Assembly (NCBI GenBank): GCA_019911865.1
Contig: JAIOJQ010000385.1
Coordinates: 1-56,566 of the forward strand
Reading direction: 5' to 3'
Source: Thermoanaerobaculia bacterium
GTDB lineage: Bacteria; Acidobacteriota; Thermoanaerobaculia; Multivoradales; JAGPDF01
DNA: 56,566 nucleotides
In this document: piece by piece, positions 1 to 56,566 of the stretch
Layout: each line of letters begins with the position of its first letter
Position numbering within the stretch: the stretch's first letter is position 1
Notes under the pieces: model-generated
What the model saw: only the letters and a program-made list of their open reading frames with translations
Databases searched by the model: none
What the model was told of the DNA's origin: nothing
Position numbers and translations under genes: made by a program

Positions 1-250
1 TGTAGACGTCGAGAATCGCGCCGACGTCGCTGGGGTCCTCGTCGGCGAGCTCCAGGATGTCCCAGGTATCCGTCGCGGTCGAGGTGTAGGGGAAGCGCTG
101 GTGGTCTTCGATCACCGGATGAAGCGTTGCCTTGATCTGAACGGCTGAGGAGGCATCGACGTCGTCGTAGTAGCCGGGCGGCGGCTGGGCCGCGGCCGCG
201 CTGGCCGCGAGCAGGAGCAGGCCTGCCCCTAGAACGTTCGAAGGTCGCAT
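1..250 (-). CDS. Endonuclease I-family secreted nuclease, N-terminal fragment (CDS continues past left edge)
   Basis: Absent from the ORF track because there is no stop in the window. Reverse translation from ATG 250..248 gives MRPSNVLGAGLLLLAASAAAAQPPPGYYDDVDASSAVQIKATLHPVIEDHQRFPYTSTATDTWDILELADEDPSDVGAILDVY. This is a signal peptide followed by the YY..LK..LH..I..H..Y...W..L...DEDP pattern I associate with EndA/Vvn-type endonuclease I. Confidence 0.55.
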   Translation of the reverse strand, partial: MRPSNVLGAGLLLLAASAAAAQPPPGYYDDVDASSAVQIKATLHPVIEDHQRFPYTSTATDTWDILELADEDPSDVGAILDVY

Positions 251-610
251 CGGCGGTGAACTCTGGTCGTGGAGTCTATCGCCCGGCTCTGCCGAGGCCA
301 CCTGAACGCCCAAGAGAGCTCGCGGGGTTACATGTCGACTGGCCTCGGGATCTCCTTGGGACTCCGGTAACTCCATTGGCTCAAGAAATCGCGATCGGGC
401 TCAGTCAGGGAGGAAAACCAAGAACTGCCAGAGCTTTCCGGGAAGGAACGAAGGGGCCTCCAGGGGGGGCGCGCGCTGGGAACCAAAGAGCGACGCACTC
501 AGGCCGGCCGGAATCCTGGCGACCTAGGGACGAGATAGCAGGACAGGAGGCCTTCGGTTACGGACGTGAACGGCTGAGGCGTCGAAGAGGACGCGCGCCG
601 ACGCCGGTAC

Positions 611-883
611 TCAAACAAAACTTCTCACGAAACCAACAACCGCCGCGACGCCGCCCGCGAACAAGAATGCGGCGAGCACACAGCAACCCATCTCTCGACC
701 AAGTTTGCGCTGTCTCCCGGAGCGAGAGAGTGGAACTCCAAGCTCGCGAGACAGTTTTCCCTTGGCGCTGGATAATCCAGAGGCGCGTTTCCAGGAGAAC
801 GATAGACCGGGTATGCCCTTCTTGCGTCCCACGATGCACCCCCGAGTTAGCCTAGCCAGTAGAGCGTCCCAGGAAGAACCCAA
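611..883 (-). CDS. Hypothetical small membrane-anchored protein
   Basis: 90-codon ORF in a locally AT-richer patch. G/S/K/R-rich repeats (GIPGLSFSWKRASGLSSAKGKLSRELGVPLSRSG) are followed by a C-terminal hydrophobic anchor, MGCCVLAAFLFAGGVAAVVGFV. Same strand as its neighbours. Weak call. Confidence 0.3.
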   Translation of the reverse strand: MGSSWDALLARLTRGCIVGRKKGIPGLSFSWKRASGLSSAKGKLSRELGVPLSRSGRQRKLGREMGCCVLAAFLFAGGVAAVVGFVRSFV

Positions 884-990
884 AAGCGGCCTATCCCTTC
901 AGAGGTTGTTTGTTGACTTCGCCAAGGCGTGGCAAACCCGCGGAGACCCTTGCTCGAAAAAGTCGATGTTGGAAAGAGATTTGCACCCGC

Positions 991-1788
991 CTAGCGGAGG
1001 CGCTTCCTTCGCCGCAGCCGAGATCGCACGGCGTCAATCGATAGCGGCGGATTCGTAAGGTGGATCACAGCGTGGCAATTGGGACACACCGGTCGGAGGT
1101 CCTGCACAGGATCGACCTCGCGCTGCCCATGCGCCGCTCCGAGCGGCTTCAGGTGATGTACAACGACAAGGCGGGCGGCGTCTTCTCCATAGACACGCTC
1201 GAAGGTCATTCCGCAGCAGAGGCACTGGGAACCGTAGTGATGCAGGCAAGCAGCGCGGGCCCTGGGATTGCGCTCTGGCTTCGTCAGGCGGACTTCCTTG
1301 AGACGGCCTTCATAGAACGACTCTATTGAGCCGTCCGTTGGCTTGCTCCCGACGCTAGGCACTCGCCTTGCCCACTCCCGTTCGAGAGCTGTCGCAATGT
1401 CCGGGGCTATGGCGATTCCGGACCTCTGCGGCGACCAGTGCCCTCGGGAGAGTTTTCCAGAGCGCAGAACGGACCACGGAACTACAGGTTCCAAGGAGAG
1501 GTATTCCAAGTCCAGGTCGACGTACCACGAGCGCTTGCCTTCCCGCGCGAGGTCGGGATCCCAATGCTCTTCTTCACGAGGAGACGAGGTGATCCAGCCC
1601 ACCGCCACGATCCCCTTCGGTACTTCCACGAGACGGATCAGGAAGGCACGATCGCCGGGTTGCACTCTCTTGCGGTTGCCAACGCTCCATGAGAAGCCAG
1701 GTTTGCGATTACGGCGGGCCGCCCTGAGTTCGTCGAGGAGCGATCCCGGATATCGGCTCGGGTTCCAAGCTAGCAGGATGGTTGCCAT
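991..1788 (-). CDS. EVE/PUA-like domain fused to HNH endonuclease
   Basis: ORF 991..1965 trimmed to ATG 1788 (MATILLAWNPSRY...). The N-terminal ~150 aa follows an EVE/PUA-like pattern (WSVGNRKRVQPGDRAFLIRL..PKGIVAVGWITS...WYVDLDLEYL). The C-terminus has an HNH/zinc motif: CLCCG...VVHHLKPL...DLRPVCPNCHAVIH. Confidence 0.8.
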   Translation of the reverse strand: MATILLAWNPSRYPGSLLDELRAARRNRKPGFSWSVGNRKRVQPGDRAFLIRLVEVPKGIVAVGWITSSPREEEHWDPDLAREGKRSWYVDLDLEYLSLEPVVPWSVLRSGKLSRGHWSPQRSGIAIAPDIATALEREWARRVPSVGSKPTDGSIESFYEGRLKEVRLTKPERNPRARAACLHHYGSQCLCCGMTFERVYGEDAARLVVVHHLKPLGAAHGQREVDPVQDLRPVCPNCHAVIHLTNPPLSIDAVRSRLRRRKRLR

Positions 1789-1916
1789 GTTGACTCCGCC
1801 TGCACCGGGTGCGGGCCTGCCAGTCCAGCGGTTCGTCCGGTCAAGAGAGCCCGCGGCGAACTGATTGCAGGAAGGACGCAGCTTCCAGCTTGCAGCCGTC
1901 TCGTCACGCGGCCACC

Positions 1917-2297
1917 CTAGCTCTCGTCCCACGCTTCGAGCACCAGCCACTCGCTGGGGCTGCAAGCCGCGATCTCATCCGGGTACTTCGTGGTTTCTCC
2001 CAGCCAGTTGGGAAGCAGAACGTCGCCAGAGTCGAAGCTCCAGTGTTTCTTCGCCTCGGGAGGAGTGCCGTGAACGAAGGGAAGCAGGTGCTCTGCAAGA
2101 GCGGTGAACTTCAGCGGATAGCCATTCCCGCCAAGGTCGAGAGCCTTTCCCTGTTTCACAAGTTCACGAACCCAATCGAGCCCGCCCCAGCCCGTCTGCC
2201 AGACGGCCAGCGGGCTCCCGAGCGGCGAGTCAAACTCCGCGGCCACGCCGCGCCGACTCTCCTGTCGGAAAACGCTGATGTGCCATCCGATAGGCAT
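1917..2297 (-). CDS. Hypothetical protein (possible immunity-type small protein)
   Basis: 126-aa ORF with protein-like composition, on the same strand between the HNH gene and the YegP gene. No family recognised; SUKH/SMI1-like is only a guess. Confidence 0.55.
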   Translation of the reverse strand: MPIGWHISVFRQESRRGVAAEFDSPLGSPLAVWQTGWGGLDWVRELVKQGKALDLGGNGYPLKFTALAEHLLPFVHGTPPEAKKHWSFDSGDVLLPNWLGETTKYPDEIAACSPSEWLVLEAWDES

Positions 2298-2392
2298 CGG
2301 GGCGACCTCAGTTCCAGGGATGAGCGGCCTGCGACGAGCTATGCAACGGGAGCCAGGTCTCCGCAGCTACGTAGCCAGGAGACCTAGCCCGG

Positions 2393-2725
2393 CTAGATCT
2401 TGTCCTTCACCGTCGTCGTCGAACCGTTGCGCTTCACGGACTCGATGCCGGCGTCGCGCGAGCGCTCGGTCTCGTAGAGCTCGCTCGTGCCAATGACCTG
2501 CCCGTTCGTAGCCTTGAGATTGAAATGAAACTTGCCGTTCGTTGCAGTCTTGCGTTCGTACAGCGCGTCGTTCGCACAGTTCGCCTGGACCGAGGCAATG
2601 CCGGCTTCCGCGGAATCGCGGCGCTTGTAGAGCTCGCTCGCGAGAATCGTCTCGGCGTTGGCGGCCTTGAGGACAAAATGGTACTGGCCATCACTGCTCT
2701 TTGAAAGTTCGAACCAGCCGGACAT
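2393..2725 (-). CDS. yegP: YegP/DUF1508 family protein (two tandem repeats)
   Basis: ORF 2393..3151 trimmed to ATG 2725. MSGWFELSKSSDGQYHFVLKAANAETILASELY...ATNGKFHFNLKATNGQVIGTSELYETERSRDAGIESV shows two DUF1508 repeats. The upstream 140 codons are Arg/Pro-rich shadow. Confidence 0.85.
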   Translation of the reverse strand: MSGWFELSKSSDGQYHFVLKAANAETILASELYKRRDSAEAGIASVQANCANDALYERKTATNGKFHFNLKATNGQVIGTSELYETERSRDAGIESVKRNGSTTTVKDKI

Positions 2726-2782
2726 GGGACAGCCTCCTTCCGCTGGGCGAGGGCCGAGAGGGCCAACGCAGATTCTGGGGCC

Positions 2783-3030
2783 GAGCGTACGCCTAGCGAA
2801 CCGCGCTGGCAAGGAATGGCTCTGCTGGCGGGGCGTGGTGGCTAACGACCGACCGGCTGCAGAAGCTGCGTGCGAGTCGCACGCTTTCAGCAGGCCAGGG
2901 CGCGAGGTGAATCTCGCCACAACCGCTGCTCGACTCGAGCCTTGGCTAACAGCGGAGCGAGGCCGACGGATCGCCTGACCGGGTCTGCCGCTGGGCGGAG
3001 TCTGTCGCGCTCGGCGACCCATCGATTGCC
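2783..3030 (+). repeat. Copy A of a ~250-nt intergenic repeat
   Basis: Shares identical blocks with 5894..6175: cgcgctggcaaggaatggctctgc (2802..2825 and 5913..5936), gtcgcacgctttcagc (2876..2891 and 5988..6003) and cgcctgaccgggtctgccgct (2972..2992 and 6118..6138). The segments between the blocks are variable. Confidence 0.75.
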
Positions 3031-3538
3031 GATGGCCGGTCCAACTCTCGAACTCCCGGGAGGACGCCGTCCCGTGATTGAGCGACCGGTGCTCTCTGCG
3101 AAGCCTCCGTTCCCAGCCCGACCCCTCTGGAGCTTCATTGAGAGACCGCAATCACGACGGAAGATCAGAACCGGTCCAGAAGTCCCAAAGCTCCGCCTAA
3201 ACGTCTCGGCGTTTTCGTCGCTACCTCGAACTGGATCCCGGCTCGATCACCCGTCCGGCAACCCAGAGGTCGCCTCCGAGAGAGAGCAGTCTCCAGCCCG
3301 CCAGGTTCAAGTCATTGGCGGTCGACCAGCGGACTTCTCTGCGGAGATCGTCTCGACAGGACTAGAACTACCGGAACCACTCGACTTCCCGCACCGGACT
3401 CACCTGATACCTCATGGCTGAGCTCCTTCGGATCCGGGCGCCGGCTGCTGATCGGCTGGCACCTTTACGGTTGCTCGAGGTGCGATCCAACCTCCGGCGG
3501 CCACTTCGGGGCGTTGAGCGCGATAGAGTGAACCCGTC

Positions 3539-3760
3539 ATGGGCAAGCTGCTGATCGATTGGAACCCGCACCTCCGCACCCTCGCGGATCGAAAGCAGCA
3601 GGTCTTCGAGACGGTCTCGACCTCCTCGGCCATCGAGGGCGTTCGGATCGGGGCCCGGAAGTCGACGAAGGCCGCTGAGAAGGCAGCCCGGCTCACCGAC
3701 GAGAAGCTCTCCGTTGGTGCTTCACCGTCTACTCGATCACCGAAGCGAAAGGCTCGCTGA
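3539..3760 (+). CDS. Small hypothetical protein with a Fic-inhibitor-like S-x-x-x-E-G motif
   Basis: 73-aa ORF with ATG 3539. Third-position GC is high for about 60 codons and then poor, so the C-terminus is uncertain. ...VFETVSTSSAIEGVRIG contains [S/T]xxxE[G/N], as in VbhA-type antitoxins. No Fic gene is nearby. Confidence 0.45.
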   Translation: MGKLLIDWNPHLRTLADRKQQVFETVSTSSAIEGVRIGARKSTKAAEKAARLTDEKLSVGASPSTRSPKRKAR

Positions 3761-4050
3761 GCGGCTCGTAGTCCGCGGATCCGGGAGCTTGATCAGCGGC
3801 TTCGAATGGCCCCTGCCCTGGCGGCCTTATAGGCGCGGCCGCGGACCCAGGAAGAGATCTTCGCCGGCGGCAGCGCCAGGTAACGGGCCGCTTCCGAGAT
3901 CGCGTAGGTGCCGGTGTTGCGAAGGTCGGTCGAGATGGGCCTGTCTTCCGGGCGGAGAATCGAGGAGGCAGTCGGCGGCCCTGAGGCGTCCTCTCGAGCC
4001 GCCCTGGGCGTCCCGCCGGCCCGACCGAGGCTGGATAGGATCGAGCCAGA

Positions 4051-4599
4051 GTGAGCGCACTTCGCTGCACCGCCAGATTGCGGCGCCGGCTCGGGCTCGG
4101 AGAGCTTCCCGAACCCCGGCCCGGCGGTGCCACGCTCGGGGACTGGTACGCGCACCTGCTGACCGTCGATCGGCAGCCGCTAGTGCTGGCGGTGAGCGAG
4201 CGGTCGCTGCTCGCGGTCGTGTTGCCGGCTCGGGATCTCAAGAATCTGCGGAGGCACTTTCTGCGGGCGGTGCGCGGGAGGCTCGAGAGAGTCGGAGTGG
4301 GCGAGGCGGCGGTCGAGGCCGAGGTGGCTCGTCTCCAACCGCTCGCGTACGGGGTCACGCGGAGCCGAAGCGTCCTCGGGTCGATCAACGACTTCGTCTT
4401 TCAGCTGAAGGCGCGGGCCGCTCATCCGCTCGGCCGGGACTGGACGCCGCAGTCGTTCGAGGACGAGCTCGGCGAGATCCCCTGCTCGCCGCTCGGCTAC
4501 GAGCACCCGGCCGCCGTCGCGCGGCGGCTGCTTGCGGCGGAATCGCGCGTGCTTCGCGGGCCGTGGGGACCAACGGATTCGCCGCAGTCCACCGGCTGA
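4051..4599 (+). CDS. Conserved hypothetical protein
   Basis: 182-aa ORF with a GTG start: MSALRCTARL...TLGDWYAHLLTVDRQPLVLAVSERSLLAVVLPA...SRSVLGSINDFVFQL. Composition is protein-like. It resembles an uncharacterised family I recall as DUF6933-type (unverified). The overlapping 3714..4613 frame is Arg-rich shadow. Confidence 0.65.
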   Translation: MSALRCTARLRRRLGLGELPEPRPGGATLGDWYAHLLTVDRQPLVLAVSERSLLAVVLPARDLKNLRRHFLRAVRGRLERVGVGEAAVEAEVARLQPLAYGVTRSRSVLGSINDFVFQLKARAAHPLGRDWTPQSFEDELGEIPCSPLGYEHPAAVARRLLAAESRVLRGPWGPTDSPQSTG

Positions 4600-4667
4600 G
4601 CGCCAAAATATAGCTGGTTATGCGCGAAAGTAGATATAAACGGCAATAATTGGGTAAATTCCGCGCC

Positions 4668-5885
4668 ATGGACCCGATCCTCAACCCCTACTCCCCGGGC
4701 GCCGGCTCGCCACCGCCCGAGCTGGTCGGGCGCGACCCGGTGCTCGAACAGGCGCGCATCCTTCTGGGTCGGGTGCGCCTCGGACGACCCGAAAAGAGCC
4801 TTCTGCTCACCGGCCTCCGGGGCGTCGGCAAGACCGTGCTCCTCAACGAGATCCGGCGGACCGCGGAAGGGCAGGGTTACCGGACCGTCGCGATCGAAGC
4901 GCTCGAATCCAAGCCGCTCGCCGAACTGCTGATCCCTTACCTCAAGCAGCTCCTGTTCGACCTTGACCGGATGGCCGGAGCGGGAGCGAAGGTCAGGAAG
5001 GGCCTCGGCGTCCTCAGGAGCTTCATCGGGTCCATCCGCGTCACCGTCAGCGACGTCACCTTCGGGCTGGACATCGATCCGGAGCCCGGAGCGGCCGACA
5101 GCGGCGACCTCGAAATCGACCTGCCCAAGCTCTTCGTCGCCATCGCCGAGGCCGCCAAGGACAAGGGCACCGCGGTCGCTCTCTTCATCGACCAAGTGCA
5201 GTACTTCAGCCACAAAGAGCTCGGAGCCCTGGTCGTCTCCCTCCACCGCATCCAGCAGGAACAGTTGCCGTTGGTCTTCGTCGGTGCGGGCCTGCCGATT
5301 CTCCCGGGCATGGCCGGAGAGGCCAAGTCTTACGCCGAGCGGCTCCTGAGCTTCCCGGATATCGGGGCGCTGTCCGCAGCGGATGCGGCGAAAGCGCTCG
5401 AAGCGCCGGCGGCGGCGGCCGGGGTGACCTACGAGCGCAAAGCGATCGCCGAGATCTACCGGCTCACCCAGGGATATCCGTACTTCCTCCAGGAGTGGGG
5501 GTATCAGGCCTGGAACCTCGCGCCGGCGTCCCCAATCTCGCTCGAGATCGTCGAGCGGGCGACGCCGGTCGTGCTCCAGCGCCTCGACGCGAACTTCTTC
5601 AGGGTGCGCTTCGACCGCCTCACACCGAGCGAGAAGAGTTACCTGCGGGCCATGGCCGAGCTCGGCTCGGGCCCGTACCGCACGGGCGAGATCGCCGAGG
5701 TACTCGGCGTCAAGGTGACGAGCCTCGGGCCGGTGCGCGCGAAACTGATCCGCAAGGGAATGGTCTACAGCCCGGCCCATGGTGAGATGGCGTTCACGGT
5801 GCCGCTGTTCGACGAGTTCATGCGGCGCGCGATGCCGGATCGGGTCCAGCGACGTGGAGAACAGCGAGGCGGAAAGGCGAAGTGA
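4668..5885 (+). CDS. AAA_16/ORC-Cdc6-like ATPase with C-terminal winged-helix-like region
   Basis: ORF 4650..5885 trimmed to ATG 4668. LNPYSPGAGSPPPELVGRD...SLLLTGLRGVGKTVLLNEI is a Walker A motif and ALFIDQVQY is Walker B-like. A 60-nt AT-rich island (4601..4660) lies upstream. Confidence 0.85.
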   Translation: MDPILNPYSPGAGSPPPELVGRDPVLEQARILLGRVRLGRPEKSLLLTGLRGVGKTVLLNEIRRTAEGQGYRTVAIEALESKPLAELLIPYLKQLLFDLDRMAGAGAKVRKGLGVLRSFIGSIRVTVSDVTFGLDIDPEPGAADSGDLEIDLPKLFVAIAEAAKDKGTAVALFIDQVQYFSHKELGALVVSLHRIQQEQLPLVFVGAGLPILPGMAGEAKSYAERLLSFPDIGALSAADAAKALEAPAAAAGVTYERKAIAEIYRLTQGYPYFLQEWGYQAWNLAPASPISLEIVERATPVVLQRLDANFFRVRFDRLTPSEKSYLRAMAELGSGPYRTGEIAEVLGVKVTSLGPVRAKLIRKGMVYSPAHGEMAFTVPLFDEFMRRAMPDRVQRRGEQRGGKAK

Positions 5886-5893
5886 GCTTCGAA

Positions 5894-6175
5894 CAGCGTA
5901 CGCCGCCGGAGACGCGCTGGCAAGGAATGGCTCTGCGGGCGGGGCTACGGTGGGTAGCGAGCGGCTGGAGTCAGCAGTAGCTTGCGGGTCGCACGCTTTC
6001 AGCGGGCTAGGGCGCGACCTCGGGATTCATGTCCGGATCGCGCGGCGCGAGGTGAAGCTCGTCACGACCCCCACTCGTATCAAGCTTTGGCCCGAAGCGG
6101 AGCGAGCCCGACGGAGCGCCTGACCGGGTCTGCCGCTCGGCGGAGTCGGCCGCGCGCGGCGATCCATCGACCCGC
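5894..6175 (+). repeat. Copy B of the ~250-nt intergenic repeat (has an extra ~33-nt hairpin insert)
   Basis: Collinear with 2783..3030 and in the same orientation. It carries an extra segment at about 6018..6049 (cctcgggattcatgtccggatcgcgcggcgcg) flanked by gcgcga/tcgcgc inverted arms. Confidence 0.75.
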
Positions 6176-6255
6176 CGACCGCGAACGGATGTCTCACTTG
6201 AGCGGAGGGCCTCTACCGGAGTTGATGGATACTTGGATCCTCGCGATGGGGAGGA

Positions 6256-7116
6256 TTGGCTGATGGTGCAAGCTCTCGCTGCAGACTGAGAGGACAGGGT
6301 TGGGCCGTGGCCAGAGATGACTATGCGTTCGGAGAGGCGGGGGCCGCGGTGGAGGAGCAGGTCCGCGATCAACTGCAGAAAGAAGTGCGACTATTCGAGC
6401 GCGCTGTGGATCTAGCGAAGGCTGCAATCGGGTCAGCCGCGCTCGCAGAGGCAGATCGACAGAGGGTGATAGCGACGGGTCTTCTGGGGAGACTGCTTCG
6501 TCTTTCCGAGGCGGGTGTCCTGCTGACGCTGCGAGGTCTGGAGCACGACGCAGCGATTCTCATTCGCGCGGCGGTCGAGCTCTACGTGAAGCTCCGGCAC
6601 TGCGCTCTCGATCCGGACTTCCATCGTCGGTATGTCGACGCTGATCTCTACCGTAGGCGGAAGCTGGCCAATGGTTCGCTCTCTCTACCCGATTTGCCGA
6701 AAGTCCGGAAGACGAGCCTCGAAGAGGCGAAGCGGGAGCTCCAGGCGGAGATCGACGGGCGGGGAGCCAAGGAGCTTCCAGGAATCGAGCAGCTCTGCAC
6801 GGATGCAGGGTGCGCAAGGGACTACCAGTCCGTCTTCCGCATTACGAGCGCAGCGGTCCACACGGCGCCGAGAGTCCTGAATGACTTGGTTGAGATGAAG
6901 GACGGAAGGCTGGTCGGCTTCGATTTCGGTCCGAGGGCGGCCAAGGCGAACAGCTACATCCTGACTCTTGCCGAATACCTTCTGAGGGCCACACGGGACT
7001 TCCAGAACCTGATGGGCTCGAAAGCGCCCTCTGAGGAGTTCCAACAAATGTGGATCGAACAGCAGGAGGCATGCGCAGGACTGGCTCAGGCGGGAGAGGC
7101 CGAGGAAGAGGTCTGA
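6256..7116 (+). CDS. Hypothetical protein, DUF5677-like
   Basis: 286-codon ORF. The TTG start at 6256 is uncertain; GTG near 6307 is possible. ...LLGRLLRLSEAGVLLTLRGLEHDAAILIRAAVELYVKLRH... resembles the helical DUF5677 pattern (from memory). Confidence 0.6.
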   Translation: MADGASSRCRLRGQGWAVARDDYAFGEAGAAVEEQVRDQLQKEVRLFERAVDLAKAAIGSAALAEADRQRVIATGLLGRLLRLSEAGVLLTLRGLEHDAAILIRAAVELYVKLRHCALDPDFHRRYVDADLYRRRKLANGSLSLPDLPKVRKTSLEEAKRELQAEIDGRGAKELPGIEQLCTDAGCARDYQSVFRITSAAVHTAPRVLNDLVEMKDGRLVGFDFGPRAAKANSYILTLAEYLLRATRDFQNLMGSKAPSEEFQQMWIEQQEACAGLAQAGEAEEEV

Positions 7117-7179
7117 CGAGTTCCTAGAGCCTCAATTTGCTTGGCTACTGGGGCGAAGTGCTCCGGCCATGCGTCTGCG

Positions 7180-8367
7180 CTATCTCCCGGGCATCGTAAA
7201 CTCGACAACGAACATCTCGCCGCCAAACGGAACCCGCAGTTGAACCTTGTCTCCGCGAGCTCGGGAGAGGTGCACGATGCCGCCGTAGAAAGTTCCGGGA
7301 TTCAGCGTGTGTCTTCGTGCGAGCGATGAAGCCATGGCTTGGTAGGACGCCTTGTGCTGCTCTTCGATTGCTCGGGCCTGAGCAAATCTCCGATCGAACG
7401 CGGCATTGCGCTCTGCGGGGGACGGCCAATTCGTGATGACTCCCGATCTGCTGGTCGTTCCCGAGTAGCTTCCCGTCACCGAAGTGCCCAGAGGAGAACG
7501 GCTGCGCGCCGAGAAGTCGCCTGAATGTGTTGTCGCTTCCCGGTAGCTGGTAGTCGTCGGCTGTGTGTCGGCATACGCGGCCATTCCCGCCGCGATTCCA
7601 TTGAGCGCCTCTGACCATGCCTGTTTCGTGCGGATCTTCTTCTCGTACTCCTCCGGGCCGAAGACTCGAAGAGGGACAGCAGCAATGCGCTCTCTTTCCC
7701 GCTTGAAGCAGGTTGCCGCGATGGTTGACGGATCAAAGGTAATCGAACGGCCTGTTCCGTTCGCCAGATACACAAACGCCTGAGTATCTCGACCAGCGGT
7801 GAAGGATACCCGCAACTGGAGATCACCGTCCTCGGCAGTTCCGATGACGAATGACGTACCTTCGATCCACCGCGCTTCGTAGGATATGGCCGCTGCACGA
7901 CGTTCCGGTCTATAGGGAACCGCATTCGCCTGCAGCTCCGCATCGCTTTCTAAGCGAAGGTCCTCGGTGGCTCGAACCGCGGGTTTGATCCTCCTGTCGG
8001 AGCTTTGACCCCGCGCCAACGACCCATCCTTCACCAGCTGATTGCCCAACGCGACAATTCGGCAGTCAGCCGTGACTACATACTGCAGCCGAGACTTCGC
8101 GCACTCCTCGAGCGCATGCACCGAAGCCTCTTCGTCATCGGCGGCGCCCCAGTAATACCCGGCAGCCCAGGTCCCGGATTCATCCACTGCCACCGCGAAA
8201 GCCTTATGAGGTCCGGGCTTCCCTAAGTACTTCTTGAACTCCGCCTCATACGGTGGTTTCGCGAGGAGTGTTGTAGACGTCGCGAAAACCACGCTGATTA
8301 CGATGGCAAGCAACCCACGTCGTGCGACCCCGACCCCCTGCCTTTTCTCGAGTGTCTTCGCTGCCAT
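7180..8367 (-). CDS. Membrane-anchored/secreted protein with DUF4189-like N-terminal module
   Basis: 395 aa. A TM/signal segment (LLAIVISVVFATSTTLLA) is followed by HKAFAVAVDESGTWAAGYYWGAADDEEASVHALEECAKS...ADC. The C-terminal domain is unknown. GC is noticeably lower than in the flanks. Confidence 0.7.
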   Translation of the reverse strand: MAAKTLEKRQGVGVARRGLLAIVISVVFATSTTLLAKPPYEAEFKKYLGKPGPHKAFAVAVDESGTWAAGYYWGAADDEEASVHALEECAKSRLQYVVTADCRIVALGNQLVKDGSLARGQSSDRRIKPAVRATEDLRLESDAELQANAVPYRPERRAAAISYEARWIEGTSFVIGTAEDGDLQLRVSFTAGRDTQAFVYLANGTGRSITFDPSTIAATCFKRERERIAAVPLRVFGPEEYEKKIRTKQAWSEALNGIAAGMAAYADTQPTTTSYREATTHSGDFSARSRSPLGTSVTGSYSGTTSRSGVITNWPSPAERNAAFDRRFAQARAIEEQHKASYQAMASSLARRHTLNPGTFYGGIVHLSRARGDKVQLRVPFGGEMFVVEFTMPGR

Positions 8368-8484
8368 CTGTCTTACCTCACCTTCTTGAGCGTCTGCGGA
8401 GCAATGATGCCTTGACTTGCCCGGCGCTTCAAGTGGACTCGGTCGGTTGAGAGTTTCCTGATTCCGCTGCTGGCCGCCTGAGCT

Positions 8485-8943
8485 TCATCGGACATCACTC
8501 GATCGAGTTACTCCGTCATGACCTTCGTCCGGCCGTTCCAGGCCGGGAGCTGAACGTCGATTCCGCGGCAGTATGCGGCAGCGGGGTCGCACGATCGCCA
8601 TCTTCGACCGGCACGAGCGCCCAATGCGGACAAACGCGTTGTGGCGCATCCGGAATCCGGGGAGATGATGCCGAAACCACGACGGCGACGCGTATAGGTT
8701 CCAGTAAGCCTCTTCCTTCTTGACACCGGCGCGTCCGTTGCGCTCCATTCCCAGTGGCAGAGCCCGGGCTCCGTGTCGATCCGCCAAGTGATAGCAAGGA
8801 GTGTGAGGGACGCTGACATCGACGAGGAATTCGCCGATGCGGTGGCGATTGCCGATCGTGACGCCGCTCCCGAGCAGCCCCTCTGTTGACAGGTTCTTTC
8901 CGCATGGGGCGCCGCATTCCTCGGTGCCGATCTGTCCCGTCAA
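8485..8943 (-). pseudogene. MOSC-domain gene remnant (N-terminally truncated, probably frameshifted)
   Basis: GKNLSTEGLLGSGVTIGNRHRIGEFLVDVSVPHTPCYHLADRHG matches the MOSC core (GENl.t.G......iGdr..iG...l.v...r.PC..l). The sequence after ~ERNGRAGV becomes junk-like, and there is no room for the N-terminal half before the upstream gene. Confidence 0.35.
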
Positions 8944-8994
8944 CCACGCGAGGTGGTCGCGCGGGTAGGGAAGCCGTCCAGATGAGCTCCCGAT

Positions 8995-9582
8995 TCAAGG
9001 CTCGATGTTGGGCAGCATGTTCGGATCGCGCGGCGCCAGCTTCCAGTTCCCGTCCGGCTGGAGCGTCGCGGCATCGGATTCTCGAACGATCGTTGATCCG
9101 AACGCCAAGCAGGGAATGACCTCTCCTCCCGGCTCAGGCTCCCTCCACTCGCCATCCTCGCCAAGGAGGTACCCGTCGGAAAGCCGGAAGATCTGCGGTG
9201 GCGATCCGATCGCAAAGCAGGCAACGGGCGGCACGGGCCATCCCTCCGGTTGAAAGTCCGCGAGGTCTTCTCGTCCCATCTTGAGGGAGGGTGGAAACTC
9301 CGCGGTAAGCCACTGGGGGATGTAGCCCTCGGCAAAGGCTCGCAGCTCGTGGTCGACCCGCTCGACGTCAGCCTGGACCTGGTCTGCATCGGCTCCGGGG
9401 CGGTCCGCAGCGCGCCATCGAAACATCCGCTGTACCCCTTCGAGCGTCGCAAGATCGTGCCTGCGGAGCGTTCCGGCCTCGAGTGCCCGGTACTCCGGCG
9501 TCCTTCGCAGCGCCTTGAGCTCTGCGAGGAGCTCCTGGCGCGCACGCTCGCCGACCGTCACAGCCTCGTTCGGATCGTACAT
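8995..9582 (-). CDS. Hypothetical protein
   Basis: 195-aa ORF with ATG 9582 and an in-frame stop 29 codons upstream. Composition is protein-like (MYDPNEAVTVGERARQELLAELKALRRTPEYRALE...). No family recognised. Confidence 0.65.
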   Translation of the reverse strand: MYDPNEAVTVGERARQELLAELKALRRTPEYRALEAGTLRRHDLATLEGVQRMFRWRAADRPGADADQVQADVERVDHELRAFAEGYIPQWLTAEFPPSLKMGREDLADFQPEGWPVPPVACFAIGSPPQIFRLSDGYLLGEDGEWREPEPGGEVIPCLAFGSTIVRESDAATLQPDGNWKLAPRDPNMLPNIEP

Positions 9583-9808
9583 TTCGAACTCCCGAAAGTG
9601 CAGTCCGCCGAACCGAGGACATGAGGTGCCTCGGGTCGCGCCGTCGCAGCATCTGGCTCGCTTCGTCTAGTCCAGAGACTCGGTAAAGCGTACCAATCTC
9701 GCTTCCTCGGCGGACGCCCTCCCAGTCCCCAAGAACAAGTTGACGAAAACCTCTGGACATTCCCAGACGGGCCGGTAACCTCTCGACTGCTGGACGGGGG
9801 AGCCGACG

Positions 9809-10057
9809 ATGCCTCAAGCCAAGAATGCGACCGGAGTCAACCCAGAGCAGGTTCGCGCCACGTTTCCGTTTCCTGCAACCTGGTCCCCGATCGCGGCGGA
9901 CGCGGCACGGCTGGCCCTGATGGTTCTGGTTGTCGCCGGCGTCTTCGCGTTTCTGGGCTACTCGGGTGAGAGGCTCATCCTGACGGCGCTCGGCGGCGCC
10001 GCGGTCTGGCGCCTCGTCTTCGGTCTGGCGGCGCCGAGGCCCAAGACCGAGAGCTGA
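9809..10057 (+). CDS. Small membrane protein (2 predicted TM helices)
   Basis: 82 aa. SD-like GGGGGAG lies 7 nt upstream of the ATG. Hydrophobic stretches: LALMVLVVAGVFAFLGY and LILTALGGAAVWRLVFGLAA. Confidence 0.5.
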   Translation: MPQAKNATGVNPEQVRATFPFPATWSPIAADAARLALMVLVVAGVFAFLGYSGERLILTALGGAAVWRLVFGLAAPRPKTES

Positions 10058-10101
10058 GGGCGGCGCTTGAATTCCGCCAGTTAGGCGACTACAGTAGTTA
10101 C

Positions 10102-10509
10102 ATGAAGAGACCCAAGAGCCGGGAGACCCAGCGGCCCGGCAGGCCTTCCCGCAAGGCGAAGACGCTCGGCGGGGCAGTAGTCGAGCAGCAGGGGCGCGAG
10201 GCGAGCAAGGCCCGGGCGCACCGCGCGGCCACCTTTGGCTTGCGGGAGGCCAAGGCCCGGCTCTCCGAGCTCGTCCGCCTGGCCCGCACCGGCCAGATCG
10301 TCACGATCACCGATCATGGCGAGCCGGTCGCCCGCCTCGTCGCTCCCTCCGAGCTCTCCCTCGAGGAACGGCTCGACGCCATGGAGCGCCGCGGCGAGCT
10401 CGAGCCCGCCCGCGGGCCTTGGCCGGTCGACCTCGCGGTACCCATCTTCCCGGCAGAGGCGGCCGACCTTCTCCAGCGCTACCTGCGTGATGACCGGGAC
10501 AGCGACTGA
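10102..10509 (+). CDS. Phd/YefM-family type II antitoxin
   Basis: FGLREAKARLSELVRLARTGQIVTITDHGEPVARLVAP is the Phd/YefM signature. The 45-aa basic N-terminal extension may be over-called. The stop overlaps the PIN gene. Confidence 0.75.
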   Translation: MKRPKSRETQRPGRPSRKAKTLGGAVVEQQGREASKARAHRAATFGLREAKARLSELVRLARTGQIVTITDHGEPVARLVAPSELSLEERLDAMERRGELEPARGPWPVDLAVPIFPAEAADLLQRYLRDDRDSD

Positions 10510-10954
10510 GCCGTCCGCCGTCGCCCCGACCTATTGGGATTCGTCGGCCGTGATCGCGACGCTTGCCGATGAGACGAGGTCTCCCGCCGCGCTCGCGGTC
10601 CTGCAGTCTGCCGGACGCGTGCATCTGCTCTCGACGCTCGCTTGGTCGGAGGTGCTCGCGGGGGTGAGTCGTCTCGTCCGTGAGGGCAAGGTCACGCTCG
10701 CCCAGCGCAACCGCGCCGCGGACCGCCTGGCCCGTGCCCCTTGGCAGGCCTTCGCGGGGCAGCCGGATCGCCAGCTGGCGCGAGACCTCGCGCAGCGCCA
10801 CGCGCTGCGCGGCCCCGACCTGTGGCACCTGACGCTCGCGCTCACGGTGCGCCAGCAGCTCGAGGAGCTCGAGTTCTGCTGCTTTGACCTGGCCCTGGCG
10901 ACCGCGGCCGCCGCGGAGGGGCTCCCGGTGGTTGCGATGGGGGAGACTTCGTGA
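10490..10954 (+). CDS. vapC: PIN-domain toxin (VapC-like)
   Basis: Frame of ORF 10235..10954 trimmed to ATG 10490. YWDSSAVIATL...STLAWSEVL...LRGPDLWHLTLAL...CCFDLAL shows PIN-type acidic residue spacing. It overlaps the antitoxin 3' end by 20 nt. Confidence 0.8.
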   Translation: MTGTATEPSAVAPTYWDSSAVIATLADETRSPAALAVLQSAGRVHLLSTLAWSEVLAGVSRLVREGKVTLAQRNRAADRLARAPWQAFAGQPDRQLARDLAQRHALRGPDLWHLTLALTVRQQLEELEFCCFDLALATAAAAEGLPVVAMGETS

Positions 10955-10979
10955 CCTCGAGGCCTGCCCGCAGGTTTCC

Positions 10980-12131
10980 ATGACGGTGCCCGGCCCGGGC
11001 GACGGGGACCTGCTCGACTTCGTCTCCAAGCTCGCGGCTCTGGCCGCGGAGACTGAGGAGATCGAGTCCGCGATTCAGCGGGCCGCCGACCTCGCGCAGG
11101 AGCACTTCGACCTGGTCGCGGCGAGCGTCTGGCTGGTCGATCCGGCCCGCCCGAAGTACCTCGAGCTTCGAGCGCTCTCGACCCGGACGCCGATGGCGAG
11201 CCCTCCGGCCTGGTCCATTCCAGCCGCACGCGGCGTTGTCGGCCGGGCGCTCCGGCAGGAGCGGCCGCAGCTGCTCGTCGACGTTCACTCGGACTCCGAC
11301 TACCTGGCGCAGTTTCCGGAGACGATCGCCGAGGTCGTGATCCCGCTTCGGCACCGGGACGGGGCGCTCGGGGCCGTCGTCTTCGACGCCGACCGACCGG
11401 AGGCCTTGTCGAGCGAGAAGGTGGCGCTGCTCGAGGCGGTCGCCAGCCAGCTCGCGGGCCTGGCGCGGTTTGCGGCGATCGAGCGGCGCAATCAGGAGAT
11501 GACCTTCGAGCTCGAGCAGTCCAACCTCCGCTTGCGCGAGCGAAACGAGTCCCTGAGCGAGTTCGCGACGACGGACGCGCTCACGGGCCTGCCCAACCGG
11601 CGCCAGTTCGACCAGACCCTCGAAACCGAGTGGCGCCGGGCAACCCGGGGCGAAGCTCCCATCGCGATCATTCTGGGGGACATCGACTACTTCAAGCGGC
11701 TCAACGATACGGCCGGCCATCAGCGGGGCGACGTCGTCCTGGCCGAGGTGGCCGAGGTCCTCCGCGGGGCCTTCACTCGTGCCGGGGACCTTGCCGCCCG
11801 CTACGGGGGCGAGGAGTTCGTTGTCGTGCTCCCGGATACCCCCCTCGAGACCGCGGCCGAGCTCGCCGAGCAGGCTCGTGCCCGGATCGAGGCGCGTGCC
11901 ATCGAGCACCCGGCCTCCCAGCTCGGGCCAGTGGTGACCCTGTCGATGGGTGTGGCCTCGGTCGTGCCCGGCCTCGGCGGCGACCCGGCCCTGCTCCTCG
12001 CAGAGGCCGATGCCGCGCTCTACCGCGCCAAGGCGAGGGGGCGCAATCGAGTGGAACTTGCGGGAGGCGAACTGCAGCCGGGCTCGAAGCTCCCGGGGTT
12101 CAAGACCCAAGTCGCGAGGCCTGAGACATGA
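10980..12131 (+). CDS. GAF-GGDEF diguanylate cyclase
   Basis: ORF 10884..12131 trimmed to ATG 10980. A GAF-like N-terminus (VWLVDPARPKYLELRAL...VVIPLRHRDGALGAVVFD) is followed by DALTGLPNRRQF, ILGDIDYFKRLND and RYGGEEFVVVLPDT. Confidence 0.85.
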   Translation: MTVPGPGDGDLLDFVSKLAALAAETEEIESAIQRAADLAQEHFDLVAASVWLVDPARPKYLELRALSTRTPMASPPAWSIPAARGVVGRALRQERPQLLVDVHSDSDYLAQFPETIAEVVIPLRHRDGALGAVVFDADRPEALSSEKVALLEAVASQLAGLARFAAIERRNQEMTFELEQSNLRLRERNESLSEFATTDALTGLPNRRQFDQTLETEWRRATRGEAPIAIILGDIDYFKRLNDTAGHQRGDVVLAEVAEVLRGAFTRAGDLAARYGGEEFVVVLPDTPLETAAELAEQARARIEARAIEHPASQLGPVVTLSMGVASVVPGLGGDPALLLAEADAALYRAKARGRNRVELAGGELQPGSKLPGFKTQVARPET

Positions 12132-12307
12132 CGCCGAAGGACCCTCGAAGCTATGTCATCGCGATGCTTCGCCGGGATCTCGGACGCGAACCTACCGAGC
12201 GCGAGGTTGAGGTCTGGGTCGAGTGGATCGGGGCCAGCAGCGCGCTCGATCCGGATTCGAAGTACCCGGGCTTCCGGCTCGTGAGGAGGAAAAGGCCGGA
12301 GCGGTGA
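12128..12307 (+). CDS. Small ORF, DUF4214-like fragment
   Basis: 59 aa, below the track cutoff: MTPKDPRSYVIAMLRRDLGREPTEREVEVWVEWIGASS...FRLVRRKRPER. Its 3' end lies inside the 62-bp direct repeat. It is a paralogue of 16565..16750 (shared RRDLG.E ... FRLVR.K.PER). Confidence 0.3.
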   Translation: MTPKDPRSYVIAMLRRDLGREPTEREVEVWVEWIGASSALDPDSKYPGFRLVRRKRPER

Positions 12308-12336
12308 GGGCTTACTCGGCGCGCTCGGCGGCCTCG
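12272..12336 (+). repeat. Left copy of a 62-65 bp imperfect direct repeat
   Basis: ttccggctcgtgaggaggaaaaggccggagcggtgagggcttactcggcgcgctcggcggcctcg aligns with ttcaggctcgtgagggggaaagggccggagcggtgaggcctattcgccgcgctcggcggcctcg at 16715..16778, about 85% identical. Confidence 0.8.
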
Positions 12337-12456
12337 GGCGTGCAACCCTTGGCTGCAGCGCCGCGAGCTTGGAGTGGCTCCCCACGAAGCGCCGGACGGA
12401 GCTTGCGCAGGGCTAGCCTGGCCGCTCCTCGACCGCGGAGACGGACCTGTGCTCGG

Positions 12457-13239
12457 TCAACCCGCCACGTTCCGGTACTTCCTGCCGACGACATAGCAGC
12501 GGCTGGTAGCAGGGCGTTCGATCCTCAGCAAGTCTGCTACGAGCGACCAAGTCGACACGGCGCCTTCTTGATCGAGCGTCGCATTGTCTTGCGGTCTGGC
12601 GAGTACGGGTCCATCGTTGGATTCTCCGATCTCGTCGAGATCGCCCCTCTTGGCGAGTTCAGCGAACTCCCGAGCAGCGCAGTGGGCGTCAATCCGATTC
12701 TCGTTGCCGCCGAGCGGCCCCCCGTACTCATGCGCCGGCTTGAAGTCGCCAGCAACGAAGGCTTCCCAGACAAGCAGGGAAGGCGAGTCAGCGTTGGGCT
12801 CGGTTGACTCCAGCTCCCGGAACCGCGTGAGCATCCGGAGGCGACCGGTTGGCCGGACCAGAGGTTCGAGCGCAAGGAAGGCGAGCTGCGTTGCTCGCAC
12901 GGCCGCGGAAGCACCCGCCTGGAGATACCACTCGTGTTTCTTCTCCGCATCGAAGCGCCAGCGGAAGAGGGTTCCTCGGTCGAACGTCCTCACGAGTGGT
13001 GTCCACATTGGAGCTTCCACACCCAGCGCGACGCGGCGATGATTGGCGATGTCGTCGCGGAGCGCCTCCTGCAGGGCAGCTAGCCGCGAGAATCGGACAT
13101 TCAATGGACCTTGATTTTCAGGAACCTCGGAATCAACTCGACCCCACGCGAAGGACTTCCCAGCAACGCCTCCATCGCGGCCGACCTCCACGGTTCCAAC
13201 ATCAATGCAGTAGCTGACGATCTCCATAGGTCCCTCCAT
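12457..13239 (-). CDS. Hypothetical protein, possible RNase H-like (DUF429-like) nuclease fold
   Basis: ORF 12457..13785 trimmed to ATG 13239 (MEGPMEIVSYCIDVGTVEV...). The upstream 180 codons are shadow overlapping the WYL gene. The spacing of acidic/His residues in CIDVG ... ALGVEAPMW ... NRIDAHCAAREFA suggests an RNase H-like fold (weak). Confidence 0.65.
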   Translation of the reverse strand: MEGPMEIVSYCIDVGTVEVGRDGGVAGKSFAWGRVDSEVPENQGPLNVRFSRLAALQEALRDDIANHRRVALGVEAPMWTPLVRTFDRGTLFRWRFDAEKKHEWYLQAGASAAVRATQLAFLALEPLVRPTGRLRMLTRFRELESTEPNADSPSLLVWEAFVAGDFKPAHEYGGPLGGNENRIDAHCAAREFAELAKRGDLDEIGESNDGPVLARPQDNATLDQEGAVSTWSLVADLLRIERPATSRCYVVGRKYRNVAG

Positions 13240-13277
13240 TCGACTCGACCAGCCGGACGTGACGGCGCGCTTCGGCT

Positions 13278-14246
13278 TCAATCCTCGGTGGGCTTGTCGG
13301 GGCTCCAGGTCACGCGGTCGATGCTCGGTTGCTCGGATTGGAGCCGCCTCTCGAGGCGGAACTGGGCTCGGACGTCGAATTCGACAGTCAGGCGCCCTTG
13401 GCGGTCCCAATGTTCGGTCTGATCCGGGTGCCATTTGCGCTCGGCGATACGGGGAGAAGCCGCTTTGGAAAAGGTGATGCGTACGCGGCGGACCGGGGCA
13501 CCGTCGGTCTGGAGGCCGTCGATTCCCTCCCGGACGTAGCGGGAAAGGTCGAAGTCGACCGGGAGTTCGAAGGTCCGCTCGGTCACGGTGGCCGCGCGGA
13601 TGCGGGCGAGCAGGAAAGTGCGGCGCGCCCCGGACCGGTGATCGTGGCCATAGAGGTTCCAATCGCCGTCCGTGACGATGAGGCCGTACGGATCGATTCG
13701 TCGTCGTCGCGCAGGCTCTCCCGGCTTCTGATAGGTGACCGCCAGAGTGAGCGAGCGACGAAGAGAGTCCAGGACGGCGTCCCACACCTTCGCCCGGATA
13801 GCTGCCGCGGGCTGGCCCGTGAATGCGACGCGGGACGTGATCCAGTTTGCCGCGAAGCGCTCGCGTTCCGGGAGCGCGCGCTCAAAGAGTCCGAACGCGC
13901 GGCGTGCAGCAGCCTCCCAGGGCGTGCCGGCGTATTGCCCCAGGGCCTCGCGCATCAGCAGAAGCGCGTGGAGATCGGTCTCGGAAAGCAGAACGGCCGG
14001 TAGAGCGAAAGCAGGCTCGGCGTAGTGCCATCCCTTCCGGTGTTCGTCGTAGACGAGCGGTGCACCGAGCGAGTCCCGCAAGTAGGCGAAATCGCGCTGG
14101 ATCGTGCGGGTCGAAACGCCGAGCTCACGAGCCAGCGAAGCCTGGCTCACTCGCTCCCCGTCCCGCAATCGGGCATCGATCTCGAGCAGGCGACCGAAGG
14201 AGGAGAGGTAATCGCCGGGGCGATGGAGCGTCCTCATTGTTCTCAT
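13278..14246 (-). CDS. WYL-domain transcriptional regulator (HTH-WYL-WCX; BrxR/CapW/PafBC-like)
   Basis: The N-terminal HTH is SQASLARELGVSTRTIQRDFAYLRD. The central region is LTLAVTYQKPGEPARRRRIDPYGLIVTDGDWNLYGHDHRSGARRTFLLARI (WYL-type). There is a C-terminal extension. It is divergent from the AAA+ gene. Confidence 0.85.
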   Translation of the reverse strand: MRTMRTLHRPGDYLSSFGRLLEIDARLRDGERVSQASLARELGVSTRTIQRDFAYLRDSLGAPLVYDEHRKGWHYAEPAFALPAVLLSETDLHALLLMREALGQYAGTPWEAAARRAFGLFERALPERERFAANWITSRVAFTGQPAAAIRAKVWDAVLDSLRRSLTLAVTYQKPGEPARRRRIDPYGLIVTDGDWNLYGHDHRSGARRTFLLARIRAATVTERTFELPVDFDLSRYVREGIDGLQTDGAPVRRVRITFSKAASPRIAERKWHPDQTEHWDRQGRLTVEFDVRAQFRLERRLQSEQPSIDRVTWSPDKPTED

Positions 14247-14258
14247 TCGATCCTGTCA

Positions 14259-14291
14259 CAGGACCCCGGACAGGGTCTGTCCAGGGTCCGG
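14259..14291. promoter_or_regulatory. 33-bp near-palindrome in the WYL/AAA+ divergent intergenic region (candidate operator)
   Basis: caggaccccggacag-ggt-ctgtccagggtccgg: the 15-nt arms match at 13 of 15 positions, with a perfect core GGACAG-N3-CTGTCC. It lies 31 nt upstream of the AAA+ GTG and 13 nt upstream of the WYL start. Confidence 0.5.
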
Positions 14292-14321
14292 TCGTCATGC
14301 TGCGCGTGAAAGGAGATTCAT

Positions 14322-15698
14322 GTGTTGGCTCAGACCTCCCCCCGTTCCGTCGACTCCCTCGCCCCCGCTCCTTCCTCGCGCAGCGAGCCGCTTCACAAGC
14401 GCTCGACCGCCGAGTTCCGTCGACTGCTTGGCGCCGCTACGAGCGACGATGTTCTGGTACGGCTTGCTTCCAACTTCCTCGGAGTCGAGACCCCGATGCG
14501 GCACTACCAGCTGCACGGCAAACTCCGGACCGCACTCGCTTGGCATACGCTCCCGGACTTCCTCGCGATGCAAGGGCTCGTTGTTGCCGGCGCTGTGGGT
14601 AGCACCGGCTCCGGAAGGCACGCGTCCGAGGAGCTCGGCGTCGCCGAGTTCGAGAGCCTCCGGCTCGGTCGCGACCTCTGGCTCGAGATCCCGAAGAACC
14701 TGCTGATCTTTGTGGAGTCGGAGGAGGGCAGCAGCGCTCAGCGGGCGGTGTTGCGCTTCGAGATGGACTTGATGCGCGAAGGCCGTGTGGCGGTTGGGGC
14801 TTTTCATCTCGACCCCCACCCTCGGCTGCTCGAGGACTGGTTCGATTACACACGGCGCGCCAACCCTCTGCGCGGGCGCAAGCTCTTCGCCAACGGGACC
14901 CTGATCGAGGGACGGCCGGAAGTGGAGCGCGGGCGGCTCTTCCTTCCCGAGGTCGTCCGTCAACGGCTCGACTTTGCGCTCCGTCGCTTCGTCTCTCCGG
15001 CCACAGCGCGGCTCGCCGCGCTCGGCGTACGTCAACGCGCCGGACTGATTCTTGCGGGGCCGCCGGGAACCGGGAAGAGCACGCTCGGCAAGGAGCTCGT
15101 CGAGACCCTCGCCACGAGCCTGCTCTGGATCACCCCCGGCGACCTGAGTGAAGCGAATGATGTCCGGGAGGCTTACGAGATCGCGCGCTGGCTCGCGCCC
15201 ACCGTGGTCTTTCTGGAGGATCTCGATCTCGTCGCGGAAAGCCGCGAGCGTGGCAATCGGGGATCCATGCTCGGCCAGCTGATGAACGAGCTCGACGGCG
15301 GCGTCGGTGATCACCCGGTACTGACCATCGCCACGACGAATCGACTCGAGGTGGTCGAGCAGGCGGTCAGCAATCGTCCTGGCCGCTTCGATCAGATTCT
15401 GGAGATCGGACCGCCCGACTCGGTCTCTCGCCGCGGCATGCTCGTCCATCGGTTGCGCAATGCGGATCTCGCCGAGGACCTTCTCGACTGGTCATGCGGG
15501 CTCCTCGAGGGCGCCACGGGCGCGGAGATCGAGGAGGTGGCAAACTCTGCCCTGGCGGCAGCCGTTTTCGAAGAGGGGGCGGGAGAGTCACGCCCTCACA
15601 TCACGCGGTCGCACCTCGAAGAGGCGCTCGAGCGAGTGTCCCGTCACATCGCAGACCGCAAAGTGGGGTTCGATCGTCCAGCGGCGCGCCAACGTTGA
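14322..15698 (+). CDS. Classical-clade AAA+ ATPase (FtsH/CDC48-like module) with ~230-aa unknown N-terminal domain
   Basis: GTG start with AGGAG 6 nt upstream. Motifs: GLILAGPPGTGKSTLGKEL (Walker A), VVFLEDLDLV (Walker B), VLTIATTNRLEVVEQAVSNRPGRFDQILEIGPPD (sensor-1/SRH). Confidence 0.85.
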   Translation: MLAQTSPRSVDSLAPAPSSRSEPLHKRSTAEFRRLLGAATSDDVLVRLASNFLGVETPMRHYQLHGKLRTALAWHTLPDFLAMQGLVVAGAVGSTGSGRHASEELGVAEFESLRLGRDLWLEIPKNLLIFVESEEGSSAQRAVLRFEMDLMREGRVAVGAFHLDPHPRLLEDWFDYTRRANPLRGRKLFANGTLIEGRPEVERGRLFLPEVVRQRLDFALRRFVSPATARLAALGVRQRAGLILAGPPGTGKSTLGKELVETLATSLLWITPGDLSEANDVREAYEIARWLAPTVVFLEDLDLVAESRERGNRGSMLGQLMNELDGGVGDHPVLTIATTNRLEVVEQAVSNRPGRFDQILEIGPPDSVSRRGMLVHRLRNADLAEDLLDWSCGLLEGATGAEIEEVANSALAAAVFEEGAGESRPHITRSHLEEALERVSRHIADRKVGFDRPAARQR

Positions 15699-15749
15699 GC
15701 GCCTACCAATGAGCAGCCCACGGAGGCTTTCCGAAAAGGGAGAAGCCCG

Positions 15750-16493
15750 ATGAGCGCAGATCCGCAAAACGACCCGATCGTCTGGTACCCGGGCAGCGGA
15801 AGGGACGTCGGCCTCTGCCTTACGGACATCGACGACAATCCGGTCGGTCTCCACCTGCGGCGAGCCGATGGGAGTGGCGATGTTCGGCTCTGGATGTCCG
15901 ACTACCACCCGGAGGTGGAAGCCGAGATGTCTCGCGAGACGCCGGAGGTTTCGGGCTTCGAGTCTCCGGATTGGAAACAGCAATTCGGGGTCTCGGGGCT
16001 GCGGTGTCGGAACGTCGACACGCTGGTCAGCGCCGATTGGTCCCAGGTACGCAAGGAAACAGGGGAGCTCCGTCGAGCAGATATGTTCCCGGAAGCGGAC
16101 AACCCGAGGTACGACCGAGCTACCCTCGAGGTCGAAGTCGACCGGCGTTCCCGAGGGATCAGGAGCCGGGATCGCTACGAGGTTTGGTTCTCACCGTTCG
16201 AGTCAGGAACGATGGTCCGCCGCGTTCTGGCGCCCGGTCGATTCGCGGTGGTCGGCATTGTTCTTCTGCGTGTAGGGGGATTCGGGGACCTCCGTCCGCC
16301 GGGGCCGACGCACCACGAACCGCCGTTCTTCGATGAGGTCGCGAAGCATCTGGGACTCCCGGAGTTCGTTCTGACAGACGAGGAGCCTGGAGAGCGCTCG
16401 CCTTGGACGAGGCGCCCGTATGAGGTCACGGGGCATGCCCTTCAGGGCTGGAAGGTTCCTGCGACGGTGAACATGTATCGGCGACGCGACTGA
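15750..16493 (+). CDS. Hypothetical protein (co-oriented with the AAA+ gene)
   Basis: 247 aa, starting 51 nt after the AAA+ stop: MSADPQNDPIVWYPGSGRDVGLCLTDIDDNPVGLHL... Composition is protein-like. No family recognised. Confidence 0.65.
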   Translation: MSADPQNDPIVWYPGSGRDVGLCLTDIDDNPVGLHLRRADGSGDVRLWMSDYHPEVEAEMSRETPEVSGFESPDWKQQFGVSGLRCRNVDTLVSADWSQVRKETGELRRADMFPEADNPRYDRATLEVEVDRRSRGIRSRDRYEVWFSPFESGTMVRRVLAPGRFAVVGIVLLRVGGFGDLRPPGPTHHEPPFFDEVAKHLGLPEFVLTDEEPGERSPWTRRPYEVTGHALQGWKVPATVNMYRRRD

Positions 16494-16564
16494 GCGCGCG
16501 ACGGCCTCAACCGCTGATGGGCCGCAACGATCAGAGCTTCCTGCGCTTGGCGCTGTGAGATCTG

Positions 16565-16750
16565 ATGCCCGAGCGTGCTTCCGCGTTGATCGACGGCGGA
16601 CTTGCTGCGGAGAGGCGCGATCTCGGTGGAGAGGCCTTCTCCGGCTGGCTTCGCCGTGCTTGGAAGGAGCCTGCGGCCCCCGGCTGGATCTTCGAGCTGC
16701 TCTGGCAGCCGACCTTCAGGCTCGTGAGGGGGAAAGGGCCGGAGCGGTGA
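16565..16750 (+). CDS. Small ORF, paralogue of 12128..12307
   Basis: 61 aa, ...AAERRDLGGEAFSGWL...TFRLVRGKGPER. The 3' end lies in the right copy of the direct repeat. Confidence 0.3.
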   Translation: MPERASALIDGGLAAERRDLGGEAFSGWLRRAWKEPAAPGWIFELLWQPTFRLVRGKGPER

Positions 16751-16778
16751 GGCCTATTCGCCGCGCTCGGCGGCCTCG
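16715..16778 (+). repeat. Right copy of the 62-65 bp imperfect direct repeat
   Basis: See 12272..12336. It spans the convergent 3' ends of 16565..16750 (+) and 16754..16978 (-). Confidence 0.8.
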
Positions 16779-16978
16779 AGCTCATTGTCGACTCCCAGCT
16801 GGCGGGCGGCCGAGTCGTACATGAGGCGCGCGGCTTTCTTGGCGTCCTCGAGCTTGCGAACCTCGGCCTCGACCGCCGCGAGCTTGGCGGCAATCTGGCG
16901 ATCCGCGTCCCGGTAAGCGTCCAGGGCGACTCGGAGGGTGTTTTCCAGCAGCCGGACTTGCTCGGCACCGTAGGTCAC
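16754..16978 (-). CDS. Small coiled-coil protein
   Basis: 74 aa with a GTG start and high third-position GC: ...RQIAAKLAAVEAEVRKLEDAKKAARLMYDSAARQL...EAAERGE. Only its last ~8 codons are duplicated, at 12312..12335. Confidence 0.45.
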   Translation of the reverse strand: MTYGAEQVRLLENTLRVALDAYRDADRQIAAKLAAVEAEVRKLEDAKKAARLMYDSAARQLGVDNELEAAERGE

Positions 16979-17232
16979 GGGCCGAATCCTATCCCGGGGG
17001 TGACGCGCGGCGGGAATGGCGGAACCCAGTCCGGGGGACCGGCTCTGGTGAACCGGAACGGTCCGGCTGGCTACGGCGCTTCCTGGCGGTGCGAGATTCC
17101 GGCACAGGCTATTCTTCGGGTAGCAACGGTTCAGCAGCGGTAATCCCCCCCGGGCGCGTCCACGCTGCGTGAGCAGCCCGGAGGAACGGCCACGCCGCTG
17201 TGAGGGCGGCCAGGGGAGAGGGGGGCAGGGCC

Positions 17233-18873
17233 ATGATCGTCTATTCGACCGTCCTCAAGGTTGCTCGCGGATCGGAGCCCGGGTTCAGGCGCGCGATCTT
17301 CGAGTGGCTCACCACGAAGCACCACACTCCAACTCTGGGTGGCGTACGGGCCGCCGAAGAGCTCACCAGCGGCGCCGGAGGGCGAATCGGTCAGAGCCCG
17401 GCCTGGCTCGATGTACTCGACGACCGCGGCGGCGAGTCTCCCGACTGGAGGACGCTCGGCGTCCGCTACCGGCATCCGGATAGCCAGGACGCCAATCGCA
17501 GCTGGGTCACGGTCGCCGGCTACCGGAGAGGCCTTCCGGAGACGGACGATGTGATCACCGTGGAGCTGCGCGTCGAGGAGATGAGTCCGCTCGTTCGGAC
17601 GAAGTTCGAACCCTCGCGCCCGAATCTGATCGATCTGCTCTTGCGCCACTGCGCGCCGTCGCCGGCAACGCCAGGCCTCAAGGTCCGCGACTTGAAGACA
17701 CCCGAGGACGTCGGCCGCTGGGCCGAAGGACTCCATTCGATGAACCGCCGCGTGCCCTACGTGCTCGTCAGCCCGACGGAGCAGTGGACGGGTCGCTATC
17801 TTGCCGACGCCGATGTGCTGCAGCACCTTCTCCTGGGAGTAGCCGAGGTCGCCCGAATTCCGATCGAAGCGGACCAGTTCCTGGTCACCGACAAGATCGG
17901 CAAGCCATACTCTGCCTGGTGGGGGGCCGTCGCGTTCTACCTGCCGCCATCCGCCCGCTGGAGTTCCCAGCGGGGCACGCTGTTTCCCGTCAAGCGCTTC
18001 CTCCGGGAAGAACTCGAACGGGAGGAGAAGCCCGAAGCGAACCTGATCTTCCCGCACGTCCTCCACTGGGCGAACTGGCACGCTGCCGACTCGGTGATTC
18101 GCTGGGAAGCCCTGACCGATATCGCCGCCCGCGCGCGCCTCACGGCCGCCCGGGCGCGAATCGCTCAGGAGGGTGCCGGCGACCAGGCGGAGCTGCTCAA
18201 GCTCTTCGAGAAGGAAGTCGAGAGGCAGTCTCTCGATCTCGAAGTCCTGCGCAAGGCGCACGATGCGGCGGCCGAGGAGCGGGATCTGGCGCGACTGGAG
18301 CTCGAAGAGAAGACGGCGGAGGTCGAGTTCCAGAAGTCGGCGTTCATCCAGATGCAGGAACAGATGACCCGCGAGGCGCCGCGAGTCGAGCTCACGGCCG
18401 AGCTCGCCGAAGCGGTCCTCGCCTTCGCCGGCGGACGAGCGAATCTCACGTCCGCTTTGGCCTTGGTGGCCGCGGCGAGGCCCAACCGGGTCGAGATCCT
18501 GGAAAGCGCCTGGCGTTCGGCCCGCGAGGCCGACACGCTCGAGCCCCGAGTGGTCCGGCATGCCACGGACCTGCTCCTCACCCTCTCGGGGCCCTATTGG
18601 GAGCAGCTACGGGAAGGCAAGGGTGATGCCGGGGCCCGGGGGCTCTTCGGGGACAGCTACGCGGCCCGGGAATCGGAGACAGTCGCGACCAATCGGCGGG
18701 CGCGAGACCTCCGGACCTTCAACTACTCCGGCGAGTCCGTCCGGATGGAGAGCCACCTCCGGGTGGGCGTCAAGGACTCGATCGCCACCACCTGGCGCTG
18801 TCACTTCCTCTGGGACTCCGTCCGCCAGCGCATCGTGATCGGGCACTGCGGCAAGCATCTCGATTTCCGCTGA
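17233..18873 (+). CDS. Large hypothetical protein with central coiled coil and RelE/ParE-like C-terminal motif
   Basis: ORF 17200..18873 trimmed to ATG 17233 (MIVYSTVLKV...). The coiled coil is ...LEVLRKAHDAAAEERDLARLELEEKTAEVEFQKSAFIQMQEQM. The C-terminus is RTFNYSGESVRMESHLRVGVKDSIATTWRCHFLWDSVRQRIVIGHCGKHLDFR. Confidence 0.75.
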   Translation: MIVYSTVLKVARGSEPGFRRAIFEWLTTKHHTPTLGGVRAAEELTSGAGGRIGQSPAWLDVLDDRGGESPDWRTLGVRYRHPDSQDANRSWVTVAGYRRGLPETDDVITVELRVEEMSPLVRTKFEPSRPNLIDLLLRHCAPSPATPGLKVRDLKTPEDVGRWAEGLHSMNRRVPYVLVSPTEQWTGRYLADADVLQHLLLGVAEVARIPIEADQFLVTDKIGKPYSAWWGAVAFYLPPSARWSSQRGTLFPVKRFLREELEREEKPEANLIFPHVLHWANWHAADSVIRWEALTDIAARARLTAARARIAQEGAGDQAELLKLFEKEVERQSLDLEVLRKAHDAAAEERDLARLELEEKTAEVEFQKSAFIQMQEQMTREAPRVELTAELAEAVLAFAGGRANLTSALALVAAARPNRVEILESAWRSAREADTLEPRVVRHATDLLLTLSGPYWEQLREGKGDAGARGLFGDSYAARESETVATNRRARDLRTFNYSGESVRMESHLRVGVKDSIATTWRCHFLWDSVRQRIVIGHCGKHLDFR

Positions 18874-18905
18874 TGGGCTGAGTCAATCGGCGCGAAAAGC
18901 AGGCC

Positions 18906-19844
18906 TCACCAGCTGTTCATGATGTCCTTGAGGTGGAACAGGCTTCCTGACGGGACGATCTTCGAGACCGAGCGTTGGCCGGCGAGTACGAAGACGAGGG
19001 TGGTGAGGACGACCAGGATGAGTTTGATCCAGCGGGTGAAGTAGCCGGTGACGACGGTGGAAATCTCGGCGTCGGTCGTTGCCGCGACAAAAGCACGAAC
19101 AACCAGGGAATCGCTCGCAAACTCGGCGTTAAGACTGGCGATCTGCGGGTTAAGGACGAGGTGAATCAAGTTGATCAGGACGAAGCTCACCAAAAGGCGC
19201 ACGCCGAGACGGATCAGATAGGTGAGGAAGTGATCCGTGATGCTGGTCGTGAAGCGATTCGGTGAGAAGGCAATGAAGATCGGAGCGTAGAGGGGAACAA
19301 AGAGTGCCTCCAGAACTGGCCAGAACGCCGCAAAATAGATGACGAGGACTCCGGCGAAGACAATGAAGGCTGAGCCCATCATCAGCAAGACGGGCAACAT
19401 GCCAACTCCTGTTGCCAAGCCACCGGCGGCTTTTGCGAGGATGATCTGGTTCGAGGCTTCGATCAGGTGAAGCGTCTGAGTGACCGACGAGGCCCACTGC
19501 CCGGCGTCCGGTAGAGCGAACTCGGAGAGCATGTAGGGCAGTCCAACGATCAGATGGCGAATGGGGCCCACAACGAAGAACGCGGCAAAGAAGGCTGTAT
19601 AGATGGCCCAGCGGATGAACCGACCGGGAAGTGCAGCCACGTCCTCACCGCGCGAGGTTACATAGAGAAAGCCCAGCCGGATGAGTTCCAAAGTGGCAAG
19701 GGCCAGGAACAGGTTGCGGCACCACGGATTGATCTGAATCAGGTAGGTGCCGATTGCTCCTTTGACCTGTATCAGGAACTGTCCGACGTCATTGGAAAAG
19801 GAGAAGGCAAAACTCTGAAAGGCTTCATTGAAGGAAGGGTGCAT
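18906..19844 (-). CDS. trbL: TrbL/VirB6-family polytopic T4SS membrane protein
   Basis: ORF trimmed to ATG 19844 (MHPSFNEAFQSFAF...). It has at least 6 hydrophobic helices and sits immediately downstream of the trbJ-like gene. GC is about 53%, against about 68% in the flanks. Confidence 0.65.
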   Translation of the reverse strand: MHPSFNEAFQSFAFSFSNDVGQFLIQVKGAIGTYLIQINPWCRNLFLALATLELIRLGFLYVTSRGEDVAALPGRFIRWAIYTAFFAAFFVVGPIRHLIVGLPYMLSEFALPDAGQWASSVTQTLHLIEASNQIILAKAAGGLATGVGMLPVLLMMGSAFIVFAGVLVIYFAAFWPVLEALFVPLYAPIFIAFSPNRFTTSITDHFLTYLIRLGVRLLVSFVLINLIHLVLNPQIASLNAEFASDSLVVRAFVAATTDAEISTVVTGYFTRWIKLILVVLTTLVFVLAGQRSVSKIVPSGSLFHLKDIMNSW

Positions 19845-19860
19845 GGCTGGTGGCGGTCGC

Positions 19861-20718
19861 TCAGCTGCCCGGCTGGAGAATGCTTCCGACGTCGATGGTG
19901 CCCGGGTCCTCGGGATCGACAATCACCGTGGCCAACATGCCGCGCGTCGTCTCGAGGGCGGCGCGTTGGTTTTCGATCTCGTTCTGGAGGGCGAGCGTTT
20001 CGAGGTTCGACAGCTGCATCTGGGAGTGGTGCTGGTGGTTCTGGACCTGAAAGTCCATCGAATCGAGCATCTCCTGCGCACGGCGTTCGAGCGTCTCCAT
20101 GCCCATGTCGATCCCGAACATCTCTTCGGCCATGCGAGCATCGCGAATGATCTGCTGGATCTGTTGGAGCCGGACAGCGAAGGGCTGCAAGCGCCAGGAG
20201 AGGTAGTTCTGGGCGTAGGAGGTCCCCCGAGTCGTCTTGGAGATGATTCGATAGCGTTCGATCAGGCGGTCGAGCTCGCCGGTGACTTGCCGCCCGTAGA
20301 CGGTCTCCGGGTACTGGCCAGTGGCGCCGCTTTCGTCGATGACGCCGGTCCCCCACGAGTCGGTGTTGCCGAAGAGAATCTCCCAGTTGGCGGCGAGGTT
20401 CTCGAGAGTCTGGGCATACCCCATCGTGTCGGGGTTCATGTCGGGATCCTCTTCCGTCCCGCCAAGCGTCTGGTAGATCCGGGCGTTCATGCCGACGTCG
20501 TCGTCAAAGAGCATTTCGACGTCCGCGTACCACTGCATCGCCAGCGAGTAGTACTCGGAATAGGCGCGGACGTACTCCATGATGCGCTCGTAGCTGGACG
20601 AGGCGATGTGTGCCACGTCAGTGACCGGAATCTGCGCTGCGGCCCGGCTCGCGGTGGCGAGGGGCACGGCGAGCGTGGCAGCCACGAGCACGCAGCCGAA
20701 CAACTTGCGGGGCTTCAT
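19861..20718 (-). CDS. trbJ: TrbJ/VirB5-like secreted T4SS protein
   Basis: Trimmed to ATG 20718, with GGAGGA 6 nt upstream. A signal peptide (MKPRKLFGCVLVAATLAVPLATASRAAAQ) is followed by IPVTDVAHI..., then helical/coiled-coil Q-rich segments. Confidence 0.65.
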   Translation of the reverse strand: MKPRKLFGCVLVAATLAVPLATASRAAAQIPVTDVAHIASSSYERIMEYVRAYSEYYSLAMQWYADVEMLFDDDVGMNARIYQTLGGTEEDPDMNPDTMGYAQTLENLAANWEILFGNTDSWGTGVIDESGATGQYPETVYGRQVTGELDRLIERYRIISKTTRGTSYAQNYLSWRLQPFAVRLQQIQQIIRDARMAEEMFGIDMGMETLERRAQEMLDSMDFQVQNHQHHSQMQLSNLETLALQNEIENQRAALETTRGMLATVIVDPEDPGTIDVGSILQPGS

Positions 20719-21209
20719 TGGGATTCCTCCTGGTGCAAGAAGGCGAAGCGGGCCGCGCGGGTGAGCGCAACCTCGCGGGCGACGATCCGGTCCTCGTCCT
20801 CGCTGCTCGCGTCGGCAGGAAGGCTCGCAACGACGGCGTCGATGCGATGGACTTCCTGCTCGGCAAAGAGTCTCGCTACCGCTGCAGCGAAGTAGAACTC
20901 CGCTTCCGTGAAGCTCGGCTTCCAAGTCGCGGCGCGAGCGAGCTCGAGTCTGCCGGGAAGCTTCGAGAGAAGCGCTTCAATTCCGAGGCGTCCGGCCTTG
21001 ATGAGGGCATAGTCCTGGACGCCTGTAGAGGAGCGTTCAAGGCCGCGAGAGGCGAGAAAGTTGGCCTCGACAGCGAGAAGCTGTTGGAGATACCAGACCA
21101 GCATGGCGTGGGTGGCGTCGGCCGTCGTCGCGTGCTGCGAGTCGAGCGCCAATGTCTCCGGCCGCTCGAACTCGGTGAGCCTCTCTTTGAGGCGAGCCAA
21201 AACGGACAA
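20715..21209 (-). CDS. Hypothetical protein, first gene of the trbJ-trbL sub-operon
   Basis: 164 aa with a TTG start (uncertain). GGGAGGGG lies upstream. The stop overlaps the trbJ ATG (ATGA). Confidence 0.6.
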   Translation of the reverse strand: MSVLARLKERLTEFERPETLALDSQHATTADATHAMLVWYLQQLLAVEANFLASRGLERSSTGVQDYALIKAGRLGIEALLSKLPGRLELARAATWKPSFTEAEFYFAAAVARLFAEQEVHRIDAVVASLPADASSEDEDRIVAREVALTRAARFAFLHQEESQ

Positions 21210-21260
21210 AACCCCTCCCGAAGCACCGAGCGAACCTAGGGCAACTGCGCGACGTGCCGC

Positions 21261-21290
21261 AGTATAACAGGCAGTTATGCGACCGGTAAA
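21261..21290 (-). promoter_or_regulatory. Candidate sigma70-like promoter for the trbJ-trbL sub-operon
   Basis: On the minus strand: TTTACC (21290..21285), 18 nt, TATACT (21266..21261), about 50 nt upstream of the 21209 start. The -10 overlaps the ATAAC-N5-GTTAT palindrome. Confidence 0.35.
21264..21282. promoter_or_regulatory. ATAAC-N5-GTTATGCGA palindromic site (copy 1 of 2)
   Basis: ATAACaggcaGTTATGCGA. The same 14 fixed bases recur at 49062..49080. Confidence 0.45.
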
Positions 21291-21308
21291 CCCGGTCCGC
21301 TTTCGGGG

Positions 21309-22988
21309 TCAATCCGAGAGGTGGTGGAGTTCGATTTCGAGGAACCGGGCCTTGACGGTCAACTGTTCGACTGAGGCCCGTGCACTGCTGCGAATCCCGG
21401 CGGCCTTGTTGGCCCTCGCGTGCGTGATGGCGGGCCTGGAGCCGGTCAAGCCCGCGATCCGGCGGACAGCACGGTCGATCTGGAGCTTGAGGGACTGTTC
21501 GGCCGATGCGCGGGGCTCCGGTCCAGAGGCTGGCGGTGGCGTGTTAGCGAGGTCAGCGAGAGAAAAGTTCGGGGTCGTGACACGCACCGAGCCCGCCTCG
21601 GAGGCCAAGGCGGTGAAAATCCCGGGCAGTCTTGGCCTGCCCGGTCGCATGAGGGTGCCGGATTCGCCCTTCTGGCGCTCCACGAGGCCGGCTGCGGCTT
21701 CCCCTGCGATGGCCAAGGCGAAGGCTCGGAGGCGGGGATCGTCGGGCAGGTAGAGCCGGGCGGACTGTTTCGAGAGAGCATCGGCCTGCCAGCGCACCAG
21801 GCGACCAACCACCTGCCGGAAGAAGAGCTCGGTCGAGGTAACAGCCGCGTAGACGCCGACTCGAAGCCGCGGAATGTCGACTCCCTCAGAGACCATCCGG
21901 ACGGCGACAATCCAGGGCTCCCTCCCCTTGCGGAAACGCTCGATCCAGTGGGAAGCGGAGGAGTTGTCCGACAGGACGACGGTCGGCATCGAGCCGGTGA
22001 GCTGGCGCAGATGAAAGGCGATATCCCGGGCGTGCTGCTGGTCCATCGCGAGGACAAGTCCGCCCGCATGGGGTGCCCCGGATTGTCGAGTCCGGACGAG
22101 GTCCTGGTGGGCTTGCCGAAGCACCTCGGGAAGCCAGTTGCCGTGAGGCGAAAGCGCGGTGCGGAGCCGATGGTTGAGCTCGTCGACGCCGATCGAGTCT
22201 TCGAAGGTGGCCGTACGAAGGCCGGCCTTCGAGGACCTCCACTCGAAGGTGCCGCCAACGTGGGGGAATGCGATCGGCCGACAGACGCGATCAGCGACCG
22301 CCTGGGCGTAGCCGTAGCGAAAGTCGGGAGCAGCCTGACCGTCCGAGGCGTAGGCGACAAAGGGGATCGGCCTGCCGTCGGATCGAAACGGCGTCCCAGA
22401 CAGCGCGATTCGATGGGCCGCGGCGCCTACGGCCAGGGCCAACGCCTCGCCCCAGCGCGCCTCGTCGCCGGCGTGATGGATCTCGTCGAGCAGGACGACG
22501 GTGGGAAGCCGGGCAACGAAGCGGGCAACGGCCTCGGGGTGAAGCGCGAGCTGGTGGTAGGTCAGGACGACGCCGTCGTAGGAGCGACGGAGCGGACATC
22601 CCGGAGTCCAGGCCCAGTCGAGTTCGAAGCCGTGCTCGTGGGCCGCGAAAGCCCACTGGCGGGTAAGGTGCGCTGTCGGAACGACAACGAGGAGCTGAGT
22701 GGCGCGACGTGTCTGGAAGAGCTGGCGTGCTGCTAGAACGCCGAAGGCGGTCTTGCCGGCACCCGGACAGCTCTCGGCGAGGAAGTCTGGCGCCGAAGAG
22801 CCGGAAAGGCACGCGAGTGCCTCGGATTGCCAACGCCGGAGCGGGGTCAAAGCTGGAACGTGAGGAGTAGCTACTGTTTTCTGACGAGGGCTTCCTGGGC
22901 GGCCGGAGAGAGGGGCCCAAAGGCGTTTTCGAGAGCCACGAGAAGATCGGCAGGCGGAGCTTCGCCGCTGGCGAGGCGGAAAGCCCAA
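21309..22988 (-). CDS. SF2 DEAD/DEAH-type helicase (type III restriction Res-like core)
   Basis: Motifs: ESCPGAGKTAFG (motif I), VVLLDEIHHAG (motif II), ALSGTPFRSD (motif III), MVSEGVDIPRLRVGVY (V/VI). The true start is probably near 22860, because the first ~40 codons overlap the upstream lipoprotein gene and are Arg-rich. Confidence 0.85.
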   Translation of the reverse strand: MGFPPRQRRSSACRSSRGSRKRLWAPLSGRPGSPRQKTVATPHVPALTPLRRWQSEALACLSGSSAPDFLAESCPGAGKTAFGVLAARQLFQTRRATQLLVVVPTAHLTRQWAFAAHEHGFELDWAWTPGCPLRRSYDGVVLTYHQLALHPEAVARFVARLPTVVLLDEIHHAGDEARWGEALALAVGAAAHRIALSGTPFRSDGRPIPFVAYASDGQAAPDFRYGYAQAVADRVCRPIAFPHVGGTFEWRSSKAGLRTATFEDSIGVDELNHRLRTALSPHGNWLPEVLRQAHQDLVRTRQSGAPHAGGLVLAMDQQHARDIAFHLRQLTGSMPTVVLSDNSSASHWIERFRKGREPWIVAVRMVSEGVDIPRLRVGVYAAVTSTELFFRQVVGRLVRWQADALSKQSARLYLPDDPRLRAFALAIAGEAAAGLVERQKGESGTLMRPGRPRLPGIFTALASEAGSVRVTTPNFSLADLANTPPPASGPEPRASAEQSLKLQIDRAVRRIAGLTGSRPAITHARANKAAGIRSSARASVEQLTVKARFLEIELHHLSD

Positions 22989-23446
22989 AGATAGTTGGGG
23001 ACCGCGTCCTTCATGGCTGAGCTCCGGTGAGGAGGCGGTTCTGTGCCAAAGGAAAAGCGATAGCTGTAGAGGGCACTTAGTGGGTCAGTCACTGGAGCAG
23101 CCGATAGCGCATCGGAGGACCGAATGGTGGACCCGAAGTGAAGTGCGCAGTTGGGTGAATCCCCGAGGTTGAGTGTGCGACAAGTCTGAATGCCTTCGTC
23201 CCAAAGGGTGTCGGTCCATTCCGCGACAGGCGTGCCCGCATCGGCGTGTTGCCTCGCCTTTCTCCCTTCCTCCGCCCAGAAGGCAACATCGAACTTCGGA
23301 TCGGGGTTCCTCGAAGCCAGCATCTCGAGCGCGTCGTGCCCGCTGGCTGCGTTCGCACTCGACCCCGAGGCGCTCGTCTTCGAGCAACCAGAAAGGACGA
23401 CCAGCGCCACGGCCAAGACGACAACGGAAGCCCACAAGTTCTTCAT
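22871..23446 (-). CDS. Lipoprotein, unknown function
   Basis: MKNLWASVVVLAVALVVLSGC has a lipobox (LSGC). 191 aa. Confidence 0.7.
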   Translation of the reverse strand: MKNLWASVVVLAVALVVLSGCSKTSASGSSANAASGHDALEMLASRNPDPKFDVAFWAEEGRKARQHADAGTPVAEWTDTLWDEGIQTCRTLNLGDSPNCALHFGSTIRSSDALSAAPVTDPLSALYSYRFSFGTEPPPHRSSAMKDAVPNYLWAFRLASGEAPPADLLVALENAFGPLSPAAQEALVRKQ

Positions 23447-23556
23447 GGCGACGACCTCACTCTTGCCGGCCTTCCAGCCGACGCCGGGTGCCGGAGGAGG
23501 CCGCCACCGTCAGTGCGGCCCTCCTGCGGCACGAGCGCCCGGCGTTCAGCCAGCGA

Positions 23557-24210
23557 TCAATGCTTGCCGTAGAGCTCCTGAAGCAGAGGACGGACCTTCG
23601 GCGTAAACGGATCCACACCGCCACTCTCCTCGAGCGCCCGCTTGTAGAGCTGCTCGGTGTGGGGTTCGAGATCGGACTCATCGAACTCGAGCCAGCGGAT
23701 GGCTTGCTGTTTCCAGCGGTTCACCAGGTCGATCAGCATCTGGGGATGCTCGCGATTGACGAAGGTCAAATCGAAGAACTTCACGAAGAGCCGTTCGAAG
23801 ACGAGTTCGACCGGGAACCGGAGAACCCAGAGGACTTGCGGATTGGGCGGCCGCGCATCGCGGATCTGCTGCCGCTCGATGTAGCCGTCGCGGTGGAGCC
23901 GGAACAGGATCGTGTTGAGGGTGTCTTTGGCCGGCGTTGCCGCGGTGCGGGCAGGATTGGACGCCTTGTGCCGCTGGAACAGGTCGAAGATCTGCCCGGA
24001 GTCGGCGCTGCCGCCAAGGTGAGCGATGGCCAGGTAGGTGGCGAACTCGAGCTCGGAGAGCGAGGGGAGCTTGGCGAGGGCCTCGCGCAGCTCTGCGATG
24101 TCGAACGGCTGGGTCTTGTTCGCGCTCTTCGCCGCTCGCTTCGGCGCGGACACAGGAGTCTTCTTCTTGGCAGTCACGGTGGAATGATAACAGAGTGTTT
24201 GGCGTCTCAA
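23557..24210 (-). CDS. Hypothetical protein (basic N-terminus, possible winged-helix)
   Basis: 217-codon ORF. The TTG at 24210 overlaps the nuclease stop; GTG at 24177 is an alternative start. Composition is protein-like (…LSELEFATYLAIAHLGGSADSGQIFDLF…ILFRLHRDGYIERQ). Confidence 0.65.
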   Translation of the reverse strand: MRRQTLCYHSTVTAKKKTPVSAPKRAAKSANKTQPFDIAELREALAKLPSLSELEFATYLAIAHLGGSADSGQIFDLFQRHKASNPARTAATPAKDTLNTILFRLHRDGYIERQQIRDARPPNPQVLWVLRFPVELVFERLFVKFFDLTFVNREHPQMLIDLVNRWKQQAIRWLEFDESDLEPHTEQLYKRALEESGGVDPFTPKVRPLLQELYGKH

Positions 24211-24767
24211 GGGTTAGCTGTTGCAGTGGCACTGCGTCTCGGGCCCCGGTACTGCCAGGGCGGCACGGGGGACTCGTCACTCCACAGACCCAGACGACGC
24301 GAGCGCGCGGTCTGCTCGGCCGCTGAGAGGGCGGATTCGTTCGAGTAGCGAAGGTAATGCCAGGCAAAGCCGCGCCGAACGAGTTCCAGGTTGATGTCGA
24401 GGCCGTCGTCGGACCGGTAAAGGCGAGCCAGCGTGCGCCCGTACTTGTCCTGTCCGAACTCCCAGAGGCGGACATACTGACGGTAGGCGAGCTGAGAAAG
24501 CGCTCGCTTGGCGTGCCCGCCGAAGGCCTGCCCCTTCTCGGGAGCGTCGATGCTGGCAAGGCGTATGCGCACCTCTTCTCGGGCGGAATCGCCGCTGCGC
24601 ACGACGGAGACCGTGTCGCCGTCGTGGATGGCGACCACGAGCGCCTCGGGAAGCTCGCCGAGCTTGGGTGGTGCGGTAGGCGTCGTCGCATCGCGCGCGG
24701 TCAGGAGCAGCGCGAGGACGAGCAGCGCGGCCGGAGCCGCGAGGCCGAGCAGGCGACGCACTCTCAA
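24207..24767 (-). CDS. nuc: Secreted thermonuclease (staphylococcal nuclease/SNase family)
   Basis: A signal peptide is followed by VVAIHDGDTVSV...VRIRLASIDAPEKGQAFG...YGRTLARLY...LNLELVRRGFAWHY. Confidence 0.9.
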   Translation of the reverse strand: MRVRRLLGLAAPAALLVLALLLTARDATTPTAPPKLGELPEALVVAIHDGDTVSVVRSGDSAREEVRIRLASIDAPEKGQAFGGHAKRALSQLAYRQYVRLWEFGQDKYGRTLARLYRSDDGLDINLELVRRGFAWHYLRYSNESALSAAEQTARSRRLGLWSDESPVPPWQYRGPRRSATATANP

Positions 24768-25000
24768 CCCCTGTAGGTCCTTCGGTCGGCGAGGCGCGAG
24801 GGAATCGGCGGAAAGGGCGTGCCGTTGCGCTGCTCGGCGCGAAGCAGCGCTGCCTCGAGTGCGACCTCGACGAACGCCTGCACGCCGCTCCGGGTCCAGA
24901 ACGCCGCGGCCTGGACGCGCTCAGCGATGGGGGTGGCCACGTTGAGGGTCGTCACCGGCGTGCGTGTTCTCTTCGCGCTCAAGGTGTACGCGGATTCCAT
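24764..25000 (-). CDS. Ribbon-helix-helix (CopG/ParG-like) protein
   Basis: 78 aa from ATG 25000, in the frame of ORF 24764..25654. RTPVTTLNVATPIAERVQAAAFWTRSGVQAFVEVALEAALLRAE has beta-strand plus two-helix RHH topology. The stop overlaps the nuc start. Confidence 0.6.
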   Translation of the reverse strand: MESAYTLSAKRTRTPVTTLNVATPIAERVQAAAFWTRSGVQAFVEVALEAALLRAEQRNGTPFPPIPSRLADRRTYRG

Positions 25001-25785
25001 GGGCCGTTTTCGTCGAGGTAGTTCTCCAGCGGATCCTCTGGGCTGAAGTCTGCCAGCCTTGGGTCGGGAGCGAAACTCGGGGGATCGGCCGCTGGAATCG
25101 GGGAAGCCGGTTCGCGCTCGAGGACCGAGCCCAGGTCGCCGCCCTGGGCGGCGAGGGCGATGCGCTCGTCGAGACGGTCGCGGTAGCTCTCCTCGATGAA
25201 GGTGAGAGCCGCCGGTGGAAGGTCGTGCTGGCGCGCCAGGTCGAGAAAGCCGTCGAGCAGTCTCTGCGAAAGGGCCCCGACGCCGGCAAAGTAGCCGGCG
25301 GTCCAGCAGCTGCGAAACGACTCGTAAAGATGGCTGCCCGGCTCGGCGAAGGGCTTGCCGCTGCGCGTGCTGTCGGGAAAGACCGTCCTCGACCACTCGT
25401 GGAAGCCCGGATTCCAGGGCTGCCTGCCGAGCAGCGAAGGGGCCGGAGCCATCCCGATACCTTCCTGGGCGAGCTCGTCGATCAGCGGGACGATCCAGCC
25501 GGGAGCGGAGCGATAAAGCTCCCAAGCCGAGTCCAGGTCGAGCGCCGGCGGGTAGGGTGGAGTCGTCAGAACGTCGTAGAGGCCGCGCCGAGCGTGGTCG
25601 AGCAGCAACAGGCCGCCACAGGCAAACCCGGCCCGGTAGCAGGATCCGAACCACCGGTGCGGGCGCGATCCCCGCTGGCCGTCGTAGGCCGCCGCGATCG
25701 GGTCGGCCGCTCCGGCGGCACTCTCGAACCAGCTGGCCGTCCAGGCGGCAAACGACATCGGAAGCGTCCTCGAGGTGCCGGTCAC
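24979..25785 (-). CDS. Hypothetical protein
   Basis: 268 aa, with 4-nt overlaps to both neighbours. Composition is protein-like (…WELYRSAPGWIVPLIDELAQEGIG…). Confidence 0.65.
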   Translation of the reverse strand: MTGTSRTLPMSFAAWTASWFESAAGAADPIAAAYDGQRGSRPHRWFGSCYRAGFACGGLLLLDHARRGLYDVLTTPPYPPALDLDSAWELYRSAPGWIVPLIDELAQEGIGMAPAPSLLGRQPWNPGFHEWSRTVFPDSTRSGKPFAEPGSHLYESFRSCWTAGYFAGVGALSQRLLDGFLDLARQHDLPPAALTFIEESYRDRLDERIALAAQGGDLGSVLEREPASPIPAADPPSFAPDPRLADFSPEDPLENYLDENGPWNPRTP

Positions 25786-26174
25786 GGGAGCCTGGGCGTT
25801 CGTGGCGGCGACGGGAGCTTCGGGTCCGCGGCCTGGACCCTGCGCAGCAGGCGATCCATGGTCTGGGAGTAGGTGGCCGCGACGATCACGAGCACGGCGC
25901 GGCAGGATGGCGTGGTGCGTGAGCCTTCAGGAACGTGCAAGCAGAGCTGATAGGCCCGGCCCCACAGGGGCGAGGCCCTGCGGGCCTCGAGGGACCAGAA
26001 TTCGGGTAGCGAATAGGTGGCGTGCTCCTCCGGGCTCGCAAGCGCCGCCAGGGCCTCAGCGTCCGCAGCTGGCTCGGCGGACGCCTCGAGACGCTGCACT
26101 GCCGCCTCGCGGGCGCAGGAGGCCGTGAGCAGGAGAAGGGCCCCGGCGGCGAGTGTGAGCCGCGAACGCCTCAT
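25782..26174 (-). CDS. Lipoprotein (possible VirB7-like/T4SS-associated)
   Basis: MRRSRLTLAAGALLLLTASC has a lipobox. 130 aa. 4-nt overlap with parB. Confidence 0.65.
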   Translation of the reverse strand: MRRSRLTLAAGALLLLTASCAREAAVQRLEASAEPAADAEALAALASPEEHATYSLPEFWSLEARRASPLWGRAYQLCLHVPEGSRTTPSCRAVLVIVAATYSQTMDRLLRRVQAADPKLPSPPRTPRLP

Positions 26175-27124
26175 GCACGCTCCGGGTCCTGGGCGGCGAG
26201 TCGCTCGAGCTCGGCGGTCAAGGCGGGCTCGAAGTCCTTGGGCTCGTCGGGGGACGGGATGCCGAGCTGCTCGAACAGGACCGTGGCGAGCCGGACGGGG
26301 ACCCTGCCGAGCGTGACGTGGGCGCCGAGGTTCGCCGGACCGACTCGGGATCCAGGTGCACGCTTGGCGGCCGAGTTTTCGGCCCGGGCCAGGCCTTGGG
26401 GGCTCAGGTAGCGGGGCTCCGGAGCGTCAAGCGCGGTGCCGCTCTTCCTGGCTTCACGCCAGGCAGCGAGCGAGCGGTCGAAGTTCCGGAGGATGCGACT
26501 CTGCTGCTCGGGTTTCAGGCGCGAAAAGGTGAGCGCCGCCTCGAAGGTCTCGAAGAGGCGACGCTCGAAGGCGGACCGCATGAAGCGCGTCCCATCCTCC
26601 TTCGAGTCGGGATCGACACCCTGGCGGGGAACGGGATGGAGCGCGAGCAGCTTCGAGACCCGGCTCTCGCTGATGCCGATCTGCTCGGCGAGCTGCCGCT
26701 GGGTGCGCTCCGGGTGGAGCGCGAGGGCCTTGCGGCAATGGCGGGCCACGTCGTAGAAGTCGAGACCGCGCCGCGCCGTGTTCTCGGCCAGGTTCCAGGC
26801 CATTCGAGCGAACAGGTCACGCTCGAACTGCTCGGAGACGATGGCGCGGATCGACTTCCATCCGAGCCGGGTCGCGGCTCGAAAGCGTCGCTCCCCCGAG
26901 ACGATCTGGTAGTGGCCTTCGGATTCCGGATGCGCAATGACGAGGATCGGTGTCTGGAGACCCAAGGCGGCAAGGCTCTTGGCCAGGTCGTCCACCCGGT
27001 TGGCCTCGTCGTCGGAGATGGTCTCCTTGCCGATCCGCGTGCGGGCCTGCCTTTCGTCCGGATGAATTCGGTCGAGCGGAAGTTCGCGGATCTCGACTTC
27101 GGCGGCAGTCGCGGCCTTGCTCAT
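26171..27124 (-). CDS. parB: ParB/KorB-like N-terminal-domain protein
   Basis: ELPLDRIHPDERQARTRI...LAKSLAALGLQTPILV...YQIVSGERRFRAATRLGW is the ParB/Srx box. An HTH-like segment (TQRQLAEQIGISESRVSKLL) follows. Confidence 0.85.
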   Translation of the reverse strand: MSKAATAAEVEIRELPLDRIHPDERQARTRIGKETISDDEANRVDDLAKSLAALGLQTPILVIAHPESEGHYQIVSGERRFRAATRLGWKSIRAIVSEQFERDLFARMAWNLAENTARRGLDFYDVARHCRKALALHPERTQRQLAEQIGISESRVSKLLALHPVPRQGVDPDSKEDGTRFMRSAFERRLFETFEAALTFSRLKPEQQSRILRNFDRSLAAWREARKSGTALDAPEPRYLSPQGLARAENSAAKRAPGSRVGPANLGAHVTLGRVPVRLATVLFEQLGIPSPDEPKDFEPALTAELERLAAQDPERA

Positions 27125-28728
27125 CGCAGCTGTACTTCCCGAGGCAGCAGCACCGGCTCGCCCTGGCGCGTGTCGACGTAGGTGCCGGGAAGGGCCATGT
27201 CGGCGGTCACCTGGACGGTGAAACCGTAGCCGTGCCGGATCGTGAGGGTCGGCGGGATGTTCGAGTTGCGGCGCAGCAGCTCCGAGGCCGCCCGGTGGAA
27301 CTCTTGGGCGACTGCGAGGCTGGTGATCTCGGACGGCGAGAGGCTCTGCGCCCCGAGAATGCCGCCCGCGCTGGTAGTGCCGTCATCGTCGGTGGCGATC
27401 TGGTAGCCGGCGGAGATGGCCGACAAAAGCAGGGCGTGACCGAAGACCTTGAAGAAGTGGTAGTTGACGCGGTCGCGAAGGCCTGAGGCTCCGACCAGGT
27501 CGGCTCCGGGCATCCCCTCGAGCGAAAGGGAGCGACCGTCCGGAAAGAGGATGCGGTTCCAGGCCACCAGAAGCCGCTCCTGCCCGGCAACGAGTCGGCT
27601 CGCGTACTCACCGATCAAGCGCGAACCCTGTGGGATCAGCAGGTGACGCCCGCTCGCCGAGTCGTAGACGTCGCGGGCGACCAGGGCCCGGGTCTGGCCC
27701 GGCAGGTCCGAGTTGATGGCCGTCTCGAGCACGGCGGGGATCAAGGTGCCCTGCTGGATGAGGTAGCGCGTCGTCGGAGCGACGACCGGGTTTTCGAGCA
27801 CCGGCGCGCCGCCGTCGGCCGAGAGCCAGCCGTCGCCATGTCGTCGTGCTCCGCCGCGACCCCCGCCCGCATACGAGGCCGCAACCGGGCCGCTCGCAGA
27901 GGCTGCTTGCACGCTCGCCGGTGCGCCGGGCACATAGACGCTTGCCGCCGGAGGCGCGCTGTCCGGGGCGGCCTGGCCGAGCTGGGGGGCATAGGCCGAG
28001 CTCGCCAGCGAGGTGGCGCCGAGCACCTGGTTGGAAAGTCGCTCGCGGACCTGCCGCTGCAGGTCCTGGATGCCGAGCGGGTCGTTGGAATCGCGCTCCG
28101 CGCGCGCTCCAGATTGCCGCCGGGCCGATCTGGTCCGCGAGGCATCGCCCCACCCGTCGGGCGTGATGGCGGACTCGAGCGCCTTCTGGAGCGGATCCGG
28201 TCCGCCGTGGCGCTCGTTGTAGGCCGCCTGCCGCTCAGCCTCGCGCTCGGCGACCAACTGGGTCAGCCGGGGGTCGTTCTCGAAGGCGACATCCCGGGCG
28301 TTGCGCGCAGGGGCAACCTCCACCCCGACCGAGCCCGCCAGCGAGCCTCTGGGCTCGAGGTTCGCCGACAGTCGGGCCCGCTCGCGCTCGAGCTCCAGGG
28401 AGGTATAACGAGCGCGGCTGTCGTCGAGCGGGGCGCCCGTGTACGTCTTCTTCTCCTGGCGCTCCTGGTCGCGGCTCGGGCCGCTGAAGGCCACGGCCCA
28501 GGCGAGGATCCCGAACAGGACGAGAGCGGCCACCAGGACGCCGCGATTGGTGCGAGGCGTGCGCGGGGGAGCCTGTCGGACCGTGCCTTCGAGTGAGCCC
28601 GTGCCTTCCATCACACGATCCTTGGGCTGCGCTCGGGTGTGGTCCAAGGTGTGGTCGAGCCCTGGATCGGCCCCCTCACCTTCGGGCCGAGCGGCTCCCG
28701 GCTTGCCGGAGTACTTGCCGAACCACAT
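27121..28728 (-). CDS. trbI: TrbI/VirB10
   Basis: An N-terminal TM segment and a Pro/Ala-rich linker are followed by the conserved C-terminal domain IPAVLETAINSDLPGQTRALVARDVYDS...LIPQGSRLIGEY...RILFPDGRSLSLEGMPGADLVGASGL. Confidence 0.9.
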   Translation of the reverse strand: MWFGKYSGKPGAARPEGEGADPGLDHTLDHTRAQPKDRVMEGTGSLEGTVRQAPPRTPRTNRGVLVAALVLFGILAWAVAFSGPSRDQERQEKKTYTGAPLDDSRARYTSLELERERARLSANLEPRGSLAGSVGVEVAPARNARDVAFENDPRLTQLVAEREAERQAAYNERHGGPDPLQKALESAITPDGWGDASRTRSARRQSGARAERDSNDPLGIQDLQRQVRERLSNQVLGATSLASSAYAPQLGQAAPDSAPPAASVYVPGAPASVQAASASGPVAASYAGGGRGGARRHGDGWLSADGGAPVLENPVVAPTTRYLIQQGTLIPAVLETAINSDLPGQTRALVARDVYDSASGRHLLIPQGSRLIGEYASRLVAGQERLLVAWNRILFPDGRSLSLEGMPGADLVGASGLRDRVNYHFFKVFGHALLLSAISAGYQIATDDDGTTSAGGILGAQSLSPSEITSLAVAQEFHRAASELLRRNSNIPPTLTIRHGYGFTVQVTADMALPGTYVDTRQGEPVLLPREVQLR

Positions 28729-28734
28729 GGCCGC

Positions 28735-29727
28735 TTACCGACCGCCCGGATAGTTGCGGTTGACGAGCTTCAACTGGCTCTTGCTTCCTCCTACGCCCGA
28801 AGTCAGCCAGATCTCGCGGTAGATGCCGTCGATCTTGAGCCAGCGGCCGTCGACGAGGCGGAAGTTCGGCAGGATCGACTGCTTCTCGTTCGCGCCCACG
28901 GCCAGCACGCCGGGCAGCTCGAGCGCAGTACGATTAGCGGGCAGGCGAAGGAAGGTATGCGCCCCGTCGTCGAAGACCTGGTCCGGAAGCCACGGAGACT
29001 TCCTGTTGCCACCGACCTTGTAGCTGAAATTGACGTTGGACAGATCGGTGGTGACCGTGTGCTCCTCGATCTGCGCGGCGTCAGCCCTCGCCGCCGCTTG
29101 CTCGGCCGCGAGGCGGCGCCACTCGGCAAGCATCGATTCGGGGTAGTAGAAAGAGAGCCTCTGAGGGTCAGAGGTCAGGCCTCCCTGCTCGGTCGAACGC
29201 AGCTCCACGAGGTAGGTCCGCCCCTGATCGGTGTGAAGAATCAGGTTCGTGCGCAGGTGCGGCGCGAAAGCCTTGATGAAGGCGTGCTGGACGCGGCCAG
29301 CTCCGGTGCCCGAGAAGGCCGGCTCCACGCTCCAGCGTTCGGTATCCCCGAGGGCGATGCCTAGAACCGTCTCGCCGCGGTCGAGCGCGATGTCACAGAC
29401 GGTGAGCACCGGGCACTCGACACGGGCCTCGCCCTGACCGTATGGCAGCAGGGTGTAGCCGTTGGCGAGCACGGTCTCCGGCATCTTCCCCGCAGAGCGT
29501 CGGCCGCTGAGGACCGCCTTTTCGACGACGTCGGGCACATCCGGCAAGTCCGGCGTGGACAGTTCCTCGCCCATCTCAGCGCCGGCGGCGGCGACGTCTT
29601 CGGGCCCTGCCTCCTGGGCTGCGCGCTCGAGCTCGGCAGCGATTGAAGCACCGGGCGAATCGCCATGGGCCGGCGCGAGGGCGAGGAAGGGCAGCAAGCA
29701 AAGAGCGGCGACGCGGCGAATCAACAT
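28735..29727 (-). CDS. trbG: TrbG/VirB9
   Basis: It has a signal peptide (MLIRRVAALCLLPFLALAPAHG) and a two-domain VirB9-like sequence (…NVNFSYKVGGNRKSPWLPDQVFDDGAHTFLRLP…). It sits between the trbF and trbI homologues. Confidence 0.85.
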   Translation of the reverse strand: MLIRRVAALCLLPFLALAPAHGDSPGASIAAELERAAQEAGPEDVAAAGAEMGEELSTPDLPDVPDVVEKAVLSGRRSAGKMPETVLANGYTLLPYGQGEARVECPVLTVCDIALDRGETVLGIALGDTERWSVEPAFSGTGAGRVQHAFIKAFAPHLRTNLILHTDQGRTYLVELRSTEQGGLTSDPQRLSFYYPESMLAEWRRLAAEQAAARADAAQIEEHTVTTDLSNVNFSYKVGGNRKSPWLPDQVFDDGAHTFLRLPANRTALELPGVLAVGANEKQSILPNFRLVDGRWLKIDGIYREIWLTSGVGGSKSQLKLVNRNYPGGR

Positions 29728-29781
29728 GCGGCTTCTCCTGGGTGAGAGGGAATCAGGGCGATGGGTGTTCGGAAACGTCGG

Positions 29782-30495
29782 TCAAAGATCCTTGAGCCGA
29801 GTCCAGTTGACGTCGGTGATGTAGAGGCCGAGCGGGTTCTCCGCGAGGGTGTCGGCGGACTCGACCCGGCGCAGCTCGGCCCGCAAGGCGGCCCGCCACT
29901 GCGATCTCTGGCCGCTCGCCGATCCGGCCCCGCCGCGAGTCTCGACCCACTCGATCTGCCAGCTGTCCTCGCCAAGCCGGAGGACGGACTCGACCTGGAT
30001 CTGGACGCGAAACTCGTTCGCGTAAGGGTTGTTTTCGCGCAGGTGCTGGTTGACGACGCCTTCGGCCGACTGGGTGAGATAGGCGTAGCTGCGTTCGATC
30101 AGAACCCGCTGCGCAGACGGATCGGAGACGACCGAGCGGGTATTCCAGATCCAGTGGGAAAGCAGCGACCGGATGAGGCGTTCGTCGAGCTTCTTGAGTT
30201 GCTCGGCCGGACCGAAGTTGGCCACCGCGCCGAACTTGTCGACTTCGACCACGTAGGGCACGACCTTGGACTGCCGGCCCAGAAGAAACAGCGCAGCCGT
30301 CTCGAAGAAGACGAGGACGAGCAGGCTCACCGCGAGAAGCTGCCAGTTGCGCCGCGCCAGCACGAGGTTGCCGAACCGGTTGTCCCAGCCGTGGCGAGCG
30401 CGATGAAAACGCCGCTCGTTCTGCTCGGCGATCGACTGGGAGGCCGAGGCACGGAAGGTCTTGTCGGGGGCAGCAGCGGCGCGGGCGGCGCTCAC
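29782..30495 (-). CDS. trbF: TrbF/VirB8
   Basis: …RRNWQLLAVSLLVLVFFETAALFLL (TM) is followed by SKVVPYVVEVDKFGAV… and an NTF2-like C-terminus. Confidence 0.85.
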   Translation of the reverse strand: MSAARAAAAPDKTFRASASQSIAEQNERRFHRARHGWDNRFGNLVLARRNWQLLAVSLLVLVFFETAALFLLGRQSKVVPYVVEVDKFGAVANFGPAEQLKKLDERLIRSLLSHWIWNTRSVVSDPSAQRVLIERSYAYLTQSAEGVVNQHLRENNPYANEFRVQIQVESVLRLGEDSWQIEWVETRGGAGSASGQRSQWRAALRAELRRVESADTLAENPLGLYITDVNWTRLKDL

Positions 30496-30926
30496 GAGCG
30501 GGCTCCTCCAGAGAGAGGTTCAGAGGATGGGGGAAGAGGAAGCGTCGGTTCGATCTCGGGCTGCGGGGCGCTCGAAGGCCGCCCCGCGAGAGCGTCGGCT
30601 TCCATCTGCCAGACCGTGTGCGCGATCTGAACTCGCCGGCAGTTGACCTGCTCGATGGATGCGGCCGCACACGCCGCGCGGGCGGCCGACCAGGTCGCGC
30701 TCTGCTGGCTCGCCTGCTGCCGCCAGAAGGGGATGTCGAAGCGCCGAGACGGCACCTGCGAGGCCAGCGAGAGAATCGGATCGGTATTGGCCTGCTCGCG
30801 CAGGTGCTCCTGGCGAAAGTGCCGGCCAAAGACCAGGGCGACGAAGATCATGGAGGGAAGCAGCGCCAGCGCCCAGTGCCGGGCGCGGAGCTTTCCGTCC
30901 GCGAGGTCCGAGCGGATCTCACCCAC
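30492..30926 (-). CDS. Small single-pass membrane protein between trbE and trbF (entry-exclusion/TrbK-like position)
   Basis: GTG at 30926 with GGAGGAA 7 nt upstream; it overlaps the trbE stop by 8 nt. The TM segment is WALALLPSMIFVALVF, followed by a Cys-containing periplasmic tail. The longer track ORF (to 31028) overlaps trbE. Confidence 0.5.
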   Translation of the reverse strand: MGEIRSDLADGKLRARHWALALLPSMIFVALVFGRHFRQEHLREQANTDPILSLASQVPSRRFDIPFWRQQASQQSATWSAARAACAAASIEQVNCRRVQIAHTVWQMEADALAGRPSSAPQPEIEPTLPLPPSSEPLSGGARS

Positions 30927-33435
30927 GAGGGCTTCCTCCCGCGGCGAAGGCAAGGGGCGCAACCTCGGCCGGAGTGTCCAGACAGAGCCCCATGGCCTCC
31001 ACCCAAGGCTCGATCCAGGCTTCTCCATAGCGCCGGAAGAGATCCCGGGCGAGCTGGACCCTTTCGGGCGAGGAGGCGGTCGTGAAGGCGAGCGCCAGCG
31101 GCCCGAGCTTGAGGTCGAGCAGACGCGAGCCCTCTGGGCTCAGGAGGTAGTAGTGCTTCTTGGGCGTCGCGGTGGCCAGGATTTCGCGCTGCCGGTCGTT
31201 GAGGCCGAGCGCCGTGTAGTGCTCGGCGCCCTGGGGCGAGAGCGCCTGCGGGTTCGGAAGCAGGATCTTCGTCGGGCAGCTCTCGAGCAGCGCCGCCTTG
31301 TGGGGCGAGTGGAAAACGTCTGCGAGTGACTGCGTGGCCATGACCACGGCGGCGTTCTTCTTGCGGTACTCCTTGAGCGCCCTGCGTAGCCAGGTGGCAA
31401 AGAGGTCGTGCAGCAGAAAGGTCCAGCACTCGTCGACGACGATGAGAGTCGGGCGGCCGTCGAGCTTCGCCTCGAGCCGGTGAAAGAGGTAGAGCAAGGC
31501 CGGCAGAGTCGCTCGCGGCCCGGCCTCCATCAGGTGGCTCATCTCGAACGTCAGGAACCGGGCATCGGCGAGCTGATCGTGATCCGCGTCGAACAGGGCG
31601 CCAAAAGCCTCGCCGGCAAGGTACGGGCGAATGGCTTCCCGCAAGTCGAAGTCCTGGACCTTCGAGGCGAACTCGGTGAGGGTCGGAGTCGGTGAGGAGG
31701 CCATGAGGTCCAGCGCGCGCGAAATCGCACGCCGTCGCTCCGGCGTGACGGCAGCATCCGAGCCGCCCTGGATTGCAAAGAGCTGTTCGAGCCACTCACC
31801 GGCCCAGGCGCGCTCGTTGGGGTCGGCGATGCCCTGAAGCGGCGCGAAAGCGAGCCTGTCGACTCCCGAGAAGACGTCGTAGTGCGTGCCGCCGCAGGCA
31901 AGCGTCGGAACATAGGCGCTGTAGCCCTTGTCGAAACAGAGAACACGGGCGCTCGGATAGCGCAGCCACGACAGCTCGAGGAAACACAGCAGCGAGGACT
32001 TGCCCGTGCCCGTAGGGCCGAGAATCAGGCTGTGGCCGACGTCGCCGCCGGCGCCGCCAGCCTCAGCGCCTCCGCCCGTGTGCAGGTTCAAGAAGAAGGG
32101 CGTCTCCCCCGTCGAATAGGTCACCGCGAGGCAGCTCGAGCCCTTGGGCATCAAGGGAGAGGGGTTTCGGGTATTGCCTGCCCAAAGCGCCGTGAGGGGG
32201 AGCAGGTCGGCGAGCGTTGAGGAGCCGATCGGTGGCTGGCGAACGTTCTGGTAGGTGTGGCCGGGAAGGCTTCCCAGGAAGGCTTCGACGGCGTTTACCG
32301 TTTCGAGCCGGGCGCCGAATCCCTTGGACCGCAGCTCCTTGATGACCAGCGTTGCGGCTTCGTCGGCGCGACGGGATTCGGTGTCGTGAACGACGACGAC
32401 GTTGGTCAGGAATCCGTAGCGCTGGGTTCCCGAAGCGTTGTCGGCGACCGCCGAATCCACCGACTCGACGAGCTTGACCGCGTCGAGGTTGGCGGCGTGG
32501 CGGGAAAAGGTGGCGTTCTGCGCCGCCTGCGACTCCGAGCGCTCATAGCTCTCCTTGCTCTGCAGGATCGCCGCGAAGCCGAAGATCTGACCCTTCCAGT
32601 ACCTCCGTCGCTTCTCGAGTTCTCCGGCGGCCTCCGGGGAGTCGAGCGGCAGGAAGCGGGTGGACCACCGGCAGCGGATCGGCAGACGCCCGAGGGCATC
32701 GAGCATCGCCGGCTGGCTCTCGAAGGGCAGTCCCTCCACGCCGATGACGCGGAGGTGGTCCTGCCCGATGCGGGGCAGAAAGCCGGCCACGAAGTCCTGG
32801 TCAGCGATTCGGTAGTCGATGTACTCGCTGTAGCGGCCCAGAGTGATGGGTTGCCAGATGCCGTTCAGGGCGCCGTGCAGGTATTCGAGGAGGCCGTCAG
32901 AGTCGAGGCGCCGCGTTGCGAGCACGGGTCGAAGCTGCTCGCCGAATTCCGCGGCCTTGGTCTCGAAGACTTCGAGCAAGCGCCCCCAGTCCGTGGCCGC
33001 CGCGCCGTCGTAGCCCGAAACGAAGAGTTTGCCGAGCCGGGTCTCGACCTGCTTGGGCGGTGACCAGGTCAGGGCCAGGTAGAAAACCGTCTCGAAACTC
33101 GCTCCGCTTGCGAACTCCGCAGCGCGCTCCAGTTCGATGGAGCGCGAGACGGGATCGAGAAATCGACCGCGCCCGGGATATTCGAGAATCGGTCGGCGAA
33201 CGGCGTCGACGTGAAGTGCCGAGTCCGAGCCCAGCAGAAGCAGCGCTCGGTTGACCTGGGAGATGAGTGCCTCGAGCTCTTCGGGCGTGGCCGAGTCGAG
33301 GTCTGGGCCGCGGTATTTCCAGGCTGTAAGCAGCGTGCCGTCTTTCTGAACCAGGACTCCGTCGGCGACGAAGCTGCCGTAGTTGACGAGGTCCGCGACA
33401 CCTTGCGGCTCCTGCTGGAAGTCCTTGAACCACAT
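30919..33435 (-). CDS. trbE: TrbE/VirB4 ATPase
   Basis: ORF 30919..34152 trimmed to ATG 33435 (MWFKDFQQEPQGVADLVNYGSF...), which overlaps the trbD stop (TGATG). Walker A is LILGPTGTGKSSL and Walker B is TLIVVDECW. Confidence 0.95.
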   Translation of the reverse strand: MWFKDFQQEPQGVADLVNYGSFVADGVLVQKDGTLLTAWKYRGPDLDSATPEELEALISQVNRALLLLGSDSALHVDAVRRPILEYPGRGRFLDPVSRSIELERAAEFASGASFETVFYLALTWSPPKQVETRLGKLFVSGYDGAAATDWGRLLEVFETKAAEFGEQLRPVLATRRLDSDGLLEYLHGALNGIWQPITLGRYSEYIDYRIADQDFVAGFLPRIGQDHLRVIGVEGLPFESQPAMLDALGRLPIRCRWSTRFLPLDSPEAAGELEKRRRYWKGQIFGFAAILQSKESYERSESQAAQNATFSRHAANLDAVKLVESVDSAVADNASGTQRYGFLTNVVVVHDTESRRADEAATLVIKELRSKGFGARLETVNAVEAFLGSLPGHTYQNVRQPPIGSSTLADLLPLTALWAGNTRNPSPLMPKGSSCLAVTYSTGETPFFLNLHTGGGAEAGGAGGDVGHSLILGPTGTGKSSLLCFLELSWLRYPSARVLCFDKGYSAYVPTLACGGTHYDVFSGVDRLAFAPLQGIADPNERAWAGEWLEQLFAIQGGSDAAVTPERRRAISRALDLMASSPTPTLTEFASKVQDFDLREAIRPYLAGEAFGALFDADHDQLADARFLTFEMSHLMEAGPRATLPALLYLFHRLEAKLDGRPTLIVVDECWTFLLHDLFATWLRRALKEYRKKNAAVVMATQSLADVFHSPHKAALLESCPTKILLPNPQALSPQGAEHYTALGLNDRQREILATATPKKHYYLLSPEGSRLLDLKLGPLALAFTTASSPERVQLARDLFRRYGEAWIEPWVEAMGLCLDTPAEVAPLAFAAGGSPRG

Positions 33436-33797
33436 CAGAGGCGGCTCCGGAACTCCGGTACCGTCCGAGGATTGGCCCTGGTCGAGGGCCGGGCCGGATA
33501 GAAGTCCTGGTAGGGGATCGACCGGATGAAGGTACGGAACATCTGGCTGTCCTTCTTCGAGGCCAGTCGAATGCCGAAGTGGCCCCCGAGAAAGACGAGG
33601 AGGCCAAGCAGCTTCGCCCACAGAGACGGCACGCCGATCAGCAGGACGAGAAACAGCACGGCGTTGGCGCCCACCAGCTCGCGCTCGGCTCCCATGACGA
33701 GCAGCGGACGCCAGAGCCCGGCCGGAAGGGGCCGACGAGTCGAGCGCGAGCGCCGAGGCGTGGAGTCCGTGGACATCGTGGCGAGCGTGGAGACCAT
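33435..33797 (-). CDS. trbD: TrbD/VirB3
   Basis: 120 aa: …LWRPLLVMGAERELVGANAVLFLVLLIGVPSLWAKLLGLLVFLGGHFGIRLASKKD. It lies directly upstream of trbE. Confidence 0.8.
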   Translation of the reverse strand: MVSTLATMSTDSTPRRSRSTRRPLPAGLWRPLLVMGAERELVGANAVLFLVLLIGVPSLWAKLLGLLVFLGGHFGIRLASKKDSQMFRTFIRSIPYQDFYPARPSTRANPRTVPEFRSRL

Positions 33798-33866
33798 GTT
33801 CCGCGAGCGTCACGAAAGCCGGCAGCCTCGCGGGCCGGCCTTGAGTGAGGCGCTGCGGAGGACGCG

Positions 33867-34079
33867 TCAGCCTGGGAAGAGGAGAGAGACGAGGCTCGCA
33901 GCGCCCACGATCAGCGAGCCGCCGAGGATCACCTGGGCGAGCCGGCGAAGGCCCGCCGAGTTGCCCGAAAACACCCAGATGATGCCGGCGATGATGATTC
34001 CGAGGACCACCAGGGCCCGGGCGACGTTGCCGGACAAGGCGTCGATGATGCTGTTGAGAATCTGTTCGAACTCGGGCAT
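33867..34079 (-). CDS. trbC: TrbC/VirB2 pilin-family protein
   Basis: 70 aa with two hydrophobic helices (ARALVVLGIIIAGIIWVF; LAQVILGGSLIVGAASLVSLLF). It sits between trbB and trbD. Confidence 0.75.
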   Translation of the reverse strand: MPEFEQILNSIIDALSGNVARALVVLGIIIAGIIWVFSGNSAGLRRLAQVILGGSLIVGAASLVSLLFPG

Positions 34080-34164
34080 GTCCCTCTCCCCTTGTGGCGC
34101 CGGACCGTCCAGTGGCTCGGCATTGGAGGAACGTTACCCAGGGGCATAACATCTTGTCAAGCGC

Positions 34165-35223
34165 CTAGAAAACCTCCGGAGGTTCTCCCTCCTCGAGCCG
34201 GTAGGACCCGTCCTTCTCGCGCCCAGCGAGCCGGGCCACCCGCGTAACCTGGCGGCGGCCGTCCACGCGTTCGATCTGGACGATCATGTGGACTGTCATC
34301 GAGATCAGGAAACTCTGCGACGGGACGCCGGCCTCCTGCGCGGCGTTGTCGAGCCGCAGCAGGGCGAGCAGCGGGGTCTCGCCATGGATCGTCGCGGCGC
34401 CGCCGCGGTGCGTGGTCCAGGCCTTGAGCATTTCGAGTGCCTCGGCCCCGCGGACCTCGCCCACGATGATCCGGTCGGGCTTCTCGCGCATCGCCTGGTG
34501 GATCAGATGCCGCAGGAGGACCTCCGGCGGCGAAGTCCGGAGGGCTTGTACGTTGCGGGCCGGGCACTGAAGCTCCCGGACGTCCTCAGCGAGGAAGAAG
34601 CGCAGATTCGGCTCGGTGGCGACCATCTCCTGCAGGAGCGCGTTGATGAAGGTCGTCTTGCCCGCCCCCGTGTTGCCCGAGACCAGGATGTTGTCGTGCC
34701 GGCGGAGGGCCTCACGTACGGCCGAGAGGTGAGCCGGTCGAATCACTCCGGCCTCGGCGTAGTCATCGAGCGTGAAGATCCGGGCTGCGCGCTTTCTCAG
34801 GGTGATCGTCGGAGCCGTCGTGATCGGCGGCAGGATGCCGGAGATTCGCGATCCATCGAAAGGGAGCTCGGCGTTGAGGATCGGCGAGTCGGCCGTGATG
34901 CGCGTGCCGAGGTAGGTCGCGATGGTTGCCAGGGCGCTTTCGACGTTTCGGGGCTCGACCCGATCCTCGAGGTCGACGAGGCCGCGATCGAACGCATCGA
35001 ACCAGACGTGGCCGTCGGCGTTGACGCCGATGTCGGTGACGGTCGGATCTTCGAGCAGCTGGGTGATGACGAAGCCGAGCTCGCGCCGGAGCATCGACTG
35101 GATGCGTCTTTCGCGCAGCTCGGCTCCGGAAGTGGCCACGCCCCGGTCGAGCTCGGCAGGGTCGGCGGCAGAGGTCCGGGGGGCGGCAGGGTCTGGGCTC
35201 ATCGGGTCGTCCTCAAGGCACAT
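34165..35223 (-). CDS. trbB: TrbB/VirB11 secretion ATPase
   Basis: ORF 34165..35694 trimmed to ATG 35223, which overlaps the traG stop (TGATG); ATG 35202 is an alternative. Walker A is ILVSGNTGAGKTTF, and …IIVGEVRGAEALEML… is present. Confidence 0.9.
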   Translation of the reverse strand: MCLEDDPMSPDPAAPRTSAADPAELDRGVATSGAELRERRIQSMLRRELGFVITQLLEDPTVTDIGVNADGHVWFDAFDRGLVDLEDRVEPRNVESALATIATYLGTRITADSPILNAELPFDGSRISGILPPITTAPTITLRKRAARIFTLDDYAEAGVIRPAHLSAVREALRRHDNILVSGNTGAGKTTFINALLQEMVATEPNLRFFLAEDVRELQCPARNVQALRTSPPEVLLRHLIHQAMREKPDRIIVGEVRGAEALEMLKAWTTHRGGAATIHGETPLLALLRLDNAAQEAGVPSQSFLISMTVHMIVQIERVDGRRQVTRVARLAGREKDGSYRLEEGEPPEVF

Positions 35224-37343
35224 CAGGCCGCGTCGTGGTAGGGGTTCTTGCTCGCCCGGCGCTTCAGGACCGGGTGCTCGAAATAGCGGATGCGCTGGGT
35301 GCGATAGGGGAGTTCGCCGGCGACCAGGAGCAGCTGCTCGTCGGGTGCGATGCGCCGTACCTCGTCGGGGGTCAGAAGGCGACGACTGGCCTGGCCGAGG
35401 CTCTCTCCATGGCTCTGGTTCGAGGAGCCGACGTGCTTGTCGGAAAACAGGCCGCCGGCGTGCGGGCTGTTCGAACCCTCGTTGAGCGATTGGTTCTCGG
35501 TAAAGACCGTGGTCGTGCCGGCCATCTTCGAGAGGTACTCGGCGGTGAATTCGTCGGCCGTGCCGAAGGCCTGGAGAATGCGGGTGTTGCCGATCAGCGT
35601 CTCCCAGGAGTTCGGATAGAGGCCCTTGAGCTGCGAAAGATCCTGCACGAGCATCCAGAGCGAGATCGAGTAGGCGCGGGCGTAGGCGATGCACTCTTCA
35701 ATCACCGGCAGCCGGCGAAGGGCCGCGAATTCGTCGAGCAGAAACAGTACCCTCCCCACGGTTTCCTTGGGCCGGCGCAGCAATCCGCGCAGCGCCGAAC
35801 CGATCAGAAGCGCCATCCAGCGGCCATGGGAGGCCAGCCGATCTGGCGGCAGCACGAGGTAGACCGTCGACGGGATGAGGCCGAGCTGCCACAAGTCGAA
35901 GGAGGTCTTCGAGAGGCTCTCGACCATCGCCGGCGAATCGAGAAAGCGCGTGTGCTGGTCGGCAGTGGCGAAGATGCCCGAGCGGGTCTTCTCGTCCTGG
36001 GCGCGGATGCGGTCGGCGCTCCACTGGAGCCGTTCGAGGACGGTGGCCACCGGGCCGGTGCCCGCAACCAGCGACCGGATGTGGAGCAGGAGCTCAGCCT
36101 GGCCTCGGGCCGGCAGTCCGCGCTTGGTGGTGTTTACCAGGTGCCGCAGGATGTAGTCCGGGCCGGACTTGGCTCGCCGCTGGTCCTGCTTCGTCCCGAC
36201 GAACTGCGCCTCTTCTTCCCGTTCCTGGTCGTCCATCTGGAGCGACCTGGCCGACTGCGCTCGCACCCGGGCCATGGCGCGCAGTTGATGGATCAGCTCG
36301 GTGCCTCCGAGCGAGAGCAGGCGGCGCACCTCGATCAGGGTTCGGCACGGATCGCCCTTCGGATAGATCGTCGCGACCCAGAGGATGAAGGCGGTCAGGA
36401 GCGCTTCGGCTTGCTCCGTCCAGAACGGCTCGCTGTTGGCGTGGAGCGCCTGCGGGACGAGGATCGAGGCCAGGAGCGCGGCATCGTCCACGCAGGTGTC
36501 GGTGGCCGGATCGAGCCAGTCCATCGGGTTGTAGCAGGCGCGCTGAGGCTTGAGCACCGCATCCCAAGCGTGCCCTTCCGGGGTGCCCCGCAGGCGCTCC
36601 TGACCGGGCTGGTCGGAGCCCACGCCCAGGTAGTCCTCGAGGTCGTTGATTCCGAGCCGTCCGAGGGCGTCGAACGGGTCGAAGGCCACGATCGTCTGCC
36701 CCAGGTAGCGAGCCCGGTACCTCGCCGTGACGGCGAAGTTCTCGCCCTTGAGGTCGGTCACCATGACGGACCCGCCGGCGTAGGCGAGCAGGTTCGGAAT
36801 CACCAGGGAGACGCCCTTGCCCGCGCCGGTCGAGGCGCAGGTGAGCACGTGGGCCTCGCTGTCGGCGCGCAGCAGCTCGCCGCGTGGATTCGTCCCGACG
36901 ACCAAGCCGTACCCGGGATCGAGGAACTGGTCGGGACGGGCCCAGCGCGAAGAGCCGAAGGTATCCGACTGGCCGGACGCCGAAAGCTTGCGGCCCCGCT
37001 TGACCTTGGTGAGCGCGAAGAAGACGACGGCAAGCCCCATGAGGACGAGAGGAAAGGCGTCGACCTCGCCTCGCTGGCCCGCTCGCCTGGGTTGGGCTCT
37101 CTGGGCCTTGGTCGAAGCCACGAGTGCGCCCAGCGGTCCGCCGGAGCTGCGCGGCTTGGCCTCGGCCTTGGCCGACTTCGGCTTGGGCGGCGCGGTAGCC
37201 GCGCGCGGGGTGAGCGCGGCAAGGAGCAAAAGGCCCACGACGCCAAGCGGAATGGCGATCGCGGCGACGCGCGAAAGCGGCGTCACGAAGGTGCGGCGCA
37301 GCCGTGGAAACAGATAGGCGAGGGGCAGTCGGGCTTGGCTCAC
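35223..37343 (-). CDS. traG: TraG/VirD4 type IV coupling protein
   Basis: It has N-terminal TM helices, Walker A LTCASTGAGKGVSLVIPNLL, and LFLLDEFAAL (Walker B). The start overlaps the giant ORF stop by 4 nt. Confidence 0.9.
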   Translation of the reverse strand: MSQARLPLAYLFPRLRRTFVTPLSRVAAIAIPLGVVGLLLLAALTPRAATAPPKPKSAKAEAKPRSSGGPLGALVASTKAQRAQPRRAGQRGEVDAFPLVLMGLAVVFFALTKVKRGRKLSASGQSDTFGSSRWARPDQFLDPGYGLVVGTNPRGELLRADSEAHVLTCASTGAGKGVSLVIPNLLAYAGGSVMVTDLKGENFAVTARYRARYLGQTIVAFDPFDALGRLGINDLEDYLGVGSDQPGQERLRGTPEGHAWDAVLKPQRACYNPMDWLDPATDTCVDDAALLASILVPQALHANSEPFWTEQAEALLTAFILWVATIYPKGDPCRTLIEVRRLLSLGGTELIHQLRAMARVRAQSARSLQMDDQEREEEAQFVGTKQDQRRAKSGPDYILRHLVNTTKRGLPARGQAELLLHIRSLVAGTGPVATVLERLQWSADRIRAQDEKTRSGIFATADQHTRFLDSPAMVESLSKTSFDLWQLGLIPSTVYLVLPPDRLASHGRWMALLIGSALRGLLRRPKETVGRVLFLLDEFAALRRLPVIEECIAYARAYSISLWMLVQDLSQLKGLYPNSWETLIGNTRILQAFGTADEFTAEYLSKMAGTTTVFTENQSLNEGSNSPHAGGLFSDKHVGSSNQSHGESLGQASRRLLTPDEVRRIAPDEQLLLVAGELPYRTQRIRYFEHPVLKRRASKNPYHDAA

Positions 37344-40300
37344 CGGCTGATTCCTTTCGACGGAGCGGCAATGGCACGCGCGGCCGCCGCGGCCGTGCGA
37401 CCGGCAGCCAGCGCGGCGGAGACGAACGGTTTGACCTGGGGCGCGACGAAAGTCATCGCTTTCTGAACCCCCTCGCGGGCGACGAGGCTCGCCAGCCGGA
37501 CGATCTCCTGGGCCTGACCCTGAGAGAGCCGCTCCAGAGCCCCCTGGACCCTGCGACTCGTCTGAGTGAAGTTGAGAGCGGAAAGGGCGGCGTTCGCCGC
37601 GGTGGACACCGGGCTTTGGGCGCCCGCCCCGGGGGCCTTCCCGCCGGGCGAGGGACGCGGCAGCGCCGCGCTCGGTCCTCGCGTGCCTGGAAGGGAAGGC
37701 GCGCGAGCCGGACTCGGAGCGTCCCGGGTGACACCCGGCTGCAAGGCGACCGAACGGTCGCGAGCGAGCGCGCCGAGCGCCGAGCGCGTGGCCGACAGGG
37801 AGGTGGATTTCGCCGTGGCGACGGCGCTTCGCGTCAGCCGCTCCGGATCGTCATCGAGGAGCCGCTCGGCCGCATGGAACGCGATCTGAGCCGTCGTCAG
37901 GATGCGAGCCGTCCTGGCGGCGGCAACCGCCGCCGGCGTGTACGCCTCGGCCGGAAGGTGGCGCGCTGCGCGGGCAGCCTCGGCGGCCTCAAGGTCGAAG
38001 CTCGCACCCTCGGCGCGAAGTTCGCCGAGCCGCTTCTCGAATCGCTCCGCGGCCTCGGCGGGCGCTGGACGCGCACCGAGAGAGCGGTTCTGCTCGCGCG
38101 CCAGGTCCTTGCCCGAACGCTCCAACTGCTCGCGAACCTGTTCCATCTCGACGATCCTCGAGGAGAGCCGGAGAATCTCGTCCCGGGCACCTTCCCAGGA
38201 ATCGGGAAGGGCCAAAGCCGACGTAAGAGGAGCTGCGCCAGGACGGTGCACCTCGAGCGTTGGCGCAGAAGGTCCCGGAGCAGGTGCAGCTGAGCCCACG
38301 TGGTCGAGCCGTTCCAGCGTCGGCCGAGCCGGTTGCGCAGCCCTTTCCGAGGCCTCCGGGGCTTGGCGCACGGCGGCAGGGCCTTCGCGGGCAAGCTCGG
38401 GTTCGCGCGCCTGGTGAACGACCGCAAGGGCGAGCTGGGAACCCAGATTCTGCGGGCGGTCGAGTACGACGGCCAGATCGCGCTCGCTTTTCCCGAAGAC
38501 CAGCTCGACTTGCTCGTTCGGCGTGCCGGCGAGCAGGCGCTGGATCTGGCCGGCGTAGCGGGGTCCGTCGATTTCAACCACGATCGGTCGGCCCTCGCCG
38601 AGGGCCAGGTGCTCGCCGCTGCGCGCATGGGCGACGTAGTGGTGGTCGAGCTCGAGAAGCGGCGTCGGCCCGTCCTTGGGCCCACCCTCGATCCGGATTC
38701 CGCCTCGGGGGTCGAAGCCCGCGATGCGTCCGGACTCGAGCGGCCCTCCCGGCTCGGAGCGGAACCGGACGAAGTCGCCTTGCGCAAAGCTGCGCTCGGC
38801 CGAGCGATACGTGACCATGTGGGCAGCCTCGGCGGGCGCGATCCGTTCGATCCGGACCGCGTTTCCGCCGACCCCCTGTCCGGAGGCCACGGCGGCGAGC
38901 TGCTGCCCTTCCCGGTCCACGGCGACGAGGCGGAAGGCGGACATCGACCCGCCCGGTTCGCGCCGGTAGAGCCAGTCGCCGGGGCGCCAGTGCTCGGCCC
39001 GGAGGGTCTCGGGCGAGAGGGCCGGCACTTTCTCCCGGACTTCGACCCGGACCTGCTCATCGAGGTTCAAGCGGCCGGCGCGGTGGAGATGGGCGCGGAC
39101 CGTGTCCGTGCGCTCGGCAAGCACCTGCCCGGCGCGGTCGGCGTCGAGCGAGAGGTTGGTGACGAGCAGAGCGGGCGCAGGCCCGGGAGCGGCGAGCGCT
39201 GTCGAGGTCGCGCGTACCTCGCGGTCGGAGTCGACCTCGACCACGCGGACCCGCGCAGGTGAGCCCGCAAGCGCCGCCGAGAGGGCGGCCGAAACTTGAA
39301 CGCCCGGATCGTTGGCGGTCGGGCGGCGCCAGAGCGCGGCCAGGGCCGAGCCGGCGTAGCGGCGCTCCGCGGCCGGAATCAAGCGCTCGCCGGCTGTGGC
39401 CGCCAGCAGGGCCGGCCCCCGAGCAGCGAAGGGGGAAAGCTCGGGGTGCCGCGCGGCGAAGACCACTCGCAACCCCCCGGCATGAGCGCGATCGACCAGG
39501 CCGCGAAGCTCGTGGACCGCGAGCCGCTCGGCGCCGTGGACGATGGCTACCGGCGCAACCCGCCCAGCCCCGAACGCCCAGCCGCCGCCTTCGAGGAAGT
39601 ACCGGCGCGAGGCGATCTGTCCGGCGGGAATGCCGGCCTCGAGAAGTTCGCCGCGCTGCTCGAAGCCGGTTGTCACGTGCACGGGATGCCAGCCGCGCCG
39701 CGCGAGTTCGCGGTGGAGACCCACCGCAAAGGGCGTGGCCGCGGACGCTTGCGCGCCGCCATCGCGGCTCGTGACGAACGAGAACTGATGTCGATTCTCG
39801 AGGACCTCGGCGACGGCAGCGCGATCGGCCGGATCGGCAATCGCACCGCGGAGCCGGGTTTCCAGCTCTTGCGGCCGCGCCGAGGCGGGCACGATCGGTT
39901 CGACGTCGCGGCCGCGGGCGATCTGGGCGGCCACGTAGAGCTCCTCGGCGTAGTTGTCCACGCGGGCAAGGCGCGAGCCGTCGGGCGAGAAGACGACGTC
40001 GGCCCTCCGGTGAAGCTGTTCATCGAGCGCTTCGAGCGCGACGCTTCCTCCCGTATGCACCCAGGCGCGAGTCAGCACCTCGTCGAACGCGAAGGCAGGC
40101 GAGCGCTCGGAAAGCTCGGCGAGCGAGCGCGCGATGGCCACCTCCGGATCGTTCGTCGGCCGATGGGAGCCCTCGATCTTCTGGCTCTTCAGGATGGCCT
40201 CGGCGTTCTGAACGAAGGCCTCCCGGCTCTTGCCGTAGCGCTCGAGGTACTCCGTCTCCCGAGCGAATCTGGCGAACAGTTCCGGGCTCTCGGCCTGGAC

Positions 40301-43300
40301 CCTCGCCGCCTCGGTCATCAGGTGCGGGATCGGAGGCACTCGGGGAGGCTCGGGCGGCTGGGGCGGCCGGGAAGCCCCGGAACTGCCGGGCGGCTCGCCC
40401 GGCGAACCGGGTGAGGGCGCCTGCTGCTCCACGGCCGGAAGGGCGGACGGCTCCGGGGGAGGGGCCGCCTGGCGCGCACGCTCGGGCGCGAGCTCTGCGA
40501 CCGCGAAGGCGTGGACGCGGCCGTCACCAGAGTCCCACAGGCGCAGCTGATCGCCGTGGGTCGCCCCGCCATCGAGAGCCATCAACCGATCGGTTGCCGG
40601 CGCGACGCCGGACTCGATCGGCGTGTGACCGAAGAAGACACGCTCGGACACCGGCGGCTCGCCAGCCTGCCACCACGGGACCTTCGCCCCGTCGGCTCGG
40701 GCGACATTCCGAATCGACAGGACGGTTTGCGGCTCCTGATCCTCGAACGAGCGACCCGGGGAGAGTCCCGCGTGAACGACGAGACCTTGCGGCAGGCGCA
40801 GTGCGTGCGGCAGGCGCCCGAGAAAGTCGAGATAGCTGTCGGGAACCGTGCGCGAGCCGGACTCCGCGCCGAAGCTCTCGAAAGTCGCAGCGAGACCGCT
40901 GCCGAGAAACATCCCCTCCTTCTCGCGCCCGTGAAGTGCCAGCAGCCGCTGTTCGTGATTTCCGCGAACGCCCAGGAAGCTCTCGCCGAGACTCTGGACG
41001 TAGTCGAGCACCTGCTTCGAGTCAGGCCCCCGGTCGACCAGGTCGCCGACCGAGACCAGCACATCGCCCCGGTCCGGGCGAAACTCCAGCCGCTCGAGCG
41101 CGCGCTTGAGTGTCCCGAGCTCACCGTGGACGTCACCGACTACGAGCACGCGTCGCCCCGCGAGGGCTTGGCGCGCGTCGTCGACGACCAGGCCCGCGGA
41201 AGTTGCGCTCCGCTCGACCGGAGCCACGGTCGACCGCGCCGAGGCGGGCGCCACGGGCAAGGACGCATCGAACTCGGTCAGGTCCAGCACGTCGGGGGCA
41301 TCGGCCATCCGTGCGGCTACCGGCGACCTGCCGGGTGGGCGAGCTTCTCCCTCACGGGTCTTGGCCGTTGCCTCTGGAGCAGGCTCCTCCCGAGCCCGGG
41401 CGGGTGAGTCGATGCGGCGTACCTGCCCGGCGTTGAGGGCAGCCCAAATGTGCTGGCCACTTTGGACGGAATAGGTCGAGTCGTAGCCGCCGGCGAGCAG
41501 CCGATCGCGAACGGCCATCATGGCCTCGGCGCGATGATCGTCGTTGTCGAGATCGAAACCGGGGCGGGAGCGGGCGAAGGCCGCGCCGGCGGCGTCGAGA
41601 AAGGAGGCCCCCGCGATGCGGTCTCCAGAAAGCAGGTCCCCACGCTCGCGAGCGAGAGCGACGGCGGCCGGATCCAGCGTCGCTAGGTAGTCGGCCGGGT
41701 AGCCGTGGAGGAGCGAAAACGGCCGGGCAATCGAGACCTCGAGCTCGACGACTTCCTTCGAGTGAGGCCCCGGCGATGCGGCGAACTGTTCGGCGAGTTC
41801 GCGGTGCTGCGTGAAGTTGATACCAGCGACCAGTCCGCGACGTCGTCCGTCGACGGACAGGTCATCGGCTACGGCTTGTCCTCGGTAGGAGGATCGTCCG
41901 GGGACCGGTAGTGGGACTCCGTCGGGGGATACGAAAACGGTGGCGGGTAGCCCAAGGCCTGGGACAGCGCGAGGACGCCCATCGGGCCGGTCTCTTCGAG
42001 CTTCGCTCGCAGCTCCGGGGGCCTCTGGGCGAGGTACTCCTCCCAAGTTGGAAGCGGCTTGGAATCGGGGGTCGGCGGGTTCATCGGGGCTCCTGAGTGT
42101 AGTTGAGGGGGCCGAGAGGACCTCGGTCGGGGCGGCAGGCGGCGCCGCTGGCTCGGTCCATCCGGCGAGCGGCGCGCCGACAGCGACTCTCGGAACGGCC
42201 TCGTGGGCAGAACGCCGAGTGGGCTCGGACTCGGATCGCAGCTCGAGCTCGTCACGCAGTCGGAACCGAATGGCGCGAGGATCAAGCCCTTCCGAAGCGA
42301 GCCTCTCCACGTAGTCGGCTGCGTCCCCTTTGGGCGCAAGCCAGGCAGGCGCCGTGGCAATGGATACCTTGGAGACAATGGATCCGAGGGCGCCGCCCAC
42401 GGCGGCGGCTTGCCTCGCGCCGGCCTCGTCCTTGTCGGGCCAGACGATGACCGAGGCGCCGCGCAGGAACTCCAGATTGCGCTGCTGGGGTCGGTTCGAG
42501 GCGCTGTGCGTGCCGTAGGCCTGGAGGCCGAGTGCGGCAAGGGCGTCGGCGGCCTTCTCGCCCTCGACGAGAAAGACCGGACGGGCCGGATTGAAGGCCA
42601 CCTCCGAGCGGTAAAGAGGCGCATCGGCCGCGTGGAGCTTCTCGGCCTCGGGCGTTCCGCGGCGATTGAGCGACCAGCCACCGCGAAACCAACGGACCTG
42701 CTTGGTGCCGGTTTCGTTGCCGGGCGCGTCCTTGTCCCAACGCGCCTTGTAGGCAAAGAGGTTCCCGTCTCGATCTCGAATGGCCCAGACGTGCTGCGGC
42801 GTACCGAAAGTCGGATGCCGGAGCTTGTAGGGATCCGGCCAGGCCTTCATCGGCGTCCAAGCGACGGGACTGCGCTCGACCTCGTGCCTCGAGGGTTCAC
42901 TGCGCCGGACCTCGAACGAGGGCGCGTCGCTCTTGAAGGTGTCGTAGCTGACGCCGAGAGCGCCCAGCACGCGCTCGTGGCTGCAGCCGGCGTAGCAGTG
43001 GAGTAGCGGCTTGCCATCGCCGCCGGTACCGATCGACAGACTTCGGCGGCCGCTCTTGGCGCCGTCCTTGTGGCCCGGGCAGAAGGCCTGAAACTGGTGG
43101 GAAGGGCCCGTCGGCTTGAAGCCACCCGAGTCGAGCAGGCGGCGAACCTGGTCGACCGCGTCGGGGGCGTAGACGCGCCTCGAGAGCGCGCGCGACTCGG
43201 GACTGGACGGCGAGGAAGGCCCGCTCATCGATGGAACTCCTGCAGTTGGTGGGGAAACGGGGGGCGAGGGCGCAGGCTCGCTCAGCGGCCCGGCGCTGGG

Positions 43301-46300
43301 GCTTCGCTCGTCGCCCGATCGATCGCCGGCAGCGGCTCCAGCAGCGCCTTCTTGTAGCTCGCCACCGCGAACCAACCGCCGAGCCAGCCCCCGACCATCG
43401 CCAGGATCAGCAGCAGCAGCGCCGCCGCCGCGTACTCCGCCCAGAACCTTTTGCTCGGCGCCAGAGCGATCTTGAGAGCCTGCTTGTGCTCGTTGGCCTC
43501 CTTGCGCAGGAGCGTCTGGTGCTGGAGCGCCTTGTTCAGACCGTCCTGCACGCGCTCGCGCAGCTTCGAAAACTCCGAGGTCATCGTCGGTATCGCCGCG
43601 TCCACCTTGGCGAGCTGCGCCGAGAGCGTCTGCGGCGTCTCTCCCGGATGCTCGGGCAACTCGAAGGCCGTCGCCAGCTTCTGGACCTGCTCCTCGATCC
43701 TCTGGAGGCGGGGAGCGACGGTGCCCAGGTCGTCGGTCGAACTCTCGGAGGTCATCAGCAGCCTCGCGAGTGCCTGGACGATCTCTGCCTGGAGACCCAG
43801 CGTCTCCTCCACCTGAGCCTGGGTGTGTTGGAGGAGGCCCAGAACCGCCTCCGGCGCTGCCGCCGGGGTTTCCGTGGCCACTGGTGCCGATTGGCCATGG
43901 ATCGGGACCGTCGGGAGGTGAGTCGTCTTGGCGAAGGGACCGTTCGAGCCGGACATAGCGGAGATCCTCCGGAGTCAGTGCGACAGTTGGCGAAAGCGTG
44001 GCGGCGATCCATTCGGCGCGAAGCCGTGTGTCGGTGCTCTCGAGGGCCTCGAGGCGTCCGAGAAGAAGTCCTTTCGACTCCTCGGGTCGATCGAGGGCGG
44101 GGATGTCGAGCGCGAGCATTTGCCGCACGGTGTCGACGCTTTCCATGTAGCGCGGCAGGTCGCCCGCCACGGCGGCGGCCTCGACGTTCTCGAGATTGAT
44201 CGAGCCGTAGAGAAGGCGTCGCTGGTGTTCCGTTCGCGTGAGCCCGGGAGGGACCGTGGCGCGAAGTTCGCGGTGAATCTCCCGGGCGAAGGCCAGCGTC
44301 GCCTCGGCGTTGAGCAGGTAGCGTGAGGGCACGCCGGACCGCTCCATCTGCCAGGACGCGAAGGCGGAAACCACCGGTGAGGGCAGGCGCCGAAGATCGT
44401 CGGCTCGATCCCGGTGAACGCTTGTGTACTGACCCCGAAGCGCCTCGGCAAGCGTCGTCCACGCCCGCAGGCGTTGCTCCGCCTCGCTCGCTTGCTCGAA
44501 GCGCGTCCAGGCCTGGTAGGCCAGGTGGCTCAGGCCCGGCGTCTCCTGATCCATCGCGTCGAGCGGCCGGGCGTGCGCGGCGAGCGAGGCGATCAGCTGC
44601 TCGGTCGCGGCGCGAGCGCGGCCCTCGTCGCGGACGATGCCATTGGCAAGCGGTGCCGCCGCGGCTCCCGAACTCGAGCTTGCCGCCAGAGCCATCGGAC
44701 GAAGGTGGGGCGCCTCGAACAGGGTGGCGAGCTGCTGTGGGTCGTCCGTGACGACCGCGACGTGGTACCTCGAGCGGGTCAAGTCGACGGTCGGGTTGGC
44801 CGAGGAGAGCACCTGGGCCTGTTCTCCCGTGTGGTAGGCCGCCAGGACCTCGTCCTTGGTGATGGATTGGGCCGAGTGCGAAGTGACCGAATAGCCGAAG
44901 TCGAACGTATTCAGATGCTGCGAGGAAAGCTGGACGCGGATCGGCTCGCCATGGGCTCGGCGTCGATCGAGCTCGAAGACGGCGATCTGCTCGCTGGCAC
45001 TCGCTGGGTCCGGCCGAACCTCGACGAGCGTGGCCAGGTCGCCGTTGTTGATGCTCTCGGCTCTCTCGGTCTTGCGAAACTGCACGCGGTCGCCGACGAC
45101 GAGCGTGAGCTTGGACATCTCGAGCGCGGACACCTGGCCCGACAGCTCTCGAACGGAGACCGTGGCTTCCGTGCCGTCGGGAAGCGCGAGGGTCACGCTC
45201 GCGGTGTTGGAATCGGCCCGCCGGACCTCGACATAGGAGTCCCGGCGAAGCCGAAGATCGCCGTGGCCGGTTGGAAAGTGGAGAAAGAGCGGATGCGGAT
45301 CTCGGGAGTTGTTGGCGCGAAGGTAAGCCGAGATATCGCCGGAGTCCGCTGCCGTCCAGGAGAGATCCCGCAGCCGCAAGAGTGAGATCTGACCGCGGCG
45401 TGGATCGAGCTCTCCAAGAGGCCCGAGCCGGAGCTCCCGGACGATTCCAGCGAACTCGTCGCGCGCAGCGTGCGTCGGAAAGACCACCAGGCTCTCGTCG
45501 CGCCGTTCCGGAGGGTTTGCCAGGTAGAGCGCCGCGACAGCCTCGCGCTGGACGTAGGGGTCCTGGACGACGATGAGGTTGCGGGCGGCCGTATCGGGCC
45601 GAGCGAGGCTTCGGTAGTCCTCGAGTCGCCCGGTGAGCTTCTCGCGCTTCTTGGCAACTTCGGCCGAGCCGAGCTCCGGCAGGGCGCAGAGCGCCTCTCG
45701 GGTGCGCTCGATCCCCCGAGCCGCGACAAAGGCCAAAAGTTCGCGGCGGCGGGTCACGAGAGCGGAGTCCGATCGAGAGGTCGCGCGCAGCTCGTAGAGG
45801 GCCCTGCCGGGCCGCTGGTGCGTGGCAAACGCAGCCACGCGCAGCGCATTGGCATCGGCCGGGGCGCGTCGACTCGTGGGATCGGGCGCGTGCTGGCGAT
45901 TGAGCTCCTGGATCCGGTAGATCGGCACGCCGAAAGCCGAGAGCTGCTGGGGGATCGAGCCCGCGGGGACTGCGTGATGTTGCTGGCGATCGCCCACCGC
46001 GTAGACCTTGGCGCCGGCGTGAAGGGCCATGCGGGCGAATCGATTCCAGTCCTCCTGACCGGTCTGGCCGACCTCGTCGAGAATCCAGAGCTCCCGCGAG
46101 GCCAGATCCTTCGGCAGTGGCCGCCGGATGAAGCCCTGTACCGTCTCGGCTCCGACGCCGTACTCGCCGAGAGATTCGACCGCGCGCCGGGTTGGCGCAA
46201 AGAAGCGGACCGTCCAGCCCTCGCGCCGGGCGAGCGCCTGCAGCGCTTCGAGTGATCGAGACTTTCCGGCGCCGGGGCCGGCCTCGAGCATGGCGATCGA

Positions 46301-49063
46301 ACTCGTGCCCCGCAGCGCCTGGCCGAGGGCGAGCAGCTGCTGGTCGGTCAGGTTCTTGAGGGCGGCCGGTTCGGGACTTGCGGCCTGCTGCTCCTGGTAC
46401 CAGCGGCGAAGGGATTCAAGGTCCCGCACGGTCGCGGGCGCGATTGCCTGCGGCCGGGCCATGAGCTGCGTCATGAGGCTGTAGTTGTCGGTTTCAGCCG
46501 CGCGCGCCCCTTGCGTGGTCAGTTGGTCTTTCGAGTGCGGCAGCAGGCCATGGAGCCGGCGCGCGATCGCCGCGTCGACCGCGCGCGTCGTGGCGCGGAT
46601 CGCCTCGTCCTGGCGAAGGCCCGAAACTCGCAAGAGCCGAATCAAGGCGGTCCTCTGGAGCTCGCCGCGGGAGAAGACGGAGTTGCGCTCGGCCAGGCGG
46701 GCTACGGCGTACTCGACGCTCGCTTTGGCCGTCGGCGGCAAAGGCCGCCTCTCGTCCGGGCTGGCGGGCGAGGAACGCAGTTGCGACGCGCTCGATCCTC
46801 GCGTCCCGGGAGGCGGAGCCAGGGTGACCCCGGGCGTATCGAGTCCGAATGTCTGCCGAGCCTCGTCCGCAAACGCTCCAGGGTGGGAGGCAGCCAGCGC
46901 CGTGAGGGCGTCGGATTGAATCTGCCGGGCATGAGCTTCGAGCAAGATGCCGTGAGGTGGCTGCGTGATCGAGGCGAGCAGGATCTCGGCAGCCGGAGCG
47001 GATGCCGCGAACTGCTCGGGACTGCGGACCGCGAGAGTGCCTCGCGCCGAGTCGGCCACCAGCAGAAGCGCCTGACCGCGGCCCTCCGATCGGGCAAGGG
47101 AAGAGACACGCCTGGCCACTCGATCGAGAAAGGAAGGGTGCTCGACGGCGCGCACGGCCTTGGCGCGAAGGCCGGTGCCGGAGGGCAGCACGATGTGGTC
47201 GGCGCTCTCGACCGCGAGCAAGGCGGTCGCCTCGGCCCGAGGGGGTGCGGGTTCGCTCGGATCCTCGCCGGCGATGACGAGGGTGCCGCGACGGTCCGGG
47301 TCGAGCGCCAGGCTTCGCTCGCGGGCGGCGCGGGAGAGCGAGAGCGCATCGAATCCGAGCTGACGCCCCTTCTGTTGCCACTGCGGGATCAGGGCTTCCC
47401 AGCGGATGCGCCCGGGTTTGGCCTCGCGGGTCGTCAAGACGGCGTGGTCGCGCAGCTGCTGGCGGGTCCGTGGGGTGGTCCTGGACGGATCCAAGCCGGC
47501 CGCGCGCATGCGCTCGGCTTGCGCCGCGGTGATCTTGGTCGCACGTGAGGAGAAGGCTCGAGCGACGCTCTCTGGAACATCGGCGAGGCGAGCGACGAGC
47601 GTTTGGGGGTCGATCTCGACGCGGTAGCCCAGCGCGCGAAGCTCGGAGGCAAGCTGCGCGGAGTAGAGCTGCTCGTAGTGGCGAACGTGCTGCCGGATGA
47701 GAAGCGGATTGAGCGGACCGTAACCTCGACCCCGACGGGCGAGGTTGAGCACGAAGGCGTGGGTATGCAGCTGCGGATCGAGTGCCCGGGAAAAGCCGTG
47801 GTCGAACCGGGCTACCAGGAACTCTCCGGTCGCGACGAAGGCACGTCTCGACTCGGTGCCGGCGTCGCGCTCCATCGCCGCCAGAGCGGTGAGTACGGCT
47901 CGCCGATGGGCTTCGAGGATGCGGGAGTCCTCACCGAGCAGCGCCTGGACGGAGACCGACTTGTCCGGGGCGAAGATGTAGTCGAAGCCGGCGCGCCGGG
48001 TCTCGGGCGTCTCGCCGCGCGCAGGTTGCGCGAGTGTCCGAGCTCCGTCGGGGCTTCGCCCTTCTGCGAGGTTCTCGAAGGCTCGCGCCTCGATGGGCTC
48101 GTCGGACGAAAGGCCGAGGCGAGCCGCGAGCTTGCCGGTCCACAACCCCTCCCCAGAATCGAGCATGAGGCCCGTGCTCTCGCCCGGAACGAACGGCGGA
48201 GGCGAGCCGGGAGTTCGGAAGACGGGAGCCAGGCCCCGAAGCTGGGCGTCCGCAAGGACGCCGCCGAGCTCGGACGGAGCGAGCTCGAGCCTGCGCACTT
48301 CGAGGGCGCCGAAGCTGGCGCTCGATGGGTCGGCTGCGGCTTGAAGCAAGAGCGCCGCGCCCGGCTGCAGGATGAGCTCGCGGCCGCCCCCGAGAGGGAT
48401 GGCAAACCCCGTGAGACCCGACTCGGCGAGAACGCCGGGCTCGGCCAGCGGCGAGCTGGCTTGAAGGCGGGTGAGAAGAGGTGCGAGTGCGTCCCGGGGC
48501 TCACCCGATTGCGGGACCGGAAGATGGCGAGCCTCCGGGTCGAACTCCGGATAGAGCGCCTGGATTCGCGAGGAGAAGGCCGCGAGCGTTTCCGGAGTCG
48601 CCGGAATCCACCAGCGCCGAGTTTCGAAACCTCTGGACTGCTCGTAGAGGATTCCACCCGAGGTGAGCCGAAGGACTTCCTCGCCGCCGATTCTCACGGA
48701 AGGACCCGAGGCTTGTCCCGGCCCAGTGCTCCCGATCCCGAGGTAAACGCCGTGCGCCTGAAGGTGGGCTGTGATCTGGCGCAGCTCGGCAAGGGCCACC
48801 GCTTCGCCCGGAGTCAGAGACTCGGGAGAGCGACCGACCGGGAGGAGGTTGGGGGAGTCGGGGTCGGCTGGGCCCGGACGGCCCGCACGAACCCAGCCGG
48901 GCCGCGCCTCTTCGGCGAGGGCCGCGTCGACCGCCGCGGTCGCGGCGGCGACATCTTGTCGGAGCGAGGGCGCCACCTCGGCGGCGCCCTGGGCGAGCTG
49001 CTCGCGGTAGTAGCTCTTGGCGTGACCCGCGGAGAGGCCGCCCGTTCCGTGCACAACGCCCAT
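37340..49063 (-). CDS. Stop-free 3,907-codon ORF: MOBF relaxase + RecD-like helicase + Zn/Toprim primase + unknown domain + PPP metallophosphatase + helicase-like tail. Probably composite (see findings).
   Basis: A single frame with no stop over 11,724 nt. The recognisable domains are listed as separate features. Two internal segments (43282..43956, 41869..42084) have about 50% third-position GC in this frame, against about 80-85% elsewhere. Confidence 0.6.
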   Translation of the reverse strand: MGVVHGTGGLSAGHAKSYYREQLAQGAAEVAPSLRQDVAAATAAVDAALAEEARPGWVRAGRPGPADPDSPNLLPVGRSPESLTPGEAVALAELRQITAHLQAHGVYLGIGSTGPGQASGPSVRIGGEEVLRLTSGGILYEQSRGFETRRWWIPATPETLAAFSSRIQALYPEFDPEARHLPVPQSGEPRDALAPLLTRLQASSPLAEPGVLAESGLTGFAIPLGGGRELILQPGAALLLQAAADPSSASFGALEVRRLELAPSELGGVLADAQLRGLAPVFRTPGSPPPFVPGESTGLMLDSGEGLWTGKLAARLGLSSDEPIEARAFENLAEGRSPDGARTLAQPARGETPETRRAGFDYIFAPDKSVSVQALLGEDSRILEAHRRAVLTALAAMERDAGTESRRAFVATGEFLVARFDHGFSRALDPQLHTHAFVLNLARRGRGYGPLNPLLIRQHVRHYEQLYSAQLASELRALGYRVEIDPQTLVARLADVPESVARAFSSRATKITAAQAERMRAAGLDPSRTTPRTRQQLRDHAVLTTREAKPGRIRWEALIPQWQQKGRQLGFDALSLSRAARERSLALDPDRRGTLVIAGEDPSEPAPPRAEATALLAVESADHIVLPSGTGLRAKAVRAVEHPSFLDRVARRVSSLARSEGRGQALLLVADSARGTLAVRSPEQFAASAPAAEILLASITQPPHGILLEAHARQIQSDALTALAASHPGAFADEARQTFGLDTPGVTLAPPPGTRGSSASQLRSSPASPDERRPLPPTAKASVEYAVARLAERNSVFSRGELQRTALIRLLRVSGLRQDEAIRATTRAVDAAIARRLHGLLPHSKDQLTTQGARAAETDNYSLMTQLMARPQAIAPATVRDLESLRRWYQEQQAASPEPAALKNLTDQQLLALGQALRGTSSIAMLEAGPGAGKSRSLEALQALARREGWTVRFFAPTRRAVESLGEYGVGAETVQGFIRRPLPKDLASRELWILDEVGQTGQEDWNRFARMALHAGAKVYAVGDRQQHHAVPAGSIPQQLSAFGVPIYRIQELNRQHAPDPTSRRAPADANALRVAAFATHQRPGRALYELRATSRSDSALVTRRRELLAFVAARGIERTREALCALPELGSAEVAKKREKLTGRLEDYRSLARPDTAARNLIVVQDPYVQREAVAALYLANPPERRDESLVVFPTHAARDEFAGIVRELRLGPLGELDPRRGQISLLRLRDLSWTAADSGDISAYLRANNSRDPHPLFLHFPTGHGDLRLRRDSYVEVRRADSNTASVTLALPDGTEATVSVRELSGQVSALEMSKLTLVVGDRVQFRKTERAESINNGDLATLVEVRPDPASASEQIAVFELDRRRAHGEPIRVQLSSQHLNTFDFGYSVTSHSAQSITKDEVLAAYHTGEQAQVLSSANPTVDLTRSRYHVAVVTDDPQQLATLFEAPHLRPMALAASSSSGAAAAPLANGIVRDEGRARAATEQLIASLAAHARPLDAMDQETPGLSHLAYQAWTRFEQASEAEQRLRAWTTLAEALRGQYTSVHRDRADDLRRLPSPVVSAFASWQMERSGVPSRYLLNAEATLAFAREIHRELRATVPPGLTRTEHQRRLLYGSINLENVEAAAVAGDLPRYMESVDTVRQMLALDIPALDRPEESKGLLLGRLEALESTDTRLRAEWIAATLSPTVALTPEDLRYVRLERSLRQDDSPPDGPDPWPIGTSGHGNPGGSAGGGSGPPPTHPGSGGGDAGSPGRDRPGTREAADDLREFDRRPGHRRSPPPEDRGAGPEAGDGLRVARASGRDAADALGAARQGGRGDTDDDLGVFEAARARAGRSEQGAPAPDAPAQGGQRAQAGSQDRSGAEQKVLGGVRGGGAAAADPGDGRGLARRLVRGGELQEGAAGAAAGDRSGDERSPSAGPLSEPAPSPPVSPPTAGVPSMSGPSSPSSPESRALSRRVYAPDAVDQVRRLLDSGGFKPTGPSHQFQAFCPGHKDGAKSGRRSLSIGTGGDGKPLLHCYAGCSHERVLGALGVSYDTFKSDAPSFEVRRSEPSRHEVERSPVAWTPMKAWPDPYKLRHPTFGTPQHVWAIRDRDGNLFAYKARWDKDAPGNETGTKQVRWFRGGWSLNRRGTPEAEKLHAADAPLYRSEVAFNPARPVFLVEGEKAADALAALGLQAYGTHSASNRPQQRNLEFLRGASVIVWPDKDEAGARQAAAVGGALGSIVSKVSIATAPAWLAPKGDAADYVERLASEGLDPRAIRFRLRDELELRSESEPTRRSAHEAVPRVAVGAPLAGWTEPAAPPAAPTEVLSAPSTTLRSPDEPADPRFQAASNLGGVPRPEAPGAASEARRDRPDGRPRAVPGLGLPATVFVSPDGVPLPVPGRSSYRGQAVADDLSVDGRRRGLVAGINFTQHRELAEQFAASPGPHSKEVVELEVSIARPFSLLHGYPADYLATLDPAAVALARERGDLLSGDRIAGASFLDAAGAAFARSRPGFDLDNDDHRAEAMMAVRDRLLAGGYDSTYSVQSGQHIWAALNAGQVRRIDSPARAREEPAPEATAKTREGEARPPGRSPVAARMADAPDVLDLTEFDASLPVAPASARSTVAPVERSATSAGLVVDDARQALAGRRVLVVGDVHGELGTLKRALERLEFRPDRGDVLVSVGDLVDRGPDSKQVLDYVQSLGESFLGVRGNHEQRLLALHGREKEGMFLGSGLAATFESFGAESGSRTVPDSYLDFLGRLPHALRLPQGLVVHAGLSPGRSFEDQEPQTVLSIRNVARADGAKVPWWQAGEPPVSERVFFGHTPIESGVAPATDRLMALDGGATHGDQLRLWDSGDGRVHAFAVAELAPERARQAAPPPEPSALPAVEQQAPSPGSPGEPPGSSGASRPPQPPEPPRVPPIPHLMTEAARVQAESPELFARFARETEYLERYGKSREAFVQNAEAILKSQKIEGSHRPTNDPEVAIARSLAELSERSPAFAFDEVLTRAWVHTGGSVALEALDEQLHRRADVVFSPDGSRLARVDNYAEELYVAAQIARGRDVEPIVPASARPQELETRLRGAIADPADRAAVAEVLENRHQFSFVTSRDGGAQASAATPFAVGLHRELARRGWHPVHVTTGFEQRGELLEAGIPAGQIASRRYFLEGGGWAFGAGRVAPVAIVHGAERLAVHELRGLVDRAHAGGLRVVFAARHPELSPFAARGPALLAATAGERLIPAAERRYAGSALAALWRRPTANDPGVQVSAALSAALAGSPARVRVVEVDSDREVRATSTALAAPGPAPALLVTNLSLDADRAGQVLAERTDTVRAHLHRAGRLNLDEQVRVEVREKVPALSPETLRAEHWRPGDWLYRREPGGSMSAFRLVAVDREGQQLAAVASGQGVGGNAVRIERIAPAEAAHMVTYRSAERSFAQGDFVRFRSEPGGPLESGRIAGFDPRGGIRIEGGPKDGPTPLLELDHHYVAHARSGEHLALGEGRPIVVEIDGPRYAGQIQRLLAGTPNEQVELVFGKSERDLAVVLDRPQNLGSQLALAVVHQAREPELAREGPAAVRQAPEASERAAQPARPTLERLDHVGSAAPAPGPSAPTLEVHRPGAAPLTSALALPDSWEGARDEILRLSSRIVEMEQVREQLERSGKDLAREQNRSLGARPAPAEAAERFEKRLGELRAEGASFDLEAAEAARAARHLPAEAYTPAAVAAARTARILTTAQIAFHAAERLLDDDPERLTRSAVATAKSTSLSATRSALGALARDRSVALQPGVTRDAPSPARAPSLPGTRGPSAALPRPSPGGKAPGAGAQSPVSTAANAALSALNFTQTSRRVQGALERLSQGQAQEIVRLASLVAREGVQKAMTFVAPQVKPFVSAALAAGRTAAAAARAIAAPSKGISR
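40500..41165 (-). other. Domain: PPP-family (calcineurin-like/ApaH-PrpE-like) metallophosphoesterase
   Basis: RRVLVVGDVHGELGTL, LVSVGDLVDRGPDS, LGVRGNHEQRL, GLVVHAGL, VFFGHTP. Confidence 0.8.
41869..42084 (-). CDS. Alternative-frame (+1) small ORF nested in the giant ORF
   Basis: AGGAG-N5-ATG at 42084. 71 aa: MNPPTPDSKPLPTWEEYLAQRPPELRAKLEETGPMGVLALSQALGYPPPF... Third-position GC is 83% here and 53% in the giant frame (hand count). Pro-rich, so less certain. Confidence 0.4.
   Translation of the reverse strand: MNPPTPDSKPLPTWEEYLAQRPPELRAKLEETGPMGVLALSQALGYPPPFSYPPTESHYRSPDDPPTEDKP
42090..43228 (-). other. Module: DNA primase (CHC2-like zinc motif + Toprim) with its own SD and ATG at 43228
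   Basis: AGGAG-N8-ATG at 43228 (MSGPSSPSS...). FQAFCPGHKDG...LLHCYAGCSHERVLGALG; VFLVEGEKAADALAALG; VIVWPDKDEAGARQ; PKGDAADYV. Confidence 0.8.
43282..43956 (-). CDS. Alternative-frame (+1) gene nested in the giant ORF: coiled-coil protein with C-terminal TM helix
   Basis: GGAGGA-N8-ATG at 43956. 224 aa of normal composition (…LQRIEEQVQKLATAFELPEHP…KEANEHKQALKIAL…WAEYAAAALLLLILAMVGGWLGGWFAV). Hand-counted third-position GC is about 85% in this frame and about 50% in the giant frame. Confidence 0.65.
   Translation of the reverse strand: MSGSNGPFAKTTHLPTVPIHGQSAPVATETPAAAPEAVLGLLQHTQAQVEETLGLQAEIVQALARLLMTSESSTDDLGTVAPRLQRIEEQVQKLATAFELPEHPGETPQTLSAQLAKVDAAIPTMTSEFSKLRERVQDGLNKALQHQTLLRKEANEHKQALKIALAPSKRFWAEYAAAALLLLILAMVGGWLGGWFAVASYKKALLEPLPAIDRATSEAPAPGR
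44700..46400 (-). other. Domain: RecD/TraA-like P-loop helicase
   Basis: IAMLEAGPGAGKSRSLEAL (46262..46290), LWILDEVGQ, VYAVGDRQQH, FDFGYSVTSHSAQSITKDEV (about 44832..44910). Confidence 0.8.
47450..49063 (-). other. Domain: TrwC/TraI-type (MOBF) relaxase
   Basis: AKSYYREQ near the N-terminus; GLWTGKLAARLGL; RAGFDYIFAPDKSVSVQAL; ARFDHGFSRALDPQLHTHAFVLN (compare TrwC FRHETSRERDPQLHTHAVILN). About 280 aa are inserted between the YY segment and W.GK..LGL. Confidence 0.85.
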
Positions 49064-49080
49064 AACGTTACGTTATGCGA
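49062..49080. promoter_or_regulatory. ATAAC-N5-GTTATGCGA palindromic site (copy 2 of 2), overlapping the relaxase start codon
   Basis: ATAACgttacGTTATGCGA, followed by TAACGC. On the minus strand the GTTATG contains the ATG at 49063. Confidence 0.45.
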
Positions 49081-49145
49081 TAACGCAACGCTAGGCAACA
49101 CAGAGACGCAACCCCGCCTCTGACGGGTGCGCGCGGCTGGACGCC

Positions 49146-49781
49146 TCAGCCGCGGGTGGGGGAGTTGCCCACGTACTTCTCGGCGACGATGCGCTCGGCA
49201 TCGGCAGCGAGCTGGGTGATCGTTTCCATGGGGATGGCCTTGCCCCCGAGCCCGTGGGCCTGAAGGGCGAGGGTAAGGAAGGTCGTCTGGGTCTCGATGG
49301 CTCGCAACACCTGCGCGAGGCTGCCGCCACCTTGCTCGAGAGCCCGCCGCAGAGTCAGGGTGACCCAGTCTTCGAGCAGCAGGTTGAGCCGGCTCGCCTC
49401 GGCATGAGCCTCGCGACGCAGCGAGTCCGGGAGCATCAGGATCCAGTGCTCGTGGTACTCGTTGAGGACCCGCTGAACGTAACGGCTCAGCGAGACGCCC
49501 GCCGACCGGGCCGCGGCCTGAAACGGTTCGAGGTCGGCCTTCGGGACGCGGATGAGGTCGGTGTCGGGCGCGGCGGCGCGCGCGATGCGCAGCAGATCCT
49601 GGATGTGCTGCGAGACCGGTCGATGCATTGCCTCGGCCTCGGCTGCGAGCTCCTGGAAATGATCGGCGTCGAGGTAGAGGCTGACCCGGTTCTTGCTGTC
49701 CGACCAGGCGTGCCGGGGCCGTTTCGGACCGGAACTTGCGGCCGGCAAACTGGACGCTGGCGGTTTCTTTCGCGAAGCCAT
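49146..49781 (-). CDS. Tandem ribbon-helix-helix protein (relaxosome accessory/MobC-TrwA-like position)
   Basis: ORF trimmed to ATG 49781 (MASRKKPPASS...). There are two RHH-like units: RVSLYLDADHFQELAAEAEAMHRPVSQHIQDLL and LIRVPKADLEPFQAAARSAGVSLSRYVQRVL. It lies directly upstream of the relaxase. Confidence 0.6.
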   Translation of the reverse strand: MASRKKPPASSLPAASSGPKRPRHAWSDSKNRVSLYLDADHFQELAAEAEAMHRPVSQHIQDLLRIARAAAPDTDLIRVPKADLEPFQAAARSAGVSLSRYVQRVLNEYHEHWILMLPDSLRREAHAEASRLNLLLEDWVTLTLRRALEQGGGSLAQVLRAIETQTTFLTLALQAHGLGGKAIPMETITQLAADAERIVAEKYVGNSPTRG

Positions 49782-49817
49782 GGGTGCCCTCTCAGACGCG
49801 GTTTCAAGAATTCTTGT

Positions 49818-49848
49818 GTTATCTGGCGTTACCTTAACGCAGTGTAAC
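49818..49848. promoter_or_regulatory. Array of four GTTAT/GTTAC/TTAAC/GTAAC half-sites at ~10-11 bp spacing in an AT-rich island (oriT/operator candidate)
   Basis: GTTATctggcGTTACcTTAACgcagtGTAAC lies within the low-GC patch 49801..49870, upstream of the RHH gene and between the transfer genes and the SSB block. Confidence 0.4.
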
Positions 49849-49984
49849 ACAGCGCGCTAAGAACCGTGGGCAGAAAAGGTTGCAGGCTCACAGGGGCCGG
49901 GCGAACGGATGGGGTCCGAGCGTTAGGTATGGGCCCTTTTCCCGCCCCTCGATCGGGCAGGGAGAAGGGGTGCTTCGGGAAGCG

Positions 49985-50698
49985 CTACCGGAGCCGATCG
50001 AACGCGGCTTCGGCGGCTTTGGCGGCGCGGTGAGCGTCCATCTCGGCGGCCTTGAGGCTCTCGACTTCTTCGGCGGGGGCTCCGGCGGCCTCGGCATCCT
50101 TGCGGGCGGCGTGGGCGGTGGCGACTTCCTCGCGGCAGGCGCGGACCCACTGCTCGGCGGCCTGCTTCTCGGCGGCGCGGCGGGCGATCTCGCGGCGCTC
50201 GGCCTCGGCCGTGGTGTCGGGCATCTTGGGCGAGCTGGGCGCGTACTCTCCGGGGCCGTCGTAGCTCTTGGCGCGCGGTCCCTGCTCGTTGCGGTCGGTA
50301 GCCTTGAAAGCCGCGGCGGCGAAGATCAGCCGGTGGGCGCCGACGTTCCACTGCGGGCGGGTGTGCTTCTTGCCGGCCTTGTCGGTGTAGGTCCGAACCT
50401 CGCGCGCGGCGGTGATCTCGACGAGGTCGCCGCGCTCGAGGTCGTGGGGCAGGTACTCGGCGGCGCAGTTGAGAAAGACGGGCGGCGCGTCGGGGTTCTC
50501 CTTCGAGCGCTGGACGAGGGTAAACAGGACGAGGTCCGGGCGCTCCTCGGCGATCTCCTGCACGTAAGCGCCGAGCTCCTCGTCGAAACGCTCGACGCGG
50601 CGGCCGGCGCGGCGGATGCTGCGGAAGGGGGAGCGTTCCTCCTTCTTCTGGATCAAGACTCCGGCGAGTTTCACGGTGGCGGTCGGGTTCGTGTTCAT
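49985..50698 (-). CDS. Divergent OB-fold SSB-like protein with Ala/Glu-rich helical tail
   Basis: Trimmed to ATG 50698, with GAGGAAG upstream. TVKLAGVLIQKKEERSPF...LVLFTLVQRSKE...FLNCAAEYLPHDLERGDLVEITAAREVRTYTDKAGKKHTRPQWNVGAHRLIF follows the SSB OB-fold pattern. Confidence 0.6.
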   Translation of the reverse strand: MNTNPTATVKLAGVLIQKKEERSPFRSIRRAGRRVERFDEELGAYVQEIAEERPDLVLFTLVQRSKENPDAPPVFLNCAAEYLPHDLERGDLVEITAAREVRTYTDKAGKKHTRPQWNVGAHRLIFAAAAFKATDRNEQGPRAKSYDGPGEYAPSSPKMPDTTAEAERREIARRAAEKQAAEQWVRACREEVATAHAARKDAEAAGAPAEEVESLKAAEMDAHRAAKAAEAAFDRLR

Positions 50699-50712
50699 GG
50701 CTTGCTTCCTCT

Positions 50713-51026
50713 CTCTCGGTTCCGGCTGGCTGGAGTGCCGCCGGTTCAAAAATCCTTTTCCCCTCACGTCCTCTTTTCTGCGTCTTCGGCTTCCCGTCTG
50801 TCCGTCCTGCCCGTCTTCGCCCGCCGAGAGGCGGGCAGGGCGGACGGACGGGAAGCTGAGCCGGAGGGCGGCGAGCCATGAAGATCAGATTGCGGAGCGT
50901 CTGCCACGAGGCGTGCCAGTACGTCTCATCGCTGGCGCGACTCGTGGGCGGAGCGGCCTGCCTTTCGGCGAGCCGCCCGGAGGCGCCCCCAGCAGAAAAG
51001 AGGACGTGAGGGGAAAAAACCGAGAG
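50713..51026. promoter_or_regulatory. ~310-nt nested inverted-repeat structure upstream of the SSB-like gene (ssDNA promoter/ssi-like or 5'-UTR structure candidate)
   Basis: The outer 9-bp arms are 50713..50721 and 51018..51026. Perfect 26-bp arms are 50756..50781 (ttttcccctcacgtcctcttttctgc) and 50992..51017. An inner 68-nt hairpin (50789..50856) has a 19-bp stem with two G-T pairs, plus a GCCCGCC-gaga-GGCGGGC tip. Confidence 0.55.
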
Positions 51027-51382
51027 GATTCCTTCGTCCTTCAGGTCTTGGCCGTTGCAGGAGAGATCGCAGCGCAGTGGCGGGGAGCGCGCCCTGGGGC
51101 CGCCTCCGATCGGACCCGAGGGGAGACCGCGGAGGACGCGAGCGGCGGAGCTTGCCGAGCCGCGGAAGGCAAGCTCCGGCCCCCGGGTGGACCCCCCCGG
51201 CTACTGGAGCGGAGCGCCCAGCGGCAGCGCGAGCAGCCCGACGTCCGGAAGGCCTCCTTCTGCGACGGCCCGGCAGAAGGTGAGCGACACGCTACCGGCG
51301 CACGCCGAGACTCCGGCGCGAGAGCAACTGCCAAAGCGCTCGGGGTGTCAGCCGGAAAGTGCTGTGCGCTGCGAGGACGCCT

Positions 51383-51787
51383 TCAGCTCGCGACCGACCA
51401 GTCCTCGATCTTGAGCTCGGGTACCCGGGTGAACTCGCGCAGATTCCGGGTCACCAGAGTCAGCTTCCGAATCTGCGCTTGGGCGGCAATCAACAGGTCA
51501 TAGGCCCCGATGTTCTGGCCCGACCGGACCAAGCGAAGCCGAATCTCGGCGGCCGCCTCGGCATCCTCGGGAAGCAGCTCGAGCACGGGGAATGCGAGGC
51601 TCTGAATCCTTCGCAACTCCGCCTCGGATCGAGAGCTCTTGAGGGCGCCATAGTGGAGCTCATGATGCACGAGGCACGGCAGTCCCACCGAACCCGGCGC
51701 CTGACGCCGCAAGCGGCGGGCGACTGTCGACGAGGAATCCCGCAGCGCGTCGACGACGGCATTCGTATCGAGCAGGTAGCGGATCAT
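51383..51787 (-). CDS. vapC: VapC PIN-domain toxin
   Basis: Trimmed to ATG 51787: MIRYLLDTNAVVDAL...LVHHELHYGALKS...NIGAYDLLIAAQAQIRKLTLVTRNLREFTRVPELKIEDWS. It closely parallels MvpT/VapC. Confidence 0.9.
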   Translation of the reverse strand: MIRYLLDTNAVVDALRDSSSTVARRLRRQAPGSVGLPCLVHHELHYGALKSSRSEAELRRIQSLAFPVLELLPEDAEAAAEIRLRLVRSGQNIGAYDLLIAAQAQIRKLTLVTRNLREFTRVPELKIEDWSVAS

Positions 51788-52029
51788 CGAAACAGCTTCT
51801 CGAGTTCGGGGTTTTCGACGAGCGGCAACTCCTCTTCGACGGCCGCGAGAAAGTCGTCGTCGAAAGGTCCCTGGAGAGAACGGAGCCAGTCCCAGTTGTC
51901 CGGGATCGGTTCGAGCACGACCGTGTTGCCGACCTTGCGGATCCGCACTTCCTTCGCATCGAACCGGTAGGCGCGAGGAAGCCGCACCGCCTGCGAGCGG
52001 CCTGTCCAGAAGACTTTGGCGGTGTCCAT
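51784..52029 (-). CDS. vapB: VapB (AbrB/SpoVT-fold) antitoxin
   Basis: Trimmed to ATG 52029, with GGAG upstream: MDTAKVFWTGRSQAVRLPRAYRFDAKEVRIRKVGNTVVLEP. 4-nt overlap with vapC. Confidence 0.85.
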   Translation of the reverse strand: MDTAKVFWTGRSQAVRLPRAYRFDAKEVRIRKVGNTVVLEPIPDNWDWLRSLQGPFDDDFLAAVEEELPLVENPELEKLFR

Positions 52030-52182
52030 GGGAGATCTCCGGAGCATGGTAGGCATTAGAAGTATACGGCACCTCCCCGCAGAACAGAAGGCCCAGCCCC
52101 CATCGAGCTTGCCGGCGAGGCGCGCGGCCTCGCAAAGCCCGCCGGCGGGAAGGGCTGCGATCCTCGAGCCACGTGCCGCCCC

Positions 52183-52386
52183 TCAGCCAAGCCACCCGAG
52201 CAGGAAGCCGAGCAGCTCGCCGGCCGGCGGGGCGAGCAGCAGGCCGGCGAGTGCGGCGATCCAGAAGCGTGAGGGCAGCGCGACGGCCGGCCAGGCGGCC
52301 GCCGCGCTCCTGCGGTGGCCGAGCTCGGCGAAGAGCGCTCCCCACTCCCGGTTGCGACGGCGGATGAAGCGGATGAGTCCGGACAT
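52183..52386 (-). CDS. Small hydrophobic protein (paralogue 1)
   Basis: 67 aa from ATG 52386, with AGGAGG-N9: MSGLIRFIRRRNREW...PSRFWIAALAGLLLAPPAGELLGFLLGWLG. Confidence 0.45.
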   Translation of the reverse strand: MSGLIRFIRRRNREWGALFAELGHRRSAAAAWPAVALPSRFWIAALAGLLLAPPAGELLGFLLGWLG

Positions 52387-52510
52387 CCTCGACGGCCTCC
52401 TCTCGGCCTGCCGCGCGAGACCCTTTCTCGCGGGGGCCGCGCCGCGCACCCCCGCGAGAAAGGGGAGAGAGAAGGGCAGCTGGAGTGGCTCAGCTCAGTC
52501 CGCCGGCGCG

Positions 52511-52828
52511 CTAGGGCGCCGGGACGCGCAGCTCGCAGATCGGCAGCAAGACGTACCCGGAGCGAACGCGTTGGCCCGTGTCGCGCACGAGTCCGCTGGC
52601 GAGCAACGCTGCGAGCATTCCGGTGTTCTCCGAGTAGTCCTTGATCAGGACGTGACCCGGCTCGAGGGCGAAGTCCGGCAGGGCCACCGTCGCGCAGGCG
52701 ACGGGCTCGCCATCCTCGAGGCTGCGCAGCCGAATGGCGATCTGGCCAGGCGCCTCGCGGTAGCGCGCGAGCTCAGCCGAGCATGGGAGGCCGCAGAAGA
52801 CGACGGGAGTCGGCACGGCGGATTCCAT
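52511..52828 (-). CDS. Small conserved hypothetical protein (DUF4313-like, from memory)
   Basis: 105 aa from ATG 52828: MESAVPTPVVFCGLPCSAELARYREAPGQIAIRLRSLEDGEPVACATVALPDFALEPGHVLIKDYSENTGMLAALLASGLV. The IKDYSEN.G motif is recalled from plasmid leading-region proteins. Confidence 0.55.
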   Translation of the reverse strand: MESAVPTPVVFCGLPCSAELARYREAPGQIAIRLRSLEDGEPVACATVALPDFALEPGHVLIKDYSENTGMLAALLASGLVRDTGQRVRSGYVLLPICELRVPAP

Positions 52829-52946
52829 GGGAAATCTCCTCTTTTCTGGGCGCTTCTGCCTGCGCCCGATGCTTGGCGAGGGGCGCAGGAAGACGCGCCC
52901 CGGGCGCCCGGCTTTCCTCGGGCTCGACAAGAGAAACCTCTTCGAA

Positions 52947-53144
52947 TCAGGGAAAGGCTTCGAGGAAGATCCAGCCGAGCAGCAGTCCGAGCGACCAGCC
53001 GATCGCGGGTCCAACCAGAGCGAGCGTGACGGCCAGACCGAACAGCGACACTGCCCGTTCGCGGCGCAGCAGCCAGAGCGAGAAGCGAGACGGCGATGAC
53101 CGGAGCGAACCGAGGAGTTCGGAACGACTCTTGGCATACGACAT
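52947..53144 (-). CDS. Small hydrophobic protein (paralogue 2)
   Basis: 65 aa from ATG 53144, with AGGAGG-N7: MSYAKSRSELLGSLRSSPSRFSLWLL...LFGLAVTLALVGPAIGWSLGLLLGWIFL. It shares PSRF(W/S) and LLGxLLGW with paralogue 1. Confidence 0.45.
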   Translation of the reverse strand: MSYAKSRSELLGSLRSSPSRFSLWLLRRERAVSLFGLAVTLALVGPAIGWSLGLLLGWIFLEAFP

Positions 53145-53530
53145 CGTGGGCCTCCTGGACCTGCTGGGAGGCGCCCGGTCCAAGATCCGACGGCGGGCGC
53201 GACGCGCCGTCGGCGCGCGGCGTCGGGACTCGGCTCGACGTGGGTGTCTGGCCGGGGGGGGGCGATGCGGGCAATCGAGATCTCCCCGCGTTACTCAAAC
53301 GGGTCAGCCGGAATAGAGGAGTTCTTCTACTGCGAGGCCAACGTCGCGCGTAGCTGGGCGCAGCAGCGCCGGCGAAAGGTCTCGCTCGCCATGAACAGGT
53401 GATGGCGTGAGTTGGCCGTCTGGATGCCGTGAGACCCTGCGCCGGCCTACGGTCGGTTGGCAAGCCCCCGGCGAGCCGCTCGGAGGGGAGCGACTGCGAG
53501 GGTTATCACCAGAAAGCGGCTCTCGTCGAC

Positions 53531-53776
53531 CTATCGATAGGCTTCTCGGCGGTTGCCAACGGCGAGTACTTCGATCCCGATGTCGATGTGGCTACGCAGA
53601 ATCCGATAGTCGCCCGAGCGCAGGCGAAACGTGGGGGTCCGTGCACCTTCGTAGTGGCGCACATCGCCGACACCAGAGGTGACGAAGCGATCGAGGGAAT
53701 CAAGGACTTGGTTCTGGAAGACGCGATCGAGCTTGCGAAGCTTCCGCTTCGCCGCGGTAGTTCACTGAACTTCCAT
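53531..53776 (-). pseudogene. RelE/ParE-family toxin gene with in-frame TGA at codon 5
   Basis: Not in the track. ATG 53776 lies 1 nt after the antitoxin stop: M E V Q [TGA 53764..53762] TTAAKRKLRKLDRVFQNQVLDSLDRFVTSGVGDVRHYEGARTPTFRLRSGDYRILRSHIDIGIEVLAVGNRREAYR, then TAG at 53533..53531. Confidence 0.6.
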
Positions 53777-53777
53777 C

Positions 53778-54029
53778 TCAGGCCAGGTCGCGTTCGCGGC
53801 GCAGTCCCGCTGACGTCGAACGGGGCGCGTCTGACGGCTCGGCGAGTGACTCGGCGAGGTCGGCAAGCTCTCCAGGCGAGAGCTCCTCATCCTCGACCGG
53901 CACTGCGGCCAGCGCCCGGTCGAGCGCGGTGCTCGCAGAGCGTCCCAGGGCCGCAAGAACGCGCGTTGCGGTGTCGACTTCGGAGTCCGGAAGCGTATCG
54001 ACAAGCTGGTGGAGTTGCTCGCGGCTCAT
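53778..54029 (-). CDS. Antitoxin-like small acidic protein (partner of the RelE remnant)
   Basis: Trimmed to ATG 54029: MSREQLHQLVDTLPDSEVDTATRVLAALG... It lies immediately upstream of the RelE-like frame. Confidence 0.6.
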   Translation of the reverse strand: MSREQLHQLVDTLPDSEVDTATRVLAALGRSASTALDRALAAVPVEDEELSPGELADLAESLAEPSDAPRSTSAGLRRERDLA

Positions 54030-54170
54030 GACACCCCCAAGTGTGCTTCCACCGCGAGGACGGTTCCGCACGGTTCGAAGCGATGCGGATTCGGTAGGGC
54101 CGGCAAGGGGTCACCACCCGCAAGCGGAGCTTACGCCGCAGCGCGGCGAGATCGCGCCCCTAGAGGAATC

Positions 54171-54401
54171 TCAGTTCCGGCGTCGGGCGTTGATAAAGGA
54201 GAGCCAGTAGCCGAAAAGCCCGGCGAGAGTGTTGACGGCCCAGCACTTGGCCTCCGCCGAGGCCTTTGGCGAAAGGAAGATTCCCATCGCAAGCGGTACA
54301 GCTAGAAAGGTGATGGTGAGCTGGATGGTCAGCGAGACCATCCACTCTGCTGGGGAGTCGGGCACCGTCGAGGCCGGGCTATCGGGTGCCTCGAGCGTCA
54401 C
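54171..54401 (-). CDS. Small membrane protein (2 TM)
   Basis: 76 aa with a GTG start: WMVSLTIQLTITFLAVPLAMGIFL and CWAVNTLAGLFGYWLSFI. Confidence 0.5.
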   Translation of the reverse strand: MTLEAPDSPASTVPDSPAEWMVSLTIQLTITFLAVPLAMGIFLSPKASAEAKCWAVNTLAGLFGYWLSFINARRRN

Positions 54402-54510
54402 GTCGCTCGAGCAGGCGGGCTAAAGGCTTCGAGAGCAACCGGGGCAGAATCGCCAGCGCTGCAAACGTGACGACAAATGCGCCGACGGCCAACTTGGTCA
54501 GAGGATCCAT
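54379..54510 (-). CDS. 43-aa hydrophobic peptide
   Basis: Below the track cutoff. GGAGGGAG-N7-ATG at 54510: MDPLTKLAVGAFVVTFAALAILPRLLSKPLARLLERRDARGTR. It overlaps the next gene's start. Confidence 0.3.
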   Translation of the reverse strand: MDPLTKLAVGAFVVTFAALAILPRLLSKPLARLLERRDARGTR

Positions 54511-54568
54511 ACTCGGCTCCCTCCCGCCTGCGACGCGGGTCTATTCCTTTCTACCACAAGCGGAAGAA

Positions 54569-54608
54569 CCCGCCGGGTCCGGGGAGAGAGGGACCCGGAC
54601 CCGGCGGG
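54569..54608 (-). terminator. Strong GC hairpin downstream of ssb (candidate terminator)
   Basis: Perfect 14-bp arms cccgccgggtccgg (54569..54582) and ccggacccggcggg (54595..54608) with a 12-nt loop. On the minus strand it is followed by TTCTTCCGCTTG, only a weak U-tract. Confidence 0.35.
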
Positions 54609-54745
54609 GTGAAGCGTCGTGGGCGACCCGACTTCGCCGCGGAGAGCCTTGGGGAGGGGTCACTCGCTCCGGGTCGGGACCGGAGAGAAGAGAGCGCGAC
54701 GGCCGGGACGTATTCGCGCCGTAGCGCGACGCCGGCGCCGAAGCC

Positions 54746-55180
54746 TCAGGCCGCGACCTCGACCTGCTCGTCGAACTCCTCGAAGCCCTCGACCTCGCCC
54801 GCGTCGGCCTCGACCGGCGTCGGCGCGCCTTGCGGGCGAGGACCGAGCACCTGGAAGGCCTGGCCGGCCAGCTGGACCTGCTTGGCGTTGAACTCGACGC
54901 CGTTCGCGTCGATCGCCTTGAGCGACCGGTAGCTGAGCGCCGCATCCAGGGCGACGAGGCGCCCCTTGGTCACCAGCGCGCAGACGCGCTCGGCCGAACG
55001 ACCGAAGAAGGCCACGTCGTGGAAGGCCGTGCGCTCCTGGCGCACGCCCGCCTTGTCCTTGAAGACGGTGTTGGTCGCCACCGTCAGGTGCGCGAGCTTC
55101 GTGCCGTTACCGAGCACCTTGAGCTCGGGGGTGCGCACCGCGTTGCCGATCAGGGTGACCTGGTTGTTGATCTGGGCCAT
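54746..55180 (-). CDS. ssb: Single-stranded DNA-binding protein
   Basis: MAQINNQVTLIGNAVRTPELKVLGNGTKLAHLTVATNTVFKDKAGVRQERTAFHDVAFFGRSAERV...KGRLVALDAALSYRS, with an acidic tail (EVEGFEEFDEQVEVAA). Confidence 0.9.
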   Translation of the reverse strand: MAQINNQVTLIGNAVRTPELKVLGNGTKLAHLTVATNTVFKDKAGVRQERTAFHDVAFFGRSAERVCALVTKGRLVALDAALSYRSLKAIDANGVEFNAKQVQLAGQAFQVLGPRPQGAPTPVEADAGEVEGFEEFDEQVEVAA

Positions 55181-55336
55181 GACGCTCTCCTACTCCTGCA
55201 GTCGCGACCGGAGGAGGCATTCCTCCGTGTCAAGTTGGTGTTTCGAGCTTCGGCTCTTCCGGAGTCGCCCCTTCGCCTGAGCGAGGGGGCGACCTCGGGA
55301 GCGGATCGGCTGTGTTCGTGTTGAGGGAGCGCTCGA

Positions 55337-55651
55337 TCACGCGAAGGCGTGAACGAGATAGCTGCTGGCGAGCTGCTCGGCCGGGTCGTCGTCGGGCGCG
55401 CAGCGCAGCTTCTGTGCCAGCGTCTCGAGGGCCGCGCGGGCCGGGAGCGCCGCGAACAGCAGCGCCGCCACGCCGAGCTTCTCGCGCAGGGCGGAGCTGG
55501 CGAGATCGCGTTCCCACTCGGGCAGCGTGCTCTTGGCGACCGCGTCCTCGAAGTCGTGCTCGAGCTCCTCGAGCTTGGCGAGGAACGGAGCGTCGAGCGA
55601 AGCACCGGAGAAGTCGGTCGTGTCGATGTGCAGGTCGTCGAACTGGCGCAT
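55337..55651 (-). CDS. Hypothetical acidic helical protein
   Basis: 104 aa from ATG 55651, with GAGAGGG upstream: MRQFDDLHIDTTDFSGASLDAPFLAKLEELEHDFEDAVAKSTLPEWERDL... The rest of track ORF 55337..56527 is junk-like. Confidence 0.6.
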   Translation of the reverse strand: MRQFDDLHIDTTDFSGASLDAPFLAKLEELEHDFEDAVAKSTLPEWERDLASSALREKLGVAALLFAALPARAALETLAQKLRCAPDDDPAEQLASSYLVHAFA

Positions 55652-55680
55652 GCTGCCCTCTCTCTTCTCTATCTCGATCC

Positions 55681-55732
55681 GGTTCATCCGAATCGCGCCT
55701 CGCCCCCGGGCAGGGCGCGATTCGAGTGAACC
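55681..55732. other. 19-bp imperfect inverted repeat 30 nt upstream of the 55651 start
   Basis: ggttcatccgaatcgcgcc / ggcgcgattcgagtgaacc: 17 of 19 positions pair, with a 14-nt loop. Confidence 0.5.
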
Positions 55733-56401
55733 GGGTCTTCTTGGACCTCCTGTGTCCTTGGATGCGAGACCCGTAAGGGGCAACGCCCGTGCGAGCCGAA
55801 GGCGAGAAGCCTCTTCTCGAAGCGCTCTCCCGACCCGCGGAGGGAAAGCGCGGCGGCGAGGCTTTCGGAGGGTCCTTCGCGAACGAGAGACATCCGAGTG
55901 CGCAGGATCACCTGCCGCGTGCGCAGCTGCGGCGCGGGCGGCGCCGGCAAAGCCGGAGGGCAGGCTCTGAATGAGACCTATCGGGAGATTCGAGAAGCGC
56001 GGCCTCGTAGCGACCCACGCTGACCAGAAGCAAGGGCGACGCCTTTTCAGGCGCCAGGCCCGCCCCGCCCCTGAGGAAGGGTCTTGGCCTTGGATGAGGA
56101 TGGGTATTTGCGGGGCGGACCCGCCCCTGGCAGGTGCGGATGGGCGTTGAGAGGCGGGGGAACCTCGAATTGGGCCAAGGCGGATCAGGAGCGGCGGAGA
56201 AGTAGGGCCAGAAGGCGAAATCTGTCCTCGGACGAACACCTTCGGGAAGCCCGAGAACTCTACTCGTTCTGACCTCTCTGCTCGTTGGATTATGGCGTTG
56301 CTTGAGGAGTAGCCGAACGTGAAAGGCTCCCCAAGGCGCCACCAGGAGGTGGTCCCGCGCACGTTCGACCTCTTTTTGGGCAAGCTAATCGGACCGCGAC
56401 G

Positions 56402-56566
56402 ATGACCAAGAAGGAGAAGATCGCACGGGCGCAAGCGCCCGTCGCGCGAGCGCATCACTACGTCCCAGGCTTCTACCTCGCAGGCTTCACGCCGAGCGGC
56501 CGACGCGACGACTTCCTGTGGGTCCACGACCGGCAGGAGGGGAGACAGTTTCGCGCGAGGCCCGAC
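56402..56566 (+). CDS. DUF4238-family protein, N-terminal fragment (continues past right edge)
   Basis: Not in the track because there is no stop. MTKKEKIARAQAPVARAHHYVPGFYLAGFTPSGRRDDFLWVHDRQEG shows the HHYVP.FYL..F signature I associate with DUF4238. Confidence 0.6.
   Translation, partial: MTKKEKIARAQAPVARAHHYVPGFYLAGFTPSGRRDDFLWVHDRQEGRQFRARPD

Follow-up and report, generated by a model that had tools for sequence, protein, structure and literature searches.

A conserved, apparently undescribed pairing of a WYL regulator with an AAA+ ATPase, located among anti-phage genes in many uncultured bacteria

Does this locus encode one four-gene defence system, or does it combine a smaller conserved unit with local additions? 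The window, which is the whole 56,566-nt stretch of DNA analysed, holds four genes in two divergent arms with a single intergenic region of exactly 75 nt between them (14247..14321), as previously described. On the reverse strand, the WYL gene (13278..14246) encodes a 322-aa HTH-WYL-(WCX) transcription factor and is followed 50 nt downstream by ORF2 (12457..13227). ORF2 encodes 256 aa from the ATG that has a GGAGG ribosome-binding site; the length of 260 aa assigned earlier holds if it is read from an upstream ATG. On the forward strand, the AAA+ gene (14322..15698; 458 aa) has a GTG start 6 nt after AAGGAGA, and ORF4 (15750..16493; 247 aa) lies 51 nt downstream. The initial annotation regarded the four genes as a candidate ATPase-plus-nuclease defence module and named their failure to co-occur in other genomes as one possible disproof.

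Full-length members of the family, defined by a match to an HMM of the ATPase N-domain, have ATPases that are 30-63% identical. Of 12 lineages, a small sample composed mostly of short metagenomic contigs, 9 have a WYL gene next to the ATPase gene (window/L001/L002, L003/L004, L005, L007, L008, L013, L111, L113/L114, and L115/L116). L006, L009, and L015 have the ATPase with neither WYL gene nor operator; therefore, the ATPase can work under other control. The family is rare, with only 3 members recovered by a pattern-limited scan of one genome from each of 185,579 species, and no viral contig carries the family motif. Across the lineages compared, what is conserved is not the set of four genes but a pair, in which an HTH-WYL regulator of PafBC/DriD-like type accompanies an AAA+ ATPase. 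The four genes do not co-occur, an outcome that had been named as disproof of the module. Since neighbourhood comparison keeps only the WYL-AAA+ pair, an ATPase-plus-nuclease system is not the conserved logic.

Only relatives with ATPases at least 85% identical have ORF2 and ORF4 beside the ATPase gene. No ORF4-like gene was found beside any other family ATPase, and distant ORF2 homologues occupy unrelated contexts without a WYL gene or family ATPase. ORF4 has an N-terminal VWYPGSGxD motif and an unassigned fold, and a word-indexed search returned only four near-identical relatives. Judged by these distributions, ORF2 and ORF4 are lineage-specific cargo, that is, local add-ons. The ORF2 motifs pointed out earlier (CIDVG, GVEAP, and IDAH) do fall on conserved residues: D9, E71, and D180 are invariant or nearly so across 25 family members, in which E155 is also invariant. 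The predicted structure (pLDDT 78, pTM 0.83) places all four residues on a beta-beta-beta-alpha-beta-alpha-beta-alpha core. These acidic residues and the matching topology agree with the proposed RNase-H-like identity, but database searches gave it no significant support, leaving an RNase-H-like or RuvC-like nuclease as a possible, unproven assignment for the model.

The direct repeat said to bracket the locus is real, although slightly longer (~75 nt) than the 62-65 bp first reported. Its left (12266..12339) and right (16709..16781) copies share ~87% identity and are the two copies within the window; none occurred in shuffles. The right copy overlaps the stop and last codons of a 74-aa gene on the reverse strand (16754..16978), and the repeat consists of the last ~9 codons of this gene plus ~45 nt downstream. 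The left copy looks like a decayed duplicate of the 74-aa gene's 3' end plus the adjoining downstream sequence, and L001, the 97% relative, has this copy too in slightly diverged form. The repeat is the tail of that gene and not a generic boundary element.

The WYL regulator matched HTH_11 at 32.7 bits (cut-off 25) and WYL at 54.1 bits (cut-off 21.8), confirming two parts of the HTH-WYL-WCX architecture proposed for it, whereas WCX fell below threshold (15.9 bits; cut-off 23.9). The WYL-clade profile scored 77 bits against PafBC, 56 against PafB, 40 against DriD, 35 against BrxR, and 31 against CapW, and its alignments to PafBC, PafB, and DriD extended through the WCX region. The ssDNA contacts of DriD (Y168, R178, R204, and W206) correspond to Y171, R181, R208, and F210, which are invariant in the WYL clade. 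In the window protein, Asn replaces DriD's ssDNA-contacting WYL-motif Tyr (WNL, not WYL). At the level of sequence, a predicted dimeric HTH-WYL-WCX factor of the PafBC/DriD type is directly supported.

The predicted operator (14261..14289) is an imperfect 29-nt palindrome, GGACC-N3-GACA-N5-TGTC-N3-GGTCC, with a conserved core, GACAGGGTCTGTC, at 14269..14281 and a GGAC-N7-GTCC arrangement like that of the DriD box. A 33-bp palindrome had been described in the shared intergenic region; it is present but imperfect, pairing at 26 of 33 positions (14259..14291), with 24 of 29 pairing at 14261..14289. Each of the nine WYL-bearing lineages has GACA-N5-TGTC at 53-60 nt upstream of its ATPase start, and the motif was not found in the three WYL-less ones (L006, L009, and L015). 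L008 keeps the motif even though its WYL gene is 1.5 kb off, past the 3' end of the ATPase gene and not divergent. Within the 56.5-kb window the motif is found a single time, and a scan of the other family loci turned up only two additional copies. The earlier suggestion that the WYL regulator is coupled divergently to the ATPase through a shared palindromic site is supported.

In all nine WYL-bearing lineages, the motif is followed at offset 14-15 by an nAnnnT hexamer. In the window, the putative -10-like hexamer of the AAA+ promoter is CATGCT (14296..14301, forward strand), which starts at offset 15 after TGTC; a sigma-70 consensus scan returned no match. Given this placement, the operator would cover the -35 position of the AAA+ promoter. 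The comparison directly supports a conserved palindrome at the would-be -35 site of the ATPase promoter and, 13-14 nt further on, a -10-like hexamer. The position of the palindrome by itself would be compatible with activation and repression alike.

The AAA+ protein matched PF00004 at 75 bits and has a Walker A (GPPGTGKS), a sensor 1 (TTN), and an RPGRFD arginine-finger region. Its Walker B is not the textbook motif that it was taken for, reading VVFLEDLD with ED instead of DE; the ED pair is invariant in the family and is a hallmark of YjoB and Bcs1 (PMC9565160). The aromatic pore loop 1 is missing, with a 6-residue gap relative to p97 D2. An N-terminal alpha/beta domain spans about residues 55-190, an invariant GF lies within the disordered C-terminal tail, and Pfam BCS1_N had no match in the protein. 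The best PDB match of the AlphaFold model (pLDDT 83) in Foldseek was B. subtilis YjoB over 442 columns, with Bcs1 matching over 430-449 columns, and the whole-chain TM-score against YjoB was only 0.48-0.54 (rmsd 9.7 A). By its motifs and model, the protein, labelled "classical" in the initial annotation, is of Bcs1/YjoB type, with its ED Walker B and missing pore-loop-1 aromatic segment, and not a classical threading ATPase.

The surroundings of the pair resemble defence islands both here, as first suggested, and in unrelated genomes. Its neighbours in the window include a PhD/PIN toxin-antitoxin pair and an HEC-07-like gene (E 3.4e-29). In L111 and L113, whose ATPases are 43% identical, the pair has type I R-M as its neighbour; the neighbours are AbiEi/AbiEii in L115/L116, an NB-ARC NTPase and HsdS gene in L003, and ArdC and RadC in L007. 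Other contexts are housekeeping-like (fumarase, NUDIX, and SUI1 in L004; gatB in L009), and one and the same protein can occupy different genomic positions (L003 vs L004). Elsewhere, the partners beside the WYL gene are non-homologous: a DUF2779 nuclease, a DUF429-like gene, type I R-M, or AbiE. It also holds that no named defence system is matched, as PADLOC gave only weak generic AAA matches on the module and the NCBIfam IteA score was 62.8 bits (cut-off 510). PADLOC and NCBIfam have no model for this ATPase family, so gene neighbourhood is the sole argument for a defence role. The cassette would most likely be an inducible anti-phage/anti-foreign-DNA or genotoxic-stress component.

Our preferred reading, which we hold to be probable, is a two-gene cassette whose regulator, gated by ssDNA, would induce a chambered ATPase that remodels proteins, probably as part of defence or of a response to genotoxic stress. 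DNA damage, or replication of phage or foreign DNA, would yield ssDNA to which the WYL domain binds. Binding would switch the factor to turn on the AAA+ gene, along with the co-directional ORF4 here. To do so, the factor would either recruit RNA polymerase, as DriD does, to a promoter without a -35 element, or cease to repress the gene, in the manner of CapW and BrxR. The operator probably limits the WYL-ORF2 transcript too, because it lies 23-35 nt upstream of the regulator's start codon. The ATPase would form a ring with its N-terminal domains enclosing a chamber and, because the aromatic pore loop is missing, would act on folded proteins or complexes by holding, dismantling, or translocating them, without threading-unfolding. 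The cassette would reside in defence islands with variable cargo beside the regulator, in this case ORF2.

Several observations could instead suggest a dedicated ATPase-plus-nuclease system of four obligate partners, with the WYL protein sensing infection. The four-gene order recurs in relatives with ATPases 97% and 85% identical (P0002, P0124, and P0127 all have a longest contig of 6,504 nt), the gene spacing fits two operons with one common operator, the repeat brackets the set as if it had moved as a cassette, and the acidic residues conserved in ORF2 lie on an RNase-H-like topology. However, no family ATPase below 85% identity has ORF2 or ORF4 next to it, the indexed search found only four close relatives of ORF4, distant ORF2 homologues occur on their own in unrelated surroundings, and the WYL-side partners elsewhere are non-homologous, making this reading distinctly improbable. 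We consider it rather unlikely that the pair serves a general genotoxic-stress response instead of phage defence, with an activator resembling PafBC, DriD, or SiwR that induces a substrate-specific chaperone of YjoB-like type, and with the defence neighbours as bystanders in a variable stretch of the genome. The regulator does score closest to the DNA-damage activators PafBC and DriD, its operator geometry and promoter layout are DriD-like, the WYL protein SiwR activates stress genes adjacent to its own, and YjoB, which the ATPase matches most closely in structure, is a chaperone of the sigma-W stress regulon. Housekeeping-like contexts (L004 and L009) and the lack of the family motif on any viral contig also fit. 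Yet the family is patchy and rare (the 3 members in the pattern-limited scan), its position shifts even for the same protein, and type I R-M, AbiE, HEC-07, and toxin-antitoxin genes lie next to it time and again in different lineages. Moreover, CapW is an example of immune systems being controlled by ssDNA-sensing WYL factors as well (PMC11662680).

It is barely credible that the AAA+ protein is an IetA-type anti-phage ATPase from an Iet-like system without the protease. IetA was the best PADLOC match (E 2.9e-17) and NCBIfam IteA_antiphage reached E 3.1e-17, but the IetA match is confined to the generic AAA module (residues 198-434), and generic PAN, FtsH, and CDC48 models outscore IteA (96, 93, and 83 vs 62.8 bits). 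Nor is the N-domain related to the IetA models of PADLOC. The shortfall from the cut-off of 510 and the lack of an IetS-like protease nearby effectively refute an IetA identity.

Compared with known systems, the ATPase shares with IetA (IetAS) an AAA module with an extra N-terminal region and a defence-island setting, but it is far below the curated threshold, lacks an IetS partner, and scores higher with generic AAA models. Like YjoB and mitochondrial Bcs1, it combines an N-terminal alpha/beta domain (160-230 aa) with a single classical-clade AAA module whose Walker B is of ED type, and it has no conventional aromatic threading loop; these proteins are the best Foldseek matches over nearly full length. 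Unlike them, it has an N-domain without detectable sequence similarity (BCS1_N is unmatched), an AAA module closer by sequence to p97/Cdc48 D2, and an invariant C-terminal GF motif. The N-terminal membrane-anchor helix of Bcs1 is absent from the model, in which residues 1-15 are predicted to be disordered, and YjoB is under sigma-W control rather than that of a WYL factor.

BrxR and CapW, the WYL repressors of BREX and CBASS, share the HTH-WYL-WCX architecture and defence-island setting, heading or diverging from defence genes, and CapW senses ssDNA (PMC11662680), as proposed here. They differ in their lower scores (35 and 31 bits, WYL domain only), shorter length (about 290-300 aa), and lack of a constant AAA+ partner; the conserved operator here belongs to the ATPase promoter and not to variable defence cargo. 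DriD, an SOS-independent DNA-damage WYL activator of Caulobacter crescentus, has only weak sequence similarity (40 bits, WYL and WCX regions only), outer box bases CGAC/GTCG rather than GGAC/GTCC, a Tyr in its WYL motif rather than the Asn of the window protein, and targets (didA, recA, bapE, and the divergent CCNA_03891/CCNA_01149 operon) other than an AAA+ ATPase. It is nevertheless alike in size (327 vs 322 aa here), in the order of its HTH, linker, WYL, and WCX regions, and in the conserved ssDNA-contacting Tyr, Arg, Arg, and aromatic positions. DriD boxes (consensus in PMC10853764) are palindromic with GAC-N7-GTC geometry, as here. They overlap the -35 position, and their spacing to the -10 element is fixed, as predicted here. 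The driD gene faces its target at a bidirectional promoter where the divergent operon is activated and driD is not, and the WYL gene of the window likewise faces its predicted target.

The locus consists of two divergent arms, and all four of its genes carry the GC3 bias typical of real genes in this genome. On the minus strand, the WYL regulator gene (13278..14246, 322 aa) is followed after 50 nt by ORF2 (12457..13227), which encodes 256 aa from an ATG after a GGAGG ribosome-binding site. On the plus strand, the AAA+ gene (14322..15698, 458 aa) starts at a GTG located 6 nt after AAGGAGA, and ORF4 (15750..16493, 247 aa) lies 51 nt past its end. The intergenic region between the regulator and ATPase genes is exactly 75 nt long and holds a palindrome that is imperfect, with 24 of 29 positions self-complementary at 14261..14289 and 26 of 33 over the longer span initially annotated. 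A direct repeat of ~75 nt and ~87% identity flanks the four genes at 12266-12339 and 16709-16781. This repeat occurs twice in the window and never in shuffled sequence, and both copies are retained in a relative (L001) with a 97% identical ATPase. The layout described in the initial annotation proved essentially correct.

The right copy of the repeat covers the 3' end of a gene for a 74-aa, coiled-coil-like protein (16754..16978, minus strand) and the region downstream of it. The left copy duplicates this region 4.44 kb away and resembles a decayed paralogue, with a decayed-looking copy of the gene at 12312..12494 on the minus strand. This arrangement suggests recombination at the 74-aa gene as the event that inserted or duplicated the four-gene block. 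Reading the repeat as the boundary of an integrative element is unsupported because neither a tRNA gene nor an integrase was found within the bracketed 4.4 kb.

The four genes had been proposed to form a co-occurring system, a claim that is largely wrong. The ATPase has more than 30 full-length homologues, N-domain included, that are 34-97% identical to it over more than 85% of its length. An indexed search with ORF4 returned only four near-identical relatives; ORF4 is 100% identical to a protein that NCBI assigns to Thermoanaerobaculia. An exhaustive HMMER search returned 24 remote representatives, none of which has a Pfam family above threshold, and an HMM of this wider ORF4 family had no match beside any other family ATPase. 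ORF2 has 24 homologues, the distant ones (30-40% identical) lying in unrelated neighbourhoods with neither a WYL gene nor this ATPase. The four-gene arrangement was found only with ATPases that are 97% (L001 and L002) or 85% identical (P0002, for which the ORF2-like P0127 and ORF4-like P0124 were taken as companions), and co-occurrence is limited to ATPases at least 85% identical. The initial annotation had named a lack of co-occurrence in other genomes as grounds for refutation, and on those grounds the four-gene system fails. ORF4 itself carries an N-terminal VWYPG[SC]GxD motif conserved with remote homologues P0149-P0160, and has a sub-threshold match to Pfam DUF7663.

ORF2 is a possible RNase-H-like nuclease. 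In its AlphaFold model (pLDDT 78, pTM 0.83), strands and helices follow one another as in an RNase-H-like core. Strand 1 carries D9, strand 4 ends with E71, strand 5 carries E155, and the helix after it holds D180, all at places expected for a nuclease of this fold. These four residues are invariant or nearly so in 25 sequences. The best matches in a BFVD search were weak (E-values of 0.008-0.08) and comprised RuvC, RNase H, resolvases, and terminase nucleases, in qualitative agreement with the idea. On the other side, there was no Pfam match in any of 25 ORF2 family members, no match in a sequence profile search of the PDB, nothing below an E-value of 0.049 when Foldseek was run against the PDB, and no significant hhalign alignment to the DUF429-like protein of a relative locus (L005). 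Because no search, BFVD included, gave a significant match, we did not classify ORF2 as RNase-H-like.

The WYL regulator and the ATPase, taken by themselves, form a recurrent pair. We compared 12 lineages, with membership defined by a match to an HMM of the ATPase N-domain; pairwise identity among their ATPases is 30-63%. In nine of the 12, the ATPase gene has a WYL regulator gene beside it. The two genes are divergent, with a spacer of 80-100 nt, in eight lineages (the window with L001 and L002, L003/L004, L005, L007, L013, L111, L113/L114, and L115/L116); in the other, L008, 1.5 kb separates the 3' end of the ATPase gene from the WYL gene, which shares an operon with a DUF2779 gene. Every WYL-bearing lineage (9/9), including L008, has the palindrome core, GACA-N5-TGTC, at 53-60 nt upstream of the start codon of the ATPase, whereas it is absent from all three lineages without a WYL gene (L006, L009, and L015). 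This motif has one occurrence in the whole 56.5-kb window and just two elsewhere across the other family loci scanned.

Promoter geometry is similarly constant. An nAnnnT hexamer, mostly TAnnnT, follows 13-14 nt past the motif (offset 14-15) in 9/9 lineages, and a conserved Shine-Dalgarno sequence, GAAAGGAG, lies downstream of this -10-like hexamer. A consensus scan found no sigma-70 consensus promoter; assuming a normal 17-nt spacer, the -35 position would fall inside the right half of the palindrome. At the level of sequence, the WYL-AAA+ pairing, the predicted operator, and the fixed spacing among operator, -10 hexamer, and Shine-Dalgarno are established. Given the correlated presence and absence of motif and WYL gene, together with the fixed geometry, there is strong comparative evidence that this WYL clade has the ATPase gene as its conserved target of regulation. 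Conservation of the operator and promoter layout across lineages that are 30-63% identical provides a directly testable regulon of one protein, one site, and one target.

Several relative loci have peculiarities of their own. L009, which has neither a WYL gene nor the operator, encodes two tandem ATPase paralogues (6001..8761, 52% identical) that may form a hetero-oligomeric ring. The WYL genes of L007 (4895..5764) and L008 (8840..9811) translate into apparently out-of-frame stretches, reflecting either assembly frameshift errors or pseudogenes.

WYL regulators are gatekeepers of defence and DNA-damage genes. The regulator in the window has an HTH_11 domain (PF08279, 32.7 bits versus a cut-off of 25, residues 19-67) and a WYL domain (PF13280, 54.1 bits versus a cut-off of 21.8, residues 154-221), and matches the PADLOC WYL model at an E-value of 2.1e-38. 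The WCX domain (PF25583) scored 15.9 bits, under its cut-off of 23.9. When compared with PDB sequences, the clade profile scored 77 bits against PafBC, 56 against PafB, 40 against DriD, 35 against BrxR, and 31 against CapW. Among these five, only the alignments to PafBC, PafB, and DriD reach through the WCX region (residues ~225-312). In DriD, single-stranded DNA (ssDNA) is contacted by Y168, R178, R204, and W206 (PMC9186387). These residues align with Y171, R181, R208, and F210, which are invariant in the WYL clade and would be the corresponding contacts, whereas the equivalent of the WYL-motif tyrosine of DriD (Y192) is Asn in the window protein and Tyr in most orthologues. Homology supports a dimeric WYL factor with a ssDNA-type ligand pocket.

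The DNA site invites the same comparison. DriD recognizes the consensus ATACGAC-N7-GTCGTAT, with half-sites CGAC-N7-GTCG 7 nt apart, and the crystallised DriD site, ATACGACAGTTACTGTCGTAT, contains GACA-N5-TGTC (PMC10853764). The predicted binding site here reads GGAC-N7-GTCC in nine lineages, like the DriD box in its spacing and GAC/GTC core but different in its outer bases. A DriD box covers the place where a -35 element is lacking and keeps a constant spacing to the -10 element. The promoter at driD itself is bidirectional, and there DriD turns on the divergent operon and not driD (PMC13004042). The regulator therefore probably works most like DriD and PafBC, although its sequence similarity is too weak to establish that it belongs to the DriD family proper. 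On sequence, it may be either an activator or a repressor.

The ATPase had been credited with a textbook Walker A/B and SRH, but several of its conserved features are not textbook. It contains a classical-clade AAA module (PF00004, 75.3 bits). GPPGTGK of Walker A, ED of Walker B, TTN of sensor 1, and RPGRF of the second region of homology with its arginine fingers do not vary among 30 sequences. Aligned to p97/Cdc48, the family profile gives an E-value of 2e-82, best over the D2 module. Walker B reads hhhLEDLD, with an invariant ED pair formed by E299 and D300. An ED Walker B is an exceptional trait common to YjoB and Bcs1 (PMC9565160). The family lacks the aromatic pore loop 1: a 6-residue gap faces LTMWFG of p97, a conserved W-x-TPGD[LF] motif stands in its place, and the pore-loop-2 region is shorter as well. 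Residues ~55-190 form a confidently modelled alpha/beta N-terminal domain (model pLDDT 83, pTM 0.80). With Foldseek, the best structural match in the PDB was Bacillus subtilis YjoB, over 442 aligned columns that include the N-domain, and Bcs1 entries aligned over 430-449 columns; whole-chain TM-scores with the full-length model as query were modest (0.48-0.54). Pfam BCS1_N did not match the ATPase. Both YjoB and Bcs1 handle folded clients in an internal chamber (PMC9565160). Homology supports placing it with Bcs1/YjoB-like AAA proteins of the ED type that lack a threading loop, and by analogy the ATPase would be a non-threading, chamber-type machine for handling proteins.

Two other identities were considered for the ATPase. 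IetA, an anti-phage ATPase, was suggested by PADLOC and NCBIfam matches, but these are limited to the generic AAA module. Its NCBIfam model, IteA_antiphage, scored 62.8 bits against a cut-off of 510, with the PAN, FtsH, and CDC48 models scoring higher. No protease family that could correspond to the IetS serine protease was found in ORF2, ORF4, or neighbouring genes. We rejected IetA on the basis of this sub-threshold score, the higher-scoring generic models, and the missing IetS protease, and likewise rejected membership in TRIP13 from its scores and absent partners.

All family members also carry an invariant Gly-Phe ([VA]GF[GAE]) in their disordered, low-confidence C-terminal tail (residues 445-458, window 15654..15695). 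Short docking motifs typically look like this, and the GF tail recalls the IGF loop of ClpX or the HbYX tails of the proteasome.

PADLOC v2, NCBIfam, and Pfam have no entry that covers the family's N-domain, and current annotation pipelines therefore miss the family. A pattern-limited scan of genome contigs with the full-length alignment, at one genome per species, returned mostly generic AAA proteins and only three true members, all on short contigs. We also used a family-specific degenerate DNA pattern, ARWLxP...LEDLD..AE, that had been validated on known family loci. It had no match in viral contigs and identified 20 loci in metagenomes, mostly belonging to a sister AAA family whose N-domain is different and whose genes have no WYL gene beside them. 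This sister family (L093-L105, L107, L108, L110, and L112) has the ARWLxP...LEDLD..AE signature and ED Walker B in common with the ATPase. A description of the WYL-AAA+ pairing was not found in PADLOC v2, NCBIfam, Pfam, or the literature searched.

The neighbours of the pair differ from locus to locus, and many of them are genes for defence or for nucleases. Complete type I restriction-modification (R-M) systems adjoin it at L113, where the WYL gene heads an hsdR-x-hsdM-hsdS operon, and at L111, where the system is convergent to the WYL gene and the ATPase is 43% identical to that of L113. Other neighbours are AbiEi/AbiEii at L115/L116, an NB-ARC NTPase and HsdS gene at L003, DUF2779 at L003/L004 and L008, a DUF429-like gene after the WYL gene at L005, and ArdC with RadC at L007. 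DUF2779 is a predicted RNase-H-like exonuclease fused to a PD-(D/E)XK domain (PMC3985635). An unannotated gene of 267-326 aa lies between hsdR and hsdM at L113 (1489..2292) and L111 (6012..6992), and an ORF of equal length, 267 aa, occurs near the pair at L003 (4568..5371); none of the three has a Pfam match.

In the window, the neighbours include a PhD/PIN toxin-antitoxin pair and, directly downstream of the four genes, a HEC-07-like gene (17200..18873, plus strand, 557 aa) with a near full-length PADLOC match at an E-value of 3.4e-29. This ORF also matches the NsnC C-terminus, and the 97% relative L001 retains it. HEC-07, a single-gene candidate with a RelE domain, is one of seven that reduced plaquing according to its authors (bioRxiv 10.1101/2024.01.29.577857). 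Further afield are genes for a STAND/AAA_16 NTPase (4650..5885, plus strand), a TrbL/VirB6-like protein (18906..19922, minus strand), a ResIII/DEAD helicase with PbeA-like PADLOC matches (21309..22988, minus strand), and a staphylococcal-nuclease-domain protein (24207..24767, minus strand). The G+C content at 12-24 kb (0.58-0.68) is lower than in the adjoining 10-12 kb stretch (0.71-0.72). Together, these four ORFs and the low G+C suggest a mobile or defence island. Elsewhere in the window, one ORF of 3,907 aa takes up 37340..49063 on the minus strand, and its GC3 bias is of the coding type.

Mobility is also apparent from two relatives, L003 and L004, that have an identical ATPase with WYL and DUF2779 neighbours but two different left flanks: a partial ORF in L003, and fumarase, cupin, and NUDIX genes in L004. 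L003 reaches further right, to the NB-ARC and HsdS genes. The presence of the WYL-AAA+-DUF2779 trio beside two left flanks implies that it moves, and indicates recent mobility. Guilt by association circumstantially favours a role in defence or conflict over housekeeping.

Based on these comparisons, ssDNA arising from DNA damage or the replication of foreign DNA would switch the WYL factor and induce the ATPase gene, here with ORF4. The ATPase ring would then handle folded protein clients, while the regulator would limit its own transcript, which at this locus includes ORF2 as well. A bolder reading, which we consider improbable, is that the regulator and Bcs1-like ATPase constitute a portable control cassette plugged in beside varied nucleases and restriction systems (type I R-M, DUF2779, DUF429-like, ORF2, and AbiE). 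The ssDNA-induced ring would capture or dismantle folded nuclease or toxin complexes, either arming them or shielding the chromosome. If true, it would be the first bacterial role in immunity or genome protection for a folded-protein machine of the Bcs1 type. More generally, the pair may explain how nucleases and R-M systems stay checked when ssDNA accumulates and, if it acts in immunity, would bring into the defence repertoire an effector or controller that remodels proteins.

Collectively, the WYL-AAA+ system is well defined, testable, and unannotated, with a putative function that plausibly bears on immunity. To our knowledge, the Bcs1/YjoB class has so far been described in mitochondrial folded-protein translocation and as one Bacillus stress chaperone. 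Restriction alleviation mediated by ClpXP is an existing process to which a chromosome-protecting version of the portable cassette would be the dedicated counterpart. While defence and stress modules gated by WYL regulators are already known, a constant AAA+ partner of the Bcs1/YjoB type with its own conserved operator is new.

Follow-up and report, generated by a model that had tools for sequence, protein, structure and literature searches.

The 56,566-nt stretch of DNA analysed here (the window) carries on its minus strand an 11,724-nt frame that is a real, conserved open reading frame (ORF) of a Trb/VirB-type conjugative element. Its product contains four catalytic modules (relaxase, helicase, primase and phosphoesterase), and small genes lie nested inside the ORF in the +1 frame. 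We consider it probable that the frame is one genuine cistron for a polyvalent relaxase, in which the first two linkers between modules are the overprinted shadow of nested +1 genes. This reading builds on the continuity of the ORF across lineages, the frame under selection in each segment, the conserved initiation signals and the lack of a start codon for one internal block (block E), all of which are direct observations.

The open frame and its domains

As the first-pass annotation had described, the main ORF runs without interruption from an ATG at 49063, and both the ORF listing and the translation show a single, terminal stop. The TGA at 37340-37342 overlaps the GTG start (37343) of a 706-aa T4SS coupling protein. 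Homologues of VirD4, VirB11, VirB4, VirB9 and VirB10 are encoded directly downstream, which bears out the placement of the ORF at the head of a T4SS operon. A length of 3,907 open codons is not due to chance, because a random frame at 69% G+C has about 2% stops per codon. NCBI annotates the product as 'relaxase domain-containing protein' (KAB2966047.1, from the MAG Thermoanaerobaculia bacterium). Runs of the source communities include SRR15661996, ERR13927241 and SRR18230991. An AT-rich palindromic leader is present at 49064-49110, upstream of the ORF.

The predicted order of modules, from the N to the C terminus, is a MOBF relaxase, an SF1B helicase, linker 1, a DnaG-type primase, linker 2, an orphan domain, a PPP phosphoesterase, a Pro-rich linker and a final orphan stretch of about 1,000 aa. 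The order proposed earlier (relaxase, P-loop helicase, Zn-finger/Toprim primase, orphan domain, PPP phosphatase) proved correct by Pfam, NCBIfam and homologue profiles, with every motif then quoted in place (DPQLHTHAF, GPGAGKS, VEGEKAAD, WPDKDEAG and GDVHG/GDLVDRG/GNHE). About 1,900 aa of the product have no detectable relatives. The features, all on the minus strand, are:

37340..49063, minus strand: main ORF; ATG start, 3,907 codons plus TGA, predicted product of 416.5 kDa
48974..49063, minus strand: conserved N-terminus MGVxHGTGGLSAxHAxxYYREQLAQG, found by inspection
48179..48973, minus strand: insertion of ~265 aa (aa 31-295) between the N-terminal YY and the remaining relaxase fold, coding in the main frame
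47348..48160, minus strand: TrwC/MOBF relaxase core (aa 302-572) with His triad FDH...HTH, by Pfam/NCBIfam
45884..46351, minus strand: SF1B (RecD/TraI-type) helicase P-loop domain (aa 905-1060), by Pfam AAA_30
43229..43957, minus strand: linker 1 in the main frame (aa 1703-1945), stop-free, 78% G/P/R/A/S/D
43282..43956, minus strand: nested gene B, +1 frame, 224 aa, TGA stop, own Shine-Dalgarno sequence (SD) and ATG
42104..43228, minus strand: block C, primase module of DnaG type (aa 1946-2320) carrying a CHC2 zinc finger and the Toprim motif EGEK...DxD
41869..42084, minus strand: nested gene D in the +1 frame; acidic, Pro-rich product of 71 aa; TAG stop
41309..41872, minus strand: block E, orphan domain (aa 2398-2585) under main-frame selection
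40607..41152, minus strand: PPP/calcineurin-like phosphoesterase (aa 2638-2819), by Pfam Metallophos
40319..40510, minus strand: linker 3, Pro-rich (aa 2852-2915)
38444..40318, minus strand: block F, orphan (aa 2916-3540), selected in the main frame
37343..38443, minus strand: C-terminal tail (aa 3541-3907), a hypervariable stretch followed by helical Ala-rich sequence
35223..37343, minus strand: T4SS coupling protein (TraG/VirD4), its GTG start overlapping the main ORF stop

The relaxase core is matched by Pfam TrwC (182 bits against a cut-off of 25, aa 305-567), by NCBIfam MobF NF041492 (178.7 bits against a cut-off of 100) and by the TrwC structure 1omh (E = 2.6e-31). Its His triad, FDH...DPQLHTHAF with DPQLHTHAF at aa 429, aligns column for column with the FRH...DPQLHTHAV of TrwC. 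The YY at aa 18-19 agrees in residue numbers with the catalytic-Tyr motif of TrwC, a candidate assignment made by eye alone; the HMM alignments begin only at TrwC residue 30, even with the insertion excised, and do not cover this YY. No second Tyr pair is evident in the N-terminal region of the relaxase. The 265-aa insertion is ~62% identical in a diverged relative (L008, see below) and has no family match, NCBIfam included. The helicase is matched by Pfam AAA_30 (111 bits, aa 905-1060) and by the RecD2 structure 3e1s (E = 1.8e-8), and contains the Walker A motif GPGAGKS (aa 929) and the sequence LDEVG (aa 995). Main-frame coding of this relaxase-helicase block (block A) extends to about aa 1705 (43949). 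On these matches, block A is assigned as a MOBF conjugative relaxase with a C-terminal SF1B helicase.

The primase module carries VEGEKAAD at aa 2166 and WPDKDEAG at aa 2208. By itself the window sequence has no Pfam match at E <= 0.01; among 15 homologues of block C, nine match Toprim_2 and seven match Zn_ribbon_DnaG. Residues C50, H53, C78, C82, EGEK222-225, D265, D267, D302 and D305 (block C numbering) are invariant across all 15, and the module is classed as a primase of the DnaG/Toprim type. The phosphoesterase matches Pfam Metallophos at 60.7 bits (cut-off 21.5) and has GDVHG at aa 2643, GDLVDRG at aa 2673, GNHE at aa 2701 and GHTP at aa 2812; its nearest relatives are Pnkp-like and lambda-phosphatase-like.

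The remaining blocks are orphans. Block E had no match in a PDB profile search, in NCBIfam or by tblastn against 72,556 plasmids. The same holds for block F, for which the AlphaFold model is poor (pLDDT 44). The C-terminal tail has no NCBIfam match, and its last 100 aa are strongly conserved. A +1-frame segment at 38383-38150, flagged by codon likelihood, was rejected, since its +1 translation is junk-like and the substitution pattern speaks for the main frame. The C-terminal 1,000 aa had been described as helicase-like sequence lacking a P-loop. This description is not upheld, as the region has no match in Pfam, NCBIfam, PDB or the plasmids, and BLASTP against the protein's own helicase gave E = 0.21.

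Nested genes and the frame under selection

Relatives of the ORF were found via gene B (L008), via cluster members (L011) and via an exhaustive HMMER search (L012 and L013). L011 is a 94% identical variant of 3,906 aa, uninterrupted and present in five samples, while L012 and L013 are relatives at about 77% whose frame has no stops. The independent lineages really number only two. Stop-free sequence spans the A/B and C/D junctions in L008, the D junction in L013 and the PPase–G–F stretch in L012 (gene G is described below). In the window lineage and in L011, neither block A nor block C is closed by a stop, and the stops that had been predicted in orthologues near 43.96 kb and 42.09 kb do not occur there. 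The sole interruption found is a 59-nt deletion inside the primase of the metagenome contig L008 (JGI 3300037506), around positions 9,190-9,260 of that contig, whose ORF as assembled ends at 2,341 aa. Because this deletion breaks the frame, either this lineage can do without frame continuity or the contig contains an error. The idea that the fusion in L008 is accidental, with A and C in different frames, was discarded: C starts in frame with A, and the shift is the 59-nt deletion.

Other searches returned little. Megablast of the whole ORF and tblastn of gene B against 72,556 plasmids gave no match, and queries with block E plus the phosphoesterase and with TraG against GTDB species representatives and JGI metagenomes retrieved one distant TraG only. 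A homologue search with aa 2401-3907 returned none, and low-complexity words are suspected of having saturated its candidate list.

Three measures were used to determine the frame under selection: G+C by codon position, likelihood under codon usage, and the codon phase of substitutions in comparisons with three diverged relatives. Selection acts in the main frame everywhere except at 43956-43282 and 42084-41869, where it acts in the +1 frame. The codon-position G+C check suggested earlier gives the same picture, with the two odd segments (43.96-43.3 kb and 42.1-41.87 kb) shifting to 0.90/0.69/0.43. The frame switches coincide exactly with the SD plus ATG and the stop codons of the nested ORFs.

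Gene B has the SD GGAGGA 8 nt upstream of its ATG, and its product comprises a helical/coiled-coil body and a C-terminal hydrophobic (membrane) helix at aa 180-198. NCBIfam gave it sub-threshold matches only (best 18.9 bits against a cut-off of 140.5). The DNA of linker 1 is selected in the +1 frame, not in the main frame; the main-frame linker sequence includes ...QDDSPPDGPDPWPIGTSGHGNPGGSAGGGSGPPPTHPGSGGGDAGSPGR... Block C has its own start, an in-frame ATG at 43228 with the SD AGGAG at 8 nt, located 54 nt past the B stop; SD and ATG are kept in L011 and L008. The SD (AGGAG) and ATG of gene D are kept in four lineages, its product has no NCBIfam match, and the main frame (aa about 2322-2397, linker 2) is open across it. 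In L012, a 396-nt in-frame insertion at the site of linker 3 holds a third nested +1-frame gene, G (124 aa, no NCBIfam match), and the main frame is still open across it.

Four-fold-site divergence from L008 is 0.47 in A, 0.38 in B read in its own frame, 0.45 in C and 0.455 in D; when the main frame is read over B, it is 0.077. Over B and D the main frame is 59% identical versus 77-79% for their own frames, and shows no amino-acid constraint. A lower synonymous rate in B, considered as a sign of dual constraint, is not significant (0.38 versus 0.47, p = 0.09). In block E, main-frame purifying selection starts at the first codon past the D stop, and mismatches by codon phase are 9/7/24 versus 26/8/12 in gene D. 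There is no main-frame ATG, GTG or TTG with an SD between aa 2252 and 2586, and a usable start codon for block E is absent from both lineages compared. Since block E has no start codon of its own, its product could be made only via read-through of D.

These patterns bear on two alternatives. Programmed +1 ribosomal frameshifting could join A to B, giving a membrane-anchored relaxase, and C to D, giving a primase-D protein, with both products ending at the nested-gene stops. It would fit the fact that B and D are both +1 and start exactly where main-frame selection stops, and that the B frame in L008 is open for 70 codons upstream of its ATG. In the window, however, the shift window is very short because of a B-frame TGA 21 nt upstream of the B ATG, and no slippery or stop-stimulated site can be recognised in it. 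Both B and D possess an SD and ATG of their own, and the production of E would be left unexplained. We regard frameshifting as very improbable. The other alternative is an assembly or sequencing artefact in which compensating pairs of indels merged neighbouring genes. The source is a metagenome-assembled genome, and the two odd segments do resemble out-of-frame translation. However, the exact 3,907-aa product is encoded identically in nine contigs from independent samples, different runs and different projects (Logan and NCBI assemblies), the same structure is seen at 94% and at about 77% identity, and errors of this kind would have to account for frame switches that fall exactly on nested-gene starts and stops. 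An artefact is hardly credible.

A single cistron or an operon of ordinary genes

It could also be argued that the region is an operon of ordinary cistrons whose large genes have lost their stops, the open frame being a high-G+C accident, the 416-kDa species rare or useless, and the functional proteins arising by separate initiations or ribosome drop-off. B, C and D each have a conserved SD and ATG, the main frame over B and D is free of amino-acid constraint, and gene callers on short contigs split the region into B and C. Long shadow ORFs also arise easily, because a frame starting on the G+C-rich third position of a nested gene is stop-poor; in L008 the frame runs 640 codons through shadow sequence. 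In addition, L008 tolerates the frame break in C, and the fusion of A to C could be dispensable because C has its own good SD and ATG. On the other side, A and C lack a stop in any lineage, so that there is no known route to terminate translation there, and E lacks a start codon yet is under purifying selection from its first codon. The same layout in the IncQ precedent (see below) makes a real fusion protein.

Further points against ordinary cistrons come from the shadows themselves, which are stop-free more often than expected for three separate nested genes. T-ending codons at at-risk positions number 0/44 in B, 0/16 in D and 0/31 in G, and synonymous-codon permutation gave p = 0.033, 0.048 and 0.016, respectively; a codon-usage simulation for B gave p = 0.011. 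The permutation is not significant in some lineages (0.51 for D in L013; 0.12 for B in L011). Stop avoidance is the sole signal for use of the main frame over B and D, with p values that are individually modest (0.016-0.05). Every net indel that separates the lineages is divisible by three, linkers included (6, 3, 12, 129, 3, 9, 396, 6 and 3). Taken with the continuity of A and C and the conservation of E, these results make an operon of ordinary cistrons unlikely.

The first-pass annotation had offered two exclusive readings of the ORF, a polyprotein or several genes running together in one frame. The ORF is genuine and conserved, and for the segments which that annotation distrusted the main frame is indeed not the primary coding frame; what fails is the mutually exclusive choice between the two.

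In the single-cistron reading, the small genes would bear the amino-acid-level selection, B as a tail-anchored coiled-coil membrane protein and D as a 71-aa acidic protein, each made from its own SD and ATG, and the main frame over B and D would be selected only for the absence of stops. A main frame kept merely stop-free would therefore encode low-complexity, probably disordered tethers. Full-length translation is presumed, as what the DNA would specify by default: ribosomes initiating at 49063 would read through to give a 416-kDa protein, which may nick oriT, remain covalently attached to the transferred strand and thread through the T4SS, bringing the primase, phosphoesterase and orphan modules into the recipient. 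Such translocation is suggested by the fusion to a relaxase. The internal SD and ATG (43228) would also give a 1,962-aa product from the primase to the end, comparable to IncQ RepB' and to the short Sog/TraC forms. B, like MobB, probably aids docking of the relaxase at the membrane or the coupling protein. A broader proposal, which we consider evenly balanced, is that the element systematically uses small-gene shadows as disordered tethers, joining a whole DNA-processing toolkit into one 416-kDa T4SS substrate, and that new nested genes enter by in-frame linker insertion, as with G in L012.

Precedents and implications

The closest layout is that of the IncQ plasmids. In RSF1010, mobB has been experimentally established to lie inside mobA/repB in another frame (PMC2200642), and transport of MobA by the type IV system needs MobB (Parker & Meyer 2007, as cited in PMC10025392). 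In the IncQ1 record CP082702.1, mobA occupies 39..2168 and mobB 787..1200 in the +1 frame, encoding 137 aa with a C-terminal TM helix, and the mobB stop overlaps (ATGA) the in-frame ATG of RepB'. As in RSF1010/R1162, the window ORF combines a relaxase, a low-complexity linker and a primase; the linker fully encloses a small +1-frame gene, at the same offset as mobB, whose coiled-coil product has a membrane helix at its C terminus; and the primase has an in-frame internal start shortly past the nested gene stop. However, the relaxase is MOBF/TrwC with an SF1B helicase rather than MOBQ, the primase is DnaG/Toprim-type rather than RepB'-type, the ORF is 5.5 times longer (3,907 versus 709 aa) with nesting two or three times, and the element is self-transmissible, with its own T4SS. 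The gene B product has no sequence similarity to MobB (BLASTP E = 12). As judged from the sequences, the layout copies IncQ mobA–mobB–repB′ without homology of components, and the element is not an IncQ family member.

Polyvalent proteins of conjugative elements and phages likewise combine many unrelated enzymatic modules, Toprim primase among them, in a single polypeptide encoded beside T4SS genes, and co-delivery with DNA into the recipient is the logic proposed for them (Iyer, Burroughs, Anand, de Souza & Aravind 2017; PMC5512222). The window protein resembles those described there in placing several catalytic modules on one polypeptide of a T4SS-bearing element, and differs from them in that the carrier is a relaxase-helicase. 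Pfam and NCBIfam detected in the main ORF none of the modules that are hallmarks of polyvalent proteins (MuF, ART, zincin-like peptidase, ArdC and others). A term search of PMC5512222 gave 0 occurrences of 'calcineurin', 'phosphoesterase' passages that concern the 2H family, and no nested out-of-frame genes in linkers. The earlier statement that no known protein combines such activities needs revision, since IncQ MobA/RepB with its nested mobB and the polyvalent proteins are clear precedents for the principle, though not for so large a protein or this set of domains.

With F/R1 TraI and R388 TrwC, the window protein shares a relaxase core that aligns to both structures (E = 1e-31 to 1e-24), the His triad, and an AAA_30 / TraI_hel_assoc / RecD-like helicase next after the relaxase. 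Unlike these, its relaxase is <= 36% identical to any plasmid relaxase and has the 265-aa insertion past the N-terminal Tyr motif, and about 2,200 extra residues extend beyond the helicase block (TraI totals 1,756 aa). The primases TraC1 and Sog occur in long and short forms that arise from in-frame internal starts. They are not fused to a relaxase and span no nested genes, unlike the window primase. RP4 TraC1 and ColIb/R64 Sog figure in PMC5512222 as Toprim primases that conjugative plasmids encode and that are carried over into the recipient.

For annotation, codon-phase analysis recovers the giant ORF and the nested genes together; NCBI kept the giant ORF and dropped the nested genes, while short-contig and JGI calls kept the nested genes and truncated the big ORF. 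If the reading as a 416-kDa substrate is true, this would be, to our knowledge, the largest relaxase. It would also rank among the few bacterial examples in which long overlapping genes on one strand recur and have comparative support. The locus has two to three such overlaps (216-675 nt), each leaving no ambiguity about which way the constraint runs. The second frame is seemingly selected for openness only, which offers a testable model of the interplay between overprinting and gene fusion. The finding would extend the IncQ design of relaxase, nested gene and primase to a self-transmissible MOBF element of Acidobacteriota, would bring proteins of >400 kDa into the size range presumed to pass through a T4SS, and would enlarge relaxase-borne cargo by a PPP phosphoesterase and two orphan modules.

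The giant reading frame and its relatives

An ATG-started reading frame on the minus strand (37340..49063) runs for 3,907 codons with no internal stop in its translation, giving a full-length product of predicted mass 416.5 kDa. Its TGA overlaps the GTG of the gene for a 706-aa TraG/VirD4 coupling protein, 3' of which lie VirB11-, VirB4-, VirB9- and VirB10-like genes. This giant ORF, reported in the first-pass annotation, is confirmed. In Logan and NCBI assemblies, nine contigs that come from different samples encode the exact 3,907-aa product (named 'relaxase domain-containing protein', Thermoanaerobaculia MAG, at NCBI), and a variant at 94% identity (L011, 3,906 aa), present in five samples, is likewise uninterrupted. 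Because of this recurrence, an assembly artefact is very unlikely, and the ORF is almost certainly real and conserved.

Four relatives, which were hard to find, were obtained for comparison: L011 (~95% nucleotide identity to the window); L008 and L012, two contigs of JGI metagenome 3300037506 that show 75-79% identity and jointly cover most of the ORF; and L013 (ENA ERZ28568137 scaffold_5901), which covers nested gene D, the following block E and the phosphatase start, and has apparently chimeric ends. In L013 a histidine-kinase HATPase domain is joined after the GDLIDRG motif (nt 1330-2396) and nt 1-150 are unrelated sequence; it is either a chimeric scaffold or the remnant of a decayed element. 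L008 carries a 59-nt deletion (~9190-9260, equivalent to window 42770-42900) in the variable spacer that separates the primase's zinc finger from its Toprim part; as assembled, this deletion shifts the frame and ends the ORF at L008 10061 (2,341 aa). Since the Toprim part 3' of the deletion retains a purifying-selection pattern, the deletion is either recent or an assembly error.

The minus-strand leader 5' of the ATG (49064-49115) lacks a Shine-Dalgarno (SD) sequence for the main ORF, while the primase and the nested genes B and D each have one. It is unusually AT-rich, gcgttgcgttatcgcataacgtaacgtt, contains the short palindrome GTTATCGCATAAC and is in part conserved in L008; it may serve as an operator, as a site related to oriT or as a start region that works without an SD. 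A MazE-like antitoxin/PIN-domain toxin pair lies ~2.3 kb upstream of the relaxase ORF (~51383-52029, minus strand; gene calls on contigs L001-L003), and after it come two small genes, of 237 aa and 211 aa, without a family match. On the other side, also on the minus strand, VirB10/TrbI is followed by the gene for a ParB_N-domain protein (26171-27124), and farther downstream lies one for a ResIII/DEAD-box helicase (21309-22988). Taken with the primase and phosphoesterase borne by the relaxase, these genes suggest that the element carries much DNA-processing cargo.

Domains of the predicted main-frame protein

All the motifs quoted in the first-pass annotation were found, in the order it gave.

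Segments of the 3,907-aa protein (minus strand, residue numbers)
aa 1-30: conserved N-terminus with YY at aa 18-19
aa 31-295: conserved insertion, unassignable to a family
aa 302-572: relaxase core
aa 905 to ~1705: helicase and associated sequence
aa 1703-1945: linker 1, 78% G/P/R/A/S/D
aa 1946-2320: primase with its own conserved SD and ATG
aa ~2322-2397: linker 2
aa 2398-2585: orphan block E
aa 2638-2819: PPP phosphoesterase
aa 2852-2915: Pro-rich linker
aa 2916-3540: orphan block F
aa 3541-3907: tail

The relaxase-helicase part (block A) matches Pfam TrwC (182 bits, aa 305-567) and AAA_30 (111 bits, aa 905-1060) and exceeds the cut-off of the NCBIfam MobF model; the nearest plasmid relaxases, with ≤36% identity, are MobF proteins encoded on Nostoc plasmids. 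The relaxase fold is apparently split, with ~265 inserted aa (48179-48973) between the N-terminal YY and the TrwC core; no family match was found for the insertion, which is 62% identical in L008, with invariant patches such as RWWIPxTPETLAAFS. The NCBI annotation of the window contig (MBZ0103452.1, 3,785 aa) begins at V123, so that the Tyr motif would be lost.

Taken alone, the primase (block C) falls below every Pfam threshold; its homologues are 'primase/helicase' proteins with ≤37% identity. Across 15 aligned primase sequences, 9 of which match Toprim_2 and 7 Zn_ribbon_DnaG, the CHC2 ligands and the Toprim EGEK and DxD residues are invariant. Initiation at the internal SD and ATG (43228) would yield a product of 1,962 aa (predicted 208.6 kDa). 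The phosphoesterase (Pfam Metallophos, 60.7 bits, aa 2638-2819) has its best relatives among kinase-phosphatase-ligase (Pnkp-like) and lambda-phosphatase-like proteins.

A search of 1.84 billion representative proteins with E and F returned only two orthologous fragments. The description of F as helicase-like was not borne out, as BLASTP against the ORF's own helicase gave E = 0.21 and profile searches were empty; its AlphaFold model has a pLDDT of 44. One patch of the tail (38143-38443, aa 3541-3640) is hypervariable: relative to the 94% variant it has 0.47 substitutions per codon, and the rest has ~0.12; the changes in the patch fall across all three codon positions, and small in-frame indels are present.

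Small genes nested in the linkers

Over most of the ORF, G+C is highest at the main-frame third codon position, as is normal; over aa 1700-1900 the values are 0.90/0.69/0.43, and a partial flip is seen over aa 2300-2400. A codon-usage likelihood scan favours the +1 frame by 15-33 log units at 43993-43363 and by 12-25 at 42103-41950. Two genes lie there, and a third was found in L012.

Nested genes (+1 frame relative to the main ORF)
43956..43282, minus: B, 224 aa, SD GGAGGA, own stop
42084..41869, minus: D, 71 aa, SD AGGAG, own stop
L012 802-1176: G, 124 aa, Trp-rich and acidic, strong +1 codon-usage signal

On short contigs that cut off the giant ORF, gene callers choose B, followed by a gene with its start at 43228. 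Substitutions fall mostly at main-frame third positions in A, C, E, the phosphatase, F and the tail, and over B and D mostly at first positions of the main frame, where B and D have their third. Between the window and L008, the B and D proteins are 79% and 77% identical, and the main-frame peptides read from the same segments only 59%. Four-fold-site divergence for the same pair is 0.47 in A, 0.45 in C, 0.38 in B and 0.455 in D (own frames), and only 0.077 for the main frame read over B. Substitution phase, four-fold divergence and protein identities thus indicate that B and D are protein-coding and that the main frame there is without constraint at the amino-acid level; we consider both very probably genuine genes.

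In L012, G occupies an in-frame insertion of 396 nt in the linker that joins the phosphatase to F (site equivalent to window 40354-40472); no clear SD was found for it, and the window has no counterpart. The main frame is open across G, and the whole phosphatase-to-F stretch of L012 is stop-free in this frame.

The first-pass annotation had also allowed for a chain of 3-5 genes read as one, to be checked by looking in orthologues for stops near 43.96 kb and 42.09 kb. Blocks A and C lack a stop codon in the window, L011, L008 and L013 (the last over D, E and the phosphatase start). In block E, main-frame purifying selection starts at the first codon past the D stop, and mismatches by codon phase are 9/7/24, versus 26/8/12 in D. 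The only main-frame start-type codon in aa 2252-2586 is a TTG without SD, inside D; in L013 there is none from the D start to a GTG 46 codons inside the conserved region. Since E is selected and has no usable start, it can be made only by ribosomes crossing D in the main frame.

A main-frame stop arises wherever a nested-gene codon ending in T is followed by one beginning AA, AG or GA. T-ending codons and at-risk positions number 15 and 44 in B, 8 and 16 in D, and 11 and 31 in G, and they never coincide. The probability of a stop-free main frame is 0.033 (B), 0.048 (D) and 0.016 (G, in L012) by synonymous-codon permutation, and 0.011, 0.19 and 0.066, respectively, by simulation from the element's codon usage; Fisher's method over B, D and G as three independent genes gives p of roughly 0.002 (hand calculation). 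Counting against a maintained open frame are the frame-shifting deletion in the L008 primase and the single-lineage permutations for D in L013 (0.51) and B in L011 (0.12), which are not significant. Every net indel between lineages has a length divisible by three, and this holds for the rapidly changing linkers too (129 nt ahead of D; 396 nt in the linker from the phosphatase to F). To judge from these sequence comparisons, the main frame over the nested genes is kept open and would have to be used.

Parallels with IncQ mobilization genes and polyvalent proteins

In IncQ plasmids, RepB' also arises as a separate product by in-frame internal initiation. In the IncQ1 record CP082702.1, mobA (39..2168) contains a +1-frame mobB ORF (787..1200, 137 aa), whose stop overlaps the RepB' start codon, ATG; the N-terminal part of MobB is helical, and a hydrophobic helix (Kyte-Doolittle 2.38) lies at its C-terminus. 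RSF1010 mobA/repB is a relaxase-primase fusion with the primase activity in its C-terminal part, RepB' (PMC2200642), and type IV transport of MobA is reported to need MobB (Parker & Meyer 2007, as cited in PMC10025392). Like mobB, B lies in the +1 frame and encodes a hydrophobic helix (2.14) at the C-terminus of its product; the B stop is 54 nt ahead of the in-frame SD and ATG of the primase. The linker of MobA across mobB is G/R/P/A-rich, the same composition as the linker here. However, the relaxase is MOBF and not MOBQ, the primase is Toprim and not RepB', and B compared with MobB gave E = 12. The +1 nested gene, the hydrophobic helix and the internal primase start thus make the layout the same, while the components share no homology.

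The 'polyvalent proteins' of conjugative elements, as described in PMC5512222, include Toprim primases encoded beside type IV secretion genes. The main ORF fits their logic, but its carrier is a relaxase-helicase, and none of the hallmark polyvalent modules was detected in it with Pfam or NCBIfam.

Altogether, the main ORF is best read as a single genuine cistron for a polyvalent MOBF relaxase, in which small +1-frame genes overprint the linkers or gave rise to them. The predicted full-length product is probably made and used. On this reading, the ORF is an iterated, much enlarged counterpart of the IncQ mobA-mobB-repB' arrangement.

Follow-up and report, generated by a model that had tools for sequence, protein, structure and literature searches.

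A small gene nested in the +1 frame of a giant open reading frame joining a relaxase-helicase to a putative primase in a Thermoanaerobaculia bacterium

Organisation of the locus

The window, the whole 56,566-nucleotide stretch of DNA analysed here (contig JAIOJQ010000385.1; 67% GC overall, in a genome whose GC at third codon positions, or GC3, is ~0.8-0.9), carries on its minus strand a giant open reading frame (ORF) annotated by NCBI as 'relaxase domain-containing protein' (Table 1). From the N- to the C-terminus the ORF encodes; 1) a relaxase domain, matched by Pfam TrwC at 182 bits (cut-off 25) and by the NCBIfam MobF profile NF041492 at 180 bits (cut-off 100); 2) a helicase domain; 3) a family-specific C-terminal domain that lies between the helicase and the linker; 4) the linker itself; 5) a putative primase module; 6) a Metallophos domain; and, 7) a last ~1000 amino acids with no function assigned. 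A TraI_hel_assoc_N match scores 29 bits, and the relaxase and helicase matches together identify the N-terminal part, here called geneA, as a MOBF (TrwC/TraI-type) relaxase-helicase. At its 3' end the stop codon of the ORF overlaps the GTG start of a T4CP gene (GTGA), and genes for T4CP, VirB11, VirB4, VirB8, VirB9 and VirB10 lie directly downstream.

Table 1. Features of the giant ORF and the nested gene (window coordinates; aa, residues of the giant ORF unless stated)
Feature	Position	Strand	Remarks
Giant ORF	37340..49063	minus	3907 codons; same ORF identical on 9 contigs
geneA part, relaxase-helicase	43957..49063, aa 1-1702	minus	without own stop codon
Relaxase, MobF/TrwC	aa 305-567	minus	Pfam and NCBIfam profile matches
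Helicase AAA_30 (SF1B, RecD-like)	aa 905-1060	minus	downstream of relaxase; 111 bits
Linker as read in giant frame	43229..43957, aa 1703-1945	minus	71% G/R/A/D/P; GC3 0.33-0.53
+1-frame TGA upstream of geneB	43975..43977	minus	18 nt before ATG; absent in L001
geneB Shine-Dalgarno (SD) GGAGGA	43965..43970	minus	N8 spacer, then ATG
geneB	43282..43956	minus	+1 frame relative to giant ORF; 224 aa/codons
geneB ATG	43956..43954	minus	read from sequence
geneB hydrophobic (TM) segment	43357..43443, geneB residues ~172-200	minus	invariant in three lineages
geneB TGA stop	43284..43282	minus	read from sequence
Spacer, geneB stop to internal primase start	43229..43281	minus	53 nt
Internal start AGGAG-N8-ATG	43226..43241	minus	AGGAG 43241..43237, ATG 43228..43226; giant frame
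geneC part	37340..43228, aa 1946-3907	minus	CHC2-like N-terminus, Metallophos, unknown C-terminal region
Metallophos phosphoesterase	aa 2638-2819	minus	domain match

A first-pass annotation of the window had proposed that the linker is overprinted by a gene in the +1 frame (geneB), with a further start opening the primase module (geneC) downstream of it. The signals on which this was based, namely the GGAGGA-N8-ATG and TGA of geneB, the 53-nt gap and the AGGAG-N8-ATG beyond it, were all found as placed, and Logan gene calls begin a gene at the internal ATG, 43228. The +1-frame TGA described upstream is also present, 18 nt from the geneB ATG, but its coordinate had been given one base off, as 43978..43976 instead of 43977..43975. 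Since 10 kb of this sequence contain 61 ORFs of 60 aa or more, an open 224-codon shadow ORF is by itself weak evidence, but the evolutionary signal described below greatly exceeds chance.

The product of geneB is an orphan protein: searches of 5.8 and 1.84 billion proteins gave nothing related beyond its own cluster, and no NCBIfam or Pfam match is above threshold. The coiled coil and C-terminal transmembrane helix that had been read from its sequence are roughly supported, as the AF2 model is all-helical at low confidence (pLDDT 44) and there is one strong hydrophobic segment (residues 180-198, KD19 2.14) with 26 residues after it. The protein is thus predicted to be all-helical with one C-terminal membrane helix.

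The N-terminal ~270 amino acids of geneC resemble CHC2 zinc-finger (DnaG/TraC-type primase) proteins, with 28% identity over 240 aa to an annotated member (tblastn, E = 5e-12), and this remote similarity makes geneC a putative CHC2-type primase. The NCBIfam profile PRK07078 scores under its cut-off, a Pfam search of the primase region returned no domain at E < 1, and a PDB sequence search with that region returned no match. Nor was a RepB-type primase domain matched in geneC, its N-terminus matching the CHC2 zinc-finger proteins instead. By eye only, the motifs EGEKAAD and WPDKDEAG in geneC would fit a Toprim domain.

Selection acts on the geneB frame

Over 43960..43400 the GC content at codon positions 1/2/3 is ~0.9/0.68/0.33-0.53 in the giant frame, whose flanks have a GC3 of 0.77-0.92, which bears out the drop reported in the first pass. 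Read in the geneB frame the values are ~0.68/0.42/0.92, the normal pattern for a 67% GC sequence, so that the frame preference is for the +1 ORF and its GC3, earlier put at ~85%, is indeed high. The inverted pattern is limited to 43960..43300.

Three lineages were compared: the window, L010/P0004 (95% identical) and L001 (76% identical), two of them being mutually 95% identical. Between the window and L001 the differences at geneB codon positions 1/2/3 number 32/22/74, and the phase of substitution switches at the geneB start and reverts past its stop, as it also does against L010. Nei-Gojobori estimates of dN/dS against L001 come to 0.20 when the geneB bases are read in their own frame but to an apparent 3.5 when they are read as giant-frame linker, and on either side of them the giant frame has values of 0.13 and 0.28; the last 80 codons of geneA have a dN/dS of 0.13, and purifying selection on the giant frame therefore reaches to about the geneB start. 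Amino-acid identity to L001 is 79% in the geneB frame and 59% in the giant-frame linker. The geneB GGAGGA-N8-ATG is invariant in the three lineages, its SD lying within a ~40-nt block that is identical across all of them, which suggests dual constraint; also invariant are the central helices of the protein together with its TM segment, and the geneB stop is conserved in L001. The internal primase start retains its GGAG and ATG in L001, and the 53-nt spacer before it has the same length there but a diverged sequence. Because codon-position GC, substitution phase, dN/dS and conserved start signals agree, the linker is a real +1-frame gene, as first proposed, and geneB is under purifying selection.

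The absent stop codon of geneA

The lack of a stop codon at the end of geneA, also remarked on in the first pass, is genuine and not an artefact. Seven other contigs match the window base for base, as exact substrings, and come from different runs (ERR13927233, ERR4362063, ERR13927222, ERR4359705, SRR15661996 and ERR13927241) and from the NCBI assembly GCA_009026165.1. The stop is also absent in both diverged lineages. L010/P0004 retains an ORF of 3906 aa, with a single 3-nt indel in 11.7 kb, and L001, which has 72% identity to the giant product over aa 1-2058, has no stop ahead of geneB and has the geneB start signals and in-frame primase ATG as in the window. In all three lineages the linker frame is open, in phase and continues into the primase part. 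In L001 a deletion of ~59 nt then disrupts the frame after the Zn finger and before the primase core, so that the full in-frame fusion is limited to the two close lineages.

Whether an open giant frame across geneB requires selection is a separate matter. With local codon-context bias controlled, 1.4 stops are expected across geneB and the probability of an open frame is ~0.23; of 225-codon windows taken from the rest of the giant ORF, 29% are likewise open in this shadow frame. With the proper control the openness is thus not significant (P about 0.2-0.3) and, since it is indistinguishable from chance, selection for the fusion is not demonstrated. Stops are rare in the giant frame because its first codon positions fall on the GC-rich third positions of geneB, and this phase relation is the easiest to evolve.

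Discussion

We think it probable that the giant ORF is genuine and uninterrupted, a relaxase-helicase-linker-primase gene belonging to a conjugative element, and that geneB is a separate gene nested in its +1 frame exactly over the linker; it is the overlapping-coding alternative among those listed in the first pass that the evidence favours. Three products would be made: the full 3907-aa fusion, in which the linker is geneB DNA translated with a one-base shift to give an unconserved, G/R/A/D/P-rich and presumably disordered tether; the 224-aa geneB protein, from its own GGAGGA-N8-ATG; and a primase-phosphoesterase, from the in-frame AGGAG-N8-ATG past the geneB stop. We infer both the production of all three and the usefulness of the fusion. 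From the analogy with RSF1010, the likeliest role for geneB is that of an accessory factor, anchored in the membrane, that serves the relaxosome or the substrate-transfer step, and a primase tethered to the relaxase would let the primase travel with the transferred strand.

The reading that competes most seriously with this one, although we consider it rather unlikely, is that an ordinary geneA/geneB/geneC operon lost the geneA stop in a common ancestor, so that the fusion is made by neutral, accidental read-through and has no selected role, the separately initiated products doing the work. This would fit the chance-level openness of the shadow frame and the one-in-three chance of being in phase with geneC, the unconstrained amino-acid sequence of the linker, the retention by both geneB and geneC of their own SD-ATG, and the break of the L001 frame farther downstream, where the rest shows no obvious loss. 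Yet three lineages have stayed stop-less out to 24% nucleotide divergence, despite ~35 sites in geneB at which a single geneB-silent change would create a giant-frame stop, and the length of the spacer has been kept though its sequence diverged. Moreover, RSF1010 has this layout in working form, its relaxase-primase fusion and its nested mobB both having been described (PMC2200642; PMC5572225).

Programmed ribosomal frameshifting at the geneA/geneB junction, which would either end the relaxase or join the geneB membrane anchor to it, is in our judgement very unlikely. The SD-like GGAGGA does lie in the geneA frame within the perfectly conserved block, and the +1 frame of L001 is open for ~50 codons upstream of the geneB ATG, but in the window a TGA blocks that frame 6 codons ahead of the ATG, and the block is accounted for by its SD and start codon together with constraint on two overlapping reading frames. 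A comparison of the window with L001 found no conserved slippery sequence with a stimulatory structure at the junction: there is no slippery heptamer there, the only X XXY YYZ in the giant frame over aa 1600-1960 being A AAC CCC (43871), which is inside geneB and unconserved in L001, and the RNA of the junction folds less stably than its shuffles (z = +1.3). It is more improbable still that geneB is not a gene and that the +1 signal is a by-product of a low-complexity linker. The G, R, A, D and P codons of the linker begin with G or C, which alone raises +1-frame GC3, and geneB has a poor structure model and lacks outside homologues; against this, the giant-frame GC3 is depressed beyond what composition gives in a genome of this GC3, substitutions concentrate at geneB third positions with the contrast in dN/dS described above, and the SD-ATG, stop, TM segment and central helices are conserved. 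The chance that a sequencing or assembly indel conceals a real geneA stop, another of the early alternatives, is negligible. It was suggested by the +1-frame TGA just before the geneB ATG and by the fall in giant-frame GC3 over the last ~60 codons of geneA, but L001 lacks this TGA, the translation upstream of it in the +1 frame is R/S/P-rich where the giant frame is conserved, and neither the identical contigs nor the two diverged lineages, which have the same frame relations without indels, can be reconciled with it.

Comparison with known systems

Nested mobilisation genes have been described elsewhere, as in ColE1-type plasmids, whose mobA contains the coding sequences of MobB and MobD (PMC9282650). 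These (mbeA/mobA; mbeB/mobB, mbeD/mobD) resemble the present locus in having accessory mobilisation genes inside the relaxase gene, but differ in their MOBP/HEN relaxase, small plasmid, two nested genes and lack of a primase fusion. Among plasmid-database sequences, those closest to the helicase C-terminal region are Acidobacteriota MobF relaxases (28-31% identity), among the nearest being the 1206-aa relaxase of Granulicella tundricola pACIX905; these stand-alone relaxases differ in having a normal stop and no linker, nested gene or primase module. Sog of ColIb-P9 and TraC of RP4 are transfer-linked primases, each made as two or more overlapping products initiated in frame. They share with the giant ORF a primase tied to the transfer apparatus and multiple in-frame products, but are not known to be fused to a relaxase or to involve an out-of-frame nested gene.

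The organisation proposed here would be that of RSF1010/R1162 (IncQ1), with its MobA-RepB fusion, MobB nested in the other frame and RepB' from an internal start. There mobA/repB contains mobB, which is read in another frame, and RepB' is the primase domain (PMC2200642; PMC5572225). We made a like-for-like comparison with one real IncQ1 plasmid (L012), in which mobB lies at +1 inside a 709-aa mobA/repB ORF. In both cases the relaxase and the primase part, putative here, share one ORF and are joined by a G/R/A/D/P-rich linker (64% of residues in L012, 71% here), which wholly contains a small +1-phase gene with its own start. The small gene has the usual codon-position GC pattern and the outer frame an inverted one (in L012, 0.62/0.48/0.84 for mobB and 0.85/0.62/0.48 for mobA), the in-frame primase ATG follows 44 nt after the mobB stop and 53 nt after that of geneB, and both small proteins appear helical, with one C-terminal hydrophobic helix and then 20-26 residues. 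From these sequence features the giant ORF/geneB locus appears to have the IncQ-type MobA-MobB-RepB' architecture. Parker and Meyer are said to have reported in 2007 that MobB is needed for efficient transfer and for type IV transport of the relaxase/primase. The two systems differ in that the RSF1010 relaxase is MOBQ whereas that here is MOBF/TrwC with a helicase; in size, the 3907 aa here including a phosphoesterase and ~1000 further residues; in the primase part, RepB' there and CHC2 zinc-finger (DnaG/TraC-type)-like here; and in host, here an uncultivated bacterium labelled Thermoanaerobaculia. This element also has its own T4SS, whereas the IncQ1 record is typed only 'mobilizable' by PLSDB. 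geneB (224 aa) and MobB (137 aa) show no detectable similarity in sequence (BLASTP E = 12; hhalign probability 0.2%). The locus has a known arrangement, that of mobB inside mobA/repB, in a new form and in an unrelated relaxase family.

Signals and codon composition

The linker joining the relaxase-helicase part (geneA) of the giant open reading frame (ORF) to its putative primase-phosphoesterase part (geneC) had been proposed by the first-pass annotation to be a real gene (geneB) in the +1 frame. Reading of the sequence confirmed the signals behind this proposal, namely the GGAGGA-N8-ATG of geneB, its own TGA, the 53-nt gap and the AGGAG-N8-ATG of geneC. The TGA reported in the +1 frame upstream of geneB is also present, although one base away from the position originally given for it. 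A scan of 42900..44300 found no promoter-like or terminator-like sites, and the NCBI annotation of the region consists of the giant ORF only, geneB being absent.

Features of the giant ORF, the nested gene and their surroundings (giant aa, residues of the giant protein)
Feature	Position	Strand	Basis or context
Giant ORF, 3907 codons	37340..49063	minus	ORF reading
TrwC/MobF relaxase domain	giant aa 305-567	minus	Pfam/NCBIfam domain matches
AAA_30 helicase domain	giant aa 905-1060	minus	Domain match
+1-frame TGA upstream of geneB	43977..43975	minus	Sequence reading
geneB Shine-Dalgarno GGAGGA, N8 to ATG (43956)	43970..43965	minus	Sequence reading
geneB, 224 codons, ATG start	43282..43956	minus	Inside giant ORF, one base out of phase
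geneB stop TGA	43284..43282	minus	Sequence reading
53-nt spacer after geneB stop, before geneC start	between the signals at 43282 and 43228	minus	Sequence reading
AGGAG, N8 to giant-frame ATG (43228), geneC start	43241..43237	minus	Sequence reading
Metallophos phosphoesterase (calcineurin-like; ApaH/PrpA-like matches)	giant aa 2638-2819	minus	Domain match
T4CP gene	35223..37343		Gene context; directly downstream of giant ORF

Measured in sliding windows, GC3 of the giant frame is 0.77-0.92 either side of the linker and 0.33-0.53 between ~43960 and 43400, where GC at giant codon position 1 reaches up to ~0.9, and the +1 frame therefore shows ~0.68/0.42/0.92 over its three codon positions, the normal pattern for this 67% GC sequence. 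Both the drop in GC3 and the normal +1-frame pattern, suspected from a first reading, are thus measured properties of the linker.

Selection on geneB and the linker

L001 is a JGI metagenome contig with 76% DNA identity over window 49754..42240 and 72% protein identity across giant aa 1-2058. Within geneB, the window and L001 differ at 32/22/74 sites of geneB codon positions 1, 2 and 3, and the amino-acid identity of this stretch is 79% in the geneB frame as against 59% in the giant frame, the opposite of a conserved linker accompanied by an unconserved +1 product. By the Nei-Gojobori method, geneB codons 11-214 have a dN/dS of 0.20 (dS 0.57), whereas the same bases read in the giant frame give 3.5; in the flanks, read likewise in the giant frame, the value is 0.13 over the 80 codons that end the relaxase part and 0.28 over the 60 that open the primase part.

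Scored in 45-nt bins, the differences from L001 lie on the giant-frame third position until ~15 nt before the geneB ATG and on the geneB third position from +30 to +660 of geneB; this bias is gone past the geneB stop, and from ~120 nt beyond it the differences concentrate on the giant-frame third position again. The 45 nt around the geneB ATG are 93% identical, which is consistent with a Shine-Dalgarno sequence, a start codon and two coding constraints combined. A second lineage, 95% identical to the window, has the same flip in substitution phase. The phase flip and the contrast in dN/dS therefore identify geneB as a real gene under constraint, and with its conserved start they bear out the original claim; the amino-acid sequence of the linker is unconstrained. 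GC3 also dips elsewhere in the giant ORF (aa 2340-2400 and 3570-3630); these two stretches, examined as candidates for further nested genes, proved to be short P/A/G-rich linkers in which substitutions show no phase switch.

The geneB protein and its surroundings

No Pfam or NCBIfam family was matched by geneB, its weak matches being far under the cut-offs. Homologues of the 224-aa product, for which a search had been advised, were found only within its own cluster, both in a word-indexed search of 5.8 billion proteins and when a geneB profile was compared exhaustively by HMMER with 1.84 billion representatives, and public data hold this one small cluster only. Protein databases under-sample geneB-like proteins because gene callers seldom call fully nested genes. 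The AF2 model of geneB, of low confidence (pLDDT 44), is all-helical, with predicted helices at residues 35-68, 77-97, 111-164 and 169-205. Its top hydrophobic window covers residues 180-198 (KD19 2.14), followed by 26 residues, and neither this transmembrane (TM) segment nor the central helices vary among the three lineages. We infer that geneB is a membrane-anchored transfer accessory factor.

NCBI annotates two starts for the giant ORF, giving 3907 aa (KAB2966047.1, 49063) and 3785 aa (MBZ0103452.1, ~48697), and we favour the longer form because the N-terminal MGV(V/L)HGTGG is kept in L001. The N-terminus of the geneC part has only a remote match, to stand-alone CHC2 zinc-finger proteins of conjugation regions, and a Pfam domain search and a PDB sequence search with this putative primase gave no match. 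Past the primase-like part, the ORF continues for ~1550 aa (window 37340..42013, giant aa 2351-3907). No family matches were found over the ~1000 aa of the C-terminal region after the phosphoesterase, and the two together are an unusual cargo for a relaxase.

Directly downstream of the giant ORF lie genes for T4CP, VirB11, VirB4, VirB8, VirB9, VirB10 and a ParB-like protein, and with T4CP and VirB genes adjoining it, the element is conjugative. The giant ORF ends in a GTGA (37340..37343) that combines its stop with the GTG start of the T4CP gene, an overlap suggesting that translation of relaxase and T4CP is coupled. Pfam matches on identical contigs indicate a MazE-like antitoxin and PIN-domain toxin pair (~51383..52029, minus strand) upstream of the relaxase operon. 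The source is given by NCBI as a Thermoanaerobaculia MAG, but the host assignment is uncertain (mobile element or mis-binning), because T4CPs of the same 90%-identity cluster are also found under a Rhodocyclaceae MAG.

Openness of the giant frame

In synonymous shuffles of geneB, the probability of a giant frame without stops was 0.03, 0.05 and 0.12 in the three lineages. T occupies 0 of the ~35 geneB third positions at which it would be silent but would make a giant-frame stop, as against 11% of other sites, and only 3 of 15 T-ending geneB codons are common to the lineages, the rest having turned over. As a control, ordinary genes of the window have T before AA/AG/GA codons at 41 of 993 sites and elsewhere at 730 of 4567 (4.1% versus 16%, counting sites where T is synonymous). 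Across the window genes in 26171..49063, a position-3 T is ~4-fold rarer if the next codon starts AA, AG or GA. A general codon-context bias of this kind makes off-frame stops rarer in that phase and would lead naive overlapping-gene tests astray. Once it is controlled, 1.4 stops are expected and the probability of an open frame is 0.23; the signal of the shuffle test vanishes, and that test was rejected as evidence of selection for an open giant frame. Elsewhere in the giant ORF, 29% of 225-codon windows are open in the same shadow phase versus 11% in the other. The openness of the giant frame across geneB is therefore compatible with chance. The phase used by geneB is the most permissive one, and a simple rule for phase choice follows: the first codon position of the outer frame rides on the GC-rich third position of geneB, so that stops are rare.

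Origin of the missing stop

A sequencing or assembly indel hiding the stop of geneA was among the explanations first offered. The exact 3907-aa giant protein is present on nine contigs, and the window-identical contigs L003-L009 (seven contigs from six sequencing runs and NCBI assembly GCA_009026165.1) are all exact substrings of the window. In the 95%-identical lineage (L002 and L010, protein P0004 of 3906 aa, five samples) the giant ORF is intact, with one 3-nt indel over its 11.7 kb. The three lineages agree in that no stop interrupts the relaxase-helicase frame ahead of geneB or within it; geneB GGAGGATCTCCGCTATG is identical in them, geneB terminates at the same TGA, the spacer that follows is of equal length and the ATG after it keeps the phase of the relaxase frame. 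L001 lacks the +1-frame TGA that precedes geneB in the window. Because the stop-less layout is found in three lineages and on exact contigs, and L001 does without the TGA, an assembly indel is ruled out, the geneA stop is truly missing and the nested layout holds across the three lineages. Regulated frameshifting, also suggested initially, found no support: the sole giant-frame X XXY YYZ heptamer in aa 1600-1960, A AAC CCC at 43871, lies within geneB and not at the junction, and is not kept in L001. The 141-nt junction RNA folds worse than its shuffles (z = +1.3), and such weak predicted folding would suit an accessible start site rather than a stimulatory structure.

The layout is best read as true gene nesting of the RSF1010 kind, that is, overlapping coding with a disordered linker, as had been one of the original alternatives, with geneB constrained and the linker sequence unconstrained. 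The stop-less relaxase-helicase frame would read the geneB DNA out of phase into a disordered tether to the primase part, while geneB and the primase part would each be initiated independently; all three products are probably made, and the relaxase-primase fusion is presumably useful. The sequence allows two single-base function-separating mutations. The chief alternative takes the fusion for an accident, tolerated after a stop was lost, which agrees with the non-significant openness of the giant frame and with L001, whose giant frame is shifted further downstream by a ~59-nt deletion at ~9220 (window ~42893..42835), between zinc finger and primase core, and ends at L001 10058; this deletion is either an assembly error of the metagenome contig or the mark of a decaying copy. 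Codon composition is silent on which frame is older, because a G/R/A/D/P linker automatically makes the +1 frame rich in GC3, and GC3 reflects present constraint whichever frame came first.

On L001, the giant ORF is absent from the JGI gene calls in 3000..10298, which give several antisense shadow ORFs instead, and only geneB is called on the correct strand, with a late start (176 aa), which shows that GC-rich shadow frames mislead gene callers. Searches for further relatives gave no match to PLSDB plasmids by blastn or tblastn with the region or geneB, and none in scans of genome, metagenome and viral contigs with alignments of geneB or the geneA C-terminus. Large protein searches with giant aa 1301-2350, or with the flanks concatenated without the linker, each gave no relative, but as the candidate list was filled at 8000 in either case, both are weak negatives.

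Comparison with known systems

In RSF1010, mobB lies within mobA/repB and is read in another frame, and RepB' is the C-terminal primase domain (PMC2200642; PMC5572225), while ColE1-type plasmids carry the coding sequences of MobB and MobD within mobA (PMC9282650). As far as the sequences show, the likeness of the window to IncQ1 is one of organisation, not of descent, and no similarity was detectable when the sequences of geneB and MobB were compared. The IncQ1 plasmid used here, NZ_CP047016.1, was found through its 100% match to the N-terminus of MobA. Its outer ORF has 709 aa, against 3907 aa in the window, and its relaxase is of the MOBQ and not the MOBF family; the nested gene, in the +1 frame in both, encodes 137 aa (mobB) against 224 aa (geneB). 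GC by position is 0.62/0.48/0.84 against ~0.68/0.42/0.92 in the nested frame and 0.85/0.62/0.48 against ~0.9/0.68/0.33-0.53 in the outer frame of the same stretch, and the linker is 64% against 71% G/R/A/D/P. The hydrophobic helix of the small protein is at 99-117, then 20 residues, in MobB and at 180-198, then 26, in geneB, and the in-frame primase ATG follows the nested stop by 44 nt and 53 nt, respectively.

A de novo origin would fit the orphan status of geneB and its simple build of helices plus a TM segment. It is a rather unlikely idea that the linker between relaxase and primase repeatedly serves as a cradle for overprinted genes, with a membrane-anchored accessory independently evolved, possibly de novo, in the disordered linker of a MOBF giant relaxase and in that of MOBQ MobA/RepB. 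If true, some functional logic would lie behind it, for instance obligatory co-expression or a fixed relaxase/anchor/primase stoichiometry, and not a lost-stop accident. More generally, comparative genomics verifies geneB as a clean example of a bacterial gene nested fully and out of frame within another, of a kind that standard annotation misses. The RSF1010 mobA/mobB/repB' layout is not limited to small IncQ plasmids but recurs with an unrelated relaxase family, in a self-transmissible element from an uncultivated lineage, which suggests that relaxase, membrane accessory protein and primase are linked in this way more generally. The arrangement is ordinary in kind, with a classic precedent; its setting is new, as the relaxase family is another one, the scale is far larger, the nested protein is an orphan and the host is uncultivated.

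Follow-up and report, generated by a model that had tools for sequence, protein, structure and literature searches.

Conjugative elements encode polyvalent proteins, single polypeptides with many enzymatic domains, among them Toprim primases and, as one module, a 2H phosphoesterase (Iyer et al., 2017; PMC5512222). Relaxases and primases are known to transfer to recipients, and transfer with the DNA is described as the expected route of polyvalent proteins; for the 2H module where it lacks a ligase partner, degradation of nucleotide signals was proposed in the same survey (PMC5512222). The terms calcineurin, phosphatase and metallophosph have no occurrence in the main text of that survey (PMC5512222). 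A text search of the literature returned no paper on a relaxase fused to a metallophosphatase or calcineurin-like domain among the matches listed, and in a search that included metallophosphoesterase the word appeared in none of the best 10 of 60 papers. Fusion of a relaxase to a primase is described for MobA/RepB of RSF1010, where the region joining the two encloses the mobB gene in another frame (PMC2200642).

Among metallophosphoesterases, the phosphatase module of the bacterial Pnkp of Clostridium thermocellum (CthPnkp, PDB 4J6O) has nine essential residues: Asp187, His189, Asp233, Arg237, Asn263, His264, His323, His376 and Asp392 (PMC3675462). Lambda phosphatase (NinI) also dephosphorylates proteins (PMC3675462) and is active on 2',3'-cyclic nucleotides (PMC2190708), so the name ‘NinI-like’ does not fix a substrate. 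Here we describe a metallophosphoesterase domain lying in one open frame with a MOBF relaxase, in a 56,566-nt stretch of DNA from an uncultured Thermoanaerobaculia bacterium (contig JAIOJQ010000385.1, referred to here as the window).

The giant open reading frame and its neighbors

The giant gene heads a type IV secretion system (T4SS) operon, in which the gene for the type IV coupling protein (T4CP) is followed downstream by homologues of VirB11, VirB4, VirB8, VirB9 and VirB10 (Pfam T4SS families). Its product (P0001) is listed in NCBI nr at 3,907 aa, with an alternative start call there giving 3,785 aa. The features are as follows:

37340..49063, minus strand: giant ORF P0001, 3,907 codons, from the ORF list and translation; its stop overlaps the T4CP gene start
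47363..48151, minus strand: TrwC/MOBF relaxase domain, aa 305-567 (Pfam PF08751, E 2.1e-53)
45884..46351, minus strand: TraI/RecD-type helicase core (AAA_30), aa 905-1060 (Pfam PF13604, E 8e-32; PF13245; PF22232)
43282..43956, minus strand: nested 224-codon ORF in a shifted frame under giant-frame aa ~1703-1927 (GC3 and translation)
42194..43261, minus strand: primase-like part, aa ~1935-2290, Cys/His zinc-finger-like and then an acidic Toprim-like stretch
41258..41881, minus strand: conserved middle domain, aa ~2395-2602, immediately upstream of the phosphatase and kept in fragment P0011
40499..41167, minus strand: binuclear metallophosphoesterase domain, aa 2633-2855 (family matches, motifs, structure model and tree)
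40319..40498, minus strand: Pro/Ala-rich linker between phosphatase and tail, aa 2856-2915 (sequence; GC by codon position 0.88/0.72/0.82)
37343..40318, minus strand: tail, aa 2916-3907, the first ~645 aa resembling a degenerate TraI/RecD-type helicase module
35223..37343, minus strand: T4CP gene, directly downstream of the giant ORF (Pfam T4SS-DNA_transf, E 1.9e-72)

The NCBIfam MOBF model NF041492 scores 178.7 bits over aa 305-570, above its cut-off of 100, which places the giant protein in that family, and the helicase core has the Walker A motif GPGAGKS at aa 929-935. The nested ORF encodes, from its translation, a coiled coil with a hydrophobic helix at the C-terminus and has no family in Pfam, PHROG or PADLOC. 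For the primase-like part nothing was found in Pfam; NCBIfam PRK07078 aligns with aa 2092-2253 at E 2.8e-12, under the model cut-off, and tblastn recovered plasmid genes annotated as ‘phage/plasmid primase, P4 family’ and ‘CHC2 zinc finger domain-containing protein’ at 28-30% identity. The middle domain scored 0.92 (171 features) in protein-atlas features to clusters with PF18760 (ART-PolyVal) on 22-35% of members, a language-model lead only. Nothing in Pfam matched the middle domain at E<=1 and a six-frame search gave no PF18760 match at E<=10, so ART-PolyVal is not borne out at the profile level; the AlphaFold model of the middle domain is poor (pLDDT 53.9). The tail likewise has nothing in Pfam. 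Its atlas features score 0.97, with 219 in common with AAA_30/AAA_19/TraI_2B clusters, and internal comparison with the C-terminal part of the active helicase gave a weak match (E 0.15).

The best reading of the module order from these matches is MOBF relaxase, TraI-type helicase, primase-like part, middle domain, phosphoesterase and degenerate TraI-like tail. Polyvalent proteins are taken here as having at least two unrelated enzymatic domains with transfer genes adjoining, and by its predicted relaxase, helicase, primase-like and phosphoesterase parts in one open frame the giant protein belongs with them. It resembles those described, including TraC1/Sog-type primase fusions, in its many enzymatic domains in one polypeptide, its adjoining T4SS genes and its Toprim-type primase part, and differs from the proteins of Iyer et al. 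(2017) in that the relaxase-helicase itself shares its frame with the polyvalent part (PMC5512222). As in RSF1010, a relaxase and a primase occur in one gene with a small shifted-frame gene between them (PMC2200642). Unlike the giant protein, MobA/RepB is MOBQ rather than MOBF and is without helicase, phosphatase or tail. MobA/RepB is about 700 aa long.

The phosphoesterase domain and its nearest relatives

The first-pass annotation had reported five intact phosphoesterase motifs within 40500..41165, and all five were found, on the minus strand, at aa 2643-2815 in the frame of the 3,907-aa ORF:

41123..41137, minus strand: GDVHG, aa 2643-2647
41027..41047, minus strand: GDLVDRG, aa 2673-2679
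40952..40963, minus strand: GNHE, aa 2701-2704
40766..40777, minus strand: VHAG, aa 2763-2766
40619..40630, minus strand: GHTP, aa 2812-2815

The match to the metallophosphoesterase family is far above chance. For Pfam PF00149 (Metallophos), with a cut-off of 21.5, the whole protein gives 60.7 bits and the excised domain 67.3 bits (E 3.1e-18). The strongest family match is phrog_246, ‘NinI-like serine-threonine phosphatase’ (E 4e-36, 126 bits, residues 18-226 of a 251-aa query), a broad family without a curated cut-off that also captures P0003, a kinase-phosphatase-ligase protein (E 1.2e-39). All of the calcineurin-like superfamily (PF00149) motifs, D-x-H, G-D-x-x-D-R, G-N-H, H and G-H, are found in the domain, and the motif columns D, H, D, H, H, H are invariant across 81 aligned rows. 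Counterparts of 9/9 essential CthPnkp residues, mapped via motif position and alignment A1 and not by direct alignment to 4J6O, are present as D2644, H2646, D2674, R2678, N2702, H2703, H2764, H2813 and D2831. In the 81-row alignment eight of these nine catalytic columns are invariant or nearly so, and the Arg column has R in 67 rows and K in 14. P0002, a 3,906-aa homologue 94% identical to P0001, keeps all nine.

The structure-prediction check proposed earlier agreed with these assignments: an AlphaFold2 model of the domain (pLDDT 91.8, pTM 0.90) has the beta-sandwich binuclear phosphoesterase fold, and its structural neighbor set is the one reported for CthPnkp itself (PMC3675462). The isoelectric point of the domain, 5.75, is within the reference range of 4.9-6.9. 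Judged by motifs, family matches and predicted fold, the domain is a genuine two-metal phosphoesterase of the lambda-phosphatase/ApaH/Pnkp branch with a complete active site, as had been claimed, and apparently an active enzyme.

Closest relatives were sought by filter-only HMMER among 1.84 billion representatives, and three of the best five matches had an N-terminal AAA_33 kinase, two of these also an RNA-ligase domain; of the other two, one was stand-alone and one had an N-terminal extension lacking a domain assignment. The kinase-phosphatase-RNA-ligase relatives are 36-41% identical across the whole domain. In a maximum likelihood tree of 63 rows, picked from the query’s own best matches, the domain is sister to a 28-row clade with all 11 kinase-fused rows (97/92 for both branches) and lies apart from both the E. 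coli ApaH clade (100/100) and the lambda NinI/PphA/PphB clade (100/100). AU tests rejected neither a grouping with the NinI/PphA/PphB clade (dlnL 24.3, p 0.067) nor one with the ApaH clade (dlnL 19.0, p 0.185), and the subfamily placement is therefore not firm. In the HMMER search and in the tree, the domain stands closest to phosphoesterase modules from RNA-repair-type kinase-phosphatase-ligase proteins, i.e., Pnkp and phage-type kinase-phosphatase-Rnl1-ligase proteins. Unlike in these proteins, the domain here is without kinase or ligase and is embedded in a relaxase-primase protein. The ‘ApaH/PrpE-type’ label given in the first-pass annotation did not hold; curated NCBIfam cut-offs for ApaH, PrpA/B, PrpE (NF010148, 22.2 vs. 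340) and Pnkp are all out of the domain’s reach.

An ApaH-like enzyme, close to the leading idea of that annotation, would hydrolyze dinucleoside polyphosphates (Ap4A), decap Np4-capped RNA or break down other nucleotide second messengers in recipient defense systems, in line with the nucleotide-signal degradation proposed for the ligase-less 2H module (PMC5512222). The highest-scoring NCBIfam model is indeed the ApaH-type PRK00166/NF001204 (67.3 bits), PDB sequence matches are led by the ApaH-like 2QJC of T. brucei (‘putative diadenosine tetraphosphatase’, E 1.3e-17) and ApaH entries, and the AU test leaves the ApaH grouping standing. However, the ApaH models align solely with the N-terminal ~76 residues of the domain (aa 2640-2716), about its N-terminal third, and far under their cut-offs (67.3 vs. 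176 for PRK00166/NF001204 and 44.7 vs. 222.85 for TIGR00668). In the tree E. coli ApaH clusters with the relatives’ housekeeping proteins of 260-310 aa (100/100) and not with the query, and the host genome has its own separate homologue on another contig. Neither the phosphatase nor the middle domain matched a PADLOC family. An ApaH-like activity is unlikely in our view.

A Ser/Thr/Tyr protein phosphatase resembling lambda NinI or E. coli PrpA/PrpB and acting on proteins of the recipient or the element, for example against kinase-based defense or stress signaling, would explain the phrog_246 match and the fact that PrpA-type NF008516 is the sole NCBIfam model spanning the full domain (aa 2636-2841). 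NinI and PrpA/PrpB share with the domain a compact ~220-aa catalytic core and the same motifs, and lambda NinI is likewise on a mobile element; their grouping with the domain is not rejected by the AU test (p 0.067). In contrast to the domain here, NinI, PrpA and PrpB are stand-alone proteins, in a separate clade of the tree, and NF008516 (58.6 vs. 326) and NF007425, the lambda NinI/PrpA/PrpB set (47.4 vs. 332), fall far under cut-off. The breadth of phrog_246 and the cyclic-nucleotide activity of lambda phosphatase (PMC2190708) further reduce what the name conveys, and lambda phage itself was absent from the 29 phage records matched by tblastn at E 1e-5. We consider a dedicated protein phosphatase improbable.

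Reading frame continuity and distribution of homologues

As the first-pass annotation had stated, the domain shares its frame with the primase-like part on its upstream side and with a tail of ~1,000 aa on its downstream side. The giant frame has zero in-frame stops over 3,907 codons, and it is also open in a 94%-identical, independent contig of 54,952 nt from another run, which covers the entire gene with 567 substitutions in 12,401 positions and a single 3-nt deletion. P0001 and P0002 differ at 9 of 251 domain residues, at 224 of 3,907 residues overall, and at one residue in the linker; since this comparison does not reveal synonymous changes and, throughout the gene, changes at first positions read as synonymous for the shifted frame, these differences are uninformative on frame-specific selection.

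GC3 in the giant frame is 0.81 in the phosphatase domain and 0.84 in the tail, drops to 0.55 over aa 2321-2394, and over aa 1703-1927 is 0.48 vs. 0.87 in the nested ORF’s own frame. The linker value reported earlier (about 82%) was reproduced (0.82 at aa 2856-2915), although GC3 discriminates weakly there because the linker is Pro/Ala-rich and codon positions 1 and 2 are also high (0.88 and 0.72). The statement that the fusion of phosphatase and tail looks genuine was upheld as far as the frame is open in a second contig, and was tempered by P0153 (993 aa, 72% identical), which covers exactly the tail part and was called separately, from a start Met that aligns with M2916. Similarly, the description as a relaxase/primase polyprotein stands for the open frame and falters at the relaxase-to-primase junction, which crosses the region with its coding signal in another frame. 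These two points, the nested shifted-frame gene and the separately called tail in P0153, weaken the case for one polyprotein. In the more divergent fragment P0011, on the other hand, the middle domain is kept co-linear with the linker and the start of the phosphatase, up to about a third of that domain, with 66% identity to the middle-domain query and 73% over the phosphatase stretch. From the uninterrupted frame we infer translation as one chain with the relaxase.

It could be argued that the phosphatase is not part of any transferred relaxase polyprotein, the frame being open only through stop rarity at 68-70% GC and the region yielding a relaxase-helicase, the nested protein, a protein that runs from primase to phosphatase and a tail of its own; the phosphatase would then act in the donor or have no transfer role. 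The two regions of lost or weakened coding signal, the P0153 start, the two different NCBI start calls and the many long off-frame ORFs within the window are in line with such an arrangement, yet a ribosome starting from M1 must read through the whole frame, which withstood the 567 differences of the second contig. The remaining two sense frames have 3 and 4 stops over aa 2603-2916, and no Shine-Dalgarno-like purine run precedes the M2916 ATG. In RSF1010 a genuine relaxase-primase fusion accommodates a nested gene in a shifted frame (PMC2200642), and a C-terminal product would still join the phosphatase to the middle domain, as in P0011. Such a set of separate products appears quite improbable.

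The giant architecture is rare. Word-index searches limited to 2,148-6,838 aa found no giant homologue besides P0002, and no shorter homologue of aa 2380-3907 was found besides P0153. No homologue of the tail was recovered from 400 other genomes of the same class or from the genome contig collection, one 29-residue match in the latter excepted; the T4CP query gave nothing useful in that collection, and the metagenome contig collection yielded nothing for the middle domain plus phosphatase alignment or for P0153. In PLSDB, tblastn with aa 1925-3907 likewise returned no tail homologue, the matches being generic primases and stand-alone metallophosphoesterases at 28-36% identity. In 59/60 related genomes searched there were ordinary phosphoesterase copies only, mostly in open frames of ~250-460 aa (up to 1,230 aa) and at 27-54% identity.

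Possible roles of the phosphoesterase in conjugation

A three-module bacterial Pnkp (5' kinase, 2',3' phosphatase, ligase) can be dismissed, as TIGR04075 scores 38.7 vs. a cut-off of 750, no kinase (AAA_33) or ligase domain was found within the giant protein with Pfam and NCBIfam, and a Pfam scan of 39 ORFs of the window turned up neither an RNA ligase nor a polynucleotide kinase, so that a complete RNA-repair pathway is not encoded in this stretch.

Tentatively, we favor a polyvalent conjugative protein with a phosphoesterase effector whose likeliest targets would be 3'-phosphate or 2',3'-cyclic-phosphate ends of nucleic acids, or nucleotides, and we place this possibility somewhat below an even chance. 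The giant protein, or a C-terminal product of it, would be exported with the transferred strand via the element’s own T4SS, as are relaxases and Sog/TraC1 primases, and its phosphoesterase would act in the recipient during establishment. The position of the gene at the head of a T4SS operon, together with the known transfer of relaxases and primases, makes delivery into the recipient plausible. The chemistry would be a Mn2+/Ni2+-dependent hydrolysis of 3'-phosphate or 2',3'-cyclic-phosphate on nucleic-acid ends or nucleotides; we infer such end-healing chemistry as the most likely because the nearest relatives are end-healing modules of kinase-phosphatase-RNA-ligase repair proteins. This activity could clear blocked 3' ends or remove products of defense RNases and nucleases.

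A more specific version is doubtful but can be envisaged, in which a nucleic-acid or nucleotide phosphoesterase is shipped to the recipient while the relaxase, the primase and a TraI-like tail that binds ssDNA keep it physically attached to the incoming strand, and works at the site of DNA entry. There it would heal 3'-phosphate or 2',3'-cyclic-phosphate ends or destroy the nucleotide products of defense nucleases, and would represent a new class of counter-defense enzyme delivered by a T4SS, taken over from RNA-repair proteins of the phage type.

Proteins delivered together with conjugative DNA are at work before plasmid genes can be expressed, and so shape whether the plasmid establishes in a new host. 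Known conjugative cargo includes primases, anti-restriction domains, ADP-ribosyltransferases, methylases and the 2H phosphoesterase, and phages use end-healing chemistry against RNA-cutting defenses. If the domain is not transferred, it would be an unusual but ordinary domain fusion on a rare element from engineered-ecosystem metagenomes. If it is both transferred and active, it would add a new enzymatic activity to the arsenal of conjugative cargo and link conjugation to the end-healing chemistry of phages. Lambda-type phosphatases, whose natural role is to our knowledge not yet settled, would then gain a testable context for that role. The phosphoesterase domain in this giant DNA-transfer protein may therefore represent a new kind of enzyme cargo sent to recipients.

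Setting and identity of the phosphoesterase domain

The window is one entire contig (56,566 nt) of a metagenome-assembled genome of 458 contigs, with 92.6% completeness and 6.2% contamination. The phosphoesterase domain is encoded inside a giant ORF, and the gene whose start overlaps the stop of this ORF encodes a type IV coupling protein; further downstream lie homologues of VirB11, VirB4, VirB8, VirB9 and VirB10, followed by ParB-like and SNase-like genes. Residue positions below are those of the giant protein.

37340-49063, minus strand: giant ORF, 3,907 codons, enclosing the interval 40500-41165
aa 305-567: TrwC/MOBF relaxase (Pfam and NCBIfam; MobF model 178.7 bits against a cut-off of 100)
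aa 905-1060: TraI/RecD-type helicase core (Pfam/NCBIfam)
aa ~2395-2602 (window 41258-41881), minus strand: conserved middle domain adjoining the phosphatase
aa 2638-2819: Metallophos domain (Pfam/NCBIfam)
38384-40318, minus strand: first ~645 residues of the tail, TraI/RecD helicase-like by language-model features (0.97)

The part between the helicase and the middle domain is called primase-like only from a below-threshold match to PRK07078 (E 2.8e-12, NCBIfam) and from plasmid genes with a primase or CHC2 zinc finger annotation, to which tblastn aligned it at 28-30% identity, and this assignment is putative. The middle domain had no Pfam match; its language-model features point weakly to ART-PolyVal, an ADP-ribosyltransferase family of polyvalent proteins, a reading backed neither by Pfam, nor by a six-frame PF18760 search, nor by a usable structure model. 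The tail has a weak internal match to the C-terminal part of the active helicase (E 0.15), but it lacks a Walker A motif and a Pfam match and may therefore be the remnant of a helicase, or a domain that binds ssDNA. F TraI has a vestigial, ssDNA-binding helicase domain, and the tail may be of like kind. It might also bear a signal for T4SS translocation. A contig from another sequencing run (X11) has 1-nt deletions in the tail at 39921, 39924 and 39929 (span 39921-39929). The three together restore the frame three codons on, a local variation of the tail in another population.

All five phosphoesterase motifs that the first-pass annotation placed at 40500-41165 were found, at aa 2643-2815 (window 40619-41137, minus strand). 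The excised domain (aa 2620-2870) matched PF00149 with an E-value of 3.1e-18 (Pfam), and its residues 18-226 matched phrog_246, 'NinI-like serine-threonine phosphatase', with an E-value of 4e-36 (PHROGs). Modelled by AlphaFold2 from an alignment of 81 rows, the domain reached a pLDDT of 91.8 and a pTM of 0.90, and the Foldseek comparison proposed in that annotation ranked highest 2QJC (T. brucei ApaH-like protein), 4J6O (CthPnkp phosphatase), ApaH and lambda phosphatase. The evidence for a metallophosphoesterase domain is thus strong. The narrower label of ApaH/PrpE type was not borne out, as the domain reached the curated cut-off of no characterised orthologous group among the NCBIfam models.

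Table. Scores of the domain against NCBIfam models (model: score; cut-off).
ApaH-type PRK00166: 67.3; 176 (N-terminal ~76 residues only)
PrpA-type NF008516: 58.6; 326 (alignment spans the full domain)
PrpB-type: 47.4; 332
TIGR apaH: 44.7; 222.85
bacter_Pnkp: 38.7; 750
PrpE: 22.2; 340

Relatives and candidate activity

A HMMER search with the domain across 1.84 billion representative proteins returned 12,958 matches at E<=0.001, just two of them at E<=1e-30. When 16 relatives chosen from the 150 listed matches were scanned with Pfam, six had an N-terminal AAA_33 kinase ahead of Metallophos, and five of these six also contained a T4 Rnl1-type RNA ligase; the kinase-bearing type accounted for three of the five best matches in the search. 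One kinase-phosphatase-RNA-ligase protein (P0003) matched the 737-position phage family phrog_8238, 'RNA ligase', from the kinase region through to the ligase.

The alignment for phylogenetic analysis comprised 80 of the 150 listed matches, selected for a single matched stretch and, mostly, a moderate length; the other 70 were omitted. In a quick tree of 88 rows, including seven housekeeping copies added from related genomes, the query domain adjoined the clade containing all kinase-fused rows (SH-aLRT 91). A careful tree of 63 rows retained 59 of the 88, namely the query, the seven housekeeping copies, the clade of 27 rows and 24 further rows; lambda NinI was added to these from annotated records, as were ApaH, PphA and PphB of E. 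coli. Here the query was sister to a 28-row clade (both branches 97/92) that includes every one of the 11 rows bearing a P-loop at the N terminus. Because AU tests rejected neither alternative clade, and the groups were named after the tree was seen, the query's apparent affinity to RNA-repair-type modules is the preferred placement, short of proof.

In its multidomain design beside T4SS genes, the protein agrees with the polyvalent proteins of conjugative elements. A survey describes such proteins as presumed, and for some demonstrated, to travel into the recipient together with the DNA, relaxases, TraC1 and Sog being examples (PMC5512222). The survey authors suggested that a 2H phosphoesterase module, lacking a ligase partner, is an RNase or a degrader of nucleotide signals and not an RNA repair enzyme (PMC5512222). 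2H is a different phosphoesterase module from the metallophosphoesterase here, to which the same reasoning applies: Pfam found no kinase or ligase fused to the domain or among the 39 window ORFs scanned. CthPnkp and lambda phosphatase are both reported to hydrolyse 2',3'-cyclic nucleotides (PMC2190708), and this chemistry is therefore common to the branch. The favoured, still tentative reading is that the phosphoesterase would enter the recipient through the T4SS with the transferred DNA and would remove 3'-phosphate or 2',3'-cyclic-phosphate groups from nucleic-acid ends or nucleotides.

An ApaH-like nucleotide or cap hydrolase seems unlikely: grouping the query with ApaH was unrejected in the post hoc AU test (dlnL 19.0, p 0.185), but the ApaH-type PRK00166 model fell far below its cut-off, matching the N-terminal end only, and E. 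coli ApaH clustered separately with the relatives' housekeeping copies (100/100). We consider a protein phosphatase equally doubtful. The phrog_246 match favours it, and grouping with NinI, PphA and PphB was likewise unrejected, again with groups named after the tree was seen (dlnL 24.3, AU p 0.067); however, these three formed a clade of their own (100/100), and the PrpA-type NF008516 score was well short of its cut-off.

Reading frame and nested ORFs

To the first-pass annotation the fusion of the domain to the tail looked genuine, and the frame evidence upholds this in part. No in-frame stop occurs across the 3,907 codons; NCBI nr contains the 3,907-aa protein and a 94%-identical version of 3,906 aa exists. 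A 54,952-nt contig from a different run covers the entire gene with 567 differences over 12,401 nt and one 3-nt deletion. In the giant frame, GC3 was 0.87 for the linker upstream of the domain, 0.81 for the domain itself, 0.82 for the Pro-rich linker and 0.84 for the tail, and the remaining two sense frames over aa 2603-2916 contain three and four stops. Also counted for one chain was a divergent 410-aa fragment from a 2,396-nt contig (P0011), in which the middle domain is followed co-linearly by the linker and by one third of the phosphatase, its first (66% identity over the middle domain, 73% over the phosphatase stretch). As it then turns abruptly to a histidine-kinase HATPase_c domain, P0011 could be a chimera made during assembly, or else the outcome of a natural rearrangement truncating the phosphatase.

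Against one chain stands a 72%-identical relative in which the tail alone is called as a protein (P0153, 993 aa, on a contig of 5,415 nt), the match to the window being 37343-40318, minus strand. Its start, a Met aligned with M2916 at the start of the tail, may indicate that the tail is a gene of its own or is translated from an internal start; no Shine-Dalgarno-like run precedes M2916 in the window DNA. Two dips in GC3 upstream also count against one chain.

43282-43956, minus strand: nested ORF of 224 codons in a shifted frame, between helicase and primase parts
41882-42103 (aa 2321-2394), minus strand: second dip (GC3 0.55), between primase-like part and middle domain
~41869-42084, minus strand: ORF of 71 codons, in the shifted frame of the 224-codon ORF, coinciding with the second dip

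Over aa 1703-1927 GC3 was 0.48 in the giant frame and 0.87 in the nested ORF's own frame. The 224-codon product is a plausible coiled coil with a C-terminal hydrophobic helix, and it matched no Pfam, PHROG or PADLOC family. The layout resembles that described for RSF1010, where mobB lies in a different reading frame inside mobA/repB, whose product unites relaxase and primase parts, and a nested gene is therefore compatible with a genuine fusion (PMC2200642). The second dip, where GC at position 1 is ~0.87 over aa 2341-2391, could be a small nested gene, a relic or mere linker composition. A separately translated, untransferred enzyme would accommodate both dips and the tail-only relative, but is improbable given the open frame, its conservation in the 54,952-nt contig and the RSF1010 precedent.

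Distribution and novelty

Near-identical sequence was present in bioreactor, sludge and bioanode metagenomes, in at least 21 runs from 11 studies, seven of the runs possibly being the source. Cargo and accessory genes occupy 2393-16493 and 54746-55180 of the same contig.

2393-3151: DUF1508 protein
4051-4599: DUF6933 protein
4650-5885: STAND-like AAA_16 ATPase
6256-7116: DUF5677 protein
10102-10509: Phd/YefM antitoxin
10884-12131: GAF-GGDEF diguanylate cyclase
13278-14246: HTH-WYL regulator, divergent from the next
14322-15698: AAA ATPase
54746-55180: SSB, upstream of the relaxase gene

Protein searches matched no other protein of comparable length besides the 3,906-aa version. A literature text search showed, among the papers listed, none on a relaxase-metallophosphatase or relaxase-calcineurin-like fusion, and in a search combining metallophosphoesterase with conjugation and anti-defence the word was absent among the matches listed (best 10 of 60). 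The main text of the polyvalent survey contains no occurrence of 'calcineurin', 'phosphatase' or 'metallophosph', and its supplement may list more modules (PMC5512222). The giant protein would belong to a known type, the polyvalent conjugative protein, and appears to add to it a previously undescribed phosphoesterase module with a predicted activity.
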